A stretch of DNA of 64,000 nucleotides from Planctomycetota bacterium (GTDB lineage Bacteria > Planctomycetota > B15-G4): contig JAJDEQ010000102.1 of the NCBI GenBank assembly GCA_029259695.1, forward strand, positions 174,162-238,161. Direction: 5' to 3'. Positions 1 to 64,000 of the stretch are shown one piece after another. Both the position numbers and the translations under genes were made by a program. The notes under the pieces were generated by a model. The model ran no database searches, was not told where the DNA came from, and saw nothing but the letters and a program-made list of their open reading frames with translations. Position 1 is the first letter of the stretch. Every line of letters starts with the position of its first letter.

Positions 1-1
1 C

Positions 2-2368
2 GACAAGGTGGTGACGGCGCAGGCCAGTGTCGCCCAACTCGCCGGGTCGGTGCCCTTGCCCACGGACAGCGAGGCTGTCGCTCGCTACGCGAAGAAGGTG
101 CTCTCCCTCGATCCGGCGCTGCACCAACTGCGCGCATCGGCCATGCCGCGCTTCCATCAACCGGTGGACCCGGTCGTGCTGGTGGCGGGATTGACGCCGT
201 CCGACGGGCAGGGTTCGCTCGCCGGTGGAGGGCCGCTCGCCTGTCGCTTCGCAGACCAGGCCCTGACCGGCGTCAACGTGGAGATCGGGGGCGCGACCAA
301 GCCGGTCAGCGTCGCCACCGGAACACTCGCCAGCGGGGTGCCCGCCACGCCGACCAGCTCCTTCCTGCGCGCGGCGGTCGCCGACGGCATCGCCAGCCTG
401 GCGACCGAGTGCTTCTTCGTGGACGCGACGAACGCCCCGGTGATCGTGCAACTCGGGCTCGGCTCGACCGATCAGGCGGTGATCACGAAGCTGACCGCGG
501 CGATGATCGCGGGCAGCGCCGGCATCTCGACCCGCACGAATCCGCTCCAGGCGGCCGTCGCCTTCCAGCGCTGGGGCCAGCAACCGTTCGCCCCCTTGTT
601 CCTCGAGTGGGAGGTGACCTTCTTCTTCACGGCCGGAGCGAGCCAGATCGCCCCGGACAACTGGCCCTTCGCCGACACGGCCTTCGTCGCGCCCAAGGCC
701 ACGACGCCCGTCTGGGTCTTCAACGGCCGCGACTACGACTGGTACGGCGGCAACCCCGAGCAGTCGTCGACGGACGCGCAGGGCTACGCCGGCCGCACGT
801 TCCTCACGCCCCAGGCGACGGCGGTGTTCATCCGACGCCTGGAGAAGTACCTCGAGGGCAACCCCAACGCCGACCTGAAGGCGGTGGACGCGTTCATCGA
901 CAAGGTCGGCAAGTGGAACTTCCTGTCCCAGCGGCTGAGCGGTCTGAGCGACCAGATGATCATGCGCGACGTGGGCGCCGGCCACCCGCCGGACGCGTCG
1001 GTGGCCGCGCGGGTCGGCGCCCAGTACGACACCACGCCCGATCCGGAGAAGGGCGACCAGGACACCGCGTTCGGATCGGGGACACCGTTCTTCTTCCCGG
1101 TGCGCGGCGGCTTCCTGACGGTCAACCGGCTCCAGGTGGTCGACGCGTTCGGTCAGACGGTGGACCTGATGCAGGCCGGCGGCAACGTGGGCAGCGGTGT
1201 GTCGTGGGTGCCGGTGCGCGGCCGTGAGCTGGTCCCGTCGGCCCACGCCAAGCTCACCGGGGGCACGCTGTTCCCGACCCAGGCGATCAAGCTGTCGCCG
1301 CGCGTGGTGCAGGAGGCGCGGCTCGACTTCCGCTTCGTGTCGGCCACCGACGACAAGCACGACACGGGCCAGTTCGCCGACTCCAACCCGGTCTGCGGTT
1401 GGGTCGTGCCCAATCACCTGGACGGCGGGCTGGCGCTCTACGACGCGTCGGGCGCGGCCCTGGGCGAGTTGCTGCTGGCGTCGACCGCCGGCGGCACCCA
1501 GCAGGTGACCTGGTTCCCGGCGCCCGGCAGTGCGGCCGCGGTCAGCGCTGCGACGCAGATCCCCAACGTCCACCTACGCGGCTTCGCCACGGGGCTCATC
1601 GCGCTGACCGACCCCGAGACGCGCTTCAACGAGTTGCTCGGCGTGATCGACGAGACCCTGTGGGCGGTGGACCCGCTGGGCGGGCGCGACGACCAGAACC
1701 TCTCGGTGCTCATCGGCCGGCCCCTGGCGCTGGTGCGGGCCCGGCTGCAACTCGAACTCGAGCGCGATCCGGTCGTCAACCAGAGCTGGCGCGACACGCT
1801 GGGTGCCAGCGACACCGGGCTGGAGAAGATCGTCTTCGGGGCCCGGCTGGGCAGCCTCGAACTCTACAACGACGGCCTGCTCGGCTACTTCGACGGGGAC
1901 AAGTACAGCACCTTCAACTCGGTGCACACGCCGGAGGGCTTCACGCCGAGCGCGGGCGACTACCTCACGCCGATCGGCGTGGGCGGCAACTACATCCCGC
2001 TCTCGTTCGGCCCCGCTCCCACGGCGTCGCGCTTCGTGAGCATGTTGCTCGATCCCCGCGGCGACGTGCACGCCACCACCGGCATCATGCCCACCAAGGC
2101 GATCAACCTGCCGGCCACGTTCTTCGAACCGGCCTTGAGGCGCATGGCGGTCACCTTCCGCGTCGGCCCGGTGCTGACCGACCCGCAGGCCGTGCGCCTG
2201 CCCTTCCCGGCCGAACGCCACGGCACCTGGTCGTGGGTGCAGCGCCCGTCACCCGGCGGTGACCCCGAGGTCGACGGCATCGTGCGGGCCGACGACGGCG
2301 CCCGCCTGCCGGACACACCGCCGCGACTGATCGAAGGCTGGCTCAAACTGACACCGCCCGACTCCTAG
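2..2368 (+). CDS. C-terminal part (at least 788 codons) of a large uncharacterised protein; 5' end probably lies outside the window
   Basis: The frame is open to the window edge (codons at 2-7 are not stops). The first possible start, GTG at 8, has no visible RBS, and the text after it reads like mid-protein. Third codon positions are GC-rich. Stop TAG at 2366-2368. I recognise no catalytic or family motif, signal peptide or TM segment. Confidence 0.7.
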   Translation, partial: DKVVTAQASVAQLAGSVPLPTDSEAVARYAKKVLSLDPALHQLRASAMPRFHQPVDPVVLVAGLTPSDGQGSLAGGGPLACRFADQALTGVNVEIGGATKPVSVATGTLASGVPATPTSSFLRAAVADGIASLATECFFVDATNAPVIVQLGLGSTDQAVITKLTAAMIAGSAGISTRTNPLQAAVAFQRWGQQPFAPLFLEWEVTFFFTAGASQIAPDNWPFADTAFVAPKATTPVWVFNGRDYDWYGGNPEQSSTDAQGYAGRTFLTPQATAVFIRRLEKYLEGNPNADLKAVDAFIDKVGKWNFLSQRLSGLSDQMIMRDVGAGHPPDASVAARVGAQYDTTPDPEKGDQDTAFGSGTPFFFPVRGGFLTVNRLQVVDAFGQTVDLMQAGGNVGSGVSWVPVRGRELVPSAHAKLTGGTLFPTQAIKLSPRVVQEARLDFRFVSATDDKHDTGQFADSNPVCGWVVPNHLDGGLALYDASGAALGELLLASTAGGTQQVTWFPAPGSAAAVSAATQIPNVHLRGFATGLIALTDPETRFNELLGVIDETLWAVDPLGGRDDQNLSVLIGRPLALVRARLQLELERDPVVNQSWRDTLGASDTGLEKIVFGARLGSLELYNDGLLGYFDGDKYSTFNSVHTPEGFTPSAGDYLTPIGVGGNYIPLSFGPAPTASRFVSMLLDPRGDVHATTGIMPTKAINLPATFFEPALRRMAVTFRVGPVLTDPQAVRLPFPAERHGTWSWVQRPSPGGDPEVDGIVRADDGARLPDTPPRLIEGWLKLTPPDS

Positions 2369-2420
2369 CCCCAGCTTCCGGAAGCCCGCACCGGTCTCAC
2401 CAGCACCACGGAACGTCACG

Positions 2421-3941
2421 TTGCCCGACCCCCTGCTGACTTACGCCGTCCACACCGACCCCGATCCGCTCCAGGCCAGCCCGGCGGAGGGCGAGCCCGC
2501 GAAGGCCAGCCTGACCATCGTGGCGTCGAACGACGGCCGGCACGGTCTGATCAAGTGCGAGAAGATCGTGGTGAGCTTCAAGGTCGGCACGTTGCCCAAG
2601 GACCTCAGTCCGCCCGGCGCCGGCACGGTCGGTCAGTGGGTGACGGATGGCTGGGCGATCTCGGCGGACGGCTCGACCTTCACGGCGACGCCGAAGAGCA
2701 AGGCGGCGAGTTGCATCGGCGCATCGGCCGTCGTGCTGGTGTTCGCCGACGTGATGATCAACGCGGAGCCCGGGACGACGCCGCTGACGATCGTGGAGAC
2801 CGCTTCGGCCGCCGACGGGGACTGCGACCACGCGCCGGCACCGGAGCAACGATCGCTCTGTTGCTGGCTCCACAAGTTCCCGGCAGGATTCACCGTTGGC
2901 TCGCTCGACGCGTCGCCACGTACAGTGTCGCCCGGCGACTCGACGACGCTCTCGTGGAGCGGCTCGCCCGGCGCCACGTACAGCCTGGAATACGATCACG
3001 TAGAGATCGAGCACCCGCGAGACGAACCCGATGCACCGCTGCCTCCGAGCGGCAGCTACCGCGTCGACGACCTGCAATCGGACACGGACTTCAGCCTGAT
3101 GGTCCACGTCAAGGTTCCGGGCGAGGTCAAACCAGTCCGGGTCGAGCGGACGCGGTTCGTCAAGGTCGAACAGCTCACGGTGAAGTTCGCGGTGTTGCCG
3201 GTGAGGGTTGGTCCGAACGGCGTGTGCCGGTTGGAGTGGAAGACGACCCATGCCTCCGCCTGCCGCATCGATCCCGAGGTGGGCAGCGTCCCGACCAGTG
3301 GTTCGGTCTATGTGATCGTTCCGTCGACCCGCAAGTACACGCTCACCGCAACGGAAACGGGTTCGGGCAGTCACCAGCAGGCTGAACGCACGGTGACCGT
3401 CGATCCGGGGATCGTGCCCACGGGAGAGACGATCGGCTTCGAGATGCCCGTGGGCGCCACCGGACTCTCGGGCGAGTATCGGAACCCCACAGAGCTGGAA
3501 GAGAGAGATGGAGGACCCGGTGGTGCCGGCGAGGACGGTGGGAGCGTCCCCGATCAGGACATCCACTCCGGACCACTCGACCTGAGTACGTCGCCAACCC
3601 GGGTCACGCTGGTCCAGAACGTCGGTGGAGCCGGGGGGGACGGCGCGACGGGCGGCAGGGGCAATCAGGCCTGGCCGAGCTACCCGACATCCGGCAACGG
3701 TGGTCGGGGCGGGAACGGTGGGCGTGGTGGTGACGGAGGCGTCTTGACGCTCAGACTCTCGAGCGACGACCCGCCCAGCGCGTACGTGATCGACAACCGC
3801 GGCGGCAAGGGAGGAAGGCACGGGCAGGGCGGTCCGGCAGGCCCCGCCTTGACTGATGACTTCGAGCGAGGTGAGGACGGAGATCCGGGTGAGGACGGCG
3901 ATGATGGTTCGCCGGGAAAGGTGATCATCGAAGATGCATGA
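2421..3941 (+). CDS. Uncharacterised protein, paralogue 1 (506 aa): N-terminal domain, two Ig-like modules and a Gly-rich collagen-like tail
   Basis: TTG start at 2421, 52 nt after the upstream stop. Clear paralogy with the next gene (LQASPA..LTIVASND, IVVSFK, STTLSW.GS.GATY, NGVC.L.W.TT.ASACRIDP, YTLTATE.GSG, RTVTVDP, and an identical C-terminal VIIEDA). The tail carries GGAGGDGATGGRGN, GNGGRGGNGGRGGDGG and GEDGDPGEDGDDGSPGK. No signal peptide as read. Confidence 0.8.
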   Translation: MPDPLLTYAVHTDPDPLQASPAEGEPAKASLTIVASNDGRHGLIKCEKIVVSFKVGTLPKDLSPPGAGTVGQWVTDGWAISADGSTFTATPKSKAASCIGASAVVLVFADVMINAEPGTTPLTIVETASAADGDCDHAPAPEQRSLCCWLHKFPAGFTVGSLDASPRTVSPGDSTTLSWSGSPGATYSLEYDHVEIEHPRDEPDAPLPPSGSYRVDDLQSDTDFSLMVHVKVPGEVKPVRVERTRFVKVEQLTVKFAVLPVRVGPNGVCRLEWKTTHASACRIDPEVGSVPTSGSVYVIVPSTRKYTLTATETGSGSHQQAERTVTVDPGIVPTGETIGFEMPVGATGLSGEYRNPTELEERDGGPGGAGEDGGSVPDQDIHSGPLDLSTSPTRVTLVQNVGGAGGDGATGGRGNQAWPSYPTSGNGGRGGNGGRGGDGGVLTLRLSSDDPPSAYVIDNRGGKGGRHGQGGPAGPALTDDFERGEDGDPGEDGDDGSPGKVIIEDA

Positions 3942-5475
3942 CGACCAGTACGGGACCGCCTCAGACGCGGGTGTCGCTTCCGGGCCACTGCTGACGTACA
4001 TCGTCAGCACCGACCCCGATCCGCTGCAGGCCAGCCCGGCCACCGGCGCTCCGTCGACGGCGACGCTCACGATCGTGGCGTCCAACGACCAGGCGAATCA
4101 AAGCGCAGTCGACTGCGAGCAGATCGTGGTGAGCTTCAAGCCGGGCAGCCTGCCCACCGACCTCAGCCCGAGTTCGGCCGCCGCTCCGGGCATGAAGGCC
4201 ACCGATTGCTGGAAGGTCGAAGCGGACGAGACGACCTTCACGCTCACGCCGCTGACCAAGGCGGCGGGCGAGGTGGGGAAGTCGAGCGTCACCCTCGTGC
4301 TGACCGACGTCACGATCAACACCGAGCCGGGCACGGCGAACCTGACGATCACGGAGACGGCATCCCAGCCGACCGCGAGCCCGCCGGTACCGAAGGCAGA
4401 GCGTTCTCTCGACTTGCCGATCGGGAAGTTTCCGCCGCGCTTCAGGGTCGGCGAGCTCGACGCACGGCCCCTCACCGTCCCGGCCGGAGGCTCGACGACG
4501 CTCTCGTGGAACGGCAGCTCGGGAGCCACCTACGTCGTGGAGTTCGACGGCAAGACGATCGACCACGTCCCGGACAAACCGAACGAGCCGCTGCCGTCGA
4601 GCGGCAGCCTGCGGATCGACGGCCTGAAGCAGAACCCCACCGTCTTCAACCTCGTGGTGAGCGTGAAGGTGCCCGGGCAGGCCACGCCGTTGGAAGTCGT
4701 GAGGTCGCGCTCGGTGAGCGTGGAGCAGCTCACCGTCGACTTCGCCGCGCAGCCGTTGAGGGTCGCTCCCAACGGTGTGTGCAAGCTCACCTGGATCACG
4801 ACCAACGCCTCCGCCTGCCGCATCGACCCCGACGTCGGCGACGTGCCGACGAGCGGTTCGGTCTACGTGATCGTCCCGGCGACAGGTGGACCGACGCACG
4901 TGTACACACTCACCGCGACGGAGGCCGGTTCGGGTCATCCGGACCAGGTCCAACGCACCGTGACCGTCGACCCGACCATCGTGCCGCCGCAAGTCCCTCA
5001 CGTGATCAACACGGGGCTCCCCGGACCGCCTGGAGCGACGGGGGGGCGCGGCCCGGGCGGGGCGCCCGGTCGTCCGGGAGGATCCGGCGAGCGTGCTGAG
5101 AACGGCGGTCCCGGTCTCAACGCGCCCGACACGGTCTTCTCGCCGGGGCCGCTCGACCTGAGCGGATCGCCGGAACAGATCATGTTGATCCAGAACCTCG
5201 GTGGGGCTGGCGGCAAGGGGGGGACGGGCGGTGCCGGCGGGGCGGGGAGCCCCCCGGGGGCCGGTGGGCCGGGCGGCGATGGTGGGCCTGGCGGTGACGG
5301 CGGGAACCTGACCCTGCGCCTGGGGAGCGAGGGTCCGCGCAGTGCCTACGTGATCGAGAACCGGGGCGGGAAGGGGGGCACGCGCGGCGAAGGAGGTGCC
5401 GGGTCGACGCGCGGTTCACCCGGCAAGCGCGGCAAGGACGGCAAGGCGGGCACGGTGATCATCGAGGACGCCTAG
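3934..5475 (+). CDS. Uncharacterised protein, paralogue 2 (513 aa): same architecture, with nine consecutive Gly-X-Y triplets
   Basis: ATG at 3934 overlaps the upstream stop (TGA 3939-3941) within the string ATGCATGA. Collagen-like run GLPGPPGATGGRGPGGAPGRPGGSGER at nt 5014-5094. C-terminal GSPGKRGKDGKAGTVIIEDA. GC3-rich frame. Confidence 0.85.
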   Translation: MHDDQYGTASDAGVASGPLLTYIVSTDPDPLQASPATGAPSTATLTIVASNDQANQSAVDCEQIVVSFKPGSLPTDLSPSSAAAPGMKATDCWKVEADETTFTLTPLTKAAGEVGKSSVTLVLTDVTINTEPGTANLTITETASQPTASPPVPKAERSLDLPIGKFPPRFRVGELDARPLTVPAGGSTTLSWNGSSGATYVVEFDGKTIDHVPDKPNEPLPSSGSLRIDGLKQNPTVFNLVVSVKVPGQATPLEVVRSRSVSVEQLTVDFAAQPLRVAPNGVCKLTWITTNASACRIDPDVGDVPTSGSVYVIVPATGGPTHVYTLTATEAGSGHPDQVQRTVTVDPTIVPPQVPHVINTGLPGPPGATGGRGPGGAPGRPGGSGERAENGGPGLNAPDTVFSPGPLDLSGSPEQIMLIQNLGGAGGKGGTGGAGGAGSPPGAGGPGGDGGPGGDGGNLTLRLGSEGPRSAYVIENRGGKGGTRGEGGAGSTRGSPGKRGKDGKAGTVIIEDA

Positions 5476-5511
5476 CCGTCGGCGGCGACGGCGCGCAGGC
5501 GCCGGCCGGGT

Positions 5512-6699
5512 TCAGCGATCGAAGCCGAAGCCCGGGGGTGTGTCCAGCCAGGGGTAGCCACCGAGTGCCAGCTCGTAGCCGAGGTCGAAGAGCTTGGCCA
5601 TGTACACCGGGTCGAAGCCCTCGGTGGGTACCTCGACGAACGAGGCCGGGATGTGGGCCAGGTGGAAGTCGTTGCCGTCGCGGTTGCACAGCGCGTGGAT
5701 CTGGTACAGGTCGCCGATGCCCTGGGTGCGGATCAGTGAGTCGATCGAGCGCGTCGCGATCGGCATCAGGTTGCGGTCGACGCGTTGGTGGCTGGCGCCG
5801 ATGAACGAGTTGCGGATCACGTAGATCTGGGGGCGGCCCTGCACGGACAATTGGTCGGTCACGCGTTGCCAGTTCACGGCCGCCGGGTACACGAAGACCT
5901 GCGAGCCGGTGCCGCCGTCCACGTGCATCTCGTCGTAGGGCCGGCCGTCGACTTCGACGTCGATCATGACCGGTGGGAAAGCCACGGGGATCGCAGCCGA
6001 CGCCTGCAGGATGTCGTGGATCAATTCGATCTTGTGCGGGTGATCGCTCGCCGCGATTTCGCCCACGTTCCAGATCACCGGTCGTCCGGCGTCCAGGTTG
6101 ACCGTGCCGATGTAGAGCCGTCGGCCCTTGGCGAACTCGACCGCGATGGCCTCGATCACGGCGGCGTCGAAGATCTCTCCCAACAGCTTGCGCAGCGGCG
6201 TGGTGTCGGCCATGGAATCGCCGAAGGCGCCCGCCAGGATGCCACGCGGTTCGAGCACGTCCTTGGTCCTCACGGTGGTGTAGACGTGCTGGAGTTCGTC
6301 GTCGTAGTCGCTCCCCAGGAAGGCGAACGGCGCGGTGAGCGCTCCGGTGCTGATGCCCGTCACCATGGCGAACTGCGGGCGGGTGCCCGTGGCGCTCCAG
6401 CCCACGAGCAGGCCGGCGCCGAATGCGCCGTTGGCGCCGCCGCCGGAGATGGCGAGATAGTGGTGGGGCACGCCGTAGAGGTCGGGGAAGGTCTCGCGCA
6501 CCTCGTCGCTCTGCATGTCGAAGAAGCGCCCCATGTTGAAGGTCGGCCACTCGTCAGCCCAGAAGCGGCCGCCCGGCAGGCCGGGGATCCCGGCCTCGTT
6601 CGTCAGCTCCATCGGCACGGGGTTGCGCTCGGGTGCTCCGAGGCAGCCGGGGAGCACGAGGGCGAGTGTCAGCAGGGCGAGCGGGCAGGTATGGCGCAC
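5512..6699 (-). CDS. Patatin-like phospholipase, predicted lipoprotein
   Basis: Oxyanion motif ISGGGANGAFGAG, nucleophile elbow GISTG (GxSxG) and catalytic Asp in HVDGGTG. GTG start at 6699 gives VRHTCPLALLTLALVLPGC (lipobox), with AGAGGA upstream. The track ORF extends to 7008, but that N-terminal extension has no support. Confidence 0.85.
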   Translation of the reverse strand: MRHTCPLALLTLALVLPGCLGAPERNPVPMELTNEAGIPGLPGGRFWADEWPTFNMGRFFDMQSDEVRETFPDLYGVPHHYLAISGGGANGAFGAGLLVGWSATGTRPQFAMVTGISTGALTAPFAFLGSDYDDELQHVYTTVRTKDVLEPRGILAGAFGDSMADTTPLRKLLGEIFDAAVIEAIAVEFAKGRRLYIGTVNLDAGRPVIWNVGEIAASDHPHKIELIHDILQASAAIPVAFPPVMIDVEVDGRPYDEMHVDGGTGSQVFVYPAAVNWQRVTDQLSVQGRPQIYVIRNSFIGASHQRVDRNLMPIATRSIDSLIRTQGIGDLYQIHALCNRDGNDFHLAHIPASFVEVPTEGFDPVYMAKLFDLGYELALGGYPWLDTPPGFGFDR

Positions 6700-6883
6700 G
6701 GACCGTGTTCCTCTGGAGGAGTAGGCGATGGGGCCCGGGAGTATGGCGAACCGGGCTGCGGTTCGCACACGCTGTGCCCATGCTCCGTCGCTAGAATCCC
6801 CGAACCTGCCGGGGGCGGGCCTTGCATGCGTGCTTCGTCGACCCCGGCTCGCCCCGAAGTGCACCCATCGAGGAGACCGCCTG

Positions 6884-8623
6884 ATGACGCGCCAGGCCAT
6901 GTCGCTGCTGTTGTCCTGTTCGTTCCTGCTCGCCGCCACGGCCCGTGCCGACGAGACGTTTCCGGTGGGCACGTTCCCGGTGGACATCGCTCTCGACCCG
7001 GTGCTCAACCGGATCTACGTGGTCAACCTGTCCTCGGACGACGTGACCATGCTCGACGCGACCACCGGCGTCGTGCAGACCATCGCGGCGGGCAGCCAGC
7101 CCAACGGCATGGCGGTCAACCCGATCACGGGGCTGGCCTACGTGGCCAACCGGGATGCGGACACGGTGACCGTGATCGACGGCAGTGACGGTTCCACCCA
7201 GACCATCTCCGTGGACATGTACCCGCTCGAGGTCGCCGTGAACCCGGTCACCAATACGATCTATGTCGTGTGCCGGGACTCCGACAGCGTGACGGTCATC
7301 GACGGCAGCGACAATTCCACCCAGAGCGTGAGCGTGGGTGACTCTCCGGCCGACATCGCGCTGAACCCGGTCACGAACTCGATCTACGTGCCCAACAGCA
7401 ACGCGGGTAACGTGACCGTGATCGACGGCAGCGACAACTCGACCCAGACGGTGACGGCGGGCCTGGGACCGATCCGGGTCGACGTGAACGCGGTCACCAA
7501 CAAGGCCTACGTGCTGAACATCGCAGCCAGCACCATGACGGTGATCGACGGCAGTGACAACTCGACGCAGACGGTGACGACGGGCACGCTGCCCCGGGCC
7601 CTGGCGATCAACCCCGCAACGAACCGCATCTACGCCGTGGTCGTGGAGGGCGTCACCGTGGTCGACGGGAGCGACAACTCCACCCAACTCGTGGCCACGG
7701 GTGTGCTGCCCTGGGAGGTGGCGGTGAATGCGTCCACCAACCGCATCTACATCGTGAACCAGAACTCGTCCAACATGACGGTGATCGACGGCAGCGACAA
7801 CTCCAGCGTGAATGTCTCGGTGACCGGCAGTCCCATCGCCGTGGCGGTGAACCCGGCCACCGGCGTGGTCTACACCGCCAGCGACGGAACCGAACTGCTC
7901 ACGTCCATCGACACCGCGGAACTCGCCGTGGACCTGCCCTTCGACGTGGCGATCACGCCGCTCCCGGGAGACATCGCCTTCGTCGACGGGCCCAGCACGA
8001 TCTCCCTCGCGGCCACCAGCACGTTCGCGCCGACCGCGCCGGCGGTGCAGCAGATCTACGTGCAGGTCGACACGCTCCACGGGGAGTGGACCGCGGCCAC
8101 GCCGCCGGGTGCCAGCGCCACGGTGGACATCGGGCCGCTCCCGGTCGGACCGCACGTGCTGTACGCGTTCGCCGCCGATGGGCAGGTGGCGGCAGACCGC
8201 AGTCTGGTGCTGAGCGACGTGGCCGCGTATGCGTTCGAGTCGTTCAGCCCCTGGGAAGACCTGGGCAACGGCCTGGCCGGGACCCACGGTGAGCCGTTGC
8301 TCGCCGGCACCGGCACGCTCTTCGGCGGCGACCCGCTGACGATCACGCTCAGCAACGCGCTCGAGAGCAGCACCGCGTTCCTGGTGGCCGGCCTGACCCG
8401 CGTCGACGCGCCGTTCAAGGGCGGCGTGCTCGTGCCGGCGCTCGACATCGCGAGCTTCCCGCTGGCGTTGCCCACCGGTCCGTCGGGGACGATCCCGATT
8501 CCCGCCATCTGGCCCCTGGGTATCCCGTCGGGTTTCAGCGTGTACTACCAGTACTGGATCCTCGATCCGGCGGGCCCGGTCGGCTTCGCAGGCAGCAACG
8601 GGCTCTCGGGGACGACGCCCTGA
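6884..8623 (+). CDS. Secreted YVTN-family beta-propeller repeat protein with a shared C-terminal domain
   Basis: ATG at 6884 is preceded by AGGAGA at 6871-6876. Signal peptide MTRQAMSLLLSCSFLLAATARA. About ten repeats of roughly 42 aa of the form N.IYV.N..S..VTVIDGSDNSTQ. Confidence 0.9.
   Translation: MTRQAMSLLLSCSFLLAATARADETFPVGTFPVDIALDPVLNRIYVVNLSSDDVTMLDATTGVVQTIAAGSQPNGMAVNPITGLAYVANRDADTVTVIDGSDGSTQTISVDMYPLEVAVNPVTNTIYVVCRDSDSVTVIDGSDNSTQSVSVGDSPADIALNPVTNSIYVPNSNAGNVTVIDGSDNSTQTVTAGLGPIRVDVNAVTNKAYVLNIAASTMTVIDGSDNSTQTVTTGTLPRALAINPATNRIYAVVVEGVTVVDGSDNSTQLVATGVLPWEVAVNASTNRIYIVNQNSSNMTVIDGSDNSSVNVSVTGSPIAVAVNPATGVVYTASDGTELLTSIDTAELAVDLPFDVAITPLPGDIAFVDGPSTISLAATSTFAPTAPAVQQIYVQVDTLHGEWTAATPPGASATVDIGPLPVGPHVLYAFAADGQVAADRSLVLSDVAAYAFESFSPWEDLGNGLAGTHGEPLLAGTGTLFGGDPLTITLSNALESSTAFLVAGLTRVDAPFKGGVLVPALDIASFPLALPTGPSGTIPIPAIWPLGIPSGFSVYYQYWILDPAGPVGFAGSNGLSGTTP
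8252..8620 (+). other. C-terminal domain of about 123 aa shared with the FG-GAP protein (copy 1)
   Basis: W.DLG..LAG...APFKGGVLVP...WP.G...G...Q.W..D..G..G...NG.SGT.P runs to the last residue and aligns with 18277-18639. Confidence 0.7.
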
Positions 8624-8757
8624 TTGCGCGTGTTCAGCGGGTCCGGGTGCGCACGGGGTCGCCCTGCAGCCGCGTTCCGGAGGGCTGCCGGTGTCCGGCC
8701 CGTGACGACGGCTTGCGGCCGCTGTCGCCGGTGCGGATGGCTGGCATACTGATCTCC

Positions 8758-10050
8758 ATGACGCGCTCAGCTTGCTCTTCGTGTGTGCTCGTCGCGCTCG
8801 TGCCGTGGACCGTGCTGGCTCTGTGCCTGGCTGGTTCCGCCCGGGCTCAGAGCATCGACTCGTTCACGCCCACCGAGGGCACGTCGGGTTCGTTCTTCAT
8901 CATCGACGGTTCGGGCTTCGGCGATCCCGGCCCCGGCGTGAAGAAGCCCAAGGTGTTCCTCGTGCCTGAGCAGGGCAAGCCGATCGGCCTGCAGGTCGGG
9001 AGCTTCCAGGACGCCGAAGTGCGCGCGACCTTGAAGAAGAAGAAGGTGCCCGCCGGGAGCTACGCGTTGCACGTGCGGCTCGCGGGCGTCGCCGAACCGA
9101 TCGTCGCCCCCGAACCGTTCGTGGCGCCACTGCCGGTGTTGCTGCTGGCCGATCCGGCCGTGGCGTTCACGGGCACGTTCGCGGATCTGTGGGGCGAGAA
9201 GCTCGGCACGGTTCCGGGCAAGGCCTGGGTCGGGGAACGCAAGGCCAAGGTGGGGACCTGGGCCAACACCGCGCCGCCGTTCCCCGGCGGTCCGACCAAG
9301 TTGGTGCGGGCAGGCGTGCACCCGAAGCTCGAGGACGGCGTCTACGACGTGCGCGTGCGCAACGGATCGGGCGAAGCCTCGCTGGAGGGCGCCCTGCGCG
9401 TGATCAACACCGGCGTGAAGTGCAAGCCGGGCCAGCCGATGGTCCAGGCGACGCTCGATGGGGAGGGTGTCTCCAAGAAGCTCAAGGCCAAGGGCAGCGA
9501 CTTCGTGTTCTGGGCGGACGAGGAGCTGGACCCCACCGATCCCATCGATGACGGCGCGCTCGGCAACGATGCCGCCGCCGGACTGCGCCGGCAGTTGGGT
9601 GCCTGGCTCGCTCCCGCGTTGGGACTCGAGTCCGCCACCGACGACGTGCCCCCGCCGCCCGGCGTGACGAACGTCGCCACCCTGGCGGGCTTCAAGCTCA
9701 ACATCTCCAAGCGCAGCGCCAAGATCGTCGCGCTCGTGCTGCCCGACTGGGCCCCCGACGACGGCCCCCTGCTGGACGGCGCCGCCCTGGCGCTCGATCC
9801 TCTCGTGCTCTACATCGAGCTGAAGTTCACGATCGTCGGCGGGCAGACGGTCGAAGTGACCGAACTGCGCTTCTGGTCGGGGTCCGCCACCGAGGCCACC
9901 GTCGTGCGCACCGGCAGCGTCTTCACCGTGCAGCTCAGCGCGATCTTCTCCGCCGACGAGCTGCAGCTCGGCGTGGGCGAGGGCCTGGGCGAGGGTCCGG
10001 AGACGATCGCCCTGCCCCGCGCGGTGATCTGCAGCGCCAACCCGGACTGA
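8758..10050 (+). CDS. Secreted IPT/TIG-like domain protein
   Basis: Signal peptide MTRSACSSCVLVALVPWTVLALCLAGSARA, followed by IDSFTPTEGTSGSFFIIDGSGFG, which is typical of an IPT/TIG domain start. An alternative in-frame ATG lies at 8737. Confidence 0.7.
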   Translation: MTRSACSSCVLVALVPWTVLALCLAGSARAQSIDSFTPTEGTSGSFFIIDGSGFGDPGPGVKKPKVFLVPEQGKPIGLQVGSFQDAEVRATLKKKKVPAGSYALHVRLAGVAEPIVAPEPFVAPLPVLLLADPAVAFTGTFADLWGEKLGTVPGKAWVGERKAKVGTWANTAPPFPGGPTKLVRAGVHPKLEDGVYDVRVRNGSGEASLEGALRVINTGVKCKPGQPMVQATLDGEGVSKKLKAKGSDFVFWADEELDPTDPIDDGALGNDAAAGLRRQLGAWLAPALGLESATDDVPPPPGVTNVATLAGFKLNISKRSAKIVALVLPDWAPDDGPLLDGAALALDPLVLYIELKFTIVGGQTVEVTELRFWSGSATEATVVRTGSVFTVQLSAIFSADELQLGVGEGLGEGPETIALPRAVICSANPD

Positions 10051-10209
10051 GCGGCACTCCCCGCAGATGGCGTTGTCAGAGGCTGCCAGAGCGGGGCGGG
10101 TGCAGGCTCCTGCGTGGCGCCGCCGCCGCCGACTGGCCGTGTTCGCGACTGAGGTGTGTTCCCGACTGGGCGTGTCCCGGCTGGGGCGCCGTGCCCGTCG
10201 CGCCGCACG

Positions 10210-11250
10210 TCAGCCCAGCGGGTGCTCCCGCTTCCACATCTCCGCGAAGTGGCGGATGGGATCGTCGGGCGGGTAGATGCGGGCGGTCGTCACCGCGGGC
10301 GGGGCCTCGCGCGGTGTGGTCTGGAGGAAGGCGTACTTGGTGCAGGCCAGTTCGAGCGCGTACCAGGTCCAGTAGCCGTCCATCAGGGTGGGCAGGTCGA
10401 TCGTCGTCTGGTTCTCGGGCGTGCCCATGGAGACGAAGAACGCGTCCTGGTGGCGGATGCGGCGCAGGGGCGGTCGGCGCAGCCGCACCATGAGCGGGCG
10501 GGCTTCCGAGAGCTGGACGTGCACGTCGGGCGCGAGGGGCACCACGCCGTTGCCGGGCGGGAAGAAGATGCCCAGCGTGCTCTCGGTGTACTCCGTCGTC
10601 GCGCTCACGCCGAGCAGGTGGTGCAGCCACTCCAGGTCGAAGGCGTGGAGCAGGCCCCACTTGTGATCGGTCGCCGCCTCGGTGGCGAAGTACGCGGCCA
10701 CGTCTTCCGAGTGGGTGAAGTCGACGAACCACGACGGCAGGCCGTAGTGCCGGGCCGTGAGCTGCAGCTCTTCCCGTGAGAAGTCGCTGAGGTCCCGGCC
10801 CAGTCGCCCCGCGGCGCTCTCCGCCAGCAGGTCGTCGATGAAACGCTCGGTCCAGGCCAGGCGGCGGTTGACCAGAGCGAGGTTGTGTTCCAGTCCGTCG
10901 CGCAACCAGGGCAGGCTCCAGTCCAGCCCGCGCAGCACGGTGGGGAAGATCGACCAGCCCGCTTCGCTCTGGCCGCGGAACAGCAGCCGCACCGGCATGA
11001 GCGGTCGCTCGACGTGGGGCAGGCTCTCGAGTGCTCCGCTCGGGGCCGCCGCCGACTTGCGCAGGATCTCGGCGTACTCGTCCGGCGCGACCTCGGCGGC
11101 GCGGGTTTCGGCGGTGTCTTCCCGGACGGCGGCGACGGCTTCGTCGGCGGTGTGGAAGGCGGCCACGTCCCAGGCGCGTGTCTGGGCGGCGCGCCCCGTG
11201 CTGTCGGGGATCTGGTAGGCCAGTTGGATCGACCTGCGCGGGCCGCTCAC
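10210..11250 (-). CDS. FRG domain-containing protein
   Basis: LLFRGQSEAGW and ARHYGLPSWFVDFTHSEDVAAYFA match the FRG-domain signature. The GTG start at 11250 overlaps the upstream TGA stop (GTGA, 11247-11250). Confidence 0.8.
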   Translation of the reverse strand: MSGPRRSIQLAYQIPDSTGRAAQTRAWDVAAFHTADEAVAAVREDTAETRAAEVAPDEYAEILRKSAAAPSGALESLPHVERPLMPVRLLFRGQSEAGWSIFPTVLRGLDWSLPWLRDGLEHNLALVNRRLAWTERFIDDLLAESAAGRLGRDLSDFSREELQLTARHYGLPSWFVDFTHSEDVAAYFATEAATDHKWGLLHAFDLEWLHHLLGVSATTEYTESTLGIFFPPGNGVVPLAPDVHVQLSEARPLMVRLRRPPLRRIRHQDAFFVSMGTPENQTTIDLPTLMDGYWTWYALELACTKYAFLQTTPREAPPAVTTARIYPPDDPIRHFAEMWKREHPLG

Positions 11251-12239
11251 GGCAGCTCGAGTTCGACGGGCGCTCGCGTTCCGGCGCGCACCGCGAGGGA
11301 GCTGCGCGTCTCGCCCGCGCTGGTCGACCACGCGCTGAGTTCGATCTCACCCGCGGGGATGCCGTCCCACTGGAACCGGCCTGCGGCGTCCGTGAAGGCC
11401 ACGAACGGGTTGCCGATCACCGCGAGTCGCCCGGTCGGTTCGGCATCGCCGTGGGCCTTGCACCCCAGGCTGATCAGACCGAGGTGGCGCTTGAACATCA
11501 CCTGACGTTCACCGCCGGCGACCACGGGGTAGTGGAACACGGGCCGATCGTCGCGGCCGGCCGTGATGGCGGTGTGCAGCACGTCATCGGTGTTGCGCAG
11601 CGTGAGCGGCTGGTAGCAGCGCACGACCGCGAAGGCGGGCGCGAAGCCTGCGCCTGCGTTGACGAGTTCCACGGGTTCGGTCGGCGCCGCGAACACGTAC
11701 TCGTCGAGGCCGGACGACACGAACACCAGCACACCGGCCAGGGGAGCGCCGGCCGCATCAGTGACGCTGCCCGACAAGCCTCCGGTCGTGGCCGGGTCGA
11801 TGCTGGTGGGCGTGAGCGGCTCGCGCACGAAGAAGTCGCCCTTGGCCGGCTTGGTGGCCGTGGGCGGCGCCGTGGACTCGGGCACGCCCGGCGGGGGGAT
11901 CACGCTCCACAGCACGTGGGACACGGTGAAGGTGATCGCGAACTTGGCGAAGGTGAGCCGCAGCGTCTCCAGGAACAGCGCGCTGCCGCTGAGCTTGCGT
12001 TCGAAGGCCAGGAACACCAGCGCGAGCAGCGGGATCGGCGCGTAGCTCCACCAGATGTTGGCGTTCATCTGGTCCATGTCCAACGGCTCCCACACCGGAT
12101 GGATCACGGTGAAGATCACCAGTGTGATGGCGAGACAGATCCCGAAGGAGGTCCACGAGAGCAGCGCGGGCGTGTCGTCATGGTGGGGCGTCGTCAGCGC
12201 TGGGGTGGAGGCGGAGGGGTCGGCGGGTGGGGGATTCAT
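11247..12239 (-). CDS. Integral membrane protein (three TM helices) with a Pro-rich linker and a beta-rich C-terminal ectodomain
   Basis: TM segments: LLSWTSFGICLAITLVIFTVI, WWSYAPIPLLALVFLAF and FAKFAITFTVSHVLWSVI. The C-terminal part resembles CarboxypepD_reg and cupredoxin-like folds (LRNTDDVLHT ... LGCKAHG); that assignment is tentative. Confidence 0.75.
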   Translation of the reverse strand: MNPPPADPSASTPALTTPHHDDTPALLSWTSFGICLAITLVIFTVIHPVWEPLDMDQMNANIWWSYAPIPLLALVFLAFERKLSGSALFLETLRLTFAKFAITFTVSHVLWSVIPPPGVPESTAPPTATKPAKGDFFVREPLTPTSIDPATTGGLSGSVTDAAGAPLAGVLVFVSSGLDEYVFAAPTEPVELVNAGAGFAPAFAVVRCYQPLTLRNTDDVLHTAITAGRDDRPVFHYPVVAGGERQVMFKRHLGLISLGCKAHGDAEPTGRLAVIGNPFVAFTDAAGRFQWDGIPAGEIELSAWSTSAGETRSSLAVRAGTRAPVELELP

Positions 12240-12280
12240 GAGCCCGGGTTGTAGCAGGTGCCGCGGACGGCGCGCACGTC

Positions 12281-13279
12281 TCAGCTGGGGTTGTACGGGG
12301 AGGCGTCCATGAACTCCCAGGTGACGTCGGCGGGCAGCGTCGACTCGCGCCAGGCCGTCACGCGCAGGCGCCAGAGGCGGTGTGTGCCGCCGGTGCGATC
12401 GGGGCCGTGGTCCTGGTCCCAGAGCAGCTCGGTGTCGCCGGTGAGTTGGAGCGTGCGCCCGTTGGCGAAGTCGACGAACAGCAGGCCCGCGCGGGGATCG
12501 GCGGCCAGGTTGCCCAGCGTGTTGAACATGCTGTTGCCGGCGTAGTCCGGGATCTCCAGGGTGCCGTCGTCGAGCAGACGCACGAAGCCGGGGTCGCCGC
12601 CGCGGTGGGACGCATCGAGCTGGCGTTCGGGATGGCCGCTGGCCACGAAGAACGTGTCGGCGGCACGCACGAGCGCCTGCAACTCCGCGGGCAGCGGGCC
12701 GTTGCCCGTGCGTGCGACGGGGGCGCGATCGGTGGGCCGGGGCGTGCCGATCACGGCGCGTCGCTGGATGTACTTGGGGCAGTTGGGGTAGGACTCGAGT
12801 ACGTCGAGCACGAGTTGCTGGCCGTCCCCTCCGGGTTCGAGATGCTCCCCATCGACTGGAGGGCCGTCTCCATCGGGTGGGGGGCTGTCCCCGTCGAGCA
12901 GGGTCGTCGTGCCGTTGACGCGCAGGCGACGGCGCGTGCCCAGCTCGATGAACAGCAGGCCCACGCGGGGATCGGCGGCGCGCTGCTGCCAGAAGGGATC
13001 GTCCGGGCGGGTGAACGTGCGCGCGAGATCGATGTCCACGCGGCGACCGTCGTTCCCGGTGCGCGCGAAGCCGGGTTCACCGAGCAACAGGTGCGCCCAG
13101 GGACGACCGTCGGCGTCCCGGGTGGCGGCCACGGCGTAAGGCAGCGCGGCGATGAAGGGACGCGCGCCGGGGATGATCGCGTCGGCGATCAGCGAGCCGT
13201 TGCGACGAGCGATTTCGGCCTCGCCGGCCAGACGCTGCACCTGCAGCTCGCCTTCGTGGAACGGACTGGTGCTGGGCAT
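12281..13279 (-). CDS. Pyridoxamine 5'-phosphate oxidase family (FMN-binding split-barrel) protein, two-domain form
   Basis: N-terminus MPSTSPFHEGELQVQRLAGEAE..., with the family-typical architecture. ATG at 13279 with GAGGAG about 9 nt upstream. Confidence 0.75.
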   Translation of the reverse strand: MPSTSPFHEGELQVQRLAGEAEIARRNGSLIADAIIPGARPFIAALPYAVAATRDADGRPWAHLLLGEPGFARTGNDGRRVDIDLARTFTRPDDPFWQQRAADPRVGLLFIELGTRRRLRVNGTTTLLDGDSPPPDGDGPPVDGEHLEPGGDGQQLVLDVLESYPNCPKYIQRRAVIGTPRPTDRAPVARTGNGPLPAELQALVRAADTFFVASGHPERQLDASHRGGDPGFVRLLDDGTLEIPDYAGNSMFNTLGNLAADPRAGLLFVDFANGRTLQLTGDTELLWDQDHGPDRTGGTHRLWRLRVTAWRESTLPADVTWEFMDASPYNPS

Positions 13280-13408
13280 GGCGTGTGCTCCTCGCTCAGG
13301 TTGCACGGGTTCGCATGAGGGCCCGGCGTCGTGTTCGGATGCCCGCGCCTGTCGGCCTGCTGGTCGACAGGCCTGGTCGACATGCCGGTCGAGTTGCGGC
13401 GCACGGCA

Positions 13409-13448
13409 CCGGGTTCGCCCGCGCGGTGATCTGAGCGGGCGAACCCGG
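13409..13448 (-). terminator. GC-rich hairpin downstream of the DsrE-like gene
   Basis: Perfect 14-bp arms, CCGGGTTCGCCCGC (13409-13422) and GCGGGCGAACCCGG (13435-13448), with a 12-nt loop. It starts 13 nt after the stop at 13461. No U-tract. Confidence 0.5.
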
Positions 13449-13460
13449 GGCGCCGTGGCC

Positions 13461-13835
13461 TCAGAAGGTCAGGACGTCGAAGCCGTCGGCCTTGAGGCGC
13501 GCCAGGCTGGGCAGGCCGCTGGTGCCGGGCAGGGGGTTGTCCTTGATCAGTTCGAGGCCGGCGGCCTGGGCTTCCGCGCCGCCACCGAATGCGTCGGCAC
13601 AGGCGCACGACACGCCGGCCACGAGTTCCTTGACCTCTTGGTACAGACCGTGGGCCGGGTGCTCGGCGTCGGCCAGCACGCCGGGCCAACGGGTGGCGGG
13701 ACCGTGGAACAGGATCGAGGCCTGCCCGCCCTGGGAGCGCACGTCGAAGGCAGTGGCCAGTCCGTTGAACACGCGGCCCAGGGCCTCGTCGCTGCCGGAC
13801 TTGGGGTCGGAGAGGATCACGATGGCGGTCTTCAT
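13461..13835 (-). CDS. DsrE/DsrF-like family protein
   Basis: 124 aa, MKTAIVILSDPKSGSDEALGRVFNGLA..., with the size and N-terminal pattern typical of the DsrE family. AAGGAA RBS upstream of the ATG at 13835. Confidence 0.55.
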   Translation of the reverse strand: MKTAIVILSDPKSGSDEALGRVFNGLATAFDVRSQGGQASILFHGPATRWPGVLADAEHPAHGLYQEVKELVAGVSCACADAFGGGAEAQAAGLELIKDNPLPGTSGLPSLARLKADGFDVLTF

Positions 13836-13935
13836 GGTCGGTTCCTTGCGGTCGGGGCGCCCGCGGGCGCCGGGGAGGCGCTGACCGGCGGGCTGCTGTC
13901 GCCCGTCCCGGTGTCAACGCTCCTTCGATGCCGAG

Positions 13936-13949
13936 ACCGAACGTTCGGT
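13936..13949. promoter_or_regulatory. Perfect 14-bp palindrome ACCGAACGTTCGGT, candidate TetR-family operator
   Basis: It lies in the 160-nt gap between the tetR stop (13996) and the DsrE-like start (13835), about 100 nt upstream of that start. Confidence 0.35.
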
Positions 13950-13995
13950 ACACACAAGTCGGAAGGTCTTCCCCGAGCCGAGCCGACGTGGGCCC

Positions 13996-14553
13996 TCAGC
14001 GTTCGGTGAGCAGCGCCGGCAGCTCGGCCATGACCCGTGCGAAGGGCCCGGTCTCGCCCGTGGCCCGGGCCACGACGAGGGCGCCCTGGACCCGCACCAG
14101 TGCCTGCTCCGCAGCTCGTCGAGCCCGCGCGGGCGGCAGGCCCGCGTCCCGGGCCACCTTGGCCATGGCGTCGTGCCAGGTCATGAGCGACTGGGCCAGA
14201 TGATCGTGCCAGGGTTCGGCGGCGCCCACCGACAACGTGTCGAGCAGGCACGACTCCTCACCACGCTCGTAGAACTCCGCCAGACGCCGGGTCATGGCGC
14301 GCACGCGTGCTACGGGTTCCCCGTCCGCGCTCAAGGGCTCGAGCACGTGAGTCGCGAACCAACCGTCGGCATGAACCAGCACCGCTTGCACCATGTCGGG
14401 TTTGCCACCGGGGAAACGGTGGTACAGGCTCGATCGCTGCAGCCCGGTGGCCTCGGAGATGCGCGTGAGGCTCGCGCCCTCGTAACCGAAGCGGCGGAAC
14501 ACGTCGGTCAGCCGTGTGAGCAGGGCGTCGTCGTCGAGCTTGGGGCGCGGCAC
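13996..14553 (-). CDS. TetR/AcrR family transcriptional regulator
   Basis: N-terminal HTH: LTRLTDVFRRFGYEGASLTRISEATGLQRSSLYHRFPGGK. GTG start at 14553. Confidence 0.9.
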   Translation of the reverse strand: MPRPKLDDDALLTRLTDVFRRFGYEGASLTRISEATGLQRSSLYHRFPGGKPDMVQAVLVHADGWFATHVLEPLSADGEPVARVRAMTRRLAEFYERGEESCLLDTLSVGAAEPWHDHLAQSLMTWHDAMAKVARDAGLPPARARRAAEQALVRVQGALVVARATGETGPFARVMAELPALLTER

Positions 14554-14583
14554 CCGGGCATGGTAACGGATCGAACTCAGTCA

Positions 14584-14617
14584 GGCGCGGCGGGGTTCGA
14601 GCGAACCCCGCCGCGCC
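14584..14617. terminator. 34-nt near-perfect GC-rich palindrome: terminator hairpin of the beta-helix gene, or a TetR operator
   Basis: Arms GGCGCGGCGGGGTTCG (14584-14599) and CGAACCCCGCCGCGCC (14602-14617). It sits 100 nt downstream of the stop at 14719 and 31 nt upstream of the tetR GTG. No U-tract. Confidence 0.45.
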
Positions 14618-14718
14618 TTGGAAGAGCCGGTGCTGAGTGTTTCGTGTTGGCGACGAGCCCGAGCCCGAGCCCGAGCTGTGGGCTCGACGCCGCGCCGCTC
14701 ACTCCGTCCCGCTCGACA

Positions 14719-15801
14719 TCACTTGGTCTCGTTGGCCAAGAGCACCACGCCGTTGGCGGAGGCGATGTTCTTGCCGCCGCACTTCTTGACCTTGTTGCGC
14801 ATAGCGGTGGCGGGGGTGGCGGGCAACTCGATGCCGTCGCCGGCGGCAGAGGAGACGTCGTTGCCGATCACCAGCACGGAGGTGGCGGGGGCGAAGATGC
14901 CGTCCCCGCCGACCTTCTTGATCGAGTTGTCCTGGATCGTCGCACCGTGCGAGCTGACGTAGATTCCGTTCTGTTCGATCTTGCTGATCTTGTTGCCGCG
15001 CACGATGATCGAGTTGCCGCCGGCCTGGATCCCGGACGAGCACGACTTGATCGAGTTGGCGAGCACGGTGGTCGCGCTGCCGTCGTTGTCGATGGCTGTG
15101 AAGGCGCCCTGGATCTGGTTGTTGCTGATCGTGGTGTTGGAGGAACTGCTCAGGACGTAGACGGCGCGCAGGGCGCCCTTGATCTTGTTGCCCTGCACCA
15201 CCGACGTCGTCGTGCTGGAGACCCACAGCGCGTTGCTGTGGTTCGTGACCTCGTTGGCCAGCATGGTGACGTTGGTGGACTCGTGGGCGTACACCGCGCT
15301 GGTGCCGTCCTCGAACTCGTTCTTGCGCAGCATGACGCCGAAGGACTCGAGCACGCGGGCGCCGGTGGCCAGGCCGCGGAACTCGCAGTCGTAGATGATC
15401 ACGCCGCGGGAGTCGTCGACGTCGATGCCCGAGTTCGTGCCAGTTGTCGTGAAGCGCAGGCCGACGATGCGGATCGTGGAGGACTTGCGCACCGTCATCG
15501 AGTAGTGCCCGGGGGCGGTGCCCGTGCCTTCGATCACGACCTTGCCCTTGGCGCGCAGGGTGAGGTCGGCCTTGCCGACGATCGAGACGACCTCGTTGTA
15601 CTTGCCCGAGGAGATCTGGATCACGTCGCCCGCCTCGGCCTGGTTCACGGCGGACTGGATCGTGGAGAAGGACTGGGGCACGGCGAGCACGTCGGCCCGG
15701 GCGGGGGCGCTGAAGGCCAGCAGCAGCGCGGCGAGGGCGAGGGCGGCGGGGGCCCGGCGCTGGGCGGGGCGGCTGTCGGTGGGGGTCGACGGGGTGTTCA
15801 T
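14719..15801 (-). CDS. Secreted right-handed parallel beta-helix repeat protein (pectin-lyase fold)
   Basis: ATG at 15801 (MNTPSTPTD...) with signal peptide ALALAALLLAFSAPARA. Repeated motifs include N.I...., G..V......V..N.F and NNQIQG. The track ORF 14719..18804 fuses this gene to a shadow ORF. Confidence 0.85.
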   Translation of the reverse strand: MNTPSTPTDSRPAQRRAPAALALAALLLAFSAPARADVLAVPQSFSTIQSAVNQAEAGDVIQISSGKYNEVVSIVGKADLTLRAKGKVVIEGTGTAPGHYSMTVRKSSTIRIVGLRFTTTGTNSGIDVDDSRGVIIYDCEFRGLATGARVLESFGVMLRKNEFEDGTSAVYAHESTNVTMLANEVTNHSNALWVSSTTTSVVQGNKIKGALRAVYVLSSSSNTTISNNQIQGAFTAIDNDGSATTVLANSIKSCSSGIQAGGNSIIVRGNKISKIEQNGIYVSSHGATIQDNSIKKVGGDGIFAPATSVLVIGNDVSSAAGDGIELPATPATAMRNKVKKCGGKNIASANGVVLLANETK

Positions 15802-15996
15802 GGTCTGGTCCGTTCTGCAGGGGATCGGGTTGTGTGCGGCGATCCACGCTGGAGGATCGGCTCTCACCTGCGAGGAACGACATCGCTGCCCGGGAGCCGA
15901 CAGGCCGTCGCGGCCCCGCTCCCCGGCTTCCCGGGTATGGTCGTTCCGCCCCCCTGAGACCACGTCCCGGCCGGCCCCCGGCCCAAGAGAGATGGC

Positions 15997-18642
15997 ATGC
16001 AGAAACGTCCGTCGCTCCGTCGTTCGCGGTGGCTCGCCTGGATCCTGGCCGCCATGCTCACGACGAACGGGGCCTTGGCCCAAGACGTCCTGCAGGACCT
16101 CGAGACCTATTCCCTCCCGGGCCCGCCCCCTGGCACCGGCCTCGTCGGCCTGAACGACCTGGTCGTCTCGGACCTCGACGGCGACGGCGTGCAGGACTTG
16201 ATCCTGAACGTTCGCGGTGTCCAGCTTCCGGTGAGCAGTCACCGCGTCTACGTGGCGCGCGGCCTCGGCGTGGCGAGCTTCGACGCGCCGGTGCCGCTGC
16301 ATCCCTCGATCCCGGAGCAGCTCGAGTTGGGGGCCCTGTTCCCGTTCGCCGTGGGGGACGTGGACGAGGACGGCGCGCTCGACGTGATGCACACGTTCGT
16401 CGCCACGGACGATGTGGTGCTGGTGCTCGGCCAGGGCGACGGCACGTTCACGTCCGTCACCCCGGTCGCCGTGGGCGGCGTCGCCGACGTGCTGCACCTC
16501 ATGGACGTCGACACCGACGGGCACCTCGACATGGTCTTCGCGCTCGTGGGGCAGAACCGGGTGCGCGTGCGCCTCGGAGCGGGGGACGGCAGCTTCGGCC
16601 CGGTGATCCAATCCGTCGCCATGCCCGGCATCCAGCGCATCGTCATGGGCGACCTCGACGACGACGGTCTCGTCGACCTGGTCGTGGGCGCGGGCGAGCC
16701 GCTGGTGTTCACCTTTCCCGGGCCGGGCGGCAACGTCATGTTTCTGGGCGGCCGCGGCGACGGCAGCTTCGATCCCCCGGTCGTGATCGGGCCCGTCGGC
16801 CCCAGCGACATCGCCGTGGGGGACGTGACGGGCGATGCCGTGGACGACCTCGTCATCACGCAGTCCACCGGCTGGTCCCTGCTCGCCGGCGTGCCGGGCG
16901 CGGCCCCCGCGGCGGCGCAGTTCTTCCCCACCGACTTCTCGCTGAACCGCGTGCGCCTGGTGGACATCGACACCGATGGCGACCTCGATGGGGTCATCGG
17001 CGCCCAGGCGACGCGCCAGGTGTTCGTGCTTCGGAACGAGACAGGCACCGGACTGGGCGCGCCGCGTGCGTTCGGGGCCTTGGCGGCCCCCGCCTTTCCG
17101 CCGGTGGTCGCTGACGTGGACAACGACGGGCGCAACGACCTGCTGTTCAACGGAGTCGACCTGAGCATCCTGCTGGGTCAGGCCGACGGGGGCTTCCGCC
17201 CCGCCTGGGGCGTGCCGGACGACCCGCGCGGCGTCGCCATCGGCGACCTCGACGGCGACGGCTTCACCGACCTCGTGGTCCTGGGAGACGAGGGCGGCCC
17301 GGGGTACGTCATGCTCGGGCGTCCGGGGGGCGAGATGGGCTCGCCGCTGCCGGTGGACCTGGGGCCCGAACCCGTGAACGTGTTCGTGCGCGACGTGACC
17401 GACGACGGCCGGGCGGACCTCGTCACGATCCAGGGCGGCAACTTCGGTGGCGGTGTGCTCGACGGCATCGTCGTGGCGCCCGGCCAGGGCGACGGGACCT
17501 TCGGCGCGATCGTGACCACGCCCGTGGAGTTCGACGTGCGCCTGGGCGTAGTGGAGGACGTCAACGGCGACGGTCTGCCGGACGTGCTGCTCGGCATCCG
17601 CGATCTCCCGAGCACGTGGGAGGTGCACGTCATGCTCGGGCAGGGCGACGGCTCCTTTCTGTTCCGCCAGGCCCGCCCGCTCCCGGACAGTCCCCAGTCG
17701 ATCGTGGTGGGTGACCTCGACGGCGACCCCCTGCCCGACCTGGCCGTGACGACGGCGTCCAACAGCATCAACCCGAACGGCGACCTGTCGCTCTTCGTCG
17801 GCGTTCCCGGCGCGCCCTTCTCCGCGCCCGTGGTGGTGGATGCCCAGGTCGACTTCCCGTTGGGCATGGACCTGGGTGACGTCACCGGCGACGGCCTGCT
17901 GGATGCCGTGATCGTCGATGCAAGGGCCGAGCCCTCCCAGGTCGTCGTGTTCCCGGGTGTGGGCGACGGCACGGTCGCCGCGCCGCTCGTGCAACAGGTC
18001 GCCTTCGAACCCACCATGGTCCGACTCGCCGACCTCGACCGCGACGGTGTGCTCGACCTGGTGACGACATCCGTCATCGGGGCCACGACGGTCCTCCGCG
18101 GCATGCTGTTCCTGCCGGGGCTCGGCGGCGGACAGTTCGGTTCCCCCGAGGTCCATCCCAACTGGACGCTCGATGTCCTGGAGCTGGGCGACCTGGATGG
18201 CGACGGCGCCCTCGACGTGGTCGTCGCCCCGGACGAGCAATTCCACGTGAAGTCCTACCTGAACACCCGCGGGCCGTGGCGCGACCTGGGCTTCTCGCTG
18301 GCCGGCGACGCGGGCTTCTCCAAGCTGTTGCCCGTGGGCACGCTGGAGCCGGACAGCGCGCTGCAACTGCGCATCAGCGGCGCGCCCGCGCTGGCCCCGA
18401 CCTCGCTCGTGGTGGGCGTGGTGTCGCTGCTCGCCCCGTTCAAGGGTGGTGTGCTCGTGCCGGACCCGCTGCTGATCGTGGCGGGGCTCTCCACCGACGG
18501 CGACGGCGCGCTGGTGCTGCCCTCGACCTGGCCGACGGGGCTGGGGCCCGGCGTGACGTTGCTGATCCAGGCCTGGTTCGTCGATGCGGGGGCGCCGGCG
18601 GGTCTCTCGTCGACCAACGGAATCTCGGGCACCTCTCCCTGA
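15997..18642 (+). CDS. Secreted FG-GAP/VCBS repeat protein with a shared C-terminal domain
   Basis: Signal peptide WLAWILAAMLTTNGALA. More than 12 repeats of the D.D.DG..D type (DLDGDGVQDL, DVDEDGALDV, DVDTDGHLDM and others). Confidence 0.9.
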   Translation: MQKRPSLRRSRWLAWILAAMLTTNGALAQDVLQDLETYSLPGPPPGTGLVGLNDLVVSDLDGDGVQDLILNVRGVQLPVSSHRVYVARGLGVASFDAPVPLHPSIPEQLELGALFPFAVGDVDEDGALDVMHTFVATDDVVLVLGQGDGTFTSVTPVAVGGVADVLHLMDVDTDGHLDMVFALVGQNRVRVRLGAGDGSFGPVIQSVAMPGIQRIVMGDLDDDGLVDLVVGAGEPLVFTFPGPGGNVMFLGGRGDGSFDPPVVIGPVGPSDIAVGDVTGDAVDDLVITQSTGWSLLAGVPGAAPAAAQFFPTDFSLNRVRLVDIDTDGDLDGVIGAQATRQVFVLRNETGTGLGAPRAFGALAAPAFPPVVADVDNDGRNDLLFNGVDLSILLGQADGGFRPAWGVPDDPRGVAIGDLDGDGFTDLVVLGDEGGPGYVMLGRPGGEMGSPLPVDLGPEPVNVFVRDVTDDGRADLVTIQGGNFGGGVLDGIVVAPGQGDGTFGAIVTTPVEFDVRLGVVEDVNGDGLPDVLLGIRDLPSTWEVHVMLGQGDGSFLFRQARPLPDSPQSIVVGDLDGDPLPDLAVTTASNSINPNGDLSLFVGVPGAPFSAPVVVDAQVDFPLGMDLGDVTGDGLLDAVIVDARAEPSQVVVFPGVGDGTVAAPLVQQVAFEPTMVRLADLDRDGVLDLVTTSVIGATTVLRGMLFLPGLGGGQFGSPEVHPNWTLDVLELGDLDGDGALDVVVAPDEQFHVKSYLNTRGPWRDLGFSLAGDAGFSKLLPVGTLEPDSALQLRISGAPALAPTSLVVGVVSLLAPFKGGVLVPDPLLIVAGLSTDGDGALVLPSTWPTGLGPGVTLLIQAWFVDAGAPAGLSSTNGISGTSP
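18277..18639 (+). other. C-terminal domain of about 121 aa shared with the YVTN protein (copy 2)
   Basis: WRDLGFSLAG...APFKGGVLVP...WPTGLGPG...QAWFVDAGAPAGLSSTNGISGTSP, aligning with 8252-8620. Confidence 0.7.
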
Positions 18643-18692
18643 AGGGGGCTTCCTGGCGGGGTCGGTCCTGGCTCGGGAGCGGGACGCCCGCA

Positions 18693-18712
18693 GCGGCGGC
18701 GGGTGCCGCCGC
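18693..18712 (+). terminator. Short GC hairpin downstream of the FG-GAP gene
   Basis: GCGGCGGC, loop gggt, GCCGCCGC (8-bp stem, 4-nt loop), about 50 nt after the stop. No U-tract. Confidence 0.3.
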
Positions 18713-18841
18713 GCATGCCGGAGAGTTCGTGGCCCGTCCGTCGACCGCTCCCTTTCACGGCCGATGGGCATCGGGCAACATGAGTCGCCGTGCCCTGCAG
18801 TCACCGGTCACCGGACCGGTGCCGGGGCGGAGACCCTGAGC

Positions 18842-19414
18842 ATGACGCGCATCCTTGCGTTCGCCGGCAGTGCCCGGCGGCAGTCGTTCAACAAGCAACT
18901 CGTGGGGCTCGCTGCCGCCCAGGCGCGCGCGCTCGGCGCCGACGTGACGCTGGTCGACCTGCGCGAACTGCCCATGCCGCTCTACGACGGCGACCTGGAG
19001 GACGAGCAGGGCGTGCCGCCCAACGTGGTCGAGTTGGGAGCGCTCATGCTGTCCCACGATGCGTTGCTGCTCGCTTGCCCGGAGTACAACGGGTCGATCA
19101 CTCCGTTGCTCAAGAACACCATCGACTGGCTGTCGCGGCCCTACGGCGACCTGGCGCCACTCGCTGCGTTCGAGGGCAAGCTGGCCGCGTTGCTCAGTGC
19201 GTCGCCCGGCGGCTTCGGCGGCATGCGCGGCCTGGTGCACGTGCGCGCGATCCTGTCGGGCATCGGCGTGCACGTCATCCCGCAGGATGTGTCGGTGCCG
19301 GCGGCGCACAAGGCGTTCGGAGACGGCGGTGCGCTGGTCGACGGCAAGCTCGCGGGGCGCCTGTCCGCCGTCGTGAGCGCGCTGGTCGAGACGGCCGGGA
19401 AGTTGCGCGGCTGA
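18842..19414 (+). CDS. NAD(P)H-dependent FMN reductase family oxidoreductase
   Basis: MTRILAFAGSARRQSFNKQL...LLLACPEYNGSITPLLKNTIDWLSRP is typical of the FMN_red family. Confidence 0.85.
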   Translation: MTRILAFAGSARRQSFNKQLVGLAAAQARALGADVTLVDLRELPMPLYDGDLEDEQGVPPNVVELGALMLSHDALLLACPEYNGSITPLLKNTIDWLSRPYGDLAPLAAFEGKLAALLSASPGGFGGMRGLVHVRAILSGIGVHVIPQDVSVPAAHKAFGDGGALVDGKLAGRLSAVVSALVETAGKLRG

Positions 19415-19428
19415 GTGGTGGACGGCGC

Positions 19429-20274
19429 ATGAGCGACGGCGGGGCCAAGCAGACGGCGACGGGGGACGATCCCGGCATGGCGCCCTGGCGCCGTCGTCTG
19501 CACACCGTCATCTTCGAGGCAGATACGCCCGGCGGCAAGCTGTTCGATGTGGTCTTGCTGGTGCTCATCGTGCTCAGCGTGCTGGCGGCCATGCTCGACA
19601 GCGTGGTCTCCATCGCGGAGCGCTACCACGAGCTGCTGCTGACGGCCGAGTGGGTCTTCACCGTCTTGTTCACGGTGGAGTACGTGTTGCGTCTGCTCTG
19701 CGTGCGACGCAAGCTCGGCTACGCGCTCAGCTTCTTCGGCGTGGTCGATTTCCTGGCCATCCTGCCGACCTACCTGACCCTGTTCGACCTGGGCTTCCAC
19801 TACGGGGCCGTGGTGCGGGCGCTGCGCCTGCTGCGCATCTTCCGTATCCTCAAGCTGGCGCAGTTCCTGTCCGAAGCGCACGCCCTGCGCATGGCGCTCA
19901 AGGCGAGCCGGGCCAAGATCACGGTGTTCCTGGCCACGGTGCTGATCATCATCTGCATCATGGGCTCGGCCATGCACCTGATCGAGGGCCCCGAGCACGG
20001 CTTCACGTCGATCCCCCAGAGCATCTATTGGGCCGTCGTGACCGTGACCACGGTGGGCTACGGCGACATCGCGCCGGTCACTCCGTTGGGCAAGATGCTG
20101 GCCGCGATCGTGATGATCATGGGCTACAGCCTGCTGATCATCCCGGGCGGCATCATCTCCGCCGAGTGGGTCCAGAGCCGGGGTACGATCACCACCCAGT
20201 CGTGCCCCGACTGCTCTCGCGAGGGACACGCGGCCGACGCGGTCTACTGCAAGTACTGCGGCGGGCGGCTGTGA
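19429..20274 (+). CDS. Voltage-gated-type K+ channel (six TM helices) with a C-terminal zinc-ribbon
   Basis: Selectivity filter TVTTVGYGD. S4-like segment RALRLLRIFRILKLAQF. C-terminus CPDCSREGHAADAVYCKYCGGRL (CxxC...CxxC). Starts 14 nt after the upstream gene. Confidence 0.9.
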   Translation: MSDGGAKQTATGDDPGMAPWRRRLHTVIFEADTPGGKLFDVVLLVLIVLSVLAAMLDSVVSIAERYHELLLTAEWVFTVLFTVEYVLRLLCVRRKLGYALSFFGVVDFLAILPTYLTLFDLGFHYGAVVRALRLLRIFRILKLAQFLSEAHALRMALKASRAKITVFLATVLIIICIMGSAMHLIEGPEHGFTSIPQSIYWAVVTVTTVGYGDIAPVTPLGKMLAAIVMIMGYSLLIIPGGIISAEWVQSRGTITTQSCPDCSREGHAADAVYCKYCGGRL

Positions 20275-20347
20275 ATCGGCGCGCCCTCTCGTGCGGGCCC
20301 TCGCCGGGCCCGTGGCGACCCTTCTCCGAACAGCGCTCGAGCAGCCG

Positions 20348-20824
20348 ATGAACGTCCAGCCCGGATCACAGCACGCGTCGGACGCCTTGCAGCCGGGCGC
20401 CCACTGCCGCATCGGCGAGGCCGAGTGGTTCCACTTCCTCCAGGTCCGCGAACCGCTGCACCAGTGGGGCGGAGCGTTCCTGCACGCCGAGGGGCCCGAG
20501 CCGAGCGACCTCGTGCGGGTCTACCTGCGCGACGATTCCCGGCGCGGTGTGTTCATGTGTGTGCGTCTCGATGCCGCCCGTTCGCGGCAGGCTCGGACGG
20601 GCGTGGCGGGTATCGAGTCCCTGTCGCGCGCGGCGGCGGACGTGATCACCGCCAACCAGGCCAAGGCGGCGCTCTCGCCCGCCGACATGGGAGCGGAGCA
20701 GCACGCGTCGGCTCGGTTCCAGGAGGCCGGGGACGCGCTCTACGCCGCGCTGCTCGGCGGCCCCCCGGACGCGGCGGCGTCCGCCGAGGGCTCCCGGCCG
20801 GACGGTTCGTCGGGCGCGGACTGA
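20348..20824 (+). CDS. Hypothetical protein
   Basis: GC3-rich frame with no recognisable motif. An alternative start lies at 20291. Confidence 0.45.
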   Translation: MNVQPGSQHASDALQPGAHCRIGEAEWFHFLQVREPLHQWGGAFLHAEGPEPSDLVRVYLRDDSRRGVFMCVRLDAARSRQARTGVAGIESLSRAAADVITANQAKAALSPADMGAEQHASARFQEAGDALYAALLGGPPDAAASAEGSRPDGSSGAD

Positions 20825-20939
20825 GGCGCGGGGCGCGACGCGTGCACCTGCCCCTTGCGTCGACGCGCTGAACCTGGATTCTCGTGCGGCCCGGGCGTGC
20901 GCCCGGGAACGCGTGTTCCGTCATGCTCCGAGGATCCTG

Positions 20940-21944
20940 ATGTTCCGATGTGCCCTGTCATGGACCCTGTGCCTGCTCGCCGCGGGTTGCTCGGCCGGCC
21001 TCACCGGGACGCAGGCCGCGCGCGACCGGACCGCCGCCGGTGCCGCCGCGGAGCCGAGCCCGTCTCGGCGATCGTTCGAGTTCCGCTACGCCGGCGCGAT
21101 CGAGGAGCTGTCCCCCGGCGCGCTGGCGCGCATGTGGATCCCGGTGGCTCGGACCGACGCACACCAGGACGTGGAGTTCGTCTCGATCGACGTGCCGGGG
21201 AGCTATGAGCTCACGACCGAGGCGCGTTACGGCAACCGGCTGGCGTACGTCGTGGCCCACGCCGACGACGAGGGTCGCATCCCGTTCGAGTTGCTCTACC
21301 GCGTGACGCGCCGCGAAGCGCGCCCTGCGACGGGCAATGCGGTGACGGCCGAGGAGCGCGCCCGTTTCCTGCAGGCCAACGACCGCGTTCCGGTTGGCGG
21401 CGAGTCGGTGCAGCGCGTGCTCCACGGCGAGTTGCCCGACGGCAGCGACGAGGCCGTCGCCCGGCGGCTCTACGACGCGGTCAACGCCCACGTCAGCTAC
21501 GACAAGCCCGCCGGCGGCGGCTGGGGGCAGGGCGACGTGGCCTTCGTGTGCGACGCCGGTTACGGCAACTGCAGCGACTTCCACAGCCTGTTCATCTCGC
21601 TCAGCCGCGCCGCCGAACGGGCCGCGCGCTTCGAGATCGGCTTCCCGCTGCCGCCCGAGGGCTCGCAGGGTTCGATCGGCGGCTACCACTGCTGGGCCTG
21701 GGTCGAGGTGGACGGCCGCTGGCTGCCGGTGGACATCTCGGAGGCCGACAAGCACCCCGAGCTCGAGGAGTACTACTTCGGTCATCTCACGCCGGACCGG
21801 GTGGCCTTCACCACCGGGCGCGACCTGTTGCTGCAACCGCCCCAGAACGGCGGCCCGGTGAACTTCCTCGTCTACCCCTACGTCGAGGTGGACGGCGCGC
21901 CCGCCGGGACCCTGGCCAAGGGCTTCTCGTTCCAAGATCTGTAG
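20940..21944 (+). CDS. Transglutaminase-like cysteine protease family lipoprotein
   Basis: Lipobox in MFRCALSWTLCLLAAGC. Cys, His and Asp of the transglutaminase core are in GYGNCSDFHSLF, GYHCWAWVEV and VDISEAD. Confidence 0.85.
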   Translation: MFRCALSWTLCLLAAGCSAGLTGTQAARDRTAAGAAAEPSPSRRSFEFRYAGAIEELSPGALARMWIPVARTDAHQDVEFVSIDVPGSYELTTEARYGNRLAYVVAHADDEGRIPFELLYRVTRREARPATGNAVTAEERARFLQANDRVPVGGESVQRVLHGELPDGSDEAVARRLYDAVNAHVSYDKPAGGGWGQGDVAFVCDAGYGNCSDFHSLFISLSRAAERAARFEIGFPLPPEGSQGSIGGYHCWAWVEVDGRWLPVDISEADKHPELEEYYFGHLTPDRVAFTTGRDLLLQPPQNGGPVNFLVYPYVEVDGAPAGTLAKGFSFQDL

Positions 21945-21998
21945 GCCGCGCGTGCCGCCGCGCTCAGCGATCCGCGGGATCGTGAAGACCAGGCCGCA

Positions 21999-23726
21999 TC
22001 AGGCGGCGTGGTCCACCTGTTCGGCGGCTGCGGCTGCGGCCGGCGCGGGGTCGGTGGCCAGCGGTTCGCGGGCGTGGTCGAGGATCGGCGCGCCGCGCTC
22101 GTCCTTGCTGCGCTCGGCGTAGGGTTTGCCGAGCGGCGGCAGCTCACTCATGGGCACCTTGACCTTGATGCCCACCAGCTTGCCGGCCCAGCCCTTCAGC
22201 TTGAGCTTGCCGTAGAACCAGGCCAGGCGCGGGAAGCGCAGCCACGAGAAGTCGTAGCCCTCGCGGGCGGGCGGGTAGCGGTCCTTGCGGATCGTGTTCT
22301 TGGCCGCCCACCACAGGCGCTTCCACTTGAACAGGTTGAGCTTGTCGACCACGTGCCACAGGCCCGTCTTGATCAAGAACTCGGCCGTGTTCGGGAAGTA
22401 GTTGCGCACGTTGATGCGCGACGCGTAGGGCTTCATGAAGTCGGCGTGCCACTCGCGCTTGGTGGAGATGCAGCCGTCGCGGATCGTGCTGCCGATGGCG
22501 TCGGACTCCTCCTGCGTGATCATGCCGCCGGCGACCGCCTGCTTGAGCATGTCGCTACCGGCCCACACGTCGAGCCAGTAGACGCTCACGAAGTCGGCCG
22601 GGTGATCGATGTAGAACTGCTCGACCTTCTTGGCGTCGTCCTCGCTCTCCCAGGGCATGCCGAAGATCTGGTCCACGTACAGACCGATTCCGGCCTCGCG
22701 GATCAGGTCGACGGCCTTGGCGATCTGGGCGTCGGTGTTGGGGCGCCCGATCATCTTGCGCGTCTGCATGGTGAGCGACTGCACGCCCATCTGGATCTGC
22801 TCGCAGCCCGTGCGCTTGAGGTATTCGACCGTGCGCTCGTTCACGTTGTTGGGGATCACGAAGCACTTGTAGGGGATGCGCTCGGCATCCGTCATGCGCT
22901 CGGCGAGTTCCTTGAGCCAGGCTTCGTCGGCGCACATGTCGTCGTCGTTGACGCGCAGCAGGCCCGGGTCGTACGTCTCCTTCAGCCAGCGCAGTTCGGC
23001 CAGGGCGTGGTCGATCGAGCGCATGCGCAGGAAGTCCCGCGTGAACATGTAGTCCTTCTTCTCGGGGAAGTACATCTTGCGGTACTTGTTGTTGCCGCAG
23101 AACGTGCAACCCCACGGGCAGCCACGGTTGAGCTGCACCAGCGTGCCCGCGTCGAAGGGGGGACCCAGCTTGTGGAACAGGTCCTTGTCGGGGAAGTCGA
23201 ACACGTCGGTGTCCGACTCGTAGGGACGCAGCGGGTTCTCGACGTAGCGGTCGTGCTCGTCGAGGTAGGTGAGGTTGTCGATGCCGTGATCGATGGCGCC
23301 GTCCTCGAGACTGTTCACGAACTCCACGAAGGCCTCTTCGGCCTCGCCGCGGAACGCGTAGTCGAACAGCTCGGTGCGCAGCACGTCCTCGGCCGCGGCG
23401 GAGCAGTGGTAGCCGCCGCCCACGATCTTGGCGTTCGGCACGATCTCGCGGATCTTGGCCGCGTAGTGCTGGCACCACGAGAAGTTGGGGGTGAGCACGG
23501 TGAAGCCCACCACGTCCGGCTTGAACTCGGCGACCCGCTCGAGGATCTGGCGCTCGAAGGAGAAGACCCGGTCCAGGCCGGGGAGCAGGTTCACCTCGGC
23601 GCGGAAGGAGTCGAACAGCTTCGGGTCGAACAGGCAGCCGGTGGTGTGGCCGGCCTTTCGCAGGGCCTTGGAGAGGTATTGGAGGGCGAGACTCTCCACC
23701 TCGTTGTAGAGAAACAGCACGCGCAT
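21999..23726 (-). CDS. B12-binding domain-containing radical SAM protein
   Basis: N-terminal Rossmann-like B12-binding region (MRVLFLYNEV...VVGFTVLT...IVGGGYH) and a CxxxCxxC motif in NRGCPWGCTFCGN. Confidence 0.9.
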   Translation of the reverse strand: MRVLFLYNEVESLALQYLSKALRKAGHTTGCLFDPKLFDSFRAEVNLLPGLDRVFSFERQILERVAEFKPDVVGFTVLTPNFSWCQHYAAKIREIVPNAKIVGGGYHCSAAAEDVLRTELFDYAFRGEAEEAFVEFVNSLEDGAIDHGIDNLTYLDEHDRYVENPLRPYESDTDVFDFPDKDLFHKLGPPFDAGTLVQLNRGCPWGCTFCGNNKYRKMYFPEKKDYMFTRDFLRMRSIDHALAELRWLKETYDPGLLRVNDDDMCADEAWLKELAERMTDAERIPYKCFVIPNNVNERTVEYLKRTGCEQIQMGVQSLTMQTRKMIGRPNTDAQIAKAVDLIREAGIGLYVDQIFGMPWESEDDAKKVEQFYIDHPADFVSVYWLDVWAGSDMLKQAVAGGMITQEESDAIGSTIRDGCISTKREWHADFMKPYASRINVRNYFPNTAEFLIKTGLWHVVDKLNLFKWKRLWWAAKNTIRKDRYPPAREGYDFSWLRFPRLAWFYGKLKLKGWAGKLVGIKVKVPMSELPPLGKPYAERSKDERGAPILDHAREPLATDPAPAAAAAAEQVDHAA

Positions 23727-23796
23727 GGTCGGGGGGTCCAGACGTACATCAGGGAGGGTGGCTCAGAGTATCACACCGACCACTTTTGGCGGGTAT

Positions 23797-23814
23797 TTCG
23801 TGCATATGCACGAA
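23797..23814. promoter_or_regulatory. Perfect 18-bp palindrome TTCGTGCATATGCACGAA, candidate operator
   Basis: It lies in a locally AT-richer patch, 71 bp upstream of the radical-SAM ATG (23726), inside the 224-bp gap after the methyltransferase gene. Confidence 0.4.
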
Positions 23815-23950
23815 GGCGGATGGAGGGGCGGGCCGGGGGCCTGGGCGGCCGGAGGAGGCGGGCCATGAGGAGGGGGGCGAAGCCTGCCCGTGGGTCCGGC
23901 GCGAGCAATGGGACGACGACCGGGTCCTGCTCGGCGCCGTGCGGCGGGGA

Positions 23951-24814
23951 TCAGCTCGCCGGGCGCCGCGCCACCATGATGAAGGAGTGTCCCGCCGGGG
24001 CGCTGAACCAGCGCAGCAGGCGCGCTTCGGAGCTGAAGATGCCGGTGAGCATCTCGTTGGCGAAGTGCGGGATCGAGATGCCCACGTTGCTGCCCGCGCC
24101 GTCGTCGCCCGGCTTGGCAAAGCGCTGCCAGAACTTCAGCAGCAGCACGGCCGGCAGGATGGCGGGGAACAGCAGGAAGTTGATGTAGCTGGCCTTGACC
24201 ACCTCGAAGCCGGCTCGGCGAGCCTTGGTGGTGAATTCCTTGACCGTGTAGCGCCGCACGTGGTGGGTGACGCGATCCTGCTGGGCGTACAGGAACTGAT
24301 AGGCCGGGCCCGAGGCGACCAGCAGGCCACCGGGCTTGAGCATGCGGTGGATCTCGCGCATGGCGCCCACGTCGTCCTCGATGTGCTCGAGCGCGTCGAA
24401 GGCGGTCACGCAGTCGAGGCTCTGGTCGGCGAAGCAGCCCTCCGATCCGGTGCAGGCCACCAGCTTGGTGAAGTCACGGGCGGCACAGTGCAACAGCCCC
24501 ACGAGTGTCACGTCGGTGCCGATCACGTTGCCGTAGGCCTGGAGCGGTTCGATCATGCCGCCCACGCCGCAGCCCAGGTCCATGATCTGACGCTCGGCGG
24601 AGGGGTCGGTCCCCGTGGCGCTTGCCCCGGATCCGCCCGGCGCGGGGGCGCTGCCCGACGGGGGGGCGTCCGTCCCGCCGGCGGCGCCGGGCCCGGGACC
24701 CGCCCGGCGGCCGAGGTAGCGATCCAGCAGCGAGATGAAGATCGCCCGCCGCCCCCGGAACCACCAATGGGTCTTCTCGAGTTCGAGGAACTCGCGATAG
24801 ACGGCGTCTTCCAT
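23951..24814 (-). CDS. Class I SAM-dependent methyltransferase
   Basis: Motif I, IMDLGCGVGGM, after N-terminal HWWFRGRR. An unusual Gly/Pro/Ala-rich insert (GPGPGAAGGTDAPPSGSAPAPGGSGASATG) precedes motif I. Confidence 0.85.
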   Translation of the reverse strand: MEDAVYREFLELEKTHWWFRGRRAIFISLLDRYLGRRAGPGPGAAGGTDAPPSGSAPAPGGSGASATGTDPSAERQIMDLGCGVGGMIEPLQAYGNVIGTDVTLVGLLHCAARDFTKLVACTGSEGCFADQSLDCVTAFDALEHIEDDVGAMREIHRMLKPGGLLVASGPAYQFLYAQQDRVTHHVRRYTVKEFTTKARRAGFEVVKASYINFLLFPAILPAVLLLKFWQRFAKPGDDGAGSNVGISIPHFANEMLTGIFSSEARLLRWFSAPAGHSFIMVARRPAS

Positions 24815-25012
24815 GGGCTTCCCGGTGGAAAGGCTGGTGCAGGGTGTTCAGCCGGCGTGCGGCGCGTCGCTGGGCGGACGCCCACGCTTCGGCGGAATGC
24901 GGCCGGATTCTAGAGAGAAGCTGGATATGCCGAAAGATAAGTTTGGCTCGTCCCACAGGGCCCGCTGCCGGCGAAGACAGGCGTCCGGCAGGGTGGCAGA
25001 GGGGCTCGGAAG

Positions 25013-28000
25013 GTGTCCCGCCGGCACGGGCCGGCACGTCGTGGTGAGAGCAGAGTGCAGCGTCTCGGGCTTTTCTTCTCCGGGCTGGCCATCCTCATGG
25101 CCGGTCTGTTCCTGACGGGGGAGAGCTTCCTCCCGGGACAGCTCTTCGTCCCGCTGACGCCCGACGACTTCCCGGCGTGGCAGGCAGGGCGGGATCCGGA
25201 CTCGCTCCAGGCCCATCCCCATCCCAACTGGACCATGTCCGACGTGTTCCACTTGTTGGTGCCGGGGCTGGCCGTGACCCGCGCCGCCGTGGAGCGCCAG
25301 GAACTCCCCCTGTGGGATCCGTCCCAGGCCCTGGGCGTGCCGCACCTGCACCAGGTGCACTACAGCGTGCTCTACCCGCCCGCGTGGATCCCGTTGTTCA
25401 TGGGACTCAAGGGGCTCGGCGTGCTCGCGCTGGTCCATCTGCTCGTGGCCGGGTGGGGCATGCTCGCCTATCTGCGCGCCATCGACCGCACGATACTCGC
25501 GGCCTTGGCCGGCGCCTTCTGCTTCGCGTTCTCCGCGTGGATCACGGCGCGCCTGCACTCGTTCCCCGTCGTGGGCGCCGCCGTGTGGCTGCCGTGGGTC
25601 TTGTGGGGGCTCGAGCGCGCCAGTCAGCTCGGTGGTCTGAGGCACCGCGCCCTGGCGGCCGCCGCCCTGGCACTCTCCTTCCTGGCGGGTTTCCCGCAGA
25701 TCTCGATCTGGGTGCTGGTGACGGCCACCGTGGTCGAACTCATGCGCTGGCTCGTCTCGCTGCGCACGCCCGGCGCCTTCGGGCGACTGGTGGCGAACGG
25801 CGCGACTCTGGGCCTGGGGTTGGTGCTGGCGCTGCCCCAGATCCTGCCCACCGTCGAGTACATGCGCACCGAGTCGCTGCGCGCCGAGCAGACCCACGAG
25901 GCGATCGTGGCCGATGCGCTCGAGTTGCCCCTGCTCTGGCACCTGTTCACACCGGATCGTTACGCCTCGGTCGATACGGTCGGCTTCCACCCGCTGGCCT
26001 TGCTGCACGGCATCGAACAGGCCAAGGCACCGGCGGCGCTCAACCGCGCCGAAGTGTCCATGAGCGTGGGCGTCATGGGGGGCTTGTTGGCGTTGTTGGC
26101 GCTGCTCTTCGGACGCACCTGGCGCACGATCACGTTCGCGTTGCTGGGCGTCGGTGCGCTCACCTTGCTGGCCTGGCCCGAGGCCCTGCGCCGGGTGTTG
26201 CCGTTCGTGCCCTGGCTCGAGTTCGGCAGCCCCAAGCGCATGCTGCTGGTGTCCACCTTCGCCATGTCGGTCCTGGCCGCGGGCGGCGTGGACCTTGCCA
26301 AGGGATACAAGTTGCGCGTGACCTGCACCGCATGGGGGCTCGCGGTGGCTTGCACGGTGCTGGCCATCTACGCGCGTCTGACCGTGCCCACGGTGAGCGA
26401 GGGTTGGGAGATCGAGGACTGGGCCCGCAGCCTGGCGCTGAGGCTGGGCGATGGGTCGATGTCCCTGGAGGACGTCTTCGCCTGGGTGCCGCGCAAGAAC
26501 TTCGAGCTGGCCTCGGCGGCGGCCCAGCACTCGGCGCACATCGCCCTGGCCGTGGCGGTCTTCGCGATCCTCTACTTCGCGCCCCGCCGGCACACGTCAA
26601 TCCAGGGCTGGCGTACGTGGGCACAGCAGGCGCCGGTGTTGTTGGCCGTCGTGCTCGCGGCCGAACTGCTGTCGACGGCGCTGCCGCTGCTGCGCCCGTC
26701 GTCTTCGCTGCCCGTCTCGTCCACGCCCGACAGCTTGCAGCTCGACGTGCCGGAGCTGGCCAAGGAGGCGCGCGCGCTCGACGTCGCCGGCGAGCCGCCG
26801 TCTCGCGTGGCACGCCTCGGCAACGAACCCCCGTACCTGCGTCCGAACTTCACCTCGTTGTTCGGTCTGCACGACGTCCAGGCCTACGCGCCGATGGTGC
26901 CGCGCCGCACCGCGGAGCTGTTCGACGCCGTGGCTCCGGGGGCCGCGATCTCAGGCTCGCACCTGGGTGGTTTCACCGACGCGACCCAGCTCGACCTGCC
27001 CGCCGTGGACATGCTGGGCATCGACGTGGTGCTCACCGACCACGCCGAGGGCGTGCCCGGTTGGGCGGACATGGGTTACGAAGAGCTGGCCGTGCTGGAC
27101 CCCGTGCGGGTGTTGCGCAACACCGAGGCGCTGCCCCGGGCGTGGGCCGTGCCGATGCACGGTGTGGTGCCGGCACCGTTCGCCAAGGCCCGTCTCGAGA
27201 TCCTGGCGGAGCGCGACTTCGATCCGCGCCGCGAGGTGTTGCTCGACCTCGAACAGGCTCCGCTGCCCACCGACGCGGAGTGGTCCCGGTTGCGCCGCGG
27301 CAAGACCGGCATGATCGAGTCGCGCAAGGTGCTCGTGCCCGTCGCGCCGCCGCCGGCGCCCGCCGCGCCGGCTGACGAGTCGGCCGCCGACGACGAGAGC
27401 GACACCGACGAGAATGAGACCGACGACGGGTCGGGCGCGGACGGGGGCGACGGCGCCGAGCAGGCGGCCGGCACGGACGCTGAGGCGGCGGACGCTGCCT
27501 CGGGCGAGGACCCCGAGGGCGACACGCAGACCCCCGAGCCCGTGGCGGGGGAGGACGACCCCGAGGCCGCCGCCGGCGGCACGAAGGGGGACGGCGCGCC
27601 GGACGCTCCCGAGGGAGCCGGTGCTGCCGTGGCGCCACCCCCCGAGCCCGAGATGGTCCTGCGCACGAACTGGCCGGCCGGACCCCGCAGCGTCACCATC
27701 GAGGCCTATCGCCCGGGCTGGATTCAGCTGCGGGTGGGGCCCGGGTCCCCCTCGGTGCTCGTCTTCAGCGAGACCTGGCACCCGGGGTGGCGCGCGGAGA
27801 TGGCGTCGGAGCAGCTTCCGGTGTGGGTCGCCAATCACGCCCTGATCGGTGTGCCCGTCTGGCCTCGGGGCGAGGTCGTGGTGAAGCTGCGCTTCGATCC
27901 GCCGCTGGTGCGCTACGGGCTGATGGGCGGAGGAGTCGCGTGGCTCGTGTGCCTGGTCATGCTCGTGCTCCCCGCGCGCCGCGGGCGTGGGCGGAGCACG

Positions 28001-28039
28001 GCCCGCAAGAAGCAGGTCAAGGCCCGCTCGGACGGTTAG
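25013..28039 (+). CDS. YfhO-like polytopic membrane protein (putative glycosyltransferase) with an acidic low-complexity insert
   Basis: More than 10 TM helices in the N-terminal 550 aa, with the family-like text LPLWDPSQALGVPHLHQVHYSVLYPP. The GTG start at 25013 is uncertain. Confidence 0.7.
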   Translation: MSRRHGPARRGESRVQRLGLFFSGLAILMAGLFLTGESFLPGQLFVPLTPDDFPAWQAGRDPDSLQAHPHPNWTMSDVFHLLVPGLAVTRAAVERQELPLWDPSQALGVPHLHQVHYSVLYPPAWIPLFMGLKGLGVLALVHLLVAGWGMLAYLRAIDRTILAALAGAFCFAFSAWITARLHSFPVVGAAVWLPWVLWGLERASQLGGLRHRALAAAALALSFLAGFPQISIWVLVTATVVELMRWLVSLRTPGAFGRLVANGATLGLGLVLALPQILPTVEYMRTESLRAEQTHEAIVADALELPLLWHLFTPDRYASVDTVGFHPLALLHGIEQAKAPAALNRAEVSMSVGVMGGLLALLALLFGRTWRTITFALLGVGALTLLAWPEALRRVLPFVPWLEFGSPKRMLLVSTFAMSVLAAGGVDLAKGYKLRVTCTAWGLAVACTVLAIYARLTVPTVSEGWEIEDWARSLALRLGDGSMSLEDVFAWVPRKNFELASAAAQHSAHIALAVAVFAILYFAPRRHTSIQGWRTWAQQAPVLLAVVLAAELLSTALPLLRPSSSLPVSSTPDSLQLDVPELAKEARALDVAGEPPSRVARLGNEPPYLRPNFTSLFGLHDVQAYAPMVPRRTAELFDAVAPGAAISGSHLGGFTDATQLDLPAVDMLGIDVVLTDHAEGVPGWADMGYEELAVLDPVRVLRNTEALPRAWAVPMHGVVPAPFAKARLEILAERDFDPRREVLLDLEQAPLPTDAEWSRLRRGKTGMIESRKVLVPVAPPPAPAAPADESAADDESDTDENETDDGSGADGGDGAEQAAGTDAEAADAASGEDPEGDTQTPEPVAGEDDPEAAAGGTKGDGAPDAPEGAGAAVAPPPEPEMVLRTNWPAGPRSVTIEAYRPGWIQLRVGPGSPSVLVFSETWHPGWRAEMASEQLPVWVANHALIGVPVWPRGEVVVKLRFDPPLVRYGLMGGGVAWLVCLVMLVLPARRGRGRSTARKKQVKARSDG

Positions 28040-28049
28040 TCTCTGCAGC

Positions 28050-30707
28050 ATGAGTGCCGACCTCCGAACATCCGCGCAGCGCATGGCTGGGGTGCTGCTG
28101 GCCCTGCTGCCGTGGGTCGGTGCCTGTGGCGATGCCGGCGGGGCGGGCGACACGCGCGTGCCGCAGCCTGACGATCGCGCGACGCTGCGCCTGTGGCGCG
28201 ACCTGGCACCGGTGGAGCACGACGTGCCGAGCTCCTCGAAGGCCGTGGTGCCCCACGAGACGCGCTCGCTCCTGGTCGATCCGTCGGTGTCCTGGCAACG
28301 CATCGTGGCCGGCGACGACGGCATCACCTACGTCCCGGCCGACGTCGACGGATCGCTGCGGTTGCCGGCGGCGGAGGCTCAGCGCGGCGGCTTCGTGACC
28401 AGCGTCCCGGTGCGCGAGGGCGAGGCCCTGGTGGTCCGCCTGCGCGTGCGCGTGGTGGGCGCCGAGGTGGGGCGCAAGGCGATGGTGGCGGCGCTCGTGC
28501 AGCGGCGCGAGCCGTTCGACCCCGGTGAGCGGCTCGACCAGGAAGCCGTGGCGCGCATGTTCGACCCCAGCCGTTTTGCGGTGAGCGCGTTGTCGATCGA
28601 GTTGGATGCGTCCGGTGCTGCGGGCGAGGTGCAGGAGTTGCGGCACGCGTTCCTGGCCGACGTGGGCTCCACCGAGCTGGCGCTGTACCTGCTCGCATCC
28701 GAGGCGGGCGCGGGACTGGCCACCGTGGTGGACGAGGTCGTGCTCGAGCGCGTGGGCACGACGGCGCACCTGCTGAACGGCGGCGATGTCCCACGCCTCA
28801 CCTGGCTCGACGAGGCGCAGGGCTCCACGCCCTCGGCCGTGCGCGTGCGTATGGACCGCGACGAGCGGGAGGGGCTGCTGGCCCTGGCGCCGAGCCGTTT
28901 CGCGTGGGATCTGCCGGCGTGCGATGTGCCCCGGCGGCTGGACCTGGCGATCGGTGTGCGCCCGCGTGACGCCACGCTCGAGGGGAGCATCCGTTACCGG
29001 GTCAGCGTGGGCGGAGACGAACTGGCCGTGGACATGTCGCATGCCCCGTCATCGCCGGCCGAGCCGGCCTGGACCGATCTGCGCTTCACGCTGCCGGCGT
29101 CTCCCGACGGGCCGCAGCGGCTCGAGTTGTCGACCATGGGGCAGGGCAGCGACCCGCCCCTGTGCGTGTTCGGGCATCCCACCGTGCGTCGCGCTCGCAC
29201 GGGTGCGCCGCCCAACGTCGTCCTGATCAGCCTCGACACGCTGCGCCCCGACCGGTTGGGCAGCTACGGCGGTGTGGCGCGGCGCGTGGCGGCCGACGGC
29301 GAGGGGCAGGCGGTCGAGATCAGTCGCCACCTCGACGCGCTCGCCGCCGACGGCCTGCGCTTCACCAACGCCTACTCGACCACGAGCTACACGCTGCCCA
29401 GCCACGCGTCGATGCTCACCGGCCAGTACCCGGCCTTTCACGGAGCGGTCGACATCACCGATCGTCTGAGCACCGCCCGCTCGCCGTTCCTGGCGCGCAT
29501 GCTCTCCGACGTGGGCTACGCCACGGCGGCCTTCACCGGCGGCGGCTACGTCTCCACCGACTACGGCTTCGGCGAGGGCTTCGATCGCTACAGCCTCAAC
29601 GACCCGGTCTGGGCCCTGGGGACCGTGCGCGGGCGGCAACTGATCGGCACGATCGGCTGGCAGCGTTCGCCGGTGAACGAGGAGTTGCTCGCGCGCTACG
29701 ACACTCGGGCCGTCGCCGGGTGGTTGCAGGAGCAGCAGCCGGGCATGCCCTTCTTCGCCTTCCTGCACACGTACATCGTGCACAACTACGCGCCCAGCAC
29801 CGCGTGGATGGAACGCCTGGGCCTGTGGCAGCCGGGGCAGCTCGGCCGGCCTTTCGATCACCGTCTGCGCAGCGCCTACAACGCGCGCGACGGCGATGCC
29901 GACGCAGCCGGTACCGACGGGCCGGAACGGGAGGCCCTGCGCGCCCGGGTGTACGACGCGTACATGCCGTACTACGACGCGACGATCGGCATGGCGGACG
30001 ACTTCGTGGGTTCGGTGCTGGCGGCGTTGCGCCGGGCGGGCGTGGCCGACAACACGATCGTGATCGTCACCTCGGACCACGGCGAGGAGTTCGGCGAGCA
30101 CGGTTTCTTCGGCCACGGCGAGTCGCTCTACGATGCCAACACGCGGGTGCCGTTCATCGCCTTCGTGCCCGGCATGGAACCGGCGGTGATCGACGATCCG
30201 GTGAGCCTGGTGGACATCGCCCCCTGGGTCCTGCGCCTGGTGGGACTGGAGCCCGCGCCGAGCACCATCGCCGACCCGTTGGGACCCACGCGGGACTCGC
30301 CGCCGAAGCGCGACACCGTCGTGATGGAACTGGACACGCACCTGCGCCGGCTCAGCGCCGTGCGTGAAGGCGACCTCAAGCTGCACGTGCGCTTCGACCC
30401 GGACGACGGCGAGCAGCAACGGGCGTTCTACGACCTCGTGGCCGACGCCGGTGAACAACGGGATCTGCTGGCCCCCGGCGGGCCCCTCGCCAGCGGCGAC
30501 GACGACGGCAAGGCGCTGCGGGCGGCGGCCGAGCGGATCCGCACACGCCTGCAGCAGTTCCACAAGATCGCCGCGGCGGCCGGACCCGGCGAGGGCAGCG
30601 AGCGCACCCTGCACGACCTCGACCCGGACATGCTGATCCAGCTCATGCAGCTGGGGTACATCTCCGCCGAGGATGTGTCCGAAGCCATGCGCGGTCGCGA
30701 TGGCTAG
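28050..30707 (+). CDS. Lipoprotein with an N-terminal domain of about 390 aa of unknown function and a C-terminal sulfatase-like (alkaline-phosphatase superfamily) hydrolase/transferase domain
   Basis: Lipobox in MSADLRTSAQRMAGVLLALLPWVGAC. Also PNVVLISLDTLRPDRLGSYGG, YSTTSYTLPSHASMLTG (Thr in place of the C/S-x-P-x-R formylglycine motif) and IVTSDHGEEFGEHG. Confidence 0.85.
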   Translation: MSADLRTSAQRMAGVLLALLPWVGACGDAGGAGDTRVPQPDDRATLRLWRDLAPVEHDVPSSSKAVVPHETRSLLVDPSVSWQRIVAGDDGITYVPADVDGSLRLPAAEAQRGGFVTSVPVREGEALVVRLRVRVVGAEVGRKAMVAALVQRREPFDPGERLDQEAVARMFDPSRFAVSALSIELDASGAAGEVQELRHAFLADVGSTELALYLLASEAGAGLATVVDEVVLERVGTTAHLLNGGDVPRLTWLDEAQGSTPSAVRVRMDRDEREGLLALAPSRFAWDLPACDVPRRLDLAIGVRPRDATLEGSIRYRVSVGGDELAVDMSHAPSSPAEPAWTDLRFTLPASPDGPQRLELSTMGQGSDPPLCVFGHPTVRRARTGAPPNVVLISLDTLRPDRLGSYGGVARRVAADGEGQAVEISRHLDALAADGLRFTNAYSTTSYTLPSHASMLTGQYPAFHGAVDITDRLSTARSPFLARMLSDVGYATAAFTGGGYVSTDYGFGEGFDRYSLNDPVWALGTVRGRQLIGTIGWQRSPVNEELLARYDTRAVAGWLQEQQPGMPFFAFLHTYIVHNYAPSTAWMERLGLWQPGQLGRPFDHRLRSAYNARDGDADAAGTDGPEREALRARVYDAYMPYYDATIGMADDFVGSVLAALRRAGVADNTIVIVTSDHGEEFGEHGFFGHGESLYDANTRVPFIAFVPGMEPAVIDDPVSLVDIAPWVLRLVGLEPAPSTIADPLGPTRDSPPKRDTVVMELDTHLRRLSAVREGDLKLHVRFDPDDGEQQRAFYDLVADAGEQRDLLAPGGPLASGDDDGKALRAAAERIRTRLQQFHKIAAAAGPGEGSERTLHDLDPDMLIQLMQLGYISAEDVSEAMRGRDG

Positions 30708-30776
30708 CGGATCGGTCCGCCTCACGGGATCCGCTCACGCTTCCCTGCGCGTTCCGGCGCCCCCGCGGGCGTTCCC

Positions 30777-32375
30777 ATGACGCTCGTGCTGCGTGACCTG
30801 CGCGTGCCGCTCGAACTCGAGGGCACGCCTCCGGCGGAACTCGCCGCTCGTCGGCTGGGCGTGGACGTGCCCCGCGCGCGCATCCTGCGCAAGTCGCTCG
30901 ACGCGCGCGCGGGCCGGGAGCCGCTCTTCATCTACACGCTGGAACTGGACCTGCCCGCTGCGGTGGAGACGCGCCTGCTCACCGGGCGACGGCGGCGACA
31001 ACTGCAGCGCCCCCCCGAGCGCGACGACACGCCCCTGCCGCCGGCACCCGACCGGCGCCCCCTGCCGCACCGTCCGGTGATCGTCGGTTCGGGGCCGGCG
31101 GGGTTGTTCGCGGCGTGGTGCCTCGCGCGGGCGGGTCACGCTCCGCTGCTGCTCGAACGCGGTCCGGATGCGACCACCCGGGCGCGCTCGTGGTACGCCT
31201 TCCTCAAGGGGGCGCCCTTCGATCCGGAGAGCAACCTGCTGTTCGGCGAGGGGGGAGCCGGCACGTTCAGTGACGGCAAGCTCACGACGCGCATCAAGGA
31301 TCCGCGCGTCGCCACGGTGCTGGCCGCACTCGTGGCGCACGGGGCGCCCGAGAGCTGCCTGTGGCTGGCCAAGCCGCACGTGGGCAGCAACGCCCTGCCG
31401 GCCATCGTGCGTTCGTTGCGGCGCGGGCTCGTGGAGGCGGGAGCCGAGGTGCGTTTCGGTGCCCGGGTGGACGACCTGTTGGTGCGCGACGGGCAGGTCG
31501 TGGGCGTGCGCGTGGGTGACGAGCGGATCGAAGCGGGGGCGGTGCTGCTGGCCATCGGTCACTCGGCCCGGGACACGCTGGCCATGCTCATGCAGCACGA
31601 CGTGGCCATGACGCCCAAGCCGTTCCAGATGGGTCTGCGCGTCGAGCACCCCCAGGCCTTGATCGATCGGGCCCAGTACGGCGAGGCCTGCGGACACGCA
31701 CGCCTGCCCGTGGCGGAGTACTCGCTCGTGTCACGCGCGTCGGGGCGCTCCGACGTCCACTCGTTCTGCATGTGCCCGGGGGGCGAGATCCTGCCGGCCA
31801 CCGAGCGTCACGGTCTGTTGTGCGTCAACGGCGCCTCGCCCCGCAATCGCGACGGTCACTTCGCGAACAGCGGCCTGGTCGTCACCGTGGCGCCTGACGC
31901 ATTCGATCACTCTCCGCGTGCCGGTCTGCAGTTGCAGGAACGGCTCGAGGCGCGCGCGTTCGAACTGGGGGGCGGCGACTTCGGCGCGCCCGGACAGCGC
32001 GTCCAGGACTTCCTGGACGGTCGCACGAGCGCGAGCCTGGGACCCACGTCGTACCCCTTCGCCGTGCGCTCGGCGCCGTTGGCGGAGGTGCTGCCACCCG
32101 GGTCGGTTCCGGCATTGCGGGCGGCGCTGATGGACTTCGAACGGCGCCTGCCCGGGTACGCCGGTGCGGATGCGATGCTCGTGGGGCCGGAGAGTCGCAG
32201 CAGCGCGCCGCTGCGTATGGAGCGCGATCCGCGGACGTATGTCTCGGTCTCCCATCCCGGGCTGTACCCCATGGGTGAGGGCGCGGGCTGGGCCGGGGGC
32301 ATCATGTCCGCGGCCGTCGACGGACTGCGCGCGGCCGAGGCCCTGGCGCGTCACGCGGCACCCGCGCTCCGCTGA
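30777..32375 (+). CDS. FAD-dependent oxidoreductase (COG2509-type uncharacterised FAD-dependent dehydrogenase)
   Basis: Dinucleotide-binding motif VIVGSGPAGLFAAWCLARAG, plus FGEGGAGTFSDGKL and the N-terminal LDAR module typical of this family. Confidence 0.85.
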   Translation: MTLVLRDLRVPLELEGTPPAELAARRLGVDVPRARILRKSLDARAGREPLFIYTLELDLPAAVETRLLTGRRRRQLQRPPERDDTPLPPAPDRRPLPHRPVIVGSGPAGLFAAWCLARAGHAPLLLERGPDATTRARSWYAFLKGAPFDPESNLLFGEGGAGTFSDGKLTTRIKDPRVATVLAALVAHGAPESCLWLAKPHVGSNALPAIVRSLRRGLVEAGAEVRFGARVDDLLVRDGQVVGVRVGDERIEAGAVLLAIGHSARDTLAMLMQHDVAMTPKPFQMGLRVEHPQALIDRAQYGEACGHARLPVAEYSLVSRASGRSDVHSFCMCPGGEILPATERHGLLCVNGASPRNRDGHFANSGLVVTVAPDAFDHSPRAGLQLQERLEARAFELGGGDFGAPGQRVQDFLDGRTSASLGPTSYPFAVRSAPLAEVLPPGSVPALRAALMDFERRLPGYAGADAMLVGPESRSSAPLRMERDPRTYVSVSHPGLYPMGEGAGWAGGIMSAAVDGLRAAEALARHAAPALR

Positions 32376-32403
32376 GCCGGCTCAGCCCCGCACGCCGCGG
32401 AGG

Positions 32404-32507
32404 CCCGGCAACCCGCTGAGCCCGGCGAGCAGCGGGGGCCCGGCAACCCGCAGAGCCCGGCAAGCCGCAGGGTCTGGCAAGCCGCAGGGTCTGGCAAGCC
32501 GCCGAGT
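32404..32507. repeat. Six tandem units of 17-18 nt, consensus C(C/T)GGCAA(C/G)CCGC(A/T)G(A/G)G(T)
   Basis: Units begin at 32404, 32421 (degenerate), 32439, 32456, 32474 and 32491. Intergenic, between the FAD gene stop and the giant gene start. Confidence 0.8.
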
Positions 32508-32646
32508 CCCGTCGGGCGCCGGGCGCGACGCGGGTGGCGGAAAAAACCGTTAGGGATCGTAGGGTTGGTCAGTATCCCTCGAGCGTCCCCCGGACCGCGT
32601 CCCGCGCGACGCCGGGTCGAACCGTCTCTTCGTCAGGAATCAACCG

Positions 32647-35600
32647 ATGCCGCGCTGCTCGTTCTCGCGTCTTGTCGTCATGTTCACGTGGATCGTCGCG
32701 TTCGGCGGTGTGTCGTCGGTGCCCGCCCTGGGCCAGGGCACCGCGGGGCCGTACGGCTTCGAGGAACAGTTCGCGTTCGCCGTCGACCGGGAGGCCGTGC
32801 TCGACCAGCTCGTGCCCGGTTCGCGCGAGGACTACTACTACCGCTGCCTGTTGCACCAGCACGCGGGTGAGTTCGACCAGGTGGAGCGGCTGCTGAAGTC
32901 GTGGATCCAGAGCCACGGCCGCGACAGTCGGGTGCAGCGCATCCAGGCCCGCCAGGCGCTGCTGACCTTCGACGGGGATCCGGCGGCGACCTACGACTTC
33001 CTGCGGCGTGAGCTGGGGCTGTCGTTCAACCACCGGCGGGAAGTTCCCGGGCAGATGCCCGACCTGCCCACCCGACTCGACCCCACGCTGATCTCGCGCG
33101 AGACGCTGACCCGTCGCGCGCTCGCGAACAGCAAGACGCTGCGCGGCTTCAACGACTCGGCGCTGCCCTTCCTGCTGGCCAGCGATCTCGACGGTGATCG
33201 CCTGCGCGGGGTGCTCGAACGCCTGGAGCGGCCGGACCACCCGAACCTGCCGGCGCTGATCGTGCGCGACCTCGACCATCGTCAGAGCCGCGGCTTCGGC
33301 TCGATCCCGATCCACCGCAAGCTGCTGGCCGCGCAGCTCGAGGAGTGCCTGCGCCTGCGCCCGTCGCTGCTCGACGACCGGGTCTTCGTGGAGACGCTGC
33401 TGCAACGCCTGCAGCCGGATGCCGACGTGGACTGGCAACGCAACGGGGCGGCGCGACAGGCCTACCTGGACCGGCTCGAGAGCTTCACCCGCCGCCTGCC
33501 CCCCGTGCACGATTCGCTGACCGCGCACGTGCTGCACCACCGGTTGCTGTTCGACCGCTCCCGCGGAGTTCACGACAAGGAGCGCTTCATGACCTACCTG
33601 CGACTGCCCCGGCCGTCGCAACACGTGCTGCCCGGATACCGGCAGCAGCGCTCACGGACGACCGGCGTGGTCGACCTGTCCGTTCGTTTTCCCACCGGCC
33701 TGGACCCGGTGTTGAACGACGAGGATCTCGTGCGCGACTACCTGACGCACTTCTTCCGGCAGGAAGAGTCGTGGCAGCCGTACGCGGAGTTCGTGCGCGA
33801 CGACTACCTGCGCCGCGTGTTCGCCGAGACCAAGATCCTCTACGGCCTGGGTGAGGACTCCGACGCGGCCGAGCGCTGGTACGCCATGCTCGATGATCCG
33901 GCCTACTACGAGCGCCTCAAGGACCGGGTCGAGATCGACTTCGCACCGACGCAGCAGCGCTTCTTCGGCGCGGACGAAGAGGTCGTGCTGGACCTCGACG
34001 TGAAGCACGTCGACACGCTGCTGGTGAAAGTGTTCGAGATCAACACCTTCAACTTCCACGCCGAGCGCGAGCAGGACGTCGATGCGTCGATCGAGCTCGA
34101 CGGGCTGGTGGCCAGCGAAGAGACGGTGCACACCTACGACGAGAGCCCCCTGCGGCGCGTGCGGCGCAGCTTCTCGTTCCCGGCGCTGAGTCAACCGGGG
34201 ACCTACGTGGTCGAGCTGATCGGCAACGGGATGTCGAGCCGGGCCGTGATCCGCAAGGGCGCGCTGCAGGTCGTCGAACGGGTGGGCGCAGCCGGGCACG
34301 TGTGCCGGGTGCTCGACGAGGCCGGGCAGCACCTGCGCGACGCGTCGATCTGGATGGCGGGCCGCCAGTACGAGCCCGACGAACAGGGTGAGATCGCGAT
34401 CCCGTTCTCGACCGAGCCGGGCACGCGCAAGCTCGTGCTGCGCCACGGCGAGTTGTCGGCGCTGGCCGAGTTCCAGCACCAGGCGGAGACCTACGAACTC
34501 TTCGCCGGCATCTCCATCGACCGGGAGTCGCTGATCGCCGACGCCACGGCCACGATCCTGGTGCGGCCGACGCTGCAGGTGAACGGGCGCGCCGCCAGCC
34601 TGGCGTTGCTCGAGGACGTGGTGCTCACGATCACGTCGCGTGATCGCGACGGCGTCAGCTCGACGCTCGAGGTGCGCGATCCGGAGCTGGGCCCGGGTGG
34701 TGAGTTGCTGCACACGATCGACGTGCCGCCGGGGCTTGCGTCGCTCACGGTGGACCTCGCCGGCCGGGTGGCCAACCTGAGCACGGGGCAGGACGAACGG
34801 CTGCACGCGCCGCGACGCGTCTTCCCGGTCAACGTCATCGACACCACCGAGCGCACCTGGACCGCGCTGCTGGGCCGCACCGAGGACGGCTACGTGCTCG
34901 ACGTGCTGGGCAAGAACGGAGAGCCCAAGCCCCATCGCGCGCTGGGACTCGAGCTGGATCATCGCGACTTCTCCGACCCCGTGCAGGTCCAGCTCATGAC
35001 CGACGCACGCGGGCGTGTGGACCTCGGCCGCCTGCGGGACATCACCGCCGTGTACACCAAGGCGTTGCCGAGCGAGGTCGATCAGTGGGACCTGGTCACG
35101 TACGCGCGCACCTACCCGCACCGCCTGCACGGCGTGGCGGGCGAGGTGCTGCGCGTCCCGTACCAGGGCGCCGCGACGCGGGTCTCGCGCGACGTGGCCT
35201 CCCTGCTCGAGTTGCGCGGGGGCCAGTTCGCCCTGGACCGCTTCGGTCATCTCGCCCTGGCGGACGGCTTCCTCGAGCTGCGCGAGCTGCCGCCCGGGGA
35301 CTACGACCTGTGGCTGCCGGAAGCCGAGCGTTCGATCGAGGTGCGGGTCGGCGTCGGGCAGCGCGACGGCCGATGGATCCTGGGCGACGCCCGGCGATTG
35401 CCCGTGGATCAGCCCCCGCCGTTGCACGTGACGGACGTCGGCGTGACCGGTGACGCGCTCGAGATCCGACTGGCCAACGCCGGTGCGAGGACCCGGGTGC
35501 ACGTCGTGGCCACGCGCTTCGTGGCGGCCTTCGATCCGTTCGCCATGCTCGCGACGCCCGCCGATCGCGGCCGGCCCGTGGAGTCCATGCTGCATCCCGC

Positions 35601-38600
35601 GTCCAGCTACCACGCCGGCCGGGAGATCGGCGACGAGTACCGCTACATCCTCGATCGCCGCTATGCCGCGAAGTTCCCCGGCAACATGCTGCGCCGGCCG
35701 GGGCTGCTGCTGAACCCGTGGGCCGTGGACGAGAGCGATACGGCCATCGGTGTCGGCGGTGGCGCGGGGGGCAGCTTCGGCAAGGTGGGCAGGCGAGCGG
35801 GCTCGCCCCTGCGCCGTGCCGACGATCGCTCGTCGGGCATCGCTCCCGGGCCGGGACTGTTCGCCAACCTGGACTTCCTCGCCGAACCGTCGCGCCAGCT
35901 CGCCAACCTCGAGCCGGATGCCGACGGCCTGGTGCGCATCCCGTTGGCCGACCTGGGCGCCGGGCACGAGCTGCACATCGTCGCCGTGGACGGGGTCAGC
36001 ACGGTCTACGCCACCCACGTCCTGCCCGAGCCCGAGCTGCAGCGGCGGGATCGGCGGCTGCTGCTGGGCCTCGATCCGTCCCGGCACTACGCCGAGCAGC
36101 GGCGCATCGAGTTCGTCGACACGGACGCATCCACGGTCGTGGAGGACGTGGCCACCTCGGAGGTGGAGCTGTACGACTCGTTGGCCGCGGTCCACCGCTT
36201 GTTCAGCACGCTGAGCGGTGACGCCGACCTGGCGCGCTTCGAGTTCGTGCTGCGCTGGCCCGAGCTGGAGCGGGACGAGCGGCTCGCGCTGTACGCGGAG
36301 TACGCCTGCCACGAGCTGCACCTGTTCCTGCACCAGAAGGACCGGGCGTTCTTCGACGAGGTGGTGCGGCCCTACCTCGCCAACAAGATGGACAAGACGT
36401 TCCTCGATCACTGGCTGCTCGAGGACGACCTGTCGGCCTACCTCGAACCCTGGGCCTTCGGGCGGCTGAACGTGGTCGAACGGATCCTGCTGGGACGTCG
36501 CCTCGACGGGCAGGCCGCCGGCGTGGCGCGCCAGCTCGGCGAGCTGGTGGACCTCGTGCCGCCCGACCCGGAGCGCGAGCGCTCCCTGTTCCGCACCGCG
36601 CTCATGGGGCAGGCGCTCGACACGGGGCCGAGCCTGGGCAAGAAGGTCAAGGCCGCCGGCGAGTCCCGGCGCGACGAGATGCTCGATCAGCTCGGCTATC
36701 TGGGTGAGTCGGTCGAGGAGGCCGCGCCACCCGCCGCGCGGGTGGCCGGTGCGTTGGCGGTGCAGGCGGACGAGCTCGTGTACGAGACGGAGAACGACAG
36801 CGACTTCGCCCGGCGTGCGAACCAACGGGCGTTGTACCGCGCACCTGAACGCACCCGCGAGTACGCCGAGCACAACTACTGGCACCTGCGCATCCGTCAA
36901 CAGGGCCCGGAGCTCGTGCGCCCCAACGCCTTCTGGCTGGACTACGCGCGCGCCCCGAACGGGGTGCCCTTCGTGTCGTCCCACGTGGGCGCCGCCGCGG
37001 GCAGCTTCGCCGAGATGATGCTGGCCCTGGCCGTGCTGGACCTGCCCTTCGAGGCGGGAGTGCACGAGACGGCCATCGAGGACGGCCGGCTCGAGCTCCG
37101 TGCCGCGGGCCCGCTGTTGCTCGTGCGCCGGGAGCTCACCGAAGCCGCCCCCGCCGAAGACGAGGCCGCGGTGCTCCTGGGGCAGAACCTGTTCCGCCTC
37201 GACGATCGGTACCGCTTCGAGGGCAACCAGCGCTTCGACAAGTACGTGAGCGACGAGTTCCTGGTCGACGTGCCCTACGGCTGCCAGGTCGTGGTGACCA
37301 ATCCCACGTCGTCGCCGCGGGACCTGGAGCTGCTGCTGCAGATCCCGCGGGGGGCCATGCCGGTGCTCGGCGGCTTCACGACGCGCGGGGTCGACGTGCG
37401 TCTCGACGCGTTCTCGACGACCACCTTCGAGTACCACTTCTACTTCCCCGGGCCCGGCGACTACGCGCACTACCCGGCCCACGTGTCGCGGGACGGCCGG
37501 TCGGTGGCCTTCACCGAGCCGGCGACGCTCAGCGTGGTGCGCGAGCCCACCAAGGTGGACACGACGTCCTGGGCACATGTCTCCCAGAACGGCACGCTCG
37601 ACGAGGTCCTGGCCTATCTGGACGGAGAGAACATTCGCCGCGTGGACCTGGAGCGCATCGCCTGGCGCATGGGCGAGCGCGGCGCCTTCGAGCGCGTGCT
37701 GGACCACCTGCGCGAGCGGCACATGCCGTCCATGACGCTGTGGTCGTACGGCCTGCGCCACGGCGATGTCCGCGCGACGCAGGAGTACCTGCAGCACCGG
37801 GACGACCTCGTCGCGCGTTGCGGCCCGGTGCTGCAGTCGCCCCTGCTGTCCCTCGATCCGGTGCAGCGCCGCACCTACGAGCACCTCGAGTACGAGCCCC
37901 TGTTCAACGGGCGTGCGCACCGCTTCAGTGCGCAGCGGGGCCTGCTCAACGCCGGGCTGCTGCGACAGTACGTCAGCTTCCTCGACGTGCTGGTGCACCG
38001 CCCCAGCCTGCGCGCGGCGGACTGGATGGAGGTCACCTACTACCTGCTGCTCCAGGACCGCATCGCCGAGGCGCTGGCAGCCTTCGCCCGCGTGCAGCCC
38101 GAAGAGCTGTCGATGCAGTTGCAATACGACTACGCCCGGGCCTACCTCGACTTCTTCAGCGAGGAGCGGGCGCTGGCCCGGCCCATCGCCGAGGCTCACG
38201 CCGACCACCCGGTCCCGCGCTGGCAGGCACGCTTCCGGGATGTGATCGCCCATCTCGACGAGGCGCAGGGGGGCGCGGTGGCCGGGGCCGGCGACGACGA
38301 CCTCGCGGCGCAGCAGACGGCCCTGGCCGCGTCCGAACCGTCGCTGGAGCTGGACGTCGAGGCGCGCCGCATCACGTTGCGACACGACAACCTGGACGAG
38401 GTCCGGCTGAGCTTCTACGCGATGGACGTGGAGTTCCTGTTCTCGACCAGTCCCTTCGTGCAGCAGGGCGCGGGCTCGTTCGCCTACGTCAAGCCCAACC
38501 GCAGCGACGTGATCGCGCTCGACGCCGACGCGGGGTCCACCACGATCGATCTGCCGGCCGAGTTCGGCAGCGCCAACGTGCTGGTCGAGGCCCGCGCGGC

Positions 38601-38910
38601 GGGCGTGGTGCGCAGGCAGGCTTCCTACGCCAACAGCCTGGTGGTCGCGGTGTTCGAGAACTACGGCCAGCTCAAGGTCACGGACACCGAGACCGGAGCG
38701 CCGCTGGCACGCAGCTACGTGAAGGTCTTCGCGCGCACGTCCGGCGGGTCGACCCGCTTCCACAAGGACGGCTACACCGACCTGCGCGGCCGCTTCGACT
38801 ACGCCTCGCTCTCGGGCAGCGGCGCCACCGACGTGGAGCGCTTCGCCGTGCTGGTGCTCAGCGAGACCCACGGGGCCGTGATCCGCGAGCTGGCGCCGCC
38901 CACCCGCTGA
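32647..38910 (+). CDS. Very large (2087 aa) secreted protein of unknown function
   Basis: ATG at 32647 with signal peptide MPRCSFSRLVVMFTWIVAFGGVSSVPALG. GC3-rich throughout. The N-terminal third reads as helical and the middle contains several beta-sandwich-like segments. The C-terminal module is CarboxypepD_reg-like (YVKVFARTSGGSTRFHKDGYTDLRGRFDY). I recognise no catalytic motif. Confidence 0.85.
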   Translation: MPRCSFSRLVVMFTWIVAFGGVSSVPALGQGTAGPYGFEEQFAFAVDREAVLDQLVPGSREDYYYRCLLHQHAGEFDQVERLLKSWIQSHGRDSRVQRIQARQALLTFDGDPAATYDFLRRELGLSFNHRREVPGQMPDLPTRLDPTLISRETLTRRALANSKTLRGFNDSALPFLLASDLDGDRLRGVLERLERPDHPNLPALIVRDLDHRQSRGFGSIPIHRKLLAAQLEECLRLRPSLLDDRVFVETLLQRLQPDADVDWQRNGAARQAYLDRLESFTRRLPPVHDSLTAHVLHHRLLFDRSRGVHDKERFMTYLRLPRPSQHVLPGYRQQRSRTTGVVDLSVRFPTGLDPVLNDEDLVRDYLTHFFRQEESWQPYAEFVRDDYLRRVFAETKILYGLGEDSDAAERWYAMLDDPAYYERLKDRVEIDFAPTQQRFFGADEEVVLDLDVKHVDTLLVKVFEINTFNFHAEREQDVDASIELDGLVASEETVHTYDESPLRRVRRSFSFPALSQPGTYVVELIGNGMSSRAVIRKGALQVVERVGAAGHVCRVLDEAGQHLRDASIWMAGRQYEPDEQGEIAIPFSTEPGTRKLVLRHGELSALAEFQHQAETYELFAGISIDRESLIADATATILVRPTLQVNGRAASLALLEDVVLTITSRDRDGVSSTLEVRDPELGPGGELLHTIDVPPGLASLTVDLAGRVANLSTGQDERLHAPRRVFPVNVIDTTERTWTALLGRTEDGYVLDVLGKNGEPKPHRALGLELDHRDFSDPVQVQLMTDARGRVDLGRLRDITAVYTKALPSEVDQWDLVTYARTYPHRLHGVAGEVLRVPYQGAATRVSRDVASLLELRGGQFALDRFGHLALADGFLELRELPPGDYDLWLPEAERSIEVRVGVGQRDGRWILGDARRLPVDQPPPLHVTDVGVTGDALEIRLANAGARTRVHVVATRFVAAFDPFAMLATPADRGRPVESMLHPASSYHAGREIGDEYRYILDRRYAAKFPGNMLRRPGLLLNPWAVDESDTAIGVGGGAGGSFGKVGRRAGSPLRRADDRSSGIAPGPGLFANLDFLAEPSRQLANLEPDADGLVRIPLADLGAGHELHIVAVDGVSTVYATHVLPEPELQRRDRRLLLGLDPSRHYAEQRRIEFVDTDASTVVEDVATSEVELYDSLAAVHRLFSTLSGDADLARFEFVLRWPELERDERLALYAEYACHELHLFLHQKDRAFFDEVVRPYLANKMDKTFLDHWLLEDDLSAYLEPWAFGRLNVVERILLGRRLDGQAAGVARQLGELVDLVPPDPERERSLFRTALMGQALDTGPSLGKKVKAAGESRRDEMLDQLGYLGESVEEAAPPAARVAGALAVQADELVYETENDSDFARRANQRALYRAPERTREYAEHNYWHLRIRQQGPELVRPNAFWLDYARAPNGVPFVSSHVGAAAGSFAEMMLALAVLDLPFEAGVHETAIEDGRLELRAAGPLLLVRRELTEAAPAEDEAAVLLGQNLFRLDDRYRFEGNQRFDKYVSDEFLVDVPYGCQVVVTNPTSSPRDLELLLQIPRGAMPVLGGFTTRGVDVRLDAFSTTTFEYHFYFPGPGDYAHYPAHVSRDGRSVAFTEPATLSVVREPTKVDTTSWAHVSQNGTLDEVLAYLDGENIRRVDLERIAWRMGERGAFERVLDHLRERHMPSMTLWSYGLRHGDVRATQEYLQHRDDLVARCGPVLQSPLLSLDPVQRRTYEHLEYEPLFNGRAHRFSAQRGLLNAGLLRQYVSFLDVLVHRPSLRAADWMEVTYYLLLQDRIAEALAAFARVQPEELSMQLQYDYARAYLDFFSEERALARPIAEAHADHPVPRWQARFRDVIAHLDEAQGGAVAGAGDDDLAAQQTALAASEPSLELDVEARRITLRHDNLDEVRLSFYAMDVEFLFSTSPFVQQGAGSFAYVKPNRSDVIALDADAGSTTIDLPAEFGSANVLVEARAAGVVRRQASYANSLVVAVFENYGQLKVTDTETGAPLARSYVKVFARTSGGSTRFHKDGYTDLRGRFDYASLSGSGATDVERFAVLVLSETHGAVIRELAPPTR

Positions 38911-38955
38911 GCTGCGATTCAGCGACGGCTCTCGAGGGCGGGCTCGTCCCCGGGC

Positions 38956-39042
38956 GGTGCGCACGTGCGCGGCGGCTCCCGTGGGCCGCTCGCCCCCCGG
39001 CGCTGCGCATGTGCACGGCGGCCCTCGCGGGCCGCTCGCCCC
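38956..39042. repeat. Two imperfect direct repeats of about 41 nt (period 46 nt), each containing a short palindrome
   Basis: Unit 1 is 38956-38996 and unit 2 is 39002-39042, with 35 of 41 positions identical by hand alignment. Unit 1 contains the perfect palindrome GCGCACGTGCGC. They lie between convergent stops at 38910 and 39053. Confidence 0.7.
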
Positions 39043-39052
39043 GGCCCCCGCG

Positions 39053-41542
39053 CTAGTCTTCCGACAGGAAGTCGAGCAGCGCGCGGATGTAGTGCTGGTT
39101 CTCCAGGCGCGTGTCGAGCTGGTGCAGGGTGTCGTGCGCGTAGAACGCCTCGAGCTGCTCGGCGCCCTTCTCGAGGAAGCAGTGGTCGCGGGTCTGTCGC
39201 CAGGCCTCCGCTTGTGCCAGCAGGATCGAGTGGAAGTCGCTGGAGGGGAAGGCCGTGATCTCCTGCAGCGTCACCGCGTAGCTCAACGCGATGCGCCGGT
39301 CGCCGGGGTCGGGGAACAGCGGGTGCAGCTCGTTGGCGGTCCAGAAGGCCAGGTCCTGCAGGCGCTTGGAGGCGATCACCGACAGCGGGTCGTCCGAGCC
39401 GAGGTAGTCGGCGCAGAGGTAGTAGGCCATGGGGCCCAGGGTGGCGCTGATCCAACCCCGGGTCTGGAAGTTCTCGCCCGGCGGCTTCTCGCTGTTGTTC
39501 TGGGTCGAGTTGACGAAGTAGCCCCGCGTGCCCATACCCGGCGGTCCGTCCCAGCCGAAGCCCGACGAGTCGGAGTTCACGTCGATGGTCGGGAACAGGA
39601 TGTACTCGAGGCGCTGGCGCAGCGAGGCGTCGATGGGGGCGCGCAGTTCGGGGCGGTCGCGCACGAAGCGTCCCACGACGGTGTGCGCACGGAGCGTCTG
39701 GTACATCGATCGCTCCTGGGCCGTGATGCTGAGTCCGGGCAGGATCTCGGCCTCGTCGAGCAGCGCCTCGCGCAAGCGTTCATCACCCGTGAGGTGGTAC
39801 GCGAGCGCGATCCCCTCGCGGTAGCGGTGCTCGAGGTCCGCCTTGAACGCCATCGAGTGCTCGGACTCGTCGTTGATCGCACCGGGGTCGTCGTCGTGGT
39901 GGAAATCGTCCGAGCGCAGGATCTGCCACTCGCTCTTGTAGAGCGCGAGGTCCAGGGCCTGCAGGTAGGGGCCGCCGCGGCCGAAACGCAGGTAGACGTC
40001 GGCCAGGTCCTTCTGGATGACCGCGTGGTTGTTGAAGCCGCCGGTCTGGCCGGCGGGCAGGAAGCGCATCACGCTCATGTCGTCGTTGGGCACGATGACC
40101 TGGTGGTCGAGGCCGAGCAGGGTGTAGACCGCCTCCTGTTCGTCCGGCGTGACCAGGTCGAAGGGGAACACGCCCGCGGCGTCGTAGTCGAGGTACTCGC
40201 CGTAGCGGCCGGCGACGGCGGTGTCGGTGCGGCGCGCCACCTCGATCGGCGGGTCGGGCTCTGCCCCGGACGGTCCGTGGAACGAGAACGTCGCCGTGCG
40301 GCTCTCGTGCTGGCGCCACACGAACGTGTAGCCGAACGGATTGCGATGGGTGAACAGGCCGGCGACCATGTCGCCCTTGCCGTTGGCCTCCAGCGCCGCG
40401 GGCCAGAAGTACGGCATGTGACGGATGACGATGGTGGCGCCGCCGATGCTGCCGCTCAGGTCGACGTACCCGTGTCGCGGCCAGGCGTCCCGGTCCCCTT
40501 CGAACAGGGTCTCGCCGTTGAGCTGCAGCCGGAAACCTTCGTCGGCCAGGGTCTGGCCGTCGAGCTTGGGGATGTGGGGCTTGTAGTTCGGGCCGTCGCC
40601 CAGCACACCGCGGGTGTCACTGGAGGCGAACGCCTGGTGGATGTGTGCGCACGAGCCGGGGGGCAGGGGCATGGACGCCTCTTCCACCGGATGGGCGAAG
40701 CGCGCCACGGGGTCGTCGCCGTGATCGATGTCGACGTGCAGCTCCAGGCCGCCGATGCGCGTGTGTTGCGGGCGTCCGATGCCGGCGTTGCGCACGGTGA
40801 GCGTGACGTCCAGGTCGCGGGACTCGGCCGTGCCCTCGATGCGGCAGGTGAAGTCCACCACCTCGTTGCCGCTCGCGTCGGTCATCACGCCGTCGGCGCG
40901 CAGCATGGCCCGGGCCGGGCCGTTGTGTTCCACGCTCACCTGCGTGGGCCCGCGCACGAGGGTCTGGCCGTTGGCCGTGCGCCCGATCAGTCCCCGGCTC
41001 TTGCCGTCGCGCACGAGCAGGATGCCGTCGACGACGACCCGGTCGAACAGGTTGAAGTCCTGCTTGCTGACCCGCGCGCGCAGCGGTCCCGTGTCGATCA
41101 GGAAGTGCGAGCCCTCGTCGCTGATGATCTCGCGCTGATCGGACAGGCCCGGCCCCGTGGCCAGGTTGACGACGACGGGTGGGGCGTTGCGTCCCACGTC
41201 CGCGAGCACGTCGACCAGGACCCAGCGCACCGAGCCGTCGGGCCAGGTGTCGAGCGCGCGGAACTGCCACACGTCCGCGTTCTGCAGTCCCAGCCGCGGG
41301 CGTCCGTCGAAGAAGGTGATCTCGCCCTGGGCGAACGGGAGCCCGAACGTCGCGACGCGCGGGCGCAGTTCGGGGAGCTGGATGTCCGACGGTGCGATGG
41401 CCTCGACCAGGGCCGTGGCGATGGTCTCGTTGCCGACCGTCGCGCCCGGTGCGATCGTCACCTTGCTGCTGCCGCCACCGCCGCCGCACGCCGGCAGGAC
41501 GCACGCCAACAGGAGGCTGGGCACGAAGCGAAGGGTGAGCAT
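39053..41542 (-). CDS. Large lipoprotein (829 aa) of unknown function
   Basis: ATG at 41542 gives MLTLRFVPSLLLACVLPACGGGGGSS (lipobox LPAC). GC3-rich frame. The track start at 41584 adds 14 unsupported residues. Confidence 0.8.
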   Translation of the reverse strand: MLTLRFVPSLLLACVLPACGGGGGSSKVTIAPGATVGNETIATALVEAIAPSDIQLPELRPRVATFGLPFAQGEITFFDGRPRLGLQNADVWQFRALDTWPDGSVRWVLVDVLADVGRNAPPVVVNLATGPGLSDQREIISDEGSHFLIDTGPLRARVSKQDFNLFDRVVVDGILLVRDGKSRGLIGRTANGQTLVRGPTQVSVEHNGPARAMLRADGVMTDASGNEVVDFTCRIEGTAESRDLDVTLTVRNAGIGRPQHTRIGGLELHVDIDHGDDPVARFAHPVEEASMPLPPGSCAHIHQAFASSDTRGVLGDGPNYKPHIPKLDGQTLADEGFRLQLNGETLFEGDRDAWPRHGYVDLSGSIGGATIVIRHMPYFWPAALEANGKGDMVAGLFTHRNPFGYTFVWRQHESRTATFSFHGPSGAEPDPPIEVARRTDTAVAGRYGEYLDYDAAGVFPFDLVTPDEQEAVYTLLGLDHQVIVPNDDMSVMRFLPAGQTGGFNNHAVIQKDLADVYLRFGRGGPYLQALDLALYKSEWQILRSDDFHHDDDPGAINDESEHSMAFKADLEHRYREGIALAYHLTGDERLREALLDEAEILPGLSITAQERSMYQTLRAHTVVGRFVRDRPELRAPIDASLRQRLEYILFPTIDVNSDSSGFGWDGPPGMGTRGYFVNSTQNNSEKPPGENFQTRGWISATLGPMAYYLCADYLGSDDPLSVIASKRLQDLAFWTANELHPLFPDPGDRRIALSYAVTLQEITAFPSSDFHSILLAQAEAWRQTRDHCFLEKGAEQLEAFYAHDTLHQLDTRLENQHYIRALLDFLSED

Positions 41543-41732
41543 GGTGCGGGGTCCGGGGCTGCGGGATTCACCACGCAGAGTCACGAATTCCCGGGGTTCA
41601 AACGAGGCCGGCGGCCCCCCTCGGCGGCCGCAACGGAGCGAGGTGGTCGCGGAGATCCACGCGGCTTCCCGAAGCTCGCCTCAGCGGTGGATTGTGGTTG
41701 AAATCCGTGCGCCGGGCGACTGCGAAACGGGG

Positions 41733-42440
41733 TTACTCGTGCAACAGGCCTTCGTCGAGCACGAAGTCCAGGACGCGTCGGGCCATGACCGCGTGGCCCG
41801 CGGCATTGGGGTGCAGGCCGTCCCGTTGCATGCGGCCGGGGACCTGCAGGACGTCCTCGAGCAGGTCGCGCAACAGCGGGATGTCGAACTCCTCGGCCAC
41901 GTGTTCGTAGGCCGCTTCGAACTCCCGCCGATAGGTGGCCGGGATGGGGGCCGGCAGACGCAGCCCCACCAGTCCCACGCGCACGCCGGCGTGCTGCAGG
42001 CGCTGCACGATCGTGCTCAGGTTGCGGGCCATGATGTTCACCGACTGGCCGCGCAGTCCGTCGTTGCCACCGAGTGCGACCAGTGCCACGTCGGCGTGGC
42101 GCCGCATGGACTCACCGAGACGCGCCAACGCATCGTGGGTGGTCGCTCCCGAGACACCGGCGTTGATGCTCTGCGCCTCCCAACCGCGGGTGTCGAGGGC
42201 CGCGTTCACCTGCGCGGGGTAGGCCTCGGTACGGGACACGCCGTAGCCGGCCGTGAGGCTGTCACCGATGAACAGCAAGGTGACCGGTCCGGGGGCGGGG
42301 GACGCGGCCGCCCCGGGGCTGCACGCACCGGGCGCGCCGGTGACCAACGCGAGCACGAGGGCGCGCAGTGCGACCGGCAGGCTGGAGGCACCCCGACCGC
42401 GGCGCGGACGGTGCCGACTTCGATGGACCTGGGCTGACAT
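41733..42440 (-). CDS. SGNH/GDSL hydrolase (TesA-like arylesterase/lysophospholipase)
   Basis: Block I FIGDSLTAGYG, block III LGGNDGL, and block V DGLHPN. ATG at 42440 with a signal-like N-terminus. Confidence 0.85.
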   Translation of the reverse strand: MSAQVHRSRHRPRRGRGASSLPVALRALVLALVTGAPGACSPGAAASPAPGPVTLLFIGDSLTAGYGVSRTEAYPAQVNAALDTRGWEAQSINAGVSGATTHDALARLGESMRRHADVALVALGGNDGLRGQSVNIMARNLSTIVQRLQHAGVRVGLVGLRLPAPIPATYRREFEAAYEHVAEEFDIPLLRDLLEDVLQVPGRMQRDGLHPNAAGHAVMARRVLDFVLDEGLLHE

Positions 42441-42527
42441 GGTCACCGGATGTAGCATCGTGCGCGGCCGGCGGCCAGCCGGGAGCCGTCCCAGCCACCA
42501 CCGTCTCCGACGCCATGGCGAGCGCCC

Positions 42528-43328
42528 ATGACCAGCCCGCAACAGGTGACCGACGGAATCGGTCGCACGGTGAGCCTGGACGCACCGCCTGAGCGCATCG
42601 TCTCGCTCGTTCCGTCCACCACCGAGACGCTGGCGGCGTGGGGGCTCGGTGCGCGCGTGGTCGGTCGCACGCGCTACTGCGTTCATCCCCAACCGTGGGT
42701 GCTGTCCGTGGCGGACGTGGGCGGCACGAAGAACCCGAGGGTCGACGCGATCGCCGCGCTCACGCCGGACCTGATCGTGGGCAATCAGGAAGAGAACCGG
42801 CCCGCGCTGTGGCCCGAGCTGGAGCGGGTCTCGACCGTGTACGTGGCCTATCCGCGCACCGTGGACGAGGCGCTGGACGACCTGCGGCGCATGTCCGTGC
42901 TGGTCGGCGCCGCGGACCAGGGCACGGCCTGGGCGCACCGGATCGAGGCCGCGCGGCGTGAGGCGCGAGCTCGAGCGGTGCCGTTCCGCTACGTCTACCT
43001 GATCTGGCGCGAGCCGTGGATGACGATCTCCGACGACACTTTCGTGGCGTCCATGCTGGGCAGCGTGGGCGGGCGCAACGCGTTCGGCGATCGGAGCGAG
43101 CGCTACCCCGCGGTCACGTCGGCCGAGATCGAAGCGGCACAGCCCGAGTGGATCTTCCTCAGCACCGAGCCGTATGCGTTCGAGGCGCGGCACGCGGCCG
43201 AACTGGGCGCCCTCGCGCCCCGCTGCCGCCTGATCGACGGAGAGCTGACGAGCTGGCACGGGGTGCGGATGGCTGCGGCCTTCCCCTACCTGGCCGCACT
43301 CGTGCAGCGGCGCGACGACGACCGCTGA
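42528..43328 (+). CDS. BtuF/TroA-like periplasmic-binding-fold protein (cobalamin-binding or helical-backbone metal receptor family)
   Basis: PERIVSLVPSTTETLAAWGLGARVVGRTRYC and DLIVGNQEEN are typical of this family. No signal peptide as read. Confidence 0.7.
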   Translation: MTSPQQVTDGIGRTVSLDAPPERIVSLVPSTTETLAAWGLGARVVGRTRYCVHPQPWVLSVADVGGTKNPRVDAIAALTPDLIVGNQEENRPALWPELERVSTVYVAYPRTVDEALDDLRRMSVLVGAADQGTAWAHRIEAARREARARAVPFRYVYLIWREPWMTISDDTFVASMLGSVGGRNAFGDRSERYPAVTSAEIEAAQPEWIFLSTEPYAFEARHAAELGALAPRCRLIDGELTSWHGVRMAAAFPYLAALVQRRDDDR

Positions 43329-43351
43329 GGGCCGCTGCGCCGGGGAGCGCG

Positions 43352-43435
43352 CCGGACAGCGGCCGGACAGCGGCTGGGCAGCGGCTGGGCAGCGGGCCTG
43401 GCAGACTGGCCTGGCAGACTGGCTGGGCAGCGGGC
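43352..43435. repeat. Seven tandem units of 11-13 nt (CCGGACAGCGG x2, CTGGGCAGCGG(GC) x3, CTGGCAGACTGG(C) x2)
   Basis: Units begin at 43352, 43363, 43374, 43385, 43398, 43411 and 43423. They lie between convergent stops at 43328 and 43474. Confidence 0.8.
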
Positions 43436-43440
43436 CTGCA

Positions 43441-43462
43441 CGAGCGCGCGCCGGCGCGCTCG
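43441..43462. terminator. GC hairpin between convergent genes
   Basis: CGAGCGCGC, loop gccg, GCGCGCTCG (9-bp stem), 12 nt from the Nramp stop. Confidence 0.45.
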
Positions 43463-43473
43463 AGGTCGGTGTG

Positions 43474-44760
43474 TCATGGCGTGATCAAGCCGAGCAGGGT
43501 GCGTCCGCCGATCACCGCGAACAGCAGCAGGGTGGCGACGAGCAGCAGGTTGGTGAACCACCCGTTGCGGAAGTCACGGCCCACCAGGCGCTCGCGGTTG
43601 TTGAGCACCAACAACGTCACTGCCAGGAGCGGCATGAACAGGGCGCCGCACACCGCGTAGCCGAGTTGCACCGTGCGGACGCTGCCACCGAGCAGCAGCA
43701 GGGGCAGCAGGGTGAGGCCCCACTGGAAGCGGCGGTAGGCGGGCGACGTGGTGAGCGCTGCGGCGGTCGGGCTCGTCGACCGGTCGCGACGCCGTCGGCC
43801 GAGGGCCGCGAAGTCGGCGAAGAGGTAGGGCACGCCCTGCCACACGCCCAGCAGGCTCGAGAAGACCGCGCACCAGAAGCCGACCAGGAACACGACGCGC
43901 CCCCACGGGCCCACGGCCTGGGCGAGTTGGTCGCCGAGTTCGAGCGCCACCCGGCTGCCCTGCTCGCCGAGCTGGACCCGGGAGCCCACCGCGATCATGG
44001 CCACGCCGAACAGACCCGTGAGCAGGTAGCAGACGGCGAGGTCGATGCGGCAGGCCCGCACCCCGGCCGCGCCCGAGCGACCGTGCTCGGCGATCCAGTA
44101 GCCGTAGGACAACACGGTCACGGTGCCGCCCACGCCGCCCAGGACGCCCAGCACGAGGCCGCTGTCGGCGTCGGGCAGGGCCGGACGCAGCACCGCCCGG
44201 GCCAGGCTCCCCAGGTCGGGCGTGACCGCGATGGCCGTGCCCAGCACCAGCGCGAACATGACCGCGACGGCGATCGACATGAGCGTCTCGAAGCGCGCGA
44301 AGTTGCCGAGCCGGACGAGGGCCAGGCCCGCCAGTGCGTGCACCACGCCCCAGGTCGCCCGGGAGCCGGTTGCATCGAACAGCGCGGGCCAATACGCGTC
44401 CAGCGGTGCCAGGCTGGAAGCGGCCAGGCCGCACGCGTTCACCAACGCGCCGCCGGTGACGAACGCCCACAACACGAGGTAGACGCCGAACGTCCAGCGC
44501 AGCGCGGGACCGAAGTGTGCGTTCCAGCCCTCGAGCAGCGTCGTGTTCGTCGCCAGTTGCCAGCGCGCGAGGCCCTCGTTGAGCGTCCACTTGAGCAGCG
44601 CGCCCGCGAGCGGGACCCAGGCGATCGACAGTCCCAGGGCCGCCCCGGCGAGCGTCGGTGTGATCAGGTCTCCGGCGCCGACGCCGGTGGCCGCCACGAG
44701 CAGCCCGGGGCCGACGAGCGCCAGCGGGCCTCTGCGCCGGGGTGTGTCGCCGTCCGTCAC
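43474..44760 (-). CDS. Nramp-family divalent metal cation transporter
   Basis: GPGLLVAATGVGAGDL near the N-terminus and about 11 TM helices. GTG start at 44760. Confidence 0.85.
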   Translation of the reverse strand: MTDGDTPRRRGPLALVGPGLLVAATGVGAGDLITPTLAGAALGLSIAWVPLAGALLKWTLNEGLARWQLATNTTLLEGWNAHFGPALRWTFGVYLVLWAFVTGGALVNACGLAASSLAPLDAYWPALFDATGSRATWGVVHALAGLALVRLGNFARFETLMSIAVAVMFALVLGTAIAVTPDLGSLARAVLRPALPDADSGLVLGVLGGVGGTVTVLSYGYWIAEHGRSGAAGVRACRIDLAVCYLLTGLFGVAMIAVGSRVQLGEQGSRVALELGDQLAQAVGPWGRVVFLVGFWCAVFSSLLGVWQGVPYLFADFAALGRRRRDRSTSPTAAALTTSPAYRRFQWGLTLLPLLLLGGSVRTVQLGYAVCGALFMPLLAVTLLVLNNRERLVGRDFRNGWFTNLLLVATLLLFAVIGGRTLLGLITP

Positions 44761-44902
44761 GCTGGGGCAGTTCGTGTCACGACGTCTCGGGACTCCTCGG
44801 CGAGGTGCCGGCCGGCCAGGAGCTGCGAGCGTAGGGGATGGGTGTGACCGGGACCAGCGACGTGCGTCGCCGTCGCGGCCGTGTCGCTCTCGCGGGCCCC
44901 GC

Positions 44903-46791
<1,889 letters not shown>

Positions 46792-46795
<4 letters not shown>

Positions 46796-48561
46796 AGCGC
46801 TTCGATCTCCTCCTCGATGCGCTGGCGCTCCTCGATGTCGGCGTACAGTCCGCCGTGTGCGACGAGTTCGTCGTGGGTGCCCTGCTCCACGACGCGACCC
46901 TCGTCGAGCACGACGATGCGGTCGGCGAGGGAGAGCGCCGCGACCCGGTGGCTGACGATGATCGCCGTGCGCCCCTGGAGCCGTTGGCGCAGGCCACCCA
47001 GGATCGCGCGCTCGGTCACCGAGTCCACGGCCGAGAGGCAGTCGTCCAGCACGAGCACCGGCGGGTCGGCGGCGAGCGTGCGCGCGATGGCGGTGCGTTG
47101 GCGCTGGCCGCCGGAGAGCGTCACCCCGCGTTCGCCGAGCAGTTGCTCGTAGCCGTCGGGGAAGTCGGTGATGTCCTTGTCGACCTGGGCGATGGCGGCC
47201 ACCGTCTCCACGTCGTCGGCTCCGATGTGGTCGCCGGCGAAGGCGATGTTCTCGCGGATCGTCTCGCTGAACAGGAACGTGTCCTGGGGCACGACGCCCA
47301 TGGTGCGGCGCAGGTGATCGAAGGACAGGGCGCGGATGTCGTGACCGTCGAGCAGCACCGTGCCCGCGGGGGGCTCCACCTGTCGCGAGAGCAGTTGCAC
47401 GAGGGTGCTCTTGCCGCACCCGGTCCGCCCGGTGATGCCCAGCGTGCTGCCGGCGGGGACGTGGAAGGACACGTCCTCGAGCACAGGCGTGTCGTTCCAG
47501 GCGAAGGACAGCCCCCTGACCTCCAGATCGCCGGTGACGTGCTCGGGCGCGAGCGCGTCGCCCGCCTCCATCACGGACGGCCTCAGGTCGAACAGTTCGT
47601 CGAGGCGCTCCGCGCCGGTGCGGGCACGCGTGTAGAGACCCAGCATCCAACCGATGGCGATCAGCGGCCAGAGCGCGATGTCGAGGCACTCCTTGAACAC
47701 CAGGAAGTCGCCGAGCTGGAGCTGACCCTGCACCAGGCGCCAGCCGCCGATGCCCAACACGATCAGCACGCCGACTTCCTTCATGGTCAGGATCGTGGCG
47801 GAGGTCATGCCGCGCAGGGTGGCCAGCTTCACGTTGGCGTGCAGGAAGGCCTGGCCCATGCGCTTGAAGTCGTTGCCGGCGATGCCTTCGGTGGCGAAGG
47901 CCTTGACCACGCGGATCCCCGAGAAGGACTCCTGGGCCACTGTCGACAGCTCGGCCAGGCGCTCGGCCGACTCGGTGCTCCAGTGCTGGGTGGGCTTCGC
48001 TGCGACCTTGACCACCAGGGCCAGGCCGATGAACGGCACGAGCATGGCCGAGGCCACGATCGGGTCCTTCATGAACATGATCACGAGCACGGCCGGGACC
48101 AGCAGGGCCGCCCGCGCCACGTACATGACCGACGGGCCCAGCAGCATGCGCACGGCTTCGATGTCGGCCACCGCGCGGGACATCACGTCGCCGGTGCGGA
48201 TGTGCGCCACGTCCTGGGGCGAGAGGCTCATGAAGTGCGCGAAGAGGTCGCGCCGGTAGATCCGCTCGAATTCACGGGACGCGCCGGTGATGTACCAGCG
48301 CATGCCGAACTTGAGTGCGCTGGACGCGAGCATGGAGGCCACGAACACGCCGGTCCAGACCAGCACCTGCTCGAAGGTCATGCGGTCGGCTGCGTTCTCG
48401 GCCGTGACGCCGTTGACGATGTGACCCACGATGAGCAGGTTGCAGATCGCGAGGGCGTTCTCGGGGATCAGACAGGCGATGCCCTTGAGCCAGCGCGTGC
48501 GGACCGCCGGGAAGTAGCTCAGTCCGCGCGCGAACGACTTCGTGAAGCCCCTGAGCGCCAC
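46792..48561 (-). CDS. ABC transporter permease/ATP-binding protein (exporter half-transporter)
   Basis: Walker A GRTGCGKSTL, signature LSGGQRQRTAIARTL, Walker B VLVLDDCLS. The GTG start at 48561 is 6 nt after the stop of the upstream radical SAM gene. Confidence 0.9.
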
Positions 48562-48567
48562 CCTCGC

Positions 48568-50592
<2,025 letters not shown>

Positions 50593-50671
50593 CGCCGTGG
50601 CCGTGGGGGTGGCCGACCGTGTGCGCTGGTCGGGTGTGGGACGCGGATCGGTGCGACGCGGTGCGTCGTGG

Positions 50672-52129
50672 TCAACCGGGTTCGTCTCGGTCGCCTTCGA
50701 CAGGGTCGGGGGCGATCGGGTTGCTGTCGAGTCCGAGCGACTCCAGGAGGTCGGCGGGGATGTCGTTCCAGTCGGGCGCATCGGTGCCGGAGGGCCCGCT
50801 CGGCGCGGGTTCATCGCCGTCATCACCGCCGGCGAGCCAGCAGGGCGAGAGGCTCGTGAAGCGGCGACGATAGGGGTACTGCTCTTCGTTGCCCAGCACC
50901 AAATCAGCACGAAGCCGCGCGTAATAGCCCTCGAATTCGGCGCGCGCTCGTCCTCCGTCGTCGGGCAACTGATGCACGAGCGCGTACACCTCGGCGCCGA
51001 TCTCGTCGGCCGGTCGCGGATCGCTCGGGACCTCGCGCATGTCGCCGCCGGCGGGGTCGATCGCGTAGCGCGTTTCCCACGGCAGCAGGGCCCGCCGGGC
51101 GAGCACGCCGACGACCTCCGGGCACACCGGCGCGTCGCGCTCCCAGTCCAGGTTGAGCGAGAAGAGGCGGATCTCGCTGGTGTTGCGTGCCAGGCCGGCG
51201 ACCAAAGGGCCGAACTCGGCGGCGTTGCTGGCGACGAGCAGGCACGAGCGTTCGCCGCGCTCGACCAGTTCGGGCACCCAGGGCACGTCGAGCAGTCGCG
51301 CGAGGCAGGCGGCGAGCGGCGCCGAGGTCTCCGATGCGGCGGCGACCACGTCGTGCCGGAGTCCGGACGTCTGCAGCAGGTCGACCAGGCGCTGCAAGAG
51401 GAAGGCGACCATGTCGGGCTTGAGGTCGAGCATGTCGAAGCGCCCCGCCCGGCTGCCGTCCTCGAAGTAGCCACCGGCCGTCTTGAGGATCACCCCGGCG
51501 TGCTGGATGAAGTGCCACTCACGCAGTTCGAGGTCGTTGAGGGAGTCCCAGCGCCGGCTGCGGCCCAGCAGGGCGTGGAGTGCGTCGATGCGTTCGCGTT
51601 GTGCGTCGTCGGCGACCATGTCCTCGCAGCGGTCGAGGAATTCCTGGCACAGCGGGCGCCGTCGAGCGTAGAGCGCCGCTTCTGCCTGGAGCAGGTGGAC
51701 TTCGAGGCGTTCGGTCTCCGAGAGATCCGGGTCGTCCTGCAGCGGTGCGAGGGCCGCCAGGCAGGGTTCGAAGTCGCGGTTCTGGAGCCGCGCGTAGGCG
51801 AGCTCGCGGCGGATATCGGTGTCGGCGGGCTCGTTGCGCAGGCATTGCTCGAGCATCGCGGCGCCCACGTCCGGCCGGGCCTGCTCCACCATGCGGTAGG
51901 CCAGCTGGAACAGGGGCGCGGCGGAGCCGGGTTCCGCGACGACGGCCTCGAACAGGTCGGCGTCGGACGTCGAGCCCAGCATGCGGCAGATGCGGCCGGC
52001 GGCCTCCAGGGCACCGGGGTGCACAGGATCGAGGGAGAGCGTGTCCAGCAAGGCGACCAGCGCCGCGCGCACGTGGCCCTGGCGGACGAGGTCGACCGAG
52101 TTCTGATAGAGGTCCTGTGCGGTGGGCAA
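50672..52129 (-). CDS. Hypothetical protein, helical-repeat (TPR-like) N-terminus and acidic C-terminal tail
   Basis: GC3-rich frame. The start is uncertain. I favour TTG at 52129 (AGGAA 8 nt upstream), because the in-frame ATG at 52312 would overlap the divergent parA-like start codon. Confidence 0.6.
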   Translation of the reverse strand: MPTAQDLYQNSVDLVRQGHVRAALVALLDTLSLDPVHPGALEAAGRICRMLGSTSDADLFEAVVAEPGSAAPLFQLAYRMVEQARPDVGAAMLEQCLRNEPADTDIRRELAYARLQNRDFEPCLAALAPLQDDPDLSETERLEVHLLQAEAALYARRRPLCQEFLDRCEDMVADDAQRERIDALHALLGRSRRWDSLNDLELREWHFIQHAGVILKTAGGYFEDGSRAGRFDMLDLKPDMVAFLLQRLVDLLQTSGLRHDVVAAASETSAPLAACLARLLDVPWVPELVERGERSCLLVASNAAEFGPLVAGLARNTSEIRLFSLNLDWERDAPVCPEVVGVLARRALLPWETRYAIDPAGGDMREVPSDPRPADEIGAEVYALVHQLPDDGGRARAEFEGYYARLRADLVLGNEEQYPYRRRFTSLSPCWLAGGDDGDEPAPSGPSGTDAPDWNDIPADLLESLGLDSNPIAPDPVEGDRDEPG

Positions 52130-52310
52130 GAGGAGCGTTCCTGGGAAGCGGGACGACGCGCCGGCCCGGGCTCGGCGCCCATGGGGGCGGCCACTGCTGG
52201 CCCACCTGGGCCGGTGGCCTGCGAGCTCGCGCGGCGAGATGGGAGATTCTAGCGAACCGGGGCGGTACGCTGGCGCGGACCCCTGAGAGCCGGTTCCGGC
52301 AGAGACAGCC

Positions 52311-53453
52311 ATGCGACGCATCGCGGTCACCAACCAGAAGGGTGGTGTCGGCAAGACGACGACGACGGTGAACCTGGGTGCGGCTCTCGCGCACCTGGGC
52401 CAGCGTGTCCTCGTGTGCGATTTCGACCCCCAGTGCAACCTCACGGTCCACCTCGACGTGGATCCGGCGTCCGAGGCTCCCAATCTCTACGACCTGCTGC
52501 ACGGTCGGGCGAGTCTGAGCGAGGTCGCCCTGGCCACCGAGCACGAGCGGCTCTGGGTGGCGCCGGCGGGGGTGGACCTGGCCGGCGTTGAGCTCGAACT
52601 GGCCAACGAAGTGGGGCGCGAGACGATCCTGGGCCGGGCCCTCGACGCCGACGCGGCGCAGGGCGGCGAGTCCTACGACATCCTGCTCGTCGACTGTCCC
52701 CCGAGCCTGGGGCTGCTCTCGCTCAACGCCTTGGTGGCGTGCGAGGAGGTGCTCGTGCCGATCCAGGCCGAGTTCTTCGCGCTCCAGGGGTTGGGCAAGC
52801 TGCTCGAGGTGGTGGGCCTGGTGCAGCAGCGCTTGAACCCCAAGCTGCGCATCTCGTGCCTCGTGTCCTGCCGCTACGATCCCAGCACGAACCTGAGCCG
52901 GGCGGTCATCGCGGACGTGCGCGAGCACTTCGGCGAGATCCTGGCCGAGACGGTCATCCGTCGCAACGTGAAGCTCGCCGAGGCACCCAGCCACGGCAAG
53001 ACGATCTTCGCGTACGCGCCCGACTCCCGCGGTGCCCAGGACTACCTGTCGCTGGCCCGGGAGCTGTTGGGAGCGGTGGCCGGCGCAGCACCGCAACCGA
53101 CCCCGGCCACGACGAAAGGCCCCGAGACCACCGAGGAGCGTCCCACCGAAGACGGCGCGGAGAAGGCCGAGGCGGTCCAGGAGGTTCCCGGCGCTGGTGC
53201 GAACGGCGCGGCCCGTCCCGAGTCGAAGGGCGCCCCGGCTGCGGCGCCGGCGGCAGAGCCCGAGGCGAAGGCAGAGCCCGAGGCTGCGTCCCACGGCCGG
53301 CGGACGCGATCGGCCGCGGCCACGCGGTCTTCGACCAGACGGCCTTCCTCGTCAGCGAGCGCGGACCGGGCCGCGGCGGACGCGCCGGTCGCCCAGGCCT
53401 CGGCTCCCAAGGGGGCTGAGGCGGAAGAATCGGGTGAGGCCTCCGGAGGCTGA
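52311..53453 (+). CDS. ParA/Soj-family ATPase with a low-complexity C-terminal tail of about 125 aa
   Basis: Deviant Walker A in MRRIAVTNQKGGVGKTTTTVNLG, plus ILLVDCPPSLG. The tail is rich in A, P, E and S. No parB follows it. Confidence 0.9.
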   Translation: MRRIAVTNQKGGVGKTTTTVNLGAALAHLGQRVLVCDFDPQCNLTVHLDVDPASEAPNLYDLLHGRASLSEVALATEHERLWVAPAGVDLAGVELELANEVGRETILGRALDADAAQGGESYDILLVDCPPSLGLLSLNALVACEEVLVPIQAEFFALQGLGKLLEVVGLVQQRLNPKLRISCLVSCRYDPSTNLSRAVIADVREHFGEILAETVIRRNVKLAEAPSHGKTIFAYAPDSRGAQDYLSLARELLGAVAGAAPQPTPATTKGPETTEERPTEDGAEKAEAVQEVPGAGANGAARPESKGAPAAAPAAEPEAKAEPEAASHGRRTRSAAATRSSTRRPSSSASADRAAADAPVAQASAPKGAEAEESGEASGG

Positions 53454-53623
53454 GGCCCGACCGGCGATCCCGGCGGGTGCCGGGCTCGCCGTTGCACCCG
53501 CCGTCCCAATGACTGGGCCGCTGCGCTTCGATATAAGAGGTGGTTCGGATGGGGCGGCCAAGCGGCGTGCGCGCGGATGCGTACGGCGTCGGCCGGTCCG
53601 CTTCCCATCGCCTGGAGTCGAGC

Positions 53624-54676
53624 ATGGCCTCGCAACTCGGAGAACGCCTGCTGCGCGCGGACATGAGCCCCTGGGGCTTCGTGCTCCGGCTGGTCCTGCT
53701 GCCCTTCTCCCTGCTCTACCAGCTCGGTGTGAACGTGCGCAACGCGCTCTACGACACCGGGCTGATCAAGACCGAGACGGTCGGCGTGCCCGTGGTCTCG
53801 GTGGGCAACCTCACCGTGGGCGGCACCGGCAAGACGCCGCTCGTCATCCATCTCGCGCGGGCGGCCGCCGCGCAGGGCCGCAAGGTCGCTGTCGTCACGC
53901 GCGGCTACGGCGCGGTGGCGGACGACGAGGGCCGCGGGGACGAGGCGGCGCTGATCGCCTCCCGTTGCCCGGAGGTCGACGTGGTCGTGTCGCCCAACAA
54001 GGTGCTCGGCACGCGTCAGGCCCTCGAGCGCGGCGCCGACCTGGTGATCCTCGACGACGGCATGCAGCACCGCCGGCTCCACCGGGACCTGGAGATCTGC
54101 GTGGTGGATGGACGGGCGCCCTACGGCAACGGTGACCTGCTGCCCACGGGAACCCTGCGCGAGTCACCCAGCGGGCTCGGACGGGCCGACGTCGTCGTCG
54201 TGACGCACCACGACACGCTGGAGCCGGACGATCTCCAGGTGCTCGAGCAGCACTTGCGCGCTGCACGCTTCGATCTGCCGATCATCTACGCAACCCATCG
54301 GCCCCGCGCCGTGCGACCGGTGGGTGGCGGCGAGGAGCAGTCGCCGCAGGTCCTGGCGGGGATGGACGTGTTCTTGTTCTGCGGGATCGCGTCGCCCGAG
54401 GGCTTCCGGCAGACGGTGGAGAGCCTGGGGGCCGAGGTGGCAGGTGTGATGGGATTCGGTGATCACCACGCGTTCACCGGCGCCGACCTGGCCGAGGTGC
54501 GCTCCGTTGCGCGCACGAGCCGGTTGCTCTGCACCGAGAAGGACGCGGCCAAGGTCGCACGCATCCCCGGCAACCAGGACGTGCTCTGCCTCACGGTTGA
54601 CATGGAACTGCTGGGTGAGTTGCCGCCGTTCCCCGTGCGTGCCGATCCCGCCCCCGCGGACCACGACCACCACTGA
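53624..54676 (+). CDS. lpxK: Tetraacyldisaccharide 4'-kinase
   Basis: VVSVGNLTVGGTGKTPLVIHLA P-loop, AVVTRGYG and ILDDGMQH. ATG at 53624. Confidence 0.9.
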   Translation: MASQLGERLLRADMSPWGFVLRLVLLPFSLLYQLGVNVRNALYDTGLIKTETVGVPVVSVGNLTVGGTGKTPLVIHLARAAAAQGRKVAVVTRGYGAVADDEGRGDEAALIASRCPEVDVVVSPNKVLGTRQALERGADLVILDDGMQHRRLHRDLEICVVDGRAPYGNGDLLPTGTLRESPSGLGRADVVVVTHHDTLEPDDLQVLEQHLRAARFDLPIIYATHRPRAVRPVGGGEEQSPQVLAGMDVFLFCGIASPEGFRQTVESLGAEVAGVMGFGDHHAFTGADLAEVRSVARTSRLLCTEKDAAKVARIPGNQDVLCLTVDMELLGELPPFPVRADPAPADHDHH

Positions 54677-54771
54677 GCGGCTGGCGCGTTCGCACGCTCT
54701 CCCGGCGACCGCCGTTGCTTCGTAGCGCGTCGGCGTCGAGGGCCGGCCTGACGGTTCAGGTCGGCGCGCCG

Positions 54772-56382
54772 TCAGGGAGACGAGGCGTTGATGCCGCCGA
54801 AGTGGTGGGCGAGCACGGCGGTGAGGCTGTCCGGTCCGTTCGCCGCGGTGAGCACGTCCAGCGTCTGCTGCACCGAGCGTTCGGCGGCGTGTTCGGCAGA
54901 ACGCCCCGCGGCCTTCGTGACCTCGGTGGCGATCGGCACCGTGAGCGCCTCGCCGGTGTTCACGTCGACCAGCTTGACCCCGCCCGTGGTGTGGTACCAG
55001 TAGAGCCGGAACGGCTGGGGCTGGCTCGACGCGGGCACGTCGGTGCGCGAGCTGAAGAAGCACATCGTGTCGATCAACAGCACGAAGTCGGCACGGCCCT
55101 GGAGAGCCGCGAGCGCGTCGGGCGTGAGGCCGTCGGCCAGCGGGGTCGTGAGACCGCGACGCTCCATGAACGGCGTGACGTGCGTGCCGGGGATCACCGC
55201 GAAGCCCAGGCGGGCCATCAGGCCCTCGATCGGGACCCGGAGCGGTGAGGGCGAGACCTCGCGGCCGGCGTTGGTCGCGCTGCGGTCATGGGCCAGGCGG
55301 TGGCGCGCGACGACCGCCACGCGACTGTCGCTGGGCGAGGGGAAGGACAGTGGGGCCTCGGCTGCGTTCCAGGTGGAGCCGTCGGCGGCCACGACGACGA
55401 AGTGCGGCGGGGTGATGCGGCTGGCAGGGGCTCCGAGGCGCAGGGCGGCTCGGCCGTCGGCTGCGGTGCGCGTGATCTCGGGGGTGCCGGTGCCGACCTG
55501 CAGGCCGAGCGGGAGGCCCGCGAGGGGCTGCCCGTCCCACAGCACCTGCACGCGGACGGGTTCGATGTGACCGGCGAGGGAGACATCGAGCGGCCCGTTC
55601 TCCACGTCGAGCACGAGCCGGCGACGCATCTCCTCCAGGGCCGTGCCCAGCTGGTTGCGCAACGACCCGTAGTCGTTGAGCAGGAAGCGCCCGGCGCCCG
55701 AACTGGGGCGCAGGCCCACGATGAAGGGCAGCACGGCCTGCGGTTCGTCGAGGGCGCTCCAGCCCCGGGTGGCGGCGACCAGGCCGTCGACCACCGCATC
55801 GCCGGCCGCGCTTCCGTCGAGTCCGCCGGTGAGGGAGCCGCCGCTCAGCGCCAGGCGCCCCAGGCGCAGGCCGGCCCGGGCCACGTCGAGGGAGTTGCGG
55901 GCGTCGGTGGCGTAGACCTCGGCCAGGTCGTTGCGGTCGAGGGCCGCCCGGGCGTAGGTGAGCGTGCCGTCAGGCGTGTTCGCCGTCGCCACGTCGTAGC
56001 GCGCGCCGAGCACCTGGGCGTTGGCGGTGATGCGCACGAGCCGCTCGCGCTGGTCCTCGGTGGCCACGACTTCTTCGTAGTTGCCGTCGTCGAGGGTCAG
56101 CAGCGCGCGCTCGCTGGTGGTGAGCTCGGCTTCAGACGACACGTCGGCGATGATCTGTTCCACCAGGCGGCCGAGCGCCTTGCTCTTGGCGGCCGCGGAT
56201 GCTTCGGGGCCGGAGCCGCGCTGACTGGCGATGCCGACCAGGACGCGGTTCGCGTCGAGACCGGCGGTCTCGTCCCGGGCCCAGATGGGTGGGGCGTCGT
56301 CCACGACGGTGGCCGTGGACCCGCAGCCCGTGCCCGAGATGCCGAGGGCGACGAGCAGGAGCAGAACGAGTCGGTGCATCAC
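54772..56382 (-). CDS. Lipoprotein of unknown function (LPP20-like N-terminal segment)
   Basis: Lipobox-type signal in MMHRLVLLLLVALGISGTGC. GC3-rich frame. Confidence 0.75.
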   Translation of the reverse strand: MMHRLVLLLLVALGISGTGCGSTATVVDDAPPIWARDETAGLDANRVLVGIASQRGSGPEASAAAKSKALGRLVEQIIADVSSEAELTTSERALLTLDDGNYEEVVATEDQRERLVRITANAQVLGARYDVATANTPDGTLTYARAALDRNDLAEVYATDARNSLDVARAGLRLGRLALSGGSLTGGLDGSAAGDAVVDGLVAATRGWSALDEPQAVLPFIVGLRPSSGAGRFLLNDYGSLRNQLGTALEEMRRRLVLDVENGPLDVSLAGHIEPVRVQVLWDGQPLAGLPLGLQVGTGTPEITRTAADGRAALRLGAPASRITPPHFVVVAADGSTWNAAEAPLSFPSPSDSRVAVVARHRLAHDRSATNAGREVSPSPLRVPIEGLMARLGFAVIPGTHVTPFMERRGLTTPLADGLTPDALAALQGRADFVLLIDTMCFFSSRTDVPASSQPQPFRLYWYHTTGGVKLVDVNTGEALTVPIATEVTKAAGRSAEHAAERSVQQTLDVLTAANGPDSLTAVLAHHFGGINASSP

Positions 56383-56470
56383 GGGTGTTCCCCGAGGAGT
56401 GCGAGGCCACGACGGATGTCGAGCTCGCGAACCAGGGCCTTATAGTAGCCGCCGTCCCGGTGGAGACGTG

Positions 56471-58075
56471 ATGACGGCCTCGACAGGTCACAGGGCCCGA
56501 GACGGCTCGGCGGGTTCGGAAACGGGTCGGCGCGTGGGTGCCGTGCTCGTGGGGCTCGCGCTGCTTCTCGCGGCGGCGAGCCTGTCGAGGACGCTCGATG
56601 GGCCGTGGCAACGGTCATGGTTGGGTCACAATGGGGCCCGCTACGCGCACATCGCGCGCAACCATGCGCGGCACGGATTGCTGCACCTGCGGGGCGCCCC
56701 GTTGCTCGATGCCGGGCGGCACGACCCCGCCCGTCCCGATGTCTACGCGCACCACCCGCCGGGGCTGGGCATGGCGCTGGCGCTCGTCTCGTCGGGTGAC
56801 GCGGGGCCGGACGAACGCACATGCCGGTTGTTCGCCATCGCGTCGACGCTCCTCGGGCTGCTGCTGTTCGCATCCCTGGTCGGCGCGGTGGCCGGTCCGC
56901 TCACGGCTGGGGTGGCGACGCTGGTGACGGCGAGCATGCCGATGGTCTCGGTCTACGGGGCGCACGTGGACGTGCAGGGTCCCCCTGTGCTCTGCCTCTC
57001 GCTGGCCGTCGTGTGGAGCTACCGCCGCTGGTTGGCGGGGGGCGCGCTGTGGCCCTTCGTGCTCGCTGCGGTGGGCGCTTCGAGCTTCGACTGGTACGGA
57101 CTGTATGCACCGGCCGCCTGTGCGCTGCACCTCTTCGCGACCAGGCCCGCCCGGCGACGGACGGCATGGCTCTGGGCGCTGGGGACCGGCGTGCTCTTCG
57201 CGGCGTGGCTCGGCTGGCTGGTGAGCTTGCCGACGATGAGCTTCGGCCGGCTGCTGGGGGCCGCCGGGGTACGGGGCGTCGGTGCGTTGCTGGCCAGCGA
57301 GGCCTCGGTCACCGCCGGCGTGGCGACGTGGCTGGGGGAGACGACCGACCTGATGCCGGCCTGGCCCGTGCTGCTGCTGCTGGCGCTGTCCCTGATGCTG
57401 TCCCGGAGGACCGCGGAGATGCACCGCGTGGGACCGGCGAGCCCCGAACTCGGAAGCCGAGAGCGGGGGGACCCGGGATTGGGAGTGCGCGGGCTGCTGG
57501 CGCTCCTGATGCTGCCCCCCGTGGTCCACGGGTTGATCTTCCCTGCGGGCATGCTGGTCCACGACTACTGGCTCTTCGGGCTGCCCTGCGGACTGGGGCT
57601 GGCGGTTGCCGTCGGGTTGCGCCCTCTGCGCCCCTTCCTGACGGCCCTGGCGCTGGTGGTCTTCCTGGTTGCCGGTGAGTCGGCCGCCGGCCAGGTACTC
57701 GACCCGGCCCGCAGCGACGCCATTCCCGCCGCCGTCGGGGCCGCCCTGGCGCGGGAGACAGGGCCGGAGGACGTCGTGCTGACCAACTACGACGTCAACC
57801 CGATCCACCCGGAGGTCCCGGCGGGCTACGTGCTCAAGTACCCGGAAGTCACCTACTACTCCGATCGCCTGGTGCGCGGGAGCATCGACAGCGTGTCGGC
57901 CCTGGATGAGGTGGCCCTGGTGCGCTACCCCGCGGCACGCTGGTTCCTGCTCATGCCGCCTGGGGGGCCCCGGGCGGGGGACCATCCGCAGCTCCGGGCC
58001 GCGCTCGAGCGCTCAGGCGCCCCCAGGCAGCTCAGCGGTGAGCCCGAGGTCTGGCTCTACCGTCTCGGCCAGTGA
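56471..58075 (+). CDS. GT39/ArnT-like glycosyltransferase (dolichyl/undecaprenyl-phosphate-sugar dependent), polytopic membrane protein
   Basis: ATG at 56471. LGHNGARYAHIARNHARHG ... YAHHPPGLGMALAL, followed by about 10 TM helices. Confidence 0.75.
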   Translation: MTASTGHRARDGSAGSETGRRVGAVLVGLALLLAAASLSRTLDGPWQRSWLGHNGARYAHIARNHARHGLLHLRGAPLLDAGRHDPARPDVYAHHPPGLGMALALVSSGDAGPDERTCRLFAIASTLLGLLLFASLVGAVAGPLTAGVATLVTASMPMVSVYGAHVDVQGPPVLCLSLAVVWSYRRWLAGGALWPFVLAAVGASSFDWYGLYAPAACALHLFATRPARRRTAWLWALGTGVLFAAWLGWLVSLPTMSFGRLLGAAGVRGVGALLASEASVTAGVATWLGETTDLMPAWPVLLLLALSLMLSRRTAEMHRVGPASPELGSRERGDPGLGVRGLLALLMLPPVVHGLIFPAGMLVHDYWLFGLPCGLGLAVAVGLRPLRPFLTALALVVFLVAGESAAGQVLDPARSDAIPAAVGAALARETGPEDVVLTNYDVNPIHPEVPAGYVLKYPEVTYYSDRLVRGSIDSVSALDEVALVRYPAARWFLLMPPGGPRAGDHPQLRAALERSGAPRQLSGEPEVWLYRLGQ

Positions 58076-58321
58076 CGGCGTCGGAACCGGGCCGGGTGCC
58101 GCGCGCGCTCGTGAGCGGGTGGACGCGCCCCGGAGATTGTTGGCACAAACTCGCTCAGCGGCCCATTCTCCACGAGTGACTTTCTGCATATGTTTAGGCT
58201 CTTGGTCGCCTCCCGACGATCGACCATTCGGAGACTGCAGTGAACGGCGCGCCCGCCTTGTGCTCGCAGCTTCCGCCTCGTCCCCGCCTCTCCTTCCACG
58301 CCGGCCCGCAGGACGCATCCG

Positions 58322-59608
58322 ATGACTGTCACTGACGCGACCAATCCCGTCGCCACCGACGTCCCCGAGCACAACCCCTTCGAGTCGATGCTGAAGCGGT
58401 TCGACGTCGCTGCGGAGATCCTCGGTCTCGACGACGGGCTGTACGAGATCCTCAAGACGCCCGAGAAGGAACTCAAGGTCGCCATCCCGATCCGGATGGA
58501 CGACGGCTCGTCCAAGGTGTTCGCCGGTTGGCGCGTGCAGCACAACTCGTGCATGGGGCCGTGCAAGGGAGGCATCCGTTACAGCCCGCACGTCGACGTG
58601 GACGAAGTGCGCGCGCTCGCAGCATGGATGACCTGGAAGTGCGCCATCGTGCAGGTGCCCTTCGGCGGAGCGAAGGGCGGAGTGCGCTGTTCGCCGCGCG
58701 ACCTCTCGCTGGGCGAGATCGAACGCATCACGCGACGCTACACGGCCGAGATCAGCGACATCATCGGCCCTGATCGCGACGTCCCCGCGCCGGACATGTA
58801 CACCAACGAACAGGTCATGGCGTGGATCATGGACACGTACTCCATGCACCAGCGGCACACCGTGACGAGCGTCGTCACCGGCAAGCCCTGGGGACTCGGC
58901 GGCAGCCAGGGGCGCAAGGAGGCCACCGGCCGCGGTCTGCTCACCTGCGTGCGCGAGGCCGCCAAGGTGAAGAAGCTCGACCTCGCTGGTGCCACGGTGG
59001 TGGTGCAGGGTGCGGGGAACGTGGGCGGCACGATCGCACGCCTGCTCCACGAGGTGGGCGTGAAGGTGAAAGCCATCTCGGACATCGACGGGACGCTGAT
59101 CCACGAGGGTGGGCTCGACATCCCCAAGGTGCTGAAGCACGTCGAGCGCAACAAGACGCTCGCCGGCTACAAGGAGGGTGACTACAACTCCGGCGAGGAC
59201 CTGCTCTCGATGGAGTGCGACATCCTCATTCCGTCGGCGACCGAGAACCAGATCACGCGGGCCAACGCCGAGCGGCTGCGCTGCCAGATCATCGTCGAGG
59301 GCGCCAACGGCCCCACGACGGCAGGCGCCGACCCGATCCTCGACAGCAAGGACATCTTCGTCGTGCCCGACATCCTGGCCAACGCCGGTGGGGTGGTCGT
59401 GAGCTACTTCGAGTGGTGCCAGGACCGCATGGGCTACTTCTGGGACAAGCGGGACGTGAACGTCCGGCTGGCCAAGGTCATGCAGAAGGCCTTCAAGAAC
59501 GTCCTGCGACGCACGAAGACCTACAAGGTCAACATGCGCGTGGCGGCCTACATGGAAGGCATCGACCGCGTCGGGTACCACACCAAGATGCGCGGCCTGT
59601 ACCCGTAG
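58322..59608 (+). CDS. gdhA: Glutamate dehydrogenase (Glu/Leu/Phe/Val dehydrogenase family)
   Basis: Active-site region KGGIRYSPHVDVDEVRALAAWMTWKCAIVQVPFGGAKGG and NAD(P)-binding motif VVVQGAGNVG. Confidence 0.95.
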   Translation: MTVTDATNPVATDVPEHNPFESMLKRFDVAAEILGLDDGLYEILKTPEKELKVAIPIRMDDGSSKVFAGWRVQHNSCMGPCKGGIRYSPHVDVDEVRALAAWMTWKCAIVQVPFGGAKGGVRCSPRDLSLGEIERITRRYTAEISDIIGPDRDVPAPDMYTNEQVMAWIMDTYSMHQRHTVTSVVTGKPWGLGGSQGRKEATGRGLLTCVREAAKVKKLDLAGATVVVQGAGNVGGTIARLLHEVGVKVKAISDIDGTLIHEGGLDIPKVLKHVERNKTLAGYKEGDYNSGEDLLSMECDILIPSATENQITRANAERLRCQIIVEGANGPTTAGADPILDSKDIFVVPDILANAGGVVVSYFEWCQDRMGYFWDKRDVNVRLAKVMQKAFKNVLRRTKTYKVNMRVAAYMEGIDRVGYHTKMRGLYP

Positions 59609-59935
59609 AGCGCGCTCGCGCGCGATCGCCGACGGTGGCGCGGCCCGCTCGTGGCGACCAGTACTCGCCCAGCGGGGTGAATGACCCGCCTGCCGAGCGG
59701 GCGCTTGCTCGGCGTCGTAGGGCCCCCGGAGGGACTGGCTGGGTCGGCGGGGGTGCTCAGGCGAAGCTGCTCCCTGGCCCCAGGGCCGATGAGACGACTT
59801 CGGTCCGGGCTTCAGCGCCACCGCCCCATGGGTTAATCTGCGGGGTCGGTTCAGGGGCGTCAAATGCGCTGCCTCCGTACCGCGGCCCCCCCGGGATCCC
59901 TGGGGAGGCCCCACCCCTTGGTCGGGACGTCTCCC

Positions 59936-61741
<1,806 letters not shown>

Positions 61742-61748
61742 CCCCGAG

Positions 61749-63080
61749 CTAGCGGTCGCCGGCGTCCCCGCTCGAGACGCTCACGCCCTCGTCGCGCCAG
61801 CGTTGGCGGCGCGCTTCGAGGTCGGGCTCGGTCGCCTTGAGTCGCTTCTCGAGCTTGGGTTCGAGCTGGAAGCCGCGCTCGTAGAGCAGGTAGGGCATGT
61901 GCGTCTTGATGCACACCGAGCAGGTGAACTTCTTGTTCATCTCCTCGCGCGGCACCTGGAAGTTCGCCATGCGGCGCAGGTAGCGGTACGTGTCGCCGTT
62001 CCAGAAGGCCTCGAACTCTTCCTTGGTCTGGCCGGTGAAGTGGCCCAGGTCATGGCCCGGCTCGGTCGTACCGTCGCAGCAGGGCAGGATGCCGCCGTCC
62101 CAGTTGATGAACATGCTGCGGTAGAGCCAGGTGCACGACTGGACGTCGGCCTTGGGGGCCTGCCCACGATCGGCGGAGCGTTCGCCAGCAGGGTCGCGGT
62201 CGCCGCGCGCCGCAGCCTGATCGGATTCCTTGATGCGCACGCCCGGGCTGGCGAGCACCTTGCCCTCGCCCTTGTTGGCGTTGTGGTCGCCGACTTCGTC
62301 GTCGCGCAGCGGGCGCCACTCTTCCTTGTGCTCGGGCGGGATGTTGGGGTTGATGAAGCGGATCGCGTTGACGCCGATGTCCTTGGCCATCCGGCGCGCC
62401 TTGGGGATCTCGTGCTGGTTGTGGCGGAAGCGCAGGAACTGCCAGTCCACGAAGGGGCGACGGCTGCCGAGCTTCTTCTTGGCGTCGACGATCGCCTTCA
62501 TGTTCTCGATCGTGCGCCAGAAGTCGCCGCCGATGTTGTACTTGTCGTATGTCTCGGGGCTGGCGCCGTGGCAGCTCACGATCAGGTGCTCGAGTCCGGA
62601 CTGGACGAGCTTCTCGGCGTTCTCCTTCTTGAAGGCCGAGAGGTTGCAGCTGATCGTCACGCCGATGTTGCGATCCGCGGCGTAGCGGATCATCTCGTAC
62701 ACCTCGGGGTAGAGCACCGGCTCGCCCGATCCGTACATGTTGAGGCGCAGCGTGGTGGGTGCCAGCAGGTCGATGGCCTGCTCGAAGCACTCGGTGTGCA
62801 TGCGGCCGAAGCCCCGGCCGTCCTCGTCGATCTTGCTGCGGTCGCGATCGAGGCAGAACGGACACCGCTGGTTGCAGATGTTCGTGGACTCGATCTTGAG
62901 GACGTAGGGGAAGCCGCCCACGACATCCTTGGCGCGCCAACGCGCCCATTCGACCCGGGTCAGGTTCACGAACTTGCGCGGCGTCATGTGACGCACCGCG
63001 GAGTAGGCGTACCTGCTCAGGATCTTGAGGTTGGTGAGCGTGGGGCCGGTTGTGGCGAGGACAAAGTTGAGGACCTTCAT
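61749..63080 (-). CDS. Radical SAM/SPASM-type domain protein
   Basis: CxxxCxxC motif in STNICNQRCPFC. C-terminal Cys-rich region CTWLYRSMFINWDGGILPCCDG ... CSVCIKTH. AGGA RBS upstream of the ATG at 63080. Confidence 0.85.
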   Translation of the reverse strand: MKVLNFVLATTGPTLTNLKILSRYAYSAVRHMTPRKFVNLTRVEWARWRAKDVVGGFPYVLKIESTNICNQRCPFCLDRDRSKIDEDGRGFGRMHTECFEQAIDLLAPTTLRLNMYGSGEPVLYPEVYEMIRYAADRNIGVTISCNLSAFKKENAEKLVQSGLEHLIVSCHGASPETYDKYNIGGDFWRTIENMKAIVDAKKKLGSRRPFVDWQFLRFRHNQHEIPKARRMAKDIGVNAIRFINPNIPPEHKEEWRPLRDDEVGDHNANKGEGKVLASPGVRIKESDQAAARGDRDPAGERSADRGQAPKADVQSCTWLYRSMFINWDGGILPCCDGTTEPGHDLGHFTGQTKEEFEAFWNGDTYRYLRRMANFQVPREEMNKKFTCSVCIKTHMPYLLYERGFQLEPKLEKRLKATEPDLEARRQRWRDEGVSVSSGDAGDR

Positions 63081-63210
63081 ATTCAGCCAATCCTATCCCA
63101 GGGGCGGGAAAGCAGCAAAGGCTGCCAAGGGCCCGTCTCGCTCGACGCCGGTGTCTCTCAGTCGTCTTCGGCTTTGGGTGCGCCGTTCGTGAGGTGCGCC
63201 CCGATCGCGG

Positions 63211-64000
63211 CTAGGGGGTTGCAGCCGCGGAAAGGGCGAGGACTGCGTAGGCGGTGCAAAGGGACGGCGAGCGTTCCCACCAGCGTGAGGCCCGGTCGTT
63301 GATCCACGACCCTGTCGTCCGCTGATCGAGCCGCAGGTACTGCTCGAGGTCGGCGCGCCACGGGATGGGCTGGCCGTCGGCGTCGACGAAGTGCTCGGTG
63401 GGCACGGCCGCCAGGGTGCGGGCCATGGCCATGTAGTAGTAGTACAGGCCCTGGGCCGAGTCGGCGGCATCGGCGAAGCCTGGGTTGTGTTGCAACGTGT
63501 AGTTGGCGCCGAGCCAGCGCAACGCGGCCTGCATGCGGCCATCATCGAAGCCGAGGCCGCAGAGCAGGTAGGAACGTGTGAGCGCGTAGGTCATCGAGCC
63601 GTACGAGCGGGCGACGTAGACGCCGTCGGAGACGTTCTGCTCACCCGCCGGGCTCGAGCCGGGCATGTAGGTGGCGCCGCCGTCGACCCCGGTGACGGTC
63701 ACGCCACCCTTGGCCCGGGGCCACTCGGCACGGGTGGACTCGGCGTCGTTCTGGTTGCGGACCAGGAACTCCATGGCCTTGGAGTAGAAGGCGTCGCTCG
63801 ACGGCGTGCCCGCTCGGTGGGCGGCTTCGATGGCGAAGTAGGTGTTGGACAGGTCCGGGCGGTTGTCGCCGCCGTAGCCGATGCCCCCGTAGTGGGGGTC
63901 GGACTCGGGGGAGTAGCCTTCGCCCTCGTCGGCCTGGGCCAGGAGCAGGAACTCGCGCGCCCGTTCGATGGCTTCGGCGTCGGCCGGGCGCCCGCCGTCC
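63211..64000 (-). CDS. Prenyltransferase/squalene-oxidase repeat (terpenoid-cyclase-like alpha/alpha toroid) protein, 5' end outside the window
   Basis: The frame stays open beyond the track ATG (63774) to the window edge. Hand translation gives ...YGGIGYGGDNRPDLSNTYFAIEAAHRAG..., with later GLYYYYMAMARTLA and SLCTAYAVLALS, typical of this repeat family. Confidence 0.8.
   Translation of the reverse strand, partial: DGGRPADAEAIERAREFLLLAQADEGEGYSPESDPHYGGIGYGGDNRPDLSNTYFAIEAAHRAGTPSSDAFYSKAMEFLVRNQNDAESTRAEWPRAKGGVTVTGVDGGATYMPGSSPAGEQNVSDGVYVARSYGSMTYALTRSYLLCGLGFDDGRMQAALRWLGANYTLQHNPGFADAADSAQGLYYYYMAMARTLAAVPTEHFVDADGQPIPWRADLEQYLRLDQRTTGSWINDRASRWWERSPSLCTAYAVLALSAAATP

Follow-up and report, generated by a model that had tools for sequence, protein, structure and literature searches.

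The left edge of the window (the whole stretch of 64,000 nucleotides analysed here, from a Planctomycetota bacterium) probably corresponds to the downstream half of a four-component operon, in which the genes for three large proteins, termed Z, A and B, are followed by an array of genes whose products share an N-terminal anchor domain, D1. It is suggested, with a probability of about one half, that D1 docks exchangeable binding proteins on a Z-A-B core in the manner of receptor-binding fibres on a particle. The window carries the C-terminal part of B and two D1-anchored paralogues, p1 and p2 (Table 1); because it starts inside B, the presence of Z and A in this genome rests on synteny with related loci.

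Table 1. Features at the left edge of the window.
Feature	Position	Strand	Basis
Core protein B, C-terminal 788 codons (residues 537-1324)	2..2368	+	open frame to window edge, stop 2366-2368
B-p1 spacer, 52 nt	2369..2420	+	sequence read
p1, D1-anchored protein, 506 aa, TTG start	2421..3941	+	ORF call, BLASTP, domain HMMs
p1, D1	~2427-2885	+	domain HMMs
p1, D2	~2889-3176	+	domain HMMs
p1, D3	~3177-3416	+	domain HMMs
p1, Gly-rich tip	~3420-3938	+	domain HMMs
Overlap ATGCATGA, 8 nt, p2 start and p1 stop	3934..3941	+	sequence read
p2, D1-anchored protein, 513 aa, ATG start	3934..5475	+	ORF call, AlphaFold2, domain HMMs
p2, D1	~3982-4437	+	domain HMMs
p2, D2	~4438-4731	+	domain HMMs
p2, D3	~4732-4983	+	domain HMMs
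p2, Gly-rich tip	~4984-5472	+	domain HMMs

The edge genes and their products

The sequence-only reading had described an edge ORF of at least 788 codons followed, after a short spacer, by two tandem paralogues; these coordinates were reproduced, and the overlap that it reported between the paralogues, with the p1 stop codon at 3939-3941, is seen in the sequence. The junction reads gaa gat gca tga / atg cat gac, ATGCATGA being common to both genes, and translational coupling of p1 and p2 at this overlap is plausible. A consensus scan from base 2200 detected neither promoter-like nor + strand terminator-like sites in 2200-5700; since no such site lies between the genes and p1 and p2 overlap, B, p1 and p2 are likely to be co-transcribed. 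In alignment, the N-terminus of p1 lines up with the N-termini of its homologues.

The two paralogues, previously judged by eye to be about half identical, show 53% identity by BLASTP (513 columns, E 4e-134), both end in VIIEDA as had been noted, and match the D1 HMM with E ~1e-43. Between them, identity amounts to 56% in D1, 58% in D2, 74% in D3, and 52% in the Gly-rich region. The AlphaFold2 model of p2 (pLDDT 89) contains three beta-sandwich domains (~20-166, 176-264 and 267-345), past which the Gly-rich region forms short strands only and is modelled confidently, mostly as neither helix nor strand. This model, together with domain HMM boundaries that are the same in p1 and p2, upholds the proposed division of each paralogue into four parts. 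The Cys pair of the third domain did not hold as a family feature: in the family alignment, its first Cys occurs in the two window paralogues only and its second is partly conserved.

Searches with the p2 model by Foldseek returned generic tandem Ig or FnIII matches only. By hydropathy scan, the N-termini of B, p1, and p2 lack a hydrophobic segment, in line with the earlier view that none of the three has an N-terminal signal peptide or TM segment. That they belong to no recognised family was also borne out, as nothing significant was found in Pfam, NCBIfam, PADLOC or PHROGs; p1 and p2 have no Pfam match and chance-level PHROG matches only, sequence searches of solved structures (PDB) name none of the three proteins, and profile searches, which the sequence-only reading had named as a refuting test, place B, p1 and p2 in no described family. 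The secreted YVTN propeller nearby (6728-8623) was judged not to be linked, as its resemblance is that of propellers in general and it lacks D1.

The cassette across phyla

The order Z-A-B-D1(n), on one strand, was found in 83 related loci, which represent about ten phyla, among them Acidobacteriota, Pseudomonadota, Cyanobacteriota, Bacteroidota, Actinomycetota, Bacillota, and Myxococcota. In 79 of 84 loci, D1-type genes come after B on its strand, and in ~70 loci A and a DUF6603 protein precede B; co-occurrence of the gene families across genomes, which had been proposed as a test of the module, is thus near-exceptionless. All D1 ORFs in the 84 loci (156/156) lie on B's strand, most of them directly downstream of B, with one to six D1 genes per locus. 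A few loci have short ORFs of ~170-200 aa inside the D1 array, and none lies between p1 and p2. In the window, a B-family protein and downstream same-strand D1 genes are both present.

The distribution of the cassette is patchy (230 loci among 185,579 species representatives), which looks like the outcome of horizontal transfer. Cultured carriers include Streptomyces clavuligerus, on the megaplasmid pSCL4, and Paenibacillus polymyxa YT9, on the plasmid p-YT9A, as well as Azospirillum, Sphingomonas, Tateyamaria (sp. SN3-11), and Chitinophaga (C. dinghuensis). Among 116 immediate neighbours, each Pfam family was seen three times at most, which argues that the cassette is autonomous, and a Pfam scan of these 116 neighbours revealed no conserved lysis or secretion gene. 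In-frame fusion of B to D1 occurs at two loci (L029 and L068), a third (L070) encodes a similarly extended B in which the D3 match alone was detected, and Z-D1 gene fusions also occur; fusions in metagenome-derived proteins are possible assembly or gene-calling artefacts, and L068 and L070 are cultured isolates.

Core proteins, the D1 anchor, and exchangeable tips

Z, A and B are three families without recognisable relatives, and by hhalign their profiles are mutually unrelated. Z is a DUF6603 protein of 900-2470 aa (DUF6603 match E ~1e-150), A ranges from 750 to 1000 aa, and B from ~1250 to 1440 aa. The edge ORF matches the last 788 residues of P0026, a database protein of 1324 aa, at 100% identity from end to end; with the B proteins of loci L001 (residues 641-1440) and L002, its identity is 56% and 38%, respectively. 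The AlphaFold2 model of B (pLDDT 88, pTM 0.84) has no structural neighbour in PDB or BFVD by Foldseek (best E 0.16), the B profile has no match among PDB sequences, and PDB profile searches for the core proteins were empty. Pfam and NCBIfam scans of Z, A and B identified no recognisable enzymatic, NTPase, or pore-forming motif, and these proteins, like the D1 proteins, lack signal peptides and convincing TM helices. A hydrophobic stretch of Z, SLFIFAFLDAPIGGPAFFF, could be read as a TM segment; this was rejected, the stretch being a conserved DUF6603 core motif that contains D, G and P. A literature search found no mention of DUF6603 or PF20248.

An apparent relationship between A and B in BLAST was also discarded, the link consisting of a shared inserted repeat only. 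This small repeat domain is inserted in A and B of the window's clade and otherwise occurs in phage virion structural, neck, baseplate-wedge, and tail-fibre proteins; the PHROG matches of the core proteins are limited to it. That A and B share it with virion proteins hints at surface exposure on a particle.

D1 occupies residues ~2-160 in nearly every family member, and its profile matched 1530 cluster representatives. The D1-anchored proteins follow a common plan, comprising – from N- to C-terminus – the beta-sandwich D1, one to several Ig-like spacers, and a variable distal domain; among paralogues of the same locus, D1 and D2 are kept and the tip differs. In two scans, beta-propeller tips were found in 14 of 107 and 22 of 83 proteins, and Collar tips in 3 and 4 proteins, respectively. 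Other domains include Peptidase_S74 (four proteins), fn3 (five), and Laminin_G_3 (two), and no toxin or enzyme domain was found on the D1 proteins in the scans of 107 and 83 proteins. The S74 and Collar tips, present in a minority of relatives, suggest that those members form trimers.

The tip of p1 and p2 is a Gly-rich module of ~160 aa, in which invariant GGxGGxGG blocks are separated by variable, indel-rich loops. The gp38 adhesin of T-even-like phages, a polyglycine type II sandwich, has a tip of conserved glycine-rich motifs with variable segments between them (PMC12032242); the analogy is by description only, as there is no sequence similarity and no gp38 chain among the PDB sequence search matches. 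In its length, and in having GGxGGxGGD motifs followed by short strands, the tip also resembles the N-terminal domain of the Obg family (Obg fold). The best PDB matches of the Gly-domain profile are MTG2 (7odt) and Obg of B. subtilis (1lnz), at E 0.016-0.028, which is marginal and composition-biased, and hhalign against a provisional E. coli ObgE sequence gave a probability of 1.8%; unlike in Obg-family GTPases, no GTPase domain follows the Gly-rich tip.

Proposed docking, site of action, and alternative readings

If D1 docks on the core, it would attach the array proteins to a large Z-A-B complex, probably at the C-terminal end of B or close to it, and the core would display a small repertoire of alternative ligand-binding tips. 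The choice of tip would then set what the complex attaches to, as on a phage baseplate, a tailocin, or a toxin complex. The complex would more probably act outside the cell, since proteins with Ig, fn3, lectin, collar and S74 domains are typically extracellular; as no component has a signal peptide or a convincing TM helix, display there would require lysis or an undescribed export route. The earlier proposal of a fibre, adhesin or cargo module belonging to a larger locus with its core upstream is supported: synteny and the binding-type tips agree with it, and neither of the two refuting tests contradicted it, but the core, made up of three families without recognisable relatives, is not the expected secretion system, contractile tail, or prophage.

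Features of this arrangement recur in known systems. In cellulosomes (cohesin-dockerin scaffolds), many different subunits are joined to a large scaffold through a small docking module that they have in common; the cassette has no sequence relationship to them, and its subunits carry binding domains instead of enzymes and lack signal peptides. Tc (ABC) toxin complexes are likewise encoded by a multi-gene operon for very large soluble proteins without signal peptides, have Ig-like receptor-binding elements, and are present in both Gram-negative and Gram-positive bacteria, whereas the cassette has no VRP1, TcA-TcB-binding, Rhs/YD-repeat, or hypervariable toxin domain and no match in PDB sequence or fold.

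WD40 and Kelch propellers also act as cytoplasmic sensors. The cassette could thus be an intracellular recognition or immune complex, with D1 proteins sensing invader (e.g. phage) proteins in the cytoplasm and signalling to a Z-A-B effector. Such a role would accord with the frequency of WD40, Kelch, and other propellers as tips, the lack of a signal peptide on any component, the patchy, horizontally transferred-looking spread of an autonomous cassette, and the position of the L002 locus beside a type I restriction system, a DUF1016 nuclease, and a Tn3 transposase. We consider it unlikely, as Z, A, B, p1 and p2 have no significant match in PADLOC (PADLOC-DB 2.0), no effector domain of the nuclease, NTPase, TIR, SIR2 or pore-forming type was detected, the flanks are not enriched in defence genes, and the Collar, Peptidase_S74, Laminin_G_3, fn3 and Ig-like domains are of types usual in extracellular proteins.

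The location of D1, always at the extreme N-terminus and the sole part common to all array members, could also be that of a loading or export signal, in which case the D1 proteins would be cargo of a new Z-A-B secretion or injection apparatus and not stable subunits. Several different 'cargoes' per locus would fit this possibility, and cargo had been raised as an alternative in the sequence-only reading. The in-frame B-D1 and Z-D1 fusions argue for a permanent association, however, the tips are binding domains and not toxins or enzymes, no immunity-like small genes lie alongside, and there is no membrane-spanning component or ATPase to power export, which together make an export role distinctly improbable. 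No sheath, tube, baseplate (gp25, gp27/VgrG), or ATPase gene of contractile injection systems (eCIS, tailocin, T6SS) was identified in Z, A or B (Pfam, NCBIfam, PHROG) or in the 116 neighbours (Pfam). Nor was a toxin and immunity pair of the polymorphic type (Rhs, CDI) found, the variable C-termini being propeller, lectin, collar and Gly-rich modules, and small genes between array members were not noted in most loci.

Bacterial adhesins often have Ig-like and propeller architectures, and p1 and p2 might be surface adhesins that merely stand beside B and function independently of Z, A and B. This is very improbable in view of the lack of a signal peptide or sorting signal, the synteny across about ten phyla, the fusion of D1 to B and to Z in some genes, and the arrangement of all D1 genes in the 84 loci on B's strand, most of them directly 3' of B.

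A close analogy of design is with phage and tailocin receptor-binding proteins, in which the N-terminal anchor is conserved, a spacer follows, and the distal binding domain is exchangeable; they may occur in tandem alternative versions, and share Collar and the Peptidase_S74 chaperone with some members of the D1 family. D1 and the spacers, by contrast, are unmatched in phage records and PHROGs, and the monomer model of p2 predicts an Ig-like bead string rather than a trimeric beta-helix or coiled coil. No baseplate or tail gene is among the partner genes, and phages were not found to carry the system. The cassette could also be what is left of a prophage, a tailocin or a contractile injection system, and the paralogues its diverged tail fibres; the Collar and Peptidase_S74 domains of some family members and the inserted repeat of A and B might point that way. 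This is the least probable explanation of all, since the B and Z cores were found neither in 50,697 phage records nor in 2.9 million IMG/VR contigs, p2 is unmatched in the 50,697 phage records (tblastn), PHROG matches fall in the inserted repeat only, sheath, tube, baseplate, capsid, terminase and integrase families do not recur within the operon or in flanking genes, and the B model has no BFVD neighbour.

Beyond the proposed docking of tips on the core, it may tentatively be proposed that Z-A-B is an unrecognised machine that is not phage-derived, has spread horizontally in at least ten phyla, and has its targets chosen by the D1-anchored array, serving delivery, predation or adhesion outside the cell or invader recognition inside it, with core folds that have no solved relatives. 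The core proteins (~1300, 900 and 1300 aa) can be folded with confidence where this was tried and have no structural neighbours, D1 is a newly defined anchor domain with ~1500 sequence clusters, and the cassette provides a first functional context for Pfam DUF6603. If the proposal is correct, the cassette would represent a conserved multi-protein system of previously undescribed function, unmentioned in the 8 million papers covered, and a new class of targeting particle, whose plug-in binding proteins would constitute a natural programmable targeting scheme, with a use comparable to that of phage receptor-binding proteins or tailocin fibres.

Genes at the left edge of the window

The open reading frame (ORF) at the left edge, which the sequence-only reading had put at no fewer than 788 codons, was confirmed at that length and is identical throughout to the C-terminal part of P0026, a 1324-aa protein from a public collection, so that the window begins at codon 537 of this protein, here termed B. 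As had been described, it is followed after 52 nt by two tandem paralogues, p1 and p2, of the lengths originally read. The p1 stop codon and the p2 ATG overlap within the octamer ATGCATGA, in agreement with the proposed 8-nt junction, and the two proteins, earlier judged about half identical, share 53% identity (E 4e-134) and the C-terminus VIIEDA. A hydropathy scan revealed no N-terminal hydrophobic segment in B, p1 or p2, matching the earlier failure to discern a signal peptide or transmembrane segment. The Cys pair noted in the third domain is present in p1 and p2 but is peculiar to them and not general among homologues. A consensus scan of positions 2200–5700, most of B lying outside this interval, gave no promoter-like site and no plus-strand terminator-like site.

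The three proteins had been assigned to no family, and none had a significant match in Pfam, NCBIfam, PADLOC or PHROGs. Sequence searches against all PDB chains were empty for B and returned only weak, composition-driven matches for p2. Fold comparison covered the models of B and p2: the B model (pLDDT 88, pTM 0.84) had no neighbour better than E 0.16 in PDB and BFVD, and in a Foldseek search of the PDB the p2 AlphaFold2 model (24-sequence alignment, pLDDT 89) matched nothing more specific than tandem Ig or FnIII proteins of a generic kind. The latter model comprises β-sandwich domains at residues ~20–166, ~176–264 and ~267–345, followed by a confidently placed Gly-rich region with short strands only.

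Among the other genes of the window, a patatin-like phospholipase gene is convergent with p2, with 36 nt between both stop codons. A YVTN/lactonase-type β-propeller protein lacks D1, the N-terminal domain of p1 and p2; it resembles the propeller tips borne by D1 proteins of other genomes only generically (26–36%), and it has an internal start resembling a signal peptide (MTRQAMSLLLSCSFLLAATARA). Two of the three long ORFs without a Pfam match adjoin on one strand.

Coordinates and sizes of features in the window and in related loci (L numbers) from other genomes
Feature	Position	Strand	Size and remarks
C-terminal part of B	2–2368 (stop 2366–2368)	+	788 codons, frame open from base 2
p1	2421–3941	+	506 aa, TTG start
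p2	3934–5475	+	513 aa, ATG start
Patatin-like phospholipase	5512–7008	-	
β-propeller protein	6728–8623	+	five VIDGS-type repeats
FRG-domain protein	10210–11331	-	
β-helix protein	14719–18804	-	1361 aa, right-handed β-helix (NosD or pectate-lyase-like) region
ORF without Pfam match	32647–38910	+	2087 aa
ORF without Pfam match	38957–41701	+	914 aa
ORF without Pfam match	58013–61024	-	1003 aa
Z	first in cassette		~900–2470 aa
A	second		~750–1000 aa, at times split into ~500 + ~300 aa
B	third		~1250–1440 aa
Downstream array	after B		1–6 genes, 450–850 aa
DUF6603 gene, L043	18049–22536		
Gene upstream of Z, L004	2154–3113		
Tip-less D1-D2 protein with flanking short ORFs, L004	14064–16923		D1-D2 protein 345 aa
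Inserted repeat, P0026	residues 57–164		upstream of the window
Inserted repeat, L014:6996–9935	residues ~187–422		

A cassette shared among bacterial genomes

Homologues of p2 were few in a word-indexed search, every one labelled hypothetical, and their contigs showed a repeated layout of a ~900–970 aa protein, a ~1410–1440 aa protein and 4–6 paralogous genes; the 1440-aa protein of one such contig aligns over its C-terminal half with the edge ORF. The word-indexed search returned more than 110 B-family proteins, and screening one genome for each GTDB species (185,579 species) turned up 230 loci, 80 of which were fetched for analysis. These came from Acidobacteriota, Alpha- and Gammaproteobacteria, Cyanobacteriota, Bacteroidota, Actinomycetota (Streptomyces, Frankia, Kitasatospora), Bacillota (Sporomusa, Paenibacillus), Myxococcota and others, with copies on chromosomes and on megaplasmids of Streptomyces, Embleya, Kitasatospora and Paenibacillus. 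ORFs in the loci were predicted by simply taking the first available start codon, and gene starts are thus approximate.

ORF clustering showed a single gene order on a single strand in nearly all loci, with Z, A and B preceding the D1-type genes; this synteny bears out, in related loci, the earlier suggestion of a larger locus with its core upstream of the paralogues. The order is not absolutely fixed, since in Sporomusa silvacetica (L043) the DUF6603 gene sits downstream of the D1 genes and not upstream of A. Z matches Pfam DUF6603 (E ~1e-150), the same scans giving no domain match in A and B, and profile-profile comparison indicated that the three are mutually unrelated. In the NCBI annotation of a Paenibacillus polymyxa plasmid copy, a 'DUF6603 domain-containing protein' precedes hypothetical proteins; no mention of DUF6603 (PF20248) was found in the literature searched. 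Five loci (L004, L006, L029, L042 and L062) carry a ~320–370 aa gene immediately before Z in the same orientation, which may encode an accessory protease, a Pfam Trypsin match being present in the L004 copy (E 2e-07) and in one other member.

The D1 domain, its tips and its fusions

HMMs of the four p1/p2 parts, applied to every ORF of the loci, singled out D1 as the family signature (156 ORFs, all on the strand of B and most directly after it). The co-occurrence of B and D1 genes held in 79/84 loci, and two of the five D1-less loci end right after B. Against 1.84 billion cluster representatives, the D1 profile detected 1530 proteins (877 at E <= 1e-10), almost all with D1 at residues ~2–160. 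The sequence that follows differs between proteins, even inside one locus. Pfam scans of 107 + 83 D1 proteins identified YncE/YVTN, WD40, PD40 and Kelch β-propellers, fn3, Laminin_G_3, phage tail Collar and the Peptidase_S74 intramolecular chaperone as tips (the variable distal domains); toxin and enzyme domains were absent. P0194 (1345 aa), with 17–18 identical tandem 73-residue repeats and a weak match to part of D1 and of D3 (an Ig-like spacer domain), is probably an unrelated repeat protein.

The Gly-rich tip of p1/p2 type occurs in 9 loci and combines invariant GGxGGxGG blocks with variable, indel-rich loops. The arrangement is reminiscent of the phage gp38 adhesin, with its glycine-rich motifs and hypervariable loops (PMC12032242), although the two share no sequence similarity. 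Its best matches among PDB sequences were Obg-family N-terminal domains (E 0.016–0.028), a resemblance to be taken as a lead; hhalign gave 1.8% probability against an approximate ObgE sequence. In one Acidobacteria-type subgroup (L004, L006, L007 and L021), B is followed by a tip-less protein consisting of D1 and the spacer domain D2, flanked by ~170–200 aa ORFs that fall in one BLAST cluster; this subgroup may have separate genes for anchor and tip.

In-frame fusions of B with a D1 protein were found in L029 and L068, and B is similarly extended in L070, where a D3 match alone was detected in the extension. In all three, the conserved C-terminal B motif EGWLxLxP is followed by a 30–50 residue linker and the downstream domains. 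One 2618-aa protein consists of Z fused to two D1 proteins. Fusions in metagenomic proteins may be artefacts; L068 and L070 are from cultured isolates. Synteny across ~10 phyla and the natural fusions with B and Z together argue that D1 proteins work with the core.

Proposed site of action and mechanism

An extracellular role is favoured over an intracellular one at about 2:1, based on the Ig, fn3, lectin, collar and S74 domains and on a virion-type insert. The latter is a repeat, GxGYxxPPxVxIsGGGGxGAxAxA, inserted in A and B of the clade of the window and not found in the scanned A copies from L050 and L012. Elsewhere it occurred only in virion proteins of cyanophages and Ralstonia phages, the cyanophage matches including neck/head-closure Hc2, baseplate wedge, tail fibre and giant structural proteins, which hints at surface exposure. 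An intracellular sensor role is the less probable alternative, for which the lack of signal peptides in both monoderm and diderm hosts speaks. Z, A and B showed no NTPase, nuclease, protease or pore motif; several Arg, His, Glu and Ser residues are invariant in A and might mark a putative active site.

The system is not filed under phage baseplates, tailocins or toxin complexes, because all membership tests fail. The B core was absent from 50,697 phage records, the sole match being the inserted repeat (~80 residues), B and Z were absent from 2.9 million IMG/VR contigs, and p2 had no phage match. PADLOC gave no match for Z, A or B. In the 116 genes immediately flanking the loci, each Pfam family occurred at most 3 times, and the surroundings showed no conserved link to secretion, lysis, phages or defence.

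The D1 proteins are proposed to act like the receptor-binding fibres of those machines. With D1 as a docking module, alternative binding proteins would attach to the Z-A-B core, probably close to where B ends, and the exchangeable tips would decide what the complex binds.

Follow-up and report, generated by a model that had tools for sequence, protein, structure and literature searches.

The open reading frame (ORF) at 32647-38910 on the + strand very probably encodes an exported bacterial member of the CAGE family. It lies in a 64,000-nucleotide stretch of DNA (here called the window) from a 6.05-Mb Planctomycetota-like MAG. The family was named and structurally characterized by McCafferty et al. 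in a bioRxiv preprint of September 2025 (PMC12485934), and the window protein is not the founder of a new family; it is a member of one that already has a name. An earlier note on this DNA had called the family unknown, and had itself given membership of a characterized family as the refutation of that claim. The claim is therefore half refuted: the family is named and structurally characterized, but its function is still unexplained.

The gene and its place in the CAGE family

The 32647-38910 ORF is a real gene. It runs uninterrupted for 2087 codons plus stop, with codon-position GC of 0.74/0.44/0.93 (GC3 93%), in agreement with the single intact GC3-rich ORF described earlier, and it is single-copy in its genome. 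The high-GC + frame casts a shadow, a 1770-aa antisense ORF at 33652-38964; ORFs of this kind appear in 79 of 81 loci for no other reason than that the + frame is conserved. Promoter and terminator scans around the gene gave nothing above chance, and the flanking tandem repeats belong to no dispersed repeat family in the same genome. None of the RNA runs searched contains the gene, which is present only in biofilm metagenome DNA runs.

A homolog search returned more than 2375 sequences, more than 2300 of them full-length. The best 120 of these are 1898-2310 aa long and 46-58% identical to the window protein, with coverage mostly 98-100%. The taxonomic survey that had been recommended places the gene in at least 594 species of the Planctomycetota (about one-fifth of the species sampled in that phylum), Verrucomicrobiota, Kiritimatiellia, Lentisphaerota, Hydrogenedentota, Riflebacteria, Myxococcota, and Desulfobacterales, so the protein is no orphan. 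The protein sequence has no significant match in Pfam, NCBIfam, or the PDB, two profiles searched against the PDB also gave none, and none of the Pfam families comes up repeatedly among 18 diverse members.

How, then, is the protein connected to CAGE? The established CAGE proteins are Tetrahymena CAGE1-3 (I7MLD7, I7M9Z0, I7MGF4) and Dictyostelium AbpF (XP_635154.1) (PMC12485934). Seven close relatives of the window protein, 50-57% identical to it (P0004 [MBI4879216.1], P0024, P0036, P0041, P0042, P0057, and P0081), appear in Table S2 of the preprint, as BLASTP matches of AbpF with E values of 0 to 1e-141, 26-30% identity, and 69-97% cover (PMC12485934). Culturable carriers are listed there too, among them Verrucomicrobium spinosum (WP_009963781.1), Roseimicrobium sp. 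ORNL1, Desulfonema magnum, and Stieleria spp. (PMC12485934). Homology to AbpF is transitive, through these seven listed bacterial relatives. Homology to the eukaryotic Capsaspora CAOG_06416, likewise in Table S2 (PMC12485934), is direct (E=0, 1159 bits, 33% identity). CAGE proteins are also recognized by a length of ∼1900-2400 aa without known Pfam/SCOP domains, and the window protein has 2087 aa and no significant domain. Altogether, it resembles CAGE1-3 and AbpF in full-length homology, in a length of ∼2100 aa without Pfam domains, in the same order of helical and beta regions, and in its macroglobulin-like sandwiches.

Export and domain architecture

The features of the gene and its product are as follows; all are on the + strand.

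32647..38910, +, CAGE-family gene, 2087 codons plus stop; mature protein ∼230.6 kDa, pI 5.4
32647..32736, +, predicted Sec (SPase I type) signal peptide without lipobox, ∼aa 1-30 (read from the sequence; homolog heuristic)
32758..33924, +, N-terminal all-helical region, aa 38-426, corresponding to CAGE domains 1-2 (AF2 N-half; domain list of PMC12485934)
33931..35664, +, run of about six macroglobulin-like beta-sandwich domains, aa 429-1006 (AF2 model, Foldseek)
35674..35859, +, disordered Gly/Ala-rich loop 1, aa ∼1010-1071 (pLDDT <50, loop statistics)
35968..36174, +, beta-sandwich domain, aa 1108-1176 (AF2 C-half model)
36181..36690, +, conserved helical core, aa 1179-1348 (AF2 C-half model, alignments)
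36694..36843, +, hypervariable disordered loop 2, aa 1350-1399 (AF2 C-half, loop statistics)
36856..37539, +, mixed segment, aa 1404-1463, then beta-sandwich block, aa 1474-1631 (AF2 C-half, conservation)
37570..38265, +, two helical domains, aa 1642-1725 and 1769-1873, corresponding to CAGE domains 13-14 (AF2 C-half; PMC12485934)
38275..38337, +, short disordered acidic/Ala loop 3, aa 1877-1897 (AF2 C-half, loop statistics)
38341..38892, +, C-terminal double beta-sandwich, aa 1899-2082 (AF2 C-half, Pfam, conservation)

The N-terminus reads MPRCSFSRLVVMFTWIVAFGGVSSVPALG and then QG, with a basic n-region, a hydrophobic core of 14 residues, and an A-x-G cleavage-type site between the two. No Cys follows the hydrophobic core, and therefore the 2087-aa protein is not a lipoprotein. 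The export call combines this sequence reading with a simple heuristic on 121 full-length homologs: 114 of them pass a simple signal-peptide test, whereas 13 of 121 do so when an internal segment serves as the control, which bears out the signal peptide that had seemed plausible. Homolog conservation begins directly after the signal peptide, at the motif (I/Y)GFxExFALAxDR, and the Capsaspora homolog, which has no signal peptide, starts directly at this motif. This pattern agrees with the published family, in which bacterial members have signal peptides and eukaryotic ones have none (PMC12485934). By its signal, the bacterial member is predicted to be exported across the cytoplasmic membrane via Sec. 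In contrast to the solved CAGE proteins, which are eukaryotic and cytosolic or ciliary, the window protein has a cleavable Sec signal and would therefore act outside the cytoplasm.

AlphaFold2 (AF2) models were made as two halves (N-half, pLDDT 87.1 and pTM 0.80; C-half, pLDDT 79.7 and pTM 0.69) and compared with the published CAGE list by domain order and type, without superposition, as Foldseek searches with both halves returned no CAGE entry. CAGE1 is described with 15 domains, which begin at the N-terminus with two helical ones and six Ig/macroglobulin-like sandwiches and continue with helical domain 11, beta domain 12, helical domains 13-14, and beta domain 15 (PMC12485934). In order and type, the modeled sequence of helical, six beta-sandwiches, helical, beta, helical, helical, and beta is the published one. 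The structure prediction and Foldseek search that the earlier note had proposed, done here on the two halves, thus recover the anatomy it had read by eye, from the helical N-terminus through the beta-sandwich segments to the conserved helical core, with A2M/complement proteins as the nearest folds of the N-half.

Conservation is uneven along the chain, about half of which is helical in the models. The first sandwich run closes with a highly conserved IGDEYRYILxRR...PGNML..P.LLLNPW segment. The helical core contains a YACHELHLF motif, and its residues E1223, D1232, K1247, D1254, N1275, and E1278 are the same throughout, in bacterial and in eukaryote-like members; the block at aa 1474-1631 carries YGCQVVVTNPTS and FYFP motifs. 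The most conserved module is the final part of the C-terminal double sandwich, with the motif FxKDGYTDxxGxFDY. It had been described as CarboxypepD_reg-like, and this holds as a prealbumin-like beta module, with a Pfam match to CarboxypepD_reg that stays sub-threshold (E 0.15, 12.9 bits versus a cut-off of 32.3).

The disordered loops lie at equal positions in bacterial and eukaryote-like members. Loop 1 keeps its length at 46-58 aa (measured over aa 1028-1075), with poorly conserved sequence. Loop 2 reaches 286 aa in relatives (in a wider span of aa 1340-1405), where it hosts PATR, TPR, or STN-like insertions, and it has low-complexity Met/Ala/Pro tracts in eukaryote-like members. The window protein departs from CAGE1-3 and AbpF here, since its loop 2 of 52 aa is the shortest among 65 aligned sequences.

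Relation to alpha-2-macroglobulin and other exported proteins

The sandwich run raises the question of whether the protein is instead a divergent member of the alpha-2-macroglobulin (A2M)/thioester-protein family, which would make it, like E. coli ECAM/YfhM, a monomer that inhibits proteases in the periplasm. This alternative is very unlikely. When the N-half was searched against the PDB with Foldseek, the best 46 matches were all from the A2M/complement family (E 8e-11 to 6e-8, ∼600 aligned columns), and the top matches were almost all C3/C4/C5/A2M/A2ML1/CD109/TEP1 (E 8e-11 to 1e-7). The C-half gave weak C3b/C5/ECAM matches, and the protein is comparable to bacterial A2M in size and signal peptide. 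Sandwiches nearest to A2M domains are also a property of CAGE itself, in which domains 4 and 6 come closest to macroglobulin domains (PMC12485934). Against A2M-family structures, the global TM-scores reach no more than 0.10-0.14 and the rmsd exceeds 19 Å, and therefore the domain type alone is shared with A2M, not the arrangement; the macroglobulin-fold array, with E values down to 8e-11, is present at the fold level only. A titin Ig array also scores E 6e-8 with the N-half, and the helical N-terminus of 400 residues has no counterpart in A2M.

The profile searches point the same way. No A2M-family Pfam domain (MG2, A2M, A2M_BRD, TED, bMG10) was found in the window protein or 17 relatives, whereas the genome's true A2M, on another contig (G000:C117, L085:3224-9658), matches bMG10, A2M_BRD, A2M, and MG2. 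Genome scans with PF00207 and PF01835 find another gene, not the CAGE gene, and hhalign of two CAGE profiles against the genome's own canonical A2M gave probabilities of 0.4% and 0.1%. A regular-expression search found no thioester CxEQ in the window protein, although some true A2Ms lack it as well, and its absence alone is not decisive. With no Pfam domains, hhalign below 1%, and no CxEQ, A2M membership is largely refuted.

The distribution of the two proteins is also informative. Among 201 genomes of the phylum, A2M is carried by 31 of the 43 with CAGE (72%) and by 111 of the 158 without (70%), and this equal carriage means that CAGE neither replaces A2M nor depends on it. The genome's own A2M had one weak tblastn match only among 87 CAGE loci. 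Compared with bacterial A2M (ECAM/YfhM and the genome's own copy), CAGE is likewise exported, ∼2100 aa long, and built with a long run of macroglobulin-like beta-sandwiches, and its flexible hypervariable loops recall the bait region; a hollow tetramer is the form of human A2M, too. In contrast, CAGE has large helical domains, is not a lipoprotein, has no thioester motif and no recognized thioester or CUB domains, and shows no detectable sequence relationship, genomic linkage, or co-occurrence with A2M.

The gene neighborhood suggests another role, as a polysaccharide-binding or -degrading part of a local glycan-utilization cluster with the flanking sulfatase, PcRGLX-like lipoprotein, and GDSL esterase, which we consider highly improbable. 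The neighbors in the window are indeed exported enzymes of carbohydrate-active type, and the C-half model has weak matches to GH2 beta-galactosidases and an exo-chitosanase (E ∼5e-5). However, the GH2 matches have TM-scores of 0.08-0.10 and the secondary-structure readout of the C-half contains no alpha/beta-barrel-like region, so these matches most likely reflect accessory beta-sandwiches; no glycosidase or CBM family was found. The neighborhood itself is not conserved. We compared ORFs all against all by BLAST in 80 related loci plus the window, and searched seven window neighbors by tblastn against 87 loci; seven genomes in this second set had been picked from the closest relatives that the survey of the phylum had turned up. 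Neither test found a conserved gene neighbor; no neighbor family occurs in more than 12 of 81 loci, and synteny is common to a small sub-clade only. Near the CAGE gene, the 87 related loci have none of the flanking genes save the FAD enzyme gene in one, in a differing arrangement. The lipoprotein (0/87) and the FAD enzyme (1/87) had been put forward as candidate conserved partners, and these counts speak against both.

The signal peptide, the many beta-sandwiches, and the large size would also fit a giant adhesin of the cell surface, or a structural protein of S-layer-like type, built of Ig-like domains, but this is highly improbable: Pfam and NCBIfam searches detect neither an anchor nor a secretion-system domain, helices make up about half of the chain, Tandem Repeats Finder detects no internal repeats beyond three very short low-scoring matches (15-29 bases, 2.1-2.5 copies), and the PATR annotation traces to one repeat that a few relatives carry as an insertion in loop 2. 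Adhesins evolve fast and vary in repeat number, whereas this protein is conserved end to end in length and sequence, with 35-58% identity across phyla. In addition, its homologs form closed cages within eukaryotic cells (PMC12485934).

Proposed assembly and possible roles

Membership of the CAGE family, the reading we prefer, suggests a quaternary structure as well. Eukaryotic CAGE is a hollow one-megadalton shell of four subunits, a D2 homotetramer around a cavity of ∼600 nm3 (PMC12485934). Coordinates of the Dictyostelium cage are deposited at Zenodo (10.5281/zenodo.17179865). By analogy, four 230-kDa chains probably come together after export as a hollow shell of D2 symmetry and ∼0.92 MDa, whose wall would consist of beta-sandwich arrays and helical bundles and enclose a cavity of roughly 600 nm3.

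What such a shell might do in the periplasm is a more tentative matter. A motif search of the 2087-aa sequence found no CxEQ, HExxH, Walker A, or GDSL, which upholds the earlier reading of no thioester or catalytic motif, and GxSxG is confined to segments of low confidence and poor conservation or to their margins. ATP is absent outside the cytoplasm. Because of this, and because catalytic and nucleotide-binding motifs are absent, any container would be passive. The best of several weak options is that the shell is a passive periplasmic container or trap for other proteins, which is possible though doubtful. It would take up or trap other periplasmic proteins passively and independently of energy, for instance as a protease trap or holdase, and would operate without conserved partner genes. 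The three disordered loops at conserved positions could serve as gate or bait elements. Two observations count against a trap or chaperone role: the protein lacks a thioester, and density for cargo was not seen by the CAGE authors (PMC12485934).

A more specific version, which we regard as speculative and less likely still, is that bacterial CAGE acts in the periplasm as a trap that needs no energy and arose either out of the macroglobulin fold or in parallel to it, with loops 1 and 2 as bait or gate and loop 2 as an evolvable display site loaded with targeting modules by lineage. If true, CAGE would be a second, thioester-free envelope defense or quality-control cage common to bacteria and protists.

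Judged from the CAGE family, the shell would share with GroEL-type chaperonins, vaults, and encapsulins the form of a megadalton homo-oligomer with a cavity. In contrast to these, it would be made of four very long chains, not many small ones, and CAGE has no ATPase, capsid-like or chaperonin fold, or adjacent cargo gene.

CAGE is among the few megadalton assemblies that are common to bacteria and eukaryotes and whose function is entirely unknown. As an exported protein encoded by a stand-alone gene, bacterial CAGE may offer a simpler path to function than ciliates or slime molds. For functional hypotheses, the window supplies a negative context, with no operon partner and no canonical A2M link, and it contributes a compact bacterial member of the family, with the shortest loop 2 seen here.

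An exported protein with CAGE family membership and domain order

The 2087-aa protein encoded at 32647-38910 on the plus strand, which the earlier note had assigned to an unknown family, belongs, as a new member, to CAGE, a known family that is structurally characterized and functionally unexplained. Its members CAGE1-3 of Tetrahymena cilia and AbpF of Dictyostelium (structure at 3.58 Å) form a hollow, D2-symmetric homotetramer of ~1 MDa (McCafferty et al., bioRxiv 2025, PMC12485934). Each chain has 15 domains, including Ig/macroglobulin-like sandwiches, and no Pfam match; bacterial homologs number in the thousands, mainly in Planctomycetota and Verrucomicrobiota, and carry signal peptides, and no function is known for the family (PMC12485934).

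We obtained NCBI accessions for ten close relatives of the window protein and checked seven against Table S2 of that study, where all seven appear as BLASTP matches of AbpF (PMC12485934). One of these, MBI4879216.1, shares 57% identity with the window protein and matches AbpF with E=0, 92% cover and 29.7% identity; the other six have E from 0 to 1e-141 (PMC12485934). A direct link to eukaryotes came from rerunning the search on a length range that left out most bacterial members. The window protein matched CAOG_06416 of Capsaspora owczarzaki (E=0, 1159 bits, 33% identity), itself listed in Table S2, as well as tabulated relatives from cultured strains, e.g., Verrucomicrobium sp. BvORR106 and Roseimicrobium sp. 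ORNL1. Against the bacterial window protein, the Capsaspora sequence reaches a higher score than in its tabulated match to Dictyostelium AbpF (max score 479, 28%; PMC12485934), a possible sign of gene transfer involving bacteria and a eukaryote, or else of unequal evolutionary rates. Two divergent CAGE members (P0236 and P0240) carry a ZZ zinc finger.

The gene is real, as the earlier note correctly described: it runs for 2087 codons without interruption, with GC at codon positions 1/2/3 of 0.74/0.44/0.93 in a window of ~70% G+C, and the antisense 1770-aa ORF overlying it is a shadow of the plus frame. It is present once in its genome (6.05 Mb, 233 contigs). None of the RNA runs contains the gene; its DNA is present in biofilm metagenomes. 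The proposed signal peptide also holds up: it combines a basic n-region with a hydrophobic core of 14 residues, and its cleavage-type site (A-L-G|Q) lacks a lipobox Cys; conservation among relatives sets in directly after this site. The exported, mature protein is 230.6 kDa. It had no match in NCBIfam or, by sequence search, in the PDB, and the sole Pfam match was a sub-threshold CarboxypepD_reg at aa 2010-2057.

More than 2375 relatives were retrieved by a database search. The top 120 are 1898-2310 aa long and 46-58% identical, mostly over 98-100% of the query; they have no Pfam domains, and all named proteins among them are "hypothetical protein." With one genome searched per species, a relative is encoded in at least 594 species of Planctomycetota, Verrucomicrobiota, Kiritimatiellia, Lentisphaerota, Hydrogenedentota, Riflebacteria, Myxococcota and Desulfobacterales. 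Carriage within the window's own phylum is patchy (43/201 species, 24/128 high-quality genomes), with two copies in some genomes; in its own family, each of the five genomes sampled has the gene.

Predicted structure and the alpha-2-macroglobulin question

We folded the protein as two halves with AF2, each with a 59-sequence alignment from related loci (N-half, aa 30-1050: pLDDT 87.1, pTM 0.80; C-half, aa 1051-2087: pLDDT 79.7, pTM 0.69).

Predicted features of the window protein
N-half model
aa 38-426, N-terminal helices
aa 429-1006, about six beta-sandwiches
from aa ~1010, disorder (loop 1)
C-half model
from aa 1051, disordered stretch
aa 1108-1176, beta-sandwich
aa 1179-1348, helical core
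aa 1350-1399, disordered stretch (loop 2)
between loop 2 and the beta block, mixed segment
aa 1474-1631, beta block
aa 1642-1725 and 1769-1873, two helical domains
between the second helical domain and the final sandwich, short disordered loop (loop 3)
aa 1899-2082, double beta-sandwich

CAGE1 has the same domain order (PMC12485934). The models bear out the ~450-aa helical N-terminus, beta-sandwich-like segments and helical core read from the sequence; the CarboxypepD_reg-like end is seen as the last part of the terminal double sandwich, though its Pfam score stays below threshold.

A Foldseek search of the PDB (entries to April 2026, without any CAGE entry) gave 46 successive alpha-2-macroglobulin (A2M)/complement-family matches for the N-half (C5, C3, C4, A2ML1, CD109, TEP1, A2M), with E 8e-11 to 6e-8 over ~600 columns, yet TM of 0.10-0.14. 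The C-half gave weak C3b/C5/GH2 matches (TM ~0.09). We reject the reading of the protein as an A2M. Elsewhere, the genome encodes a canonical bacterial A2M (G000:C117, L085:3224-9658; 2144 aa; bMG10, A2M_BRD, A2M and MG2 domains), to which the two CAGE half-profiles showed probabilities of 0.4% and 0.1% in profile-sequence comparison, and the thioester motif CxEQ is absent from the window protein, as the earlier note had said. An acyl-CoA dehydrogenase gene comes after the A2M gene on C117. Across the phylum, A2M occurs in 31/43 CAGE-positive vs 111/158 CAGE-negative genomes, and therefore the two are not associated. Only one of 87 CAGE loci has an A2M-like neighbor, a weak one. In another genome of the phylum (G020:C46:143974-152659), a CAGE gene is immediately preceded by an A2M gene of the same orientation, the one such case in the loci examined.

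Gene neighborhood

Features flanking the CAGE gene in the window
upstream, YfhO-like membrane protein
27987-30707, upstream, sulfatase
upstream, FAD-dependent protein
32380-32511, imperfect tandem repeat, period 17 (or 35) nt, ~7 (or 3.8) copies
38922-39042, 46-nt tandem repeat, 2.6 copies, 82% match
39053-41584, convergent, PcRGLX-like lipoprotein (lipobox MLTLRFVPSLLLACVLPAC)
41733-43259, downstream, GDSL esterase
downstream, Nramp transporter and ABC transporter

Exported carbohydrate-active-type genes (sulfatase, PcRGLX-like, GDSL esterase) flank the CAGE gene here, a grouping not kept beside CAGE genes elsewhere. When all ORFs of 81 CAGE loci were clustered, no neighbor family occurred in more than 12 loci. 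The window's seven neighbors, including the lipoprotein that the earlier note had singled out, were absent from 87 related loci, apart from one generic ABC match and a single FAD gene, differently arranged, in a genome of the same family. The neighbors are thus not conserved, and the CAGE gene is therefore a stand-alone unit.

The first repeat lies in the 271 nt that separate the stop of the FAD gene from the start of the CAGE gene, and BLAST showed no second genomic copy. The other, likewise present once in the genome, takes up the 142 nt between the convergent genes, where no terminator-like hairpin was called.

Assembly, possible function and loop variation

By analogy with the family, the window protein probably forms a homotetrameric cage. 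The CAGE authors observed no cargo density (PMC12485934).

Tentatively, such a cage might passively contain or trap proteins, acting as a protease trap or holdase. We favor this candidate role because the periplasm lacks ATP and the protein has neither a catalytic or nucleotide motif nor partner genes, and because it would combine a wall of macroglobulin-like domains with flexible loops at fixed positions.

The structured modules are all similarly conserved (the commonest residue has a mean frequency of 0.45-0.68), and conservation peaks in the C-terminal prealbumin-like domain. Across 18 sequences, including Capsaspora and ZZ-finger-bearing, probably eukaryotic, members, 100 positions are invariant, among them a charged cluster in the helical core (E1223, D1232, K1247, D1254, N1275, E1278) and the C-terminal motif FxKDGYTDxxGxFDY. 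The disordered loops occupy positions common to all members compared. Loops 1 and 2 have values of 0.30-0.34, and loop 3 is less variable (0.50). Loop 1 is steady in length (46-58 aa, measured over aa 1028-1075). Among 65 aligned sequences, loop 2 spans 52-122 aa over aa 1349-1400, the window protein being shortest; over the wider aa 1340-1405, it extends up to 286 aa in the 18-sequence set. It is an insertion hot spot (homologs P0203, P0234, P0235 and P0238), with inserts in some relatives matching a PATR repeat (37.6 bits) or TPR (25.3 bits). The PATR repeat lies in loop 2 of the Roseimicrobium sp. ORNL1 protein and accounts for its "autotransporter-associated" annotation. The TPR is in P0234, and a motif in P0235 looks similar by eye; P0238 holds a sub-threshold STN-like segment.
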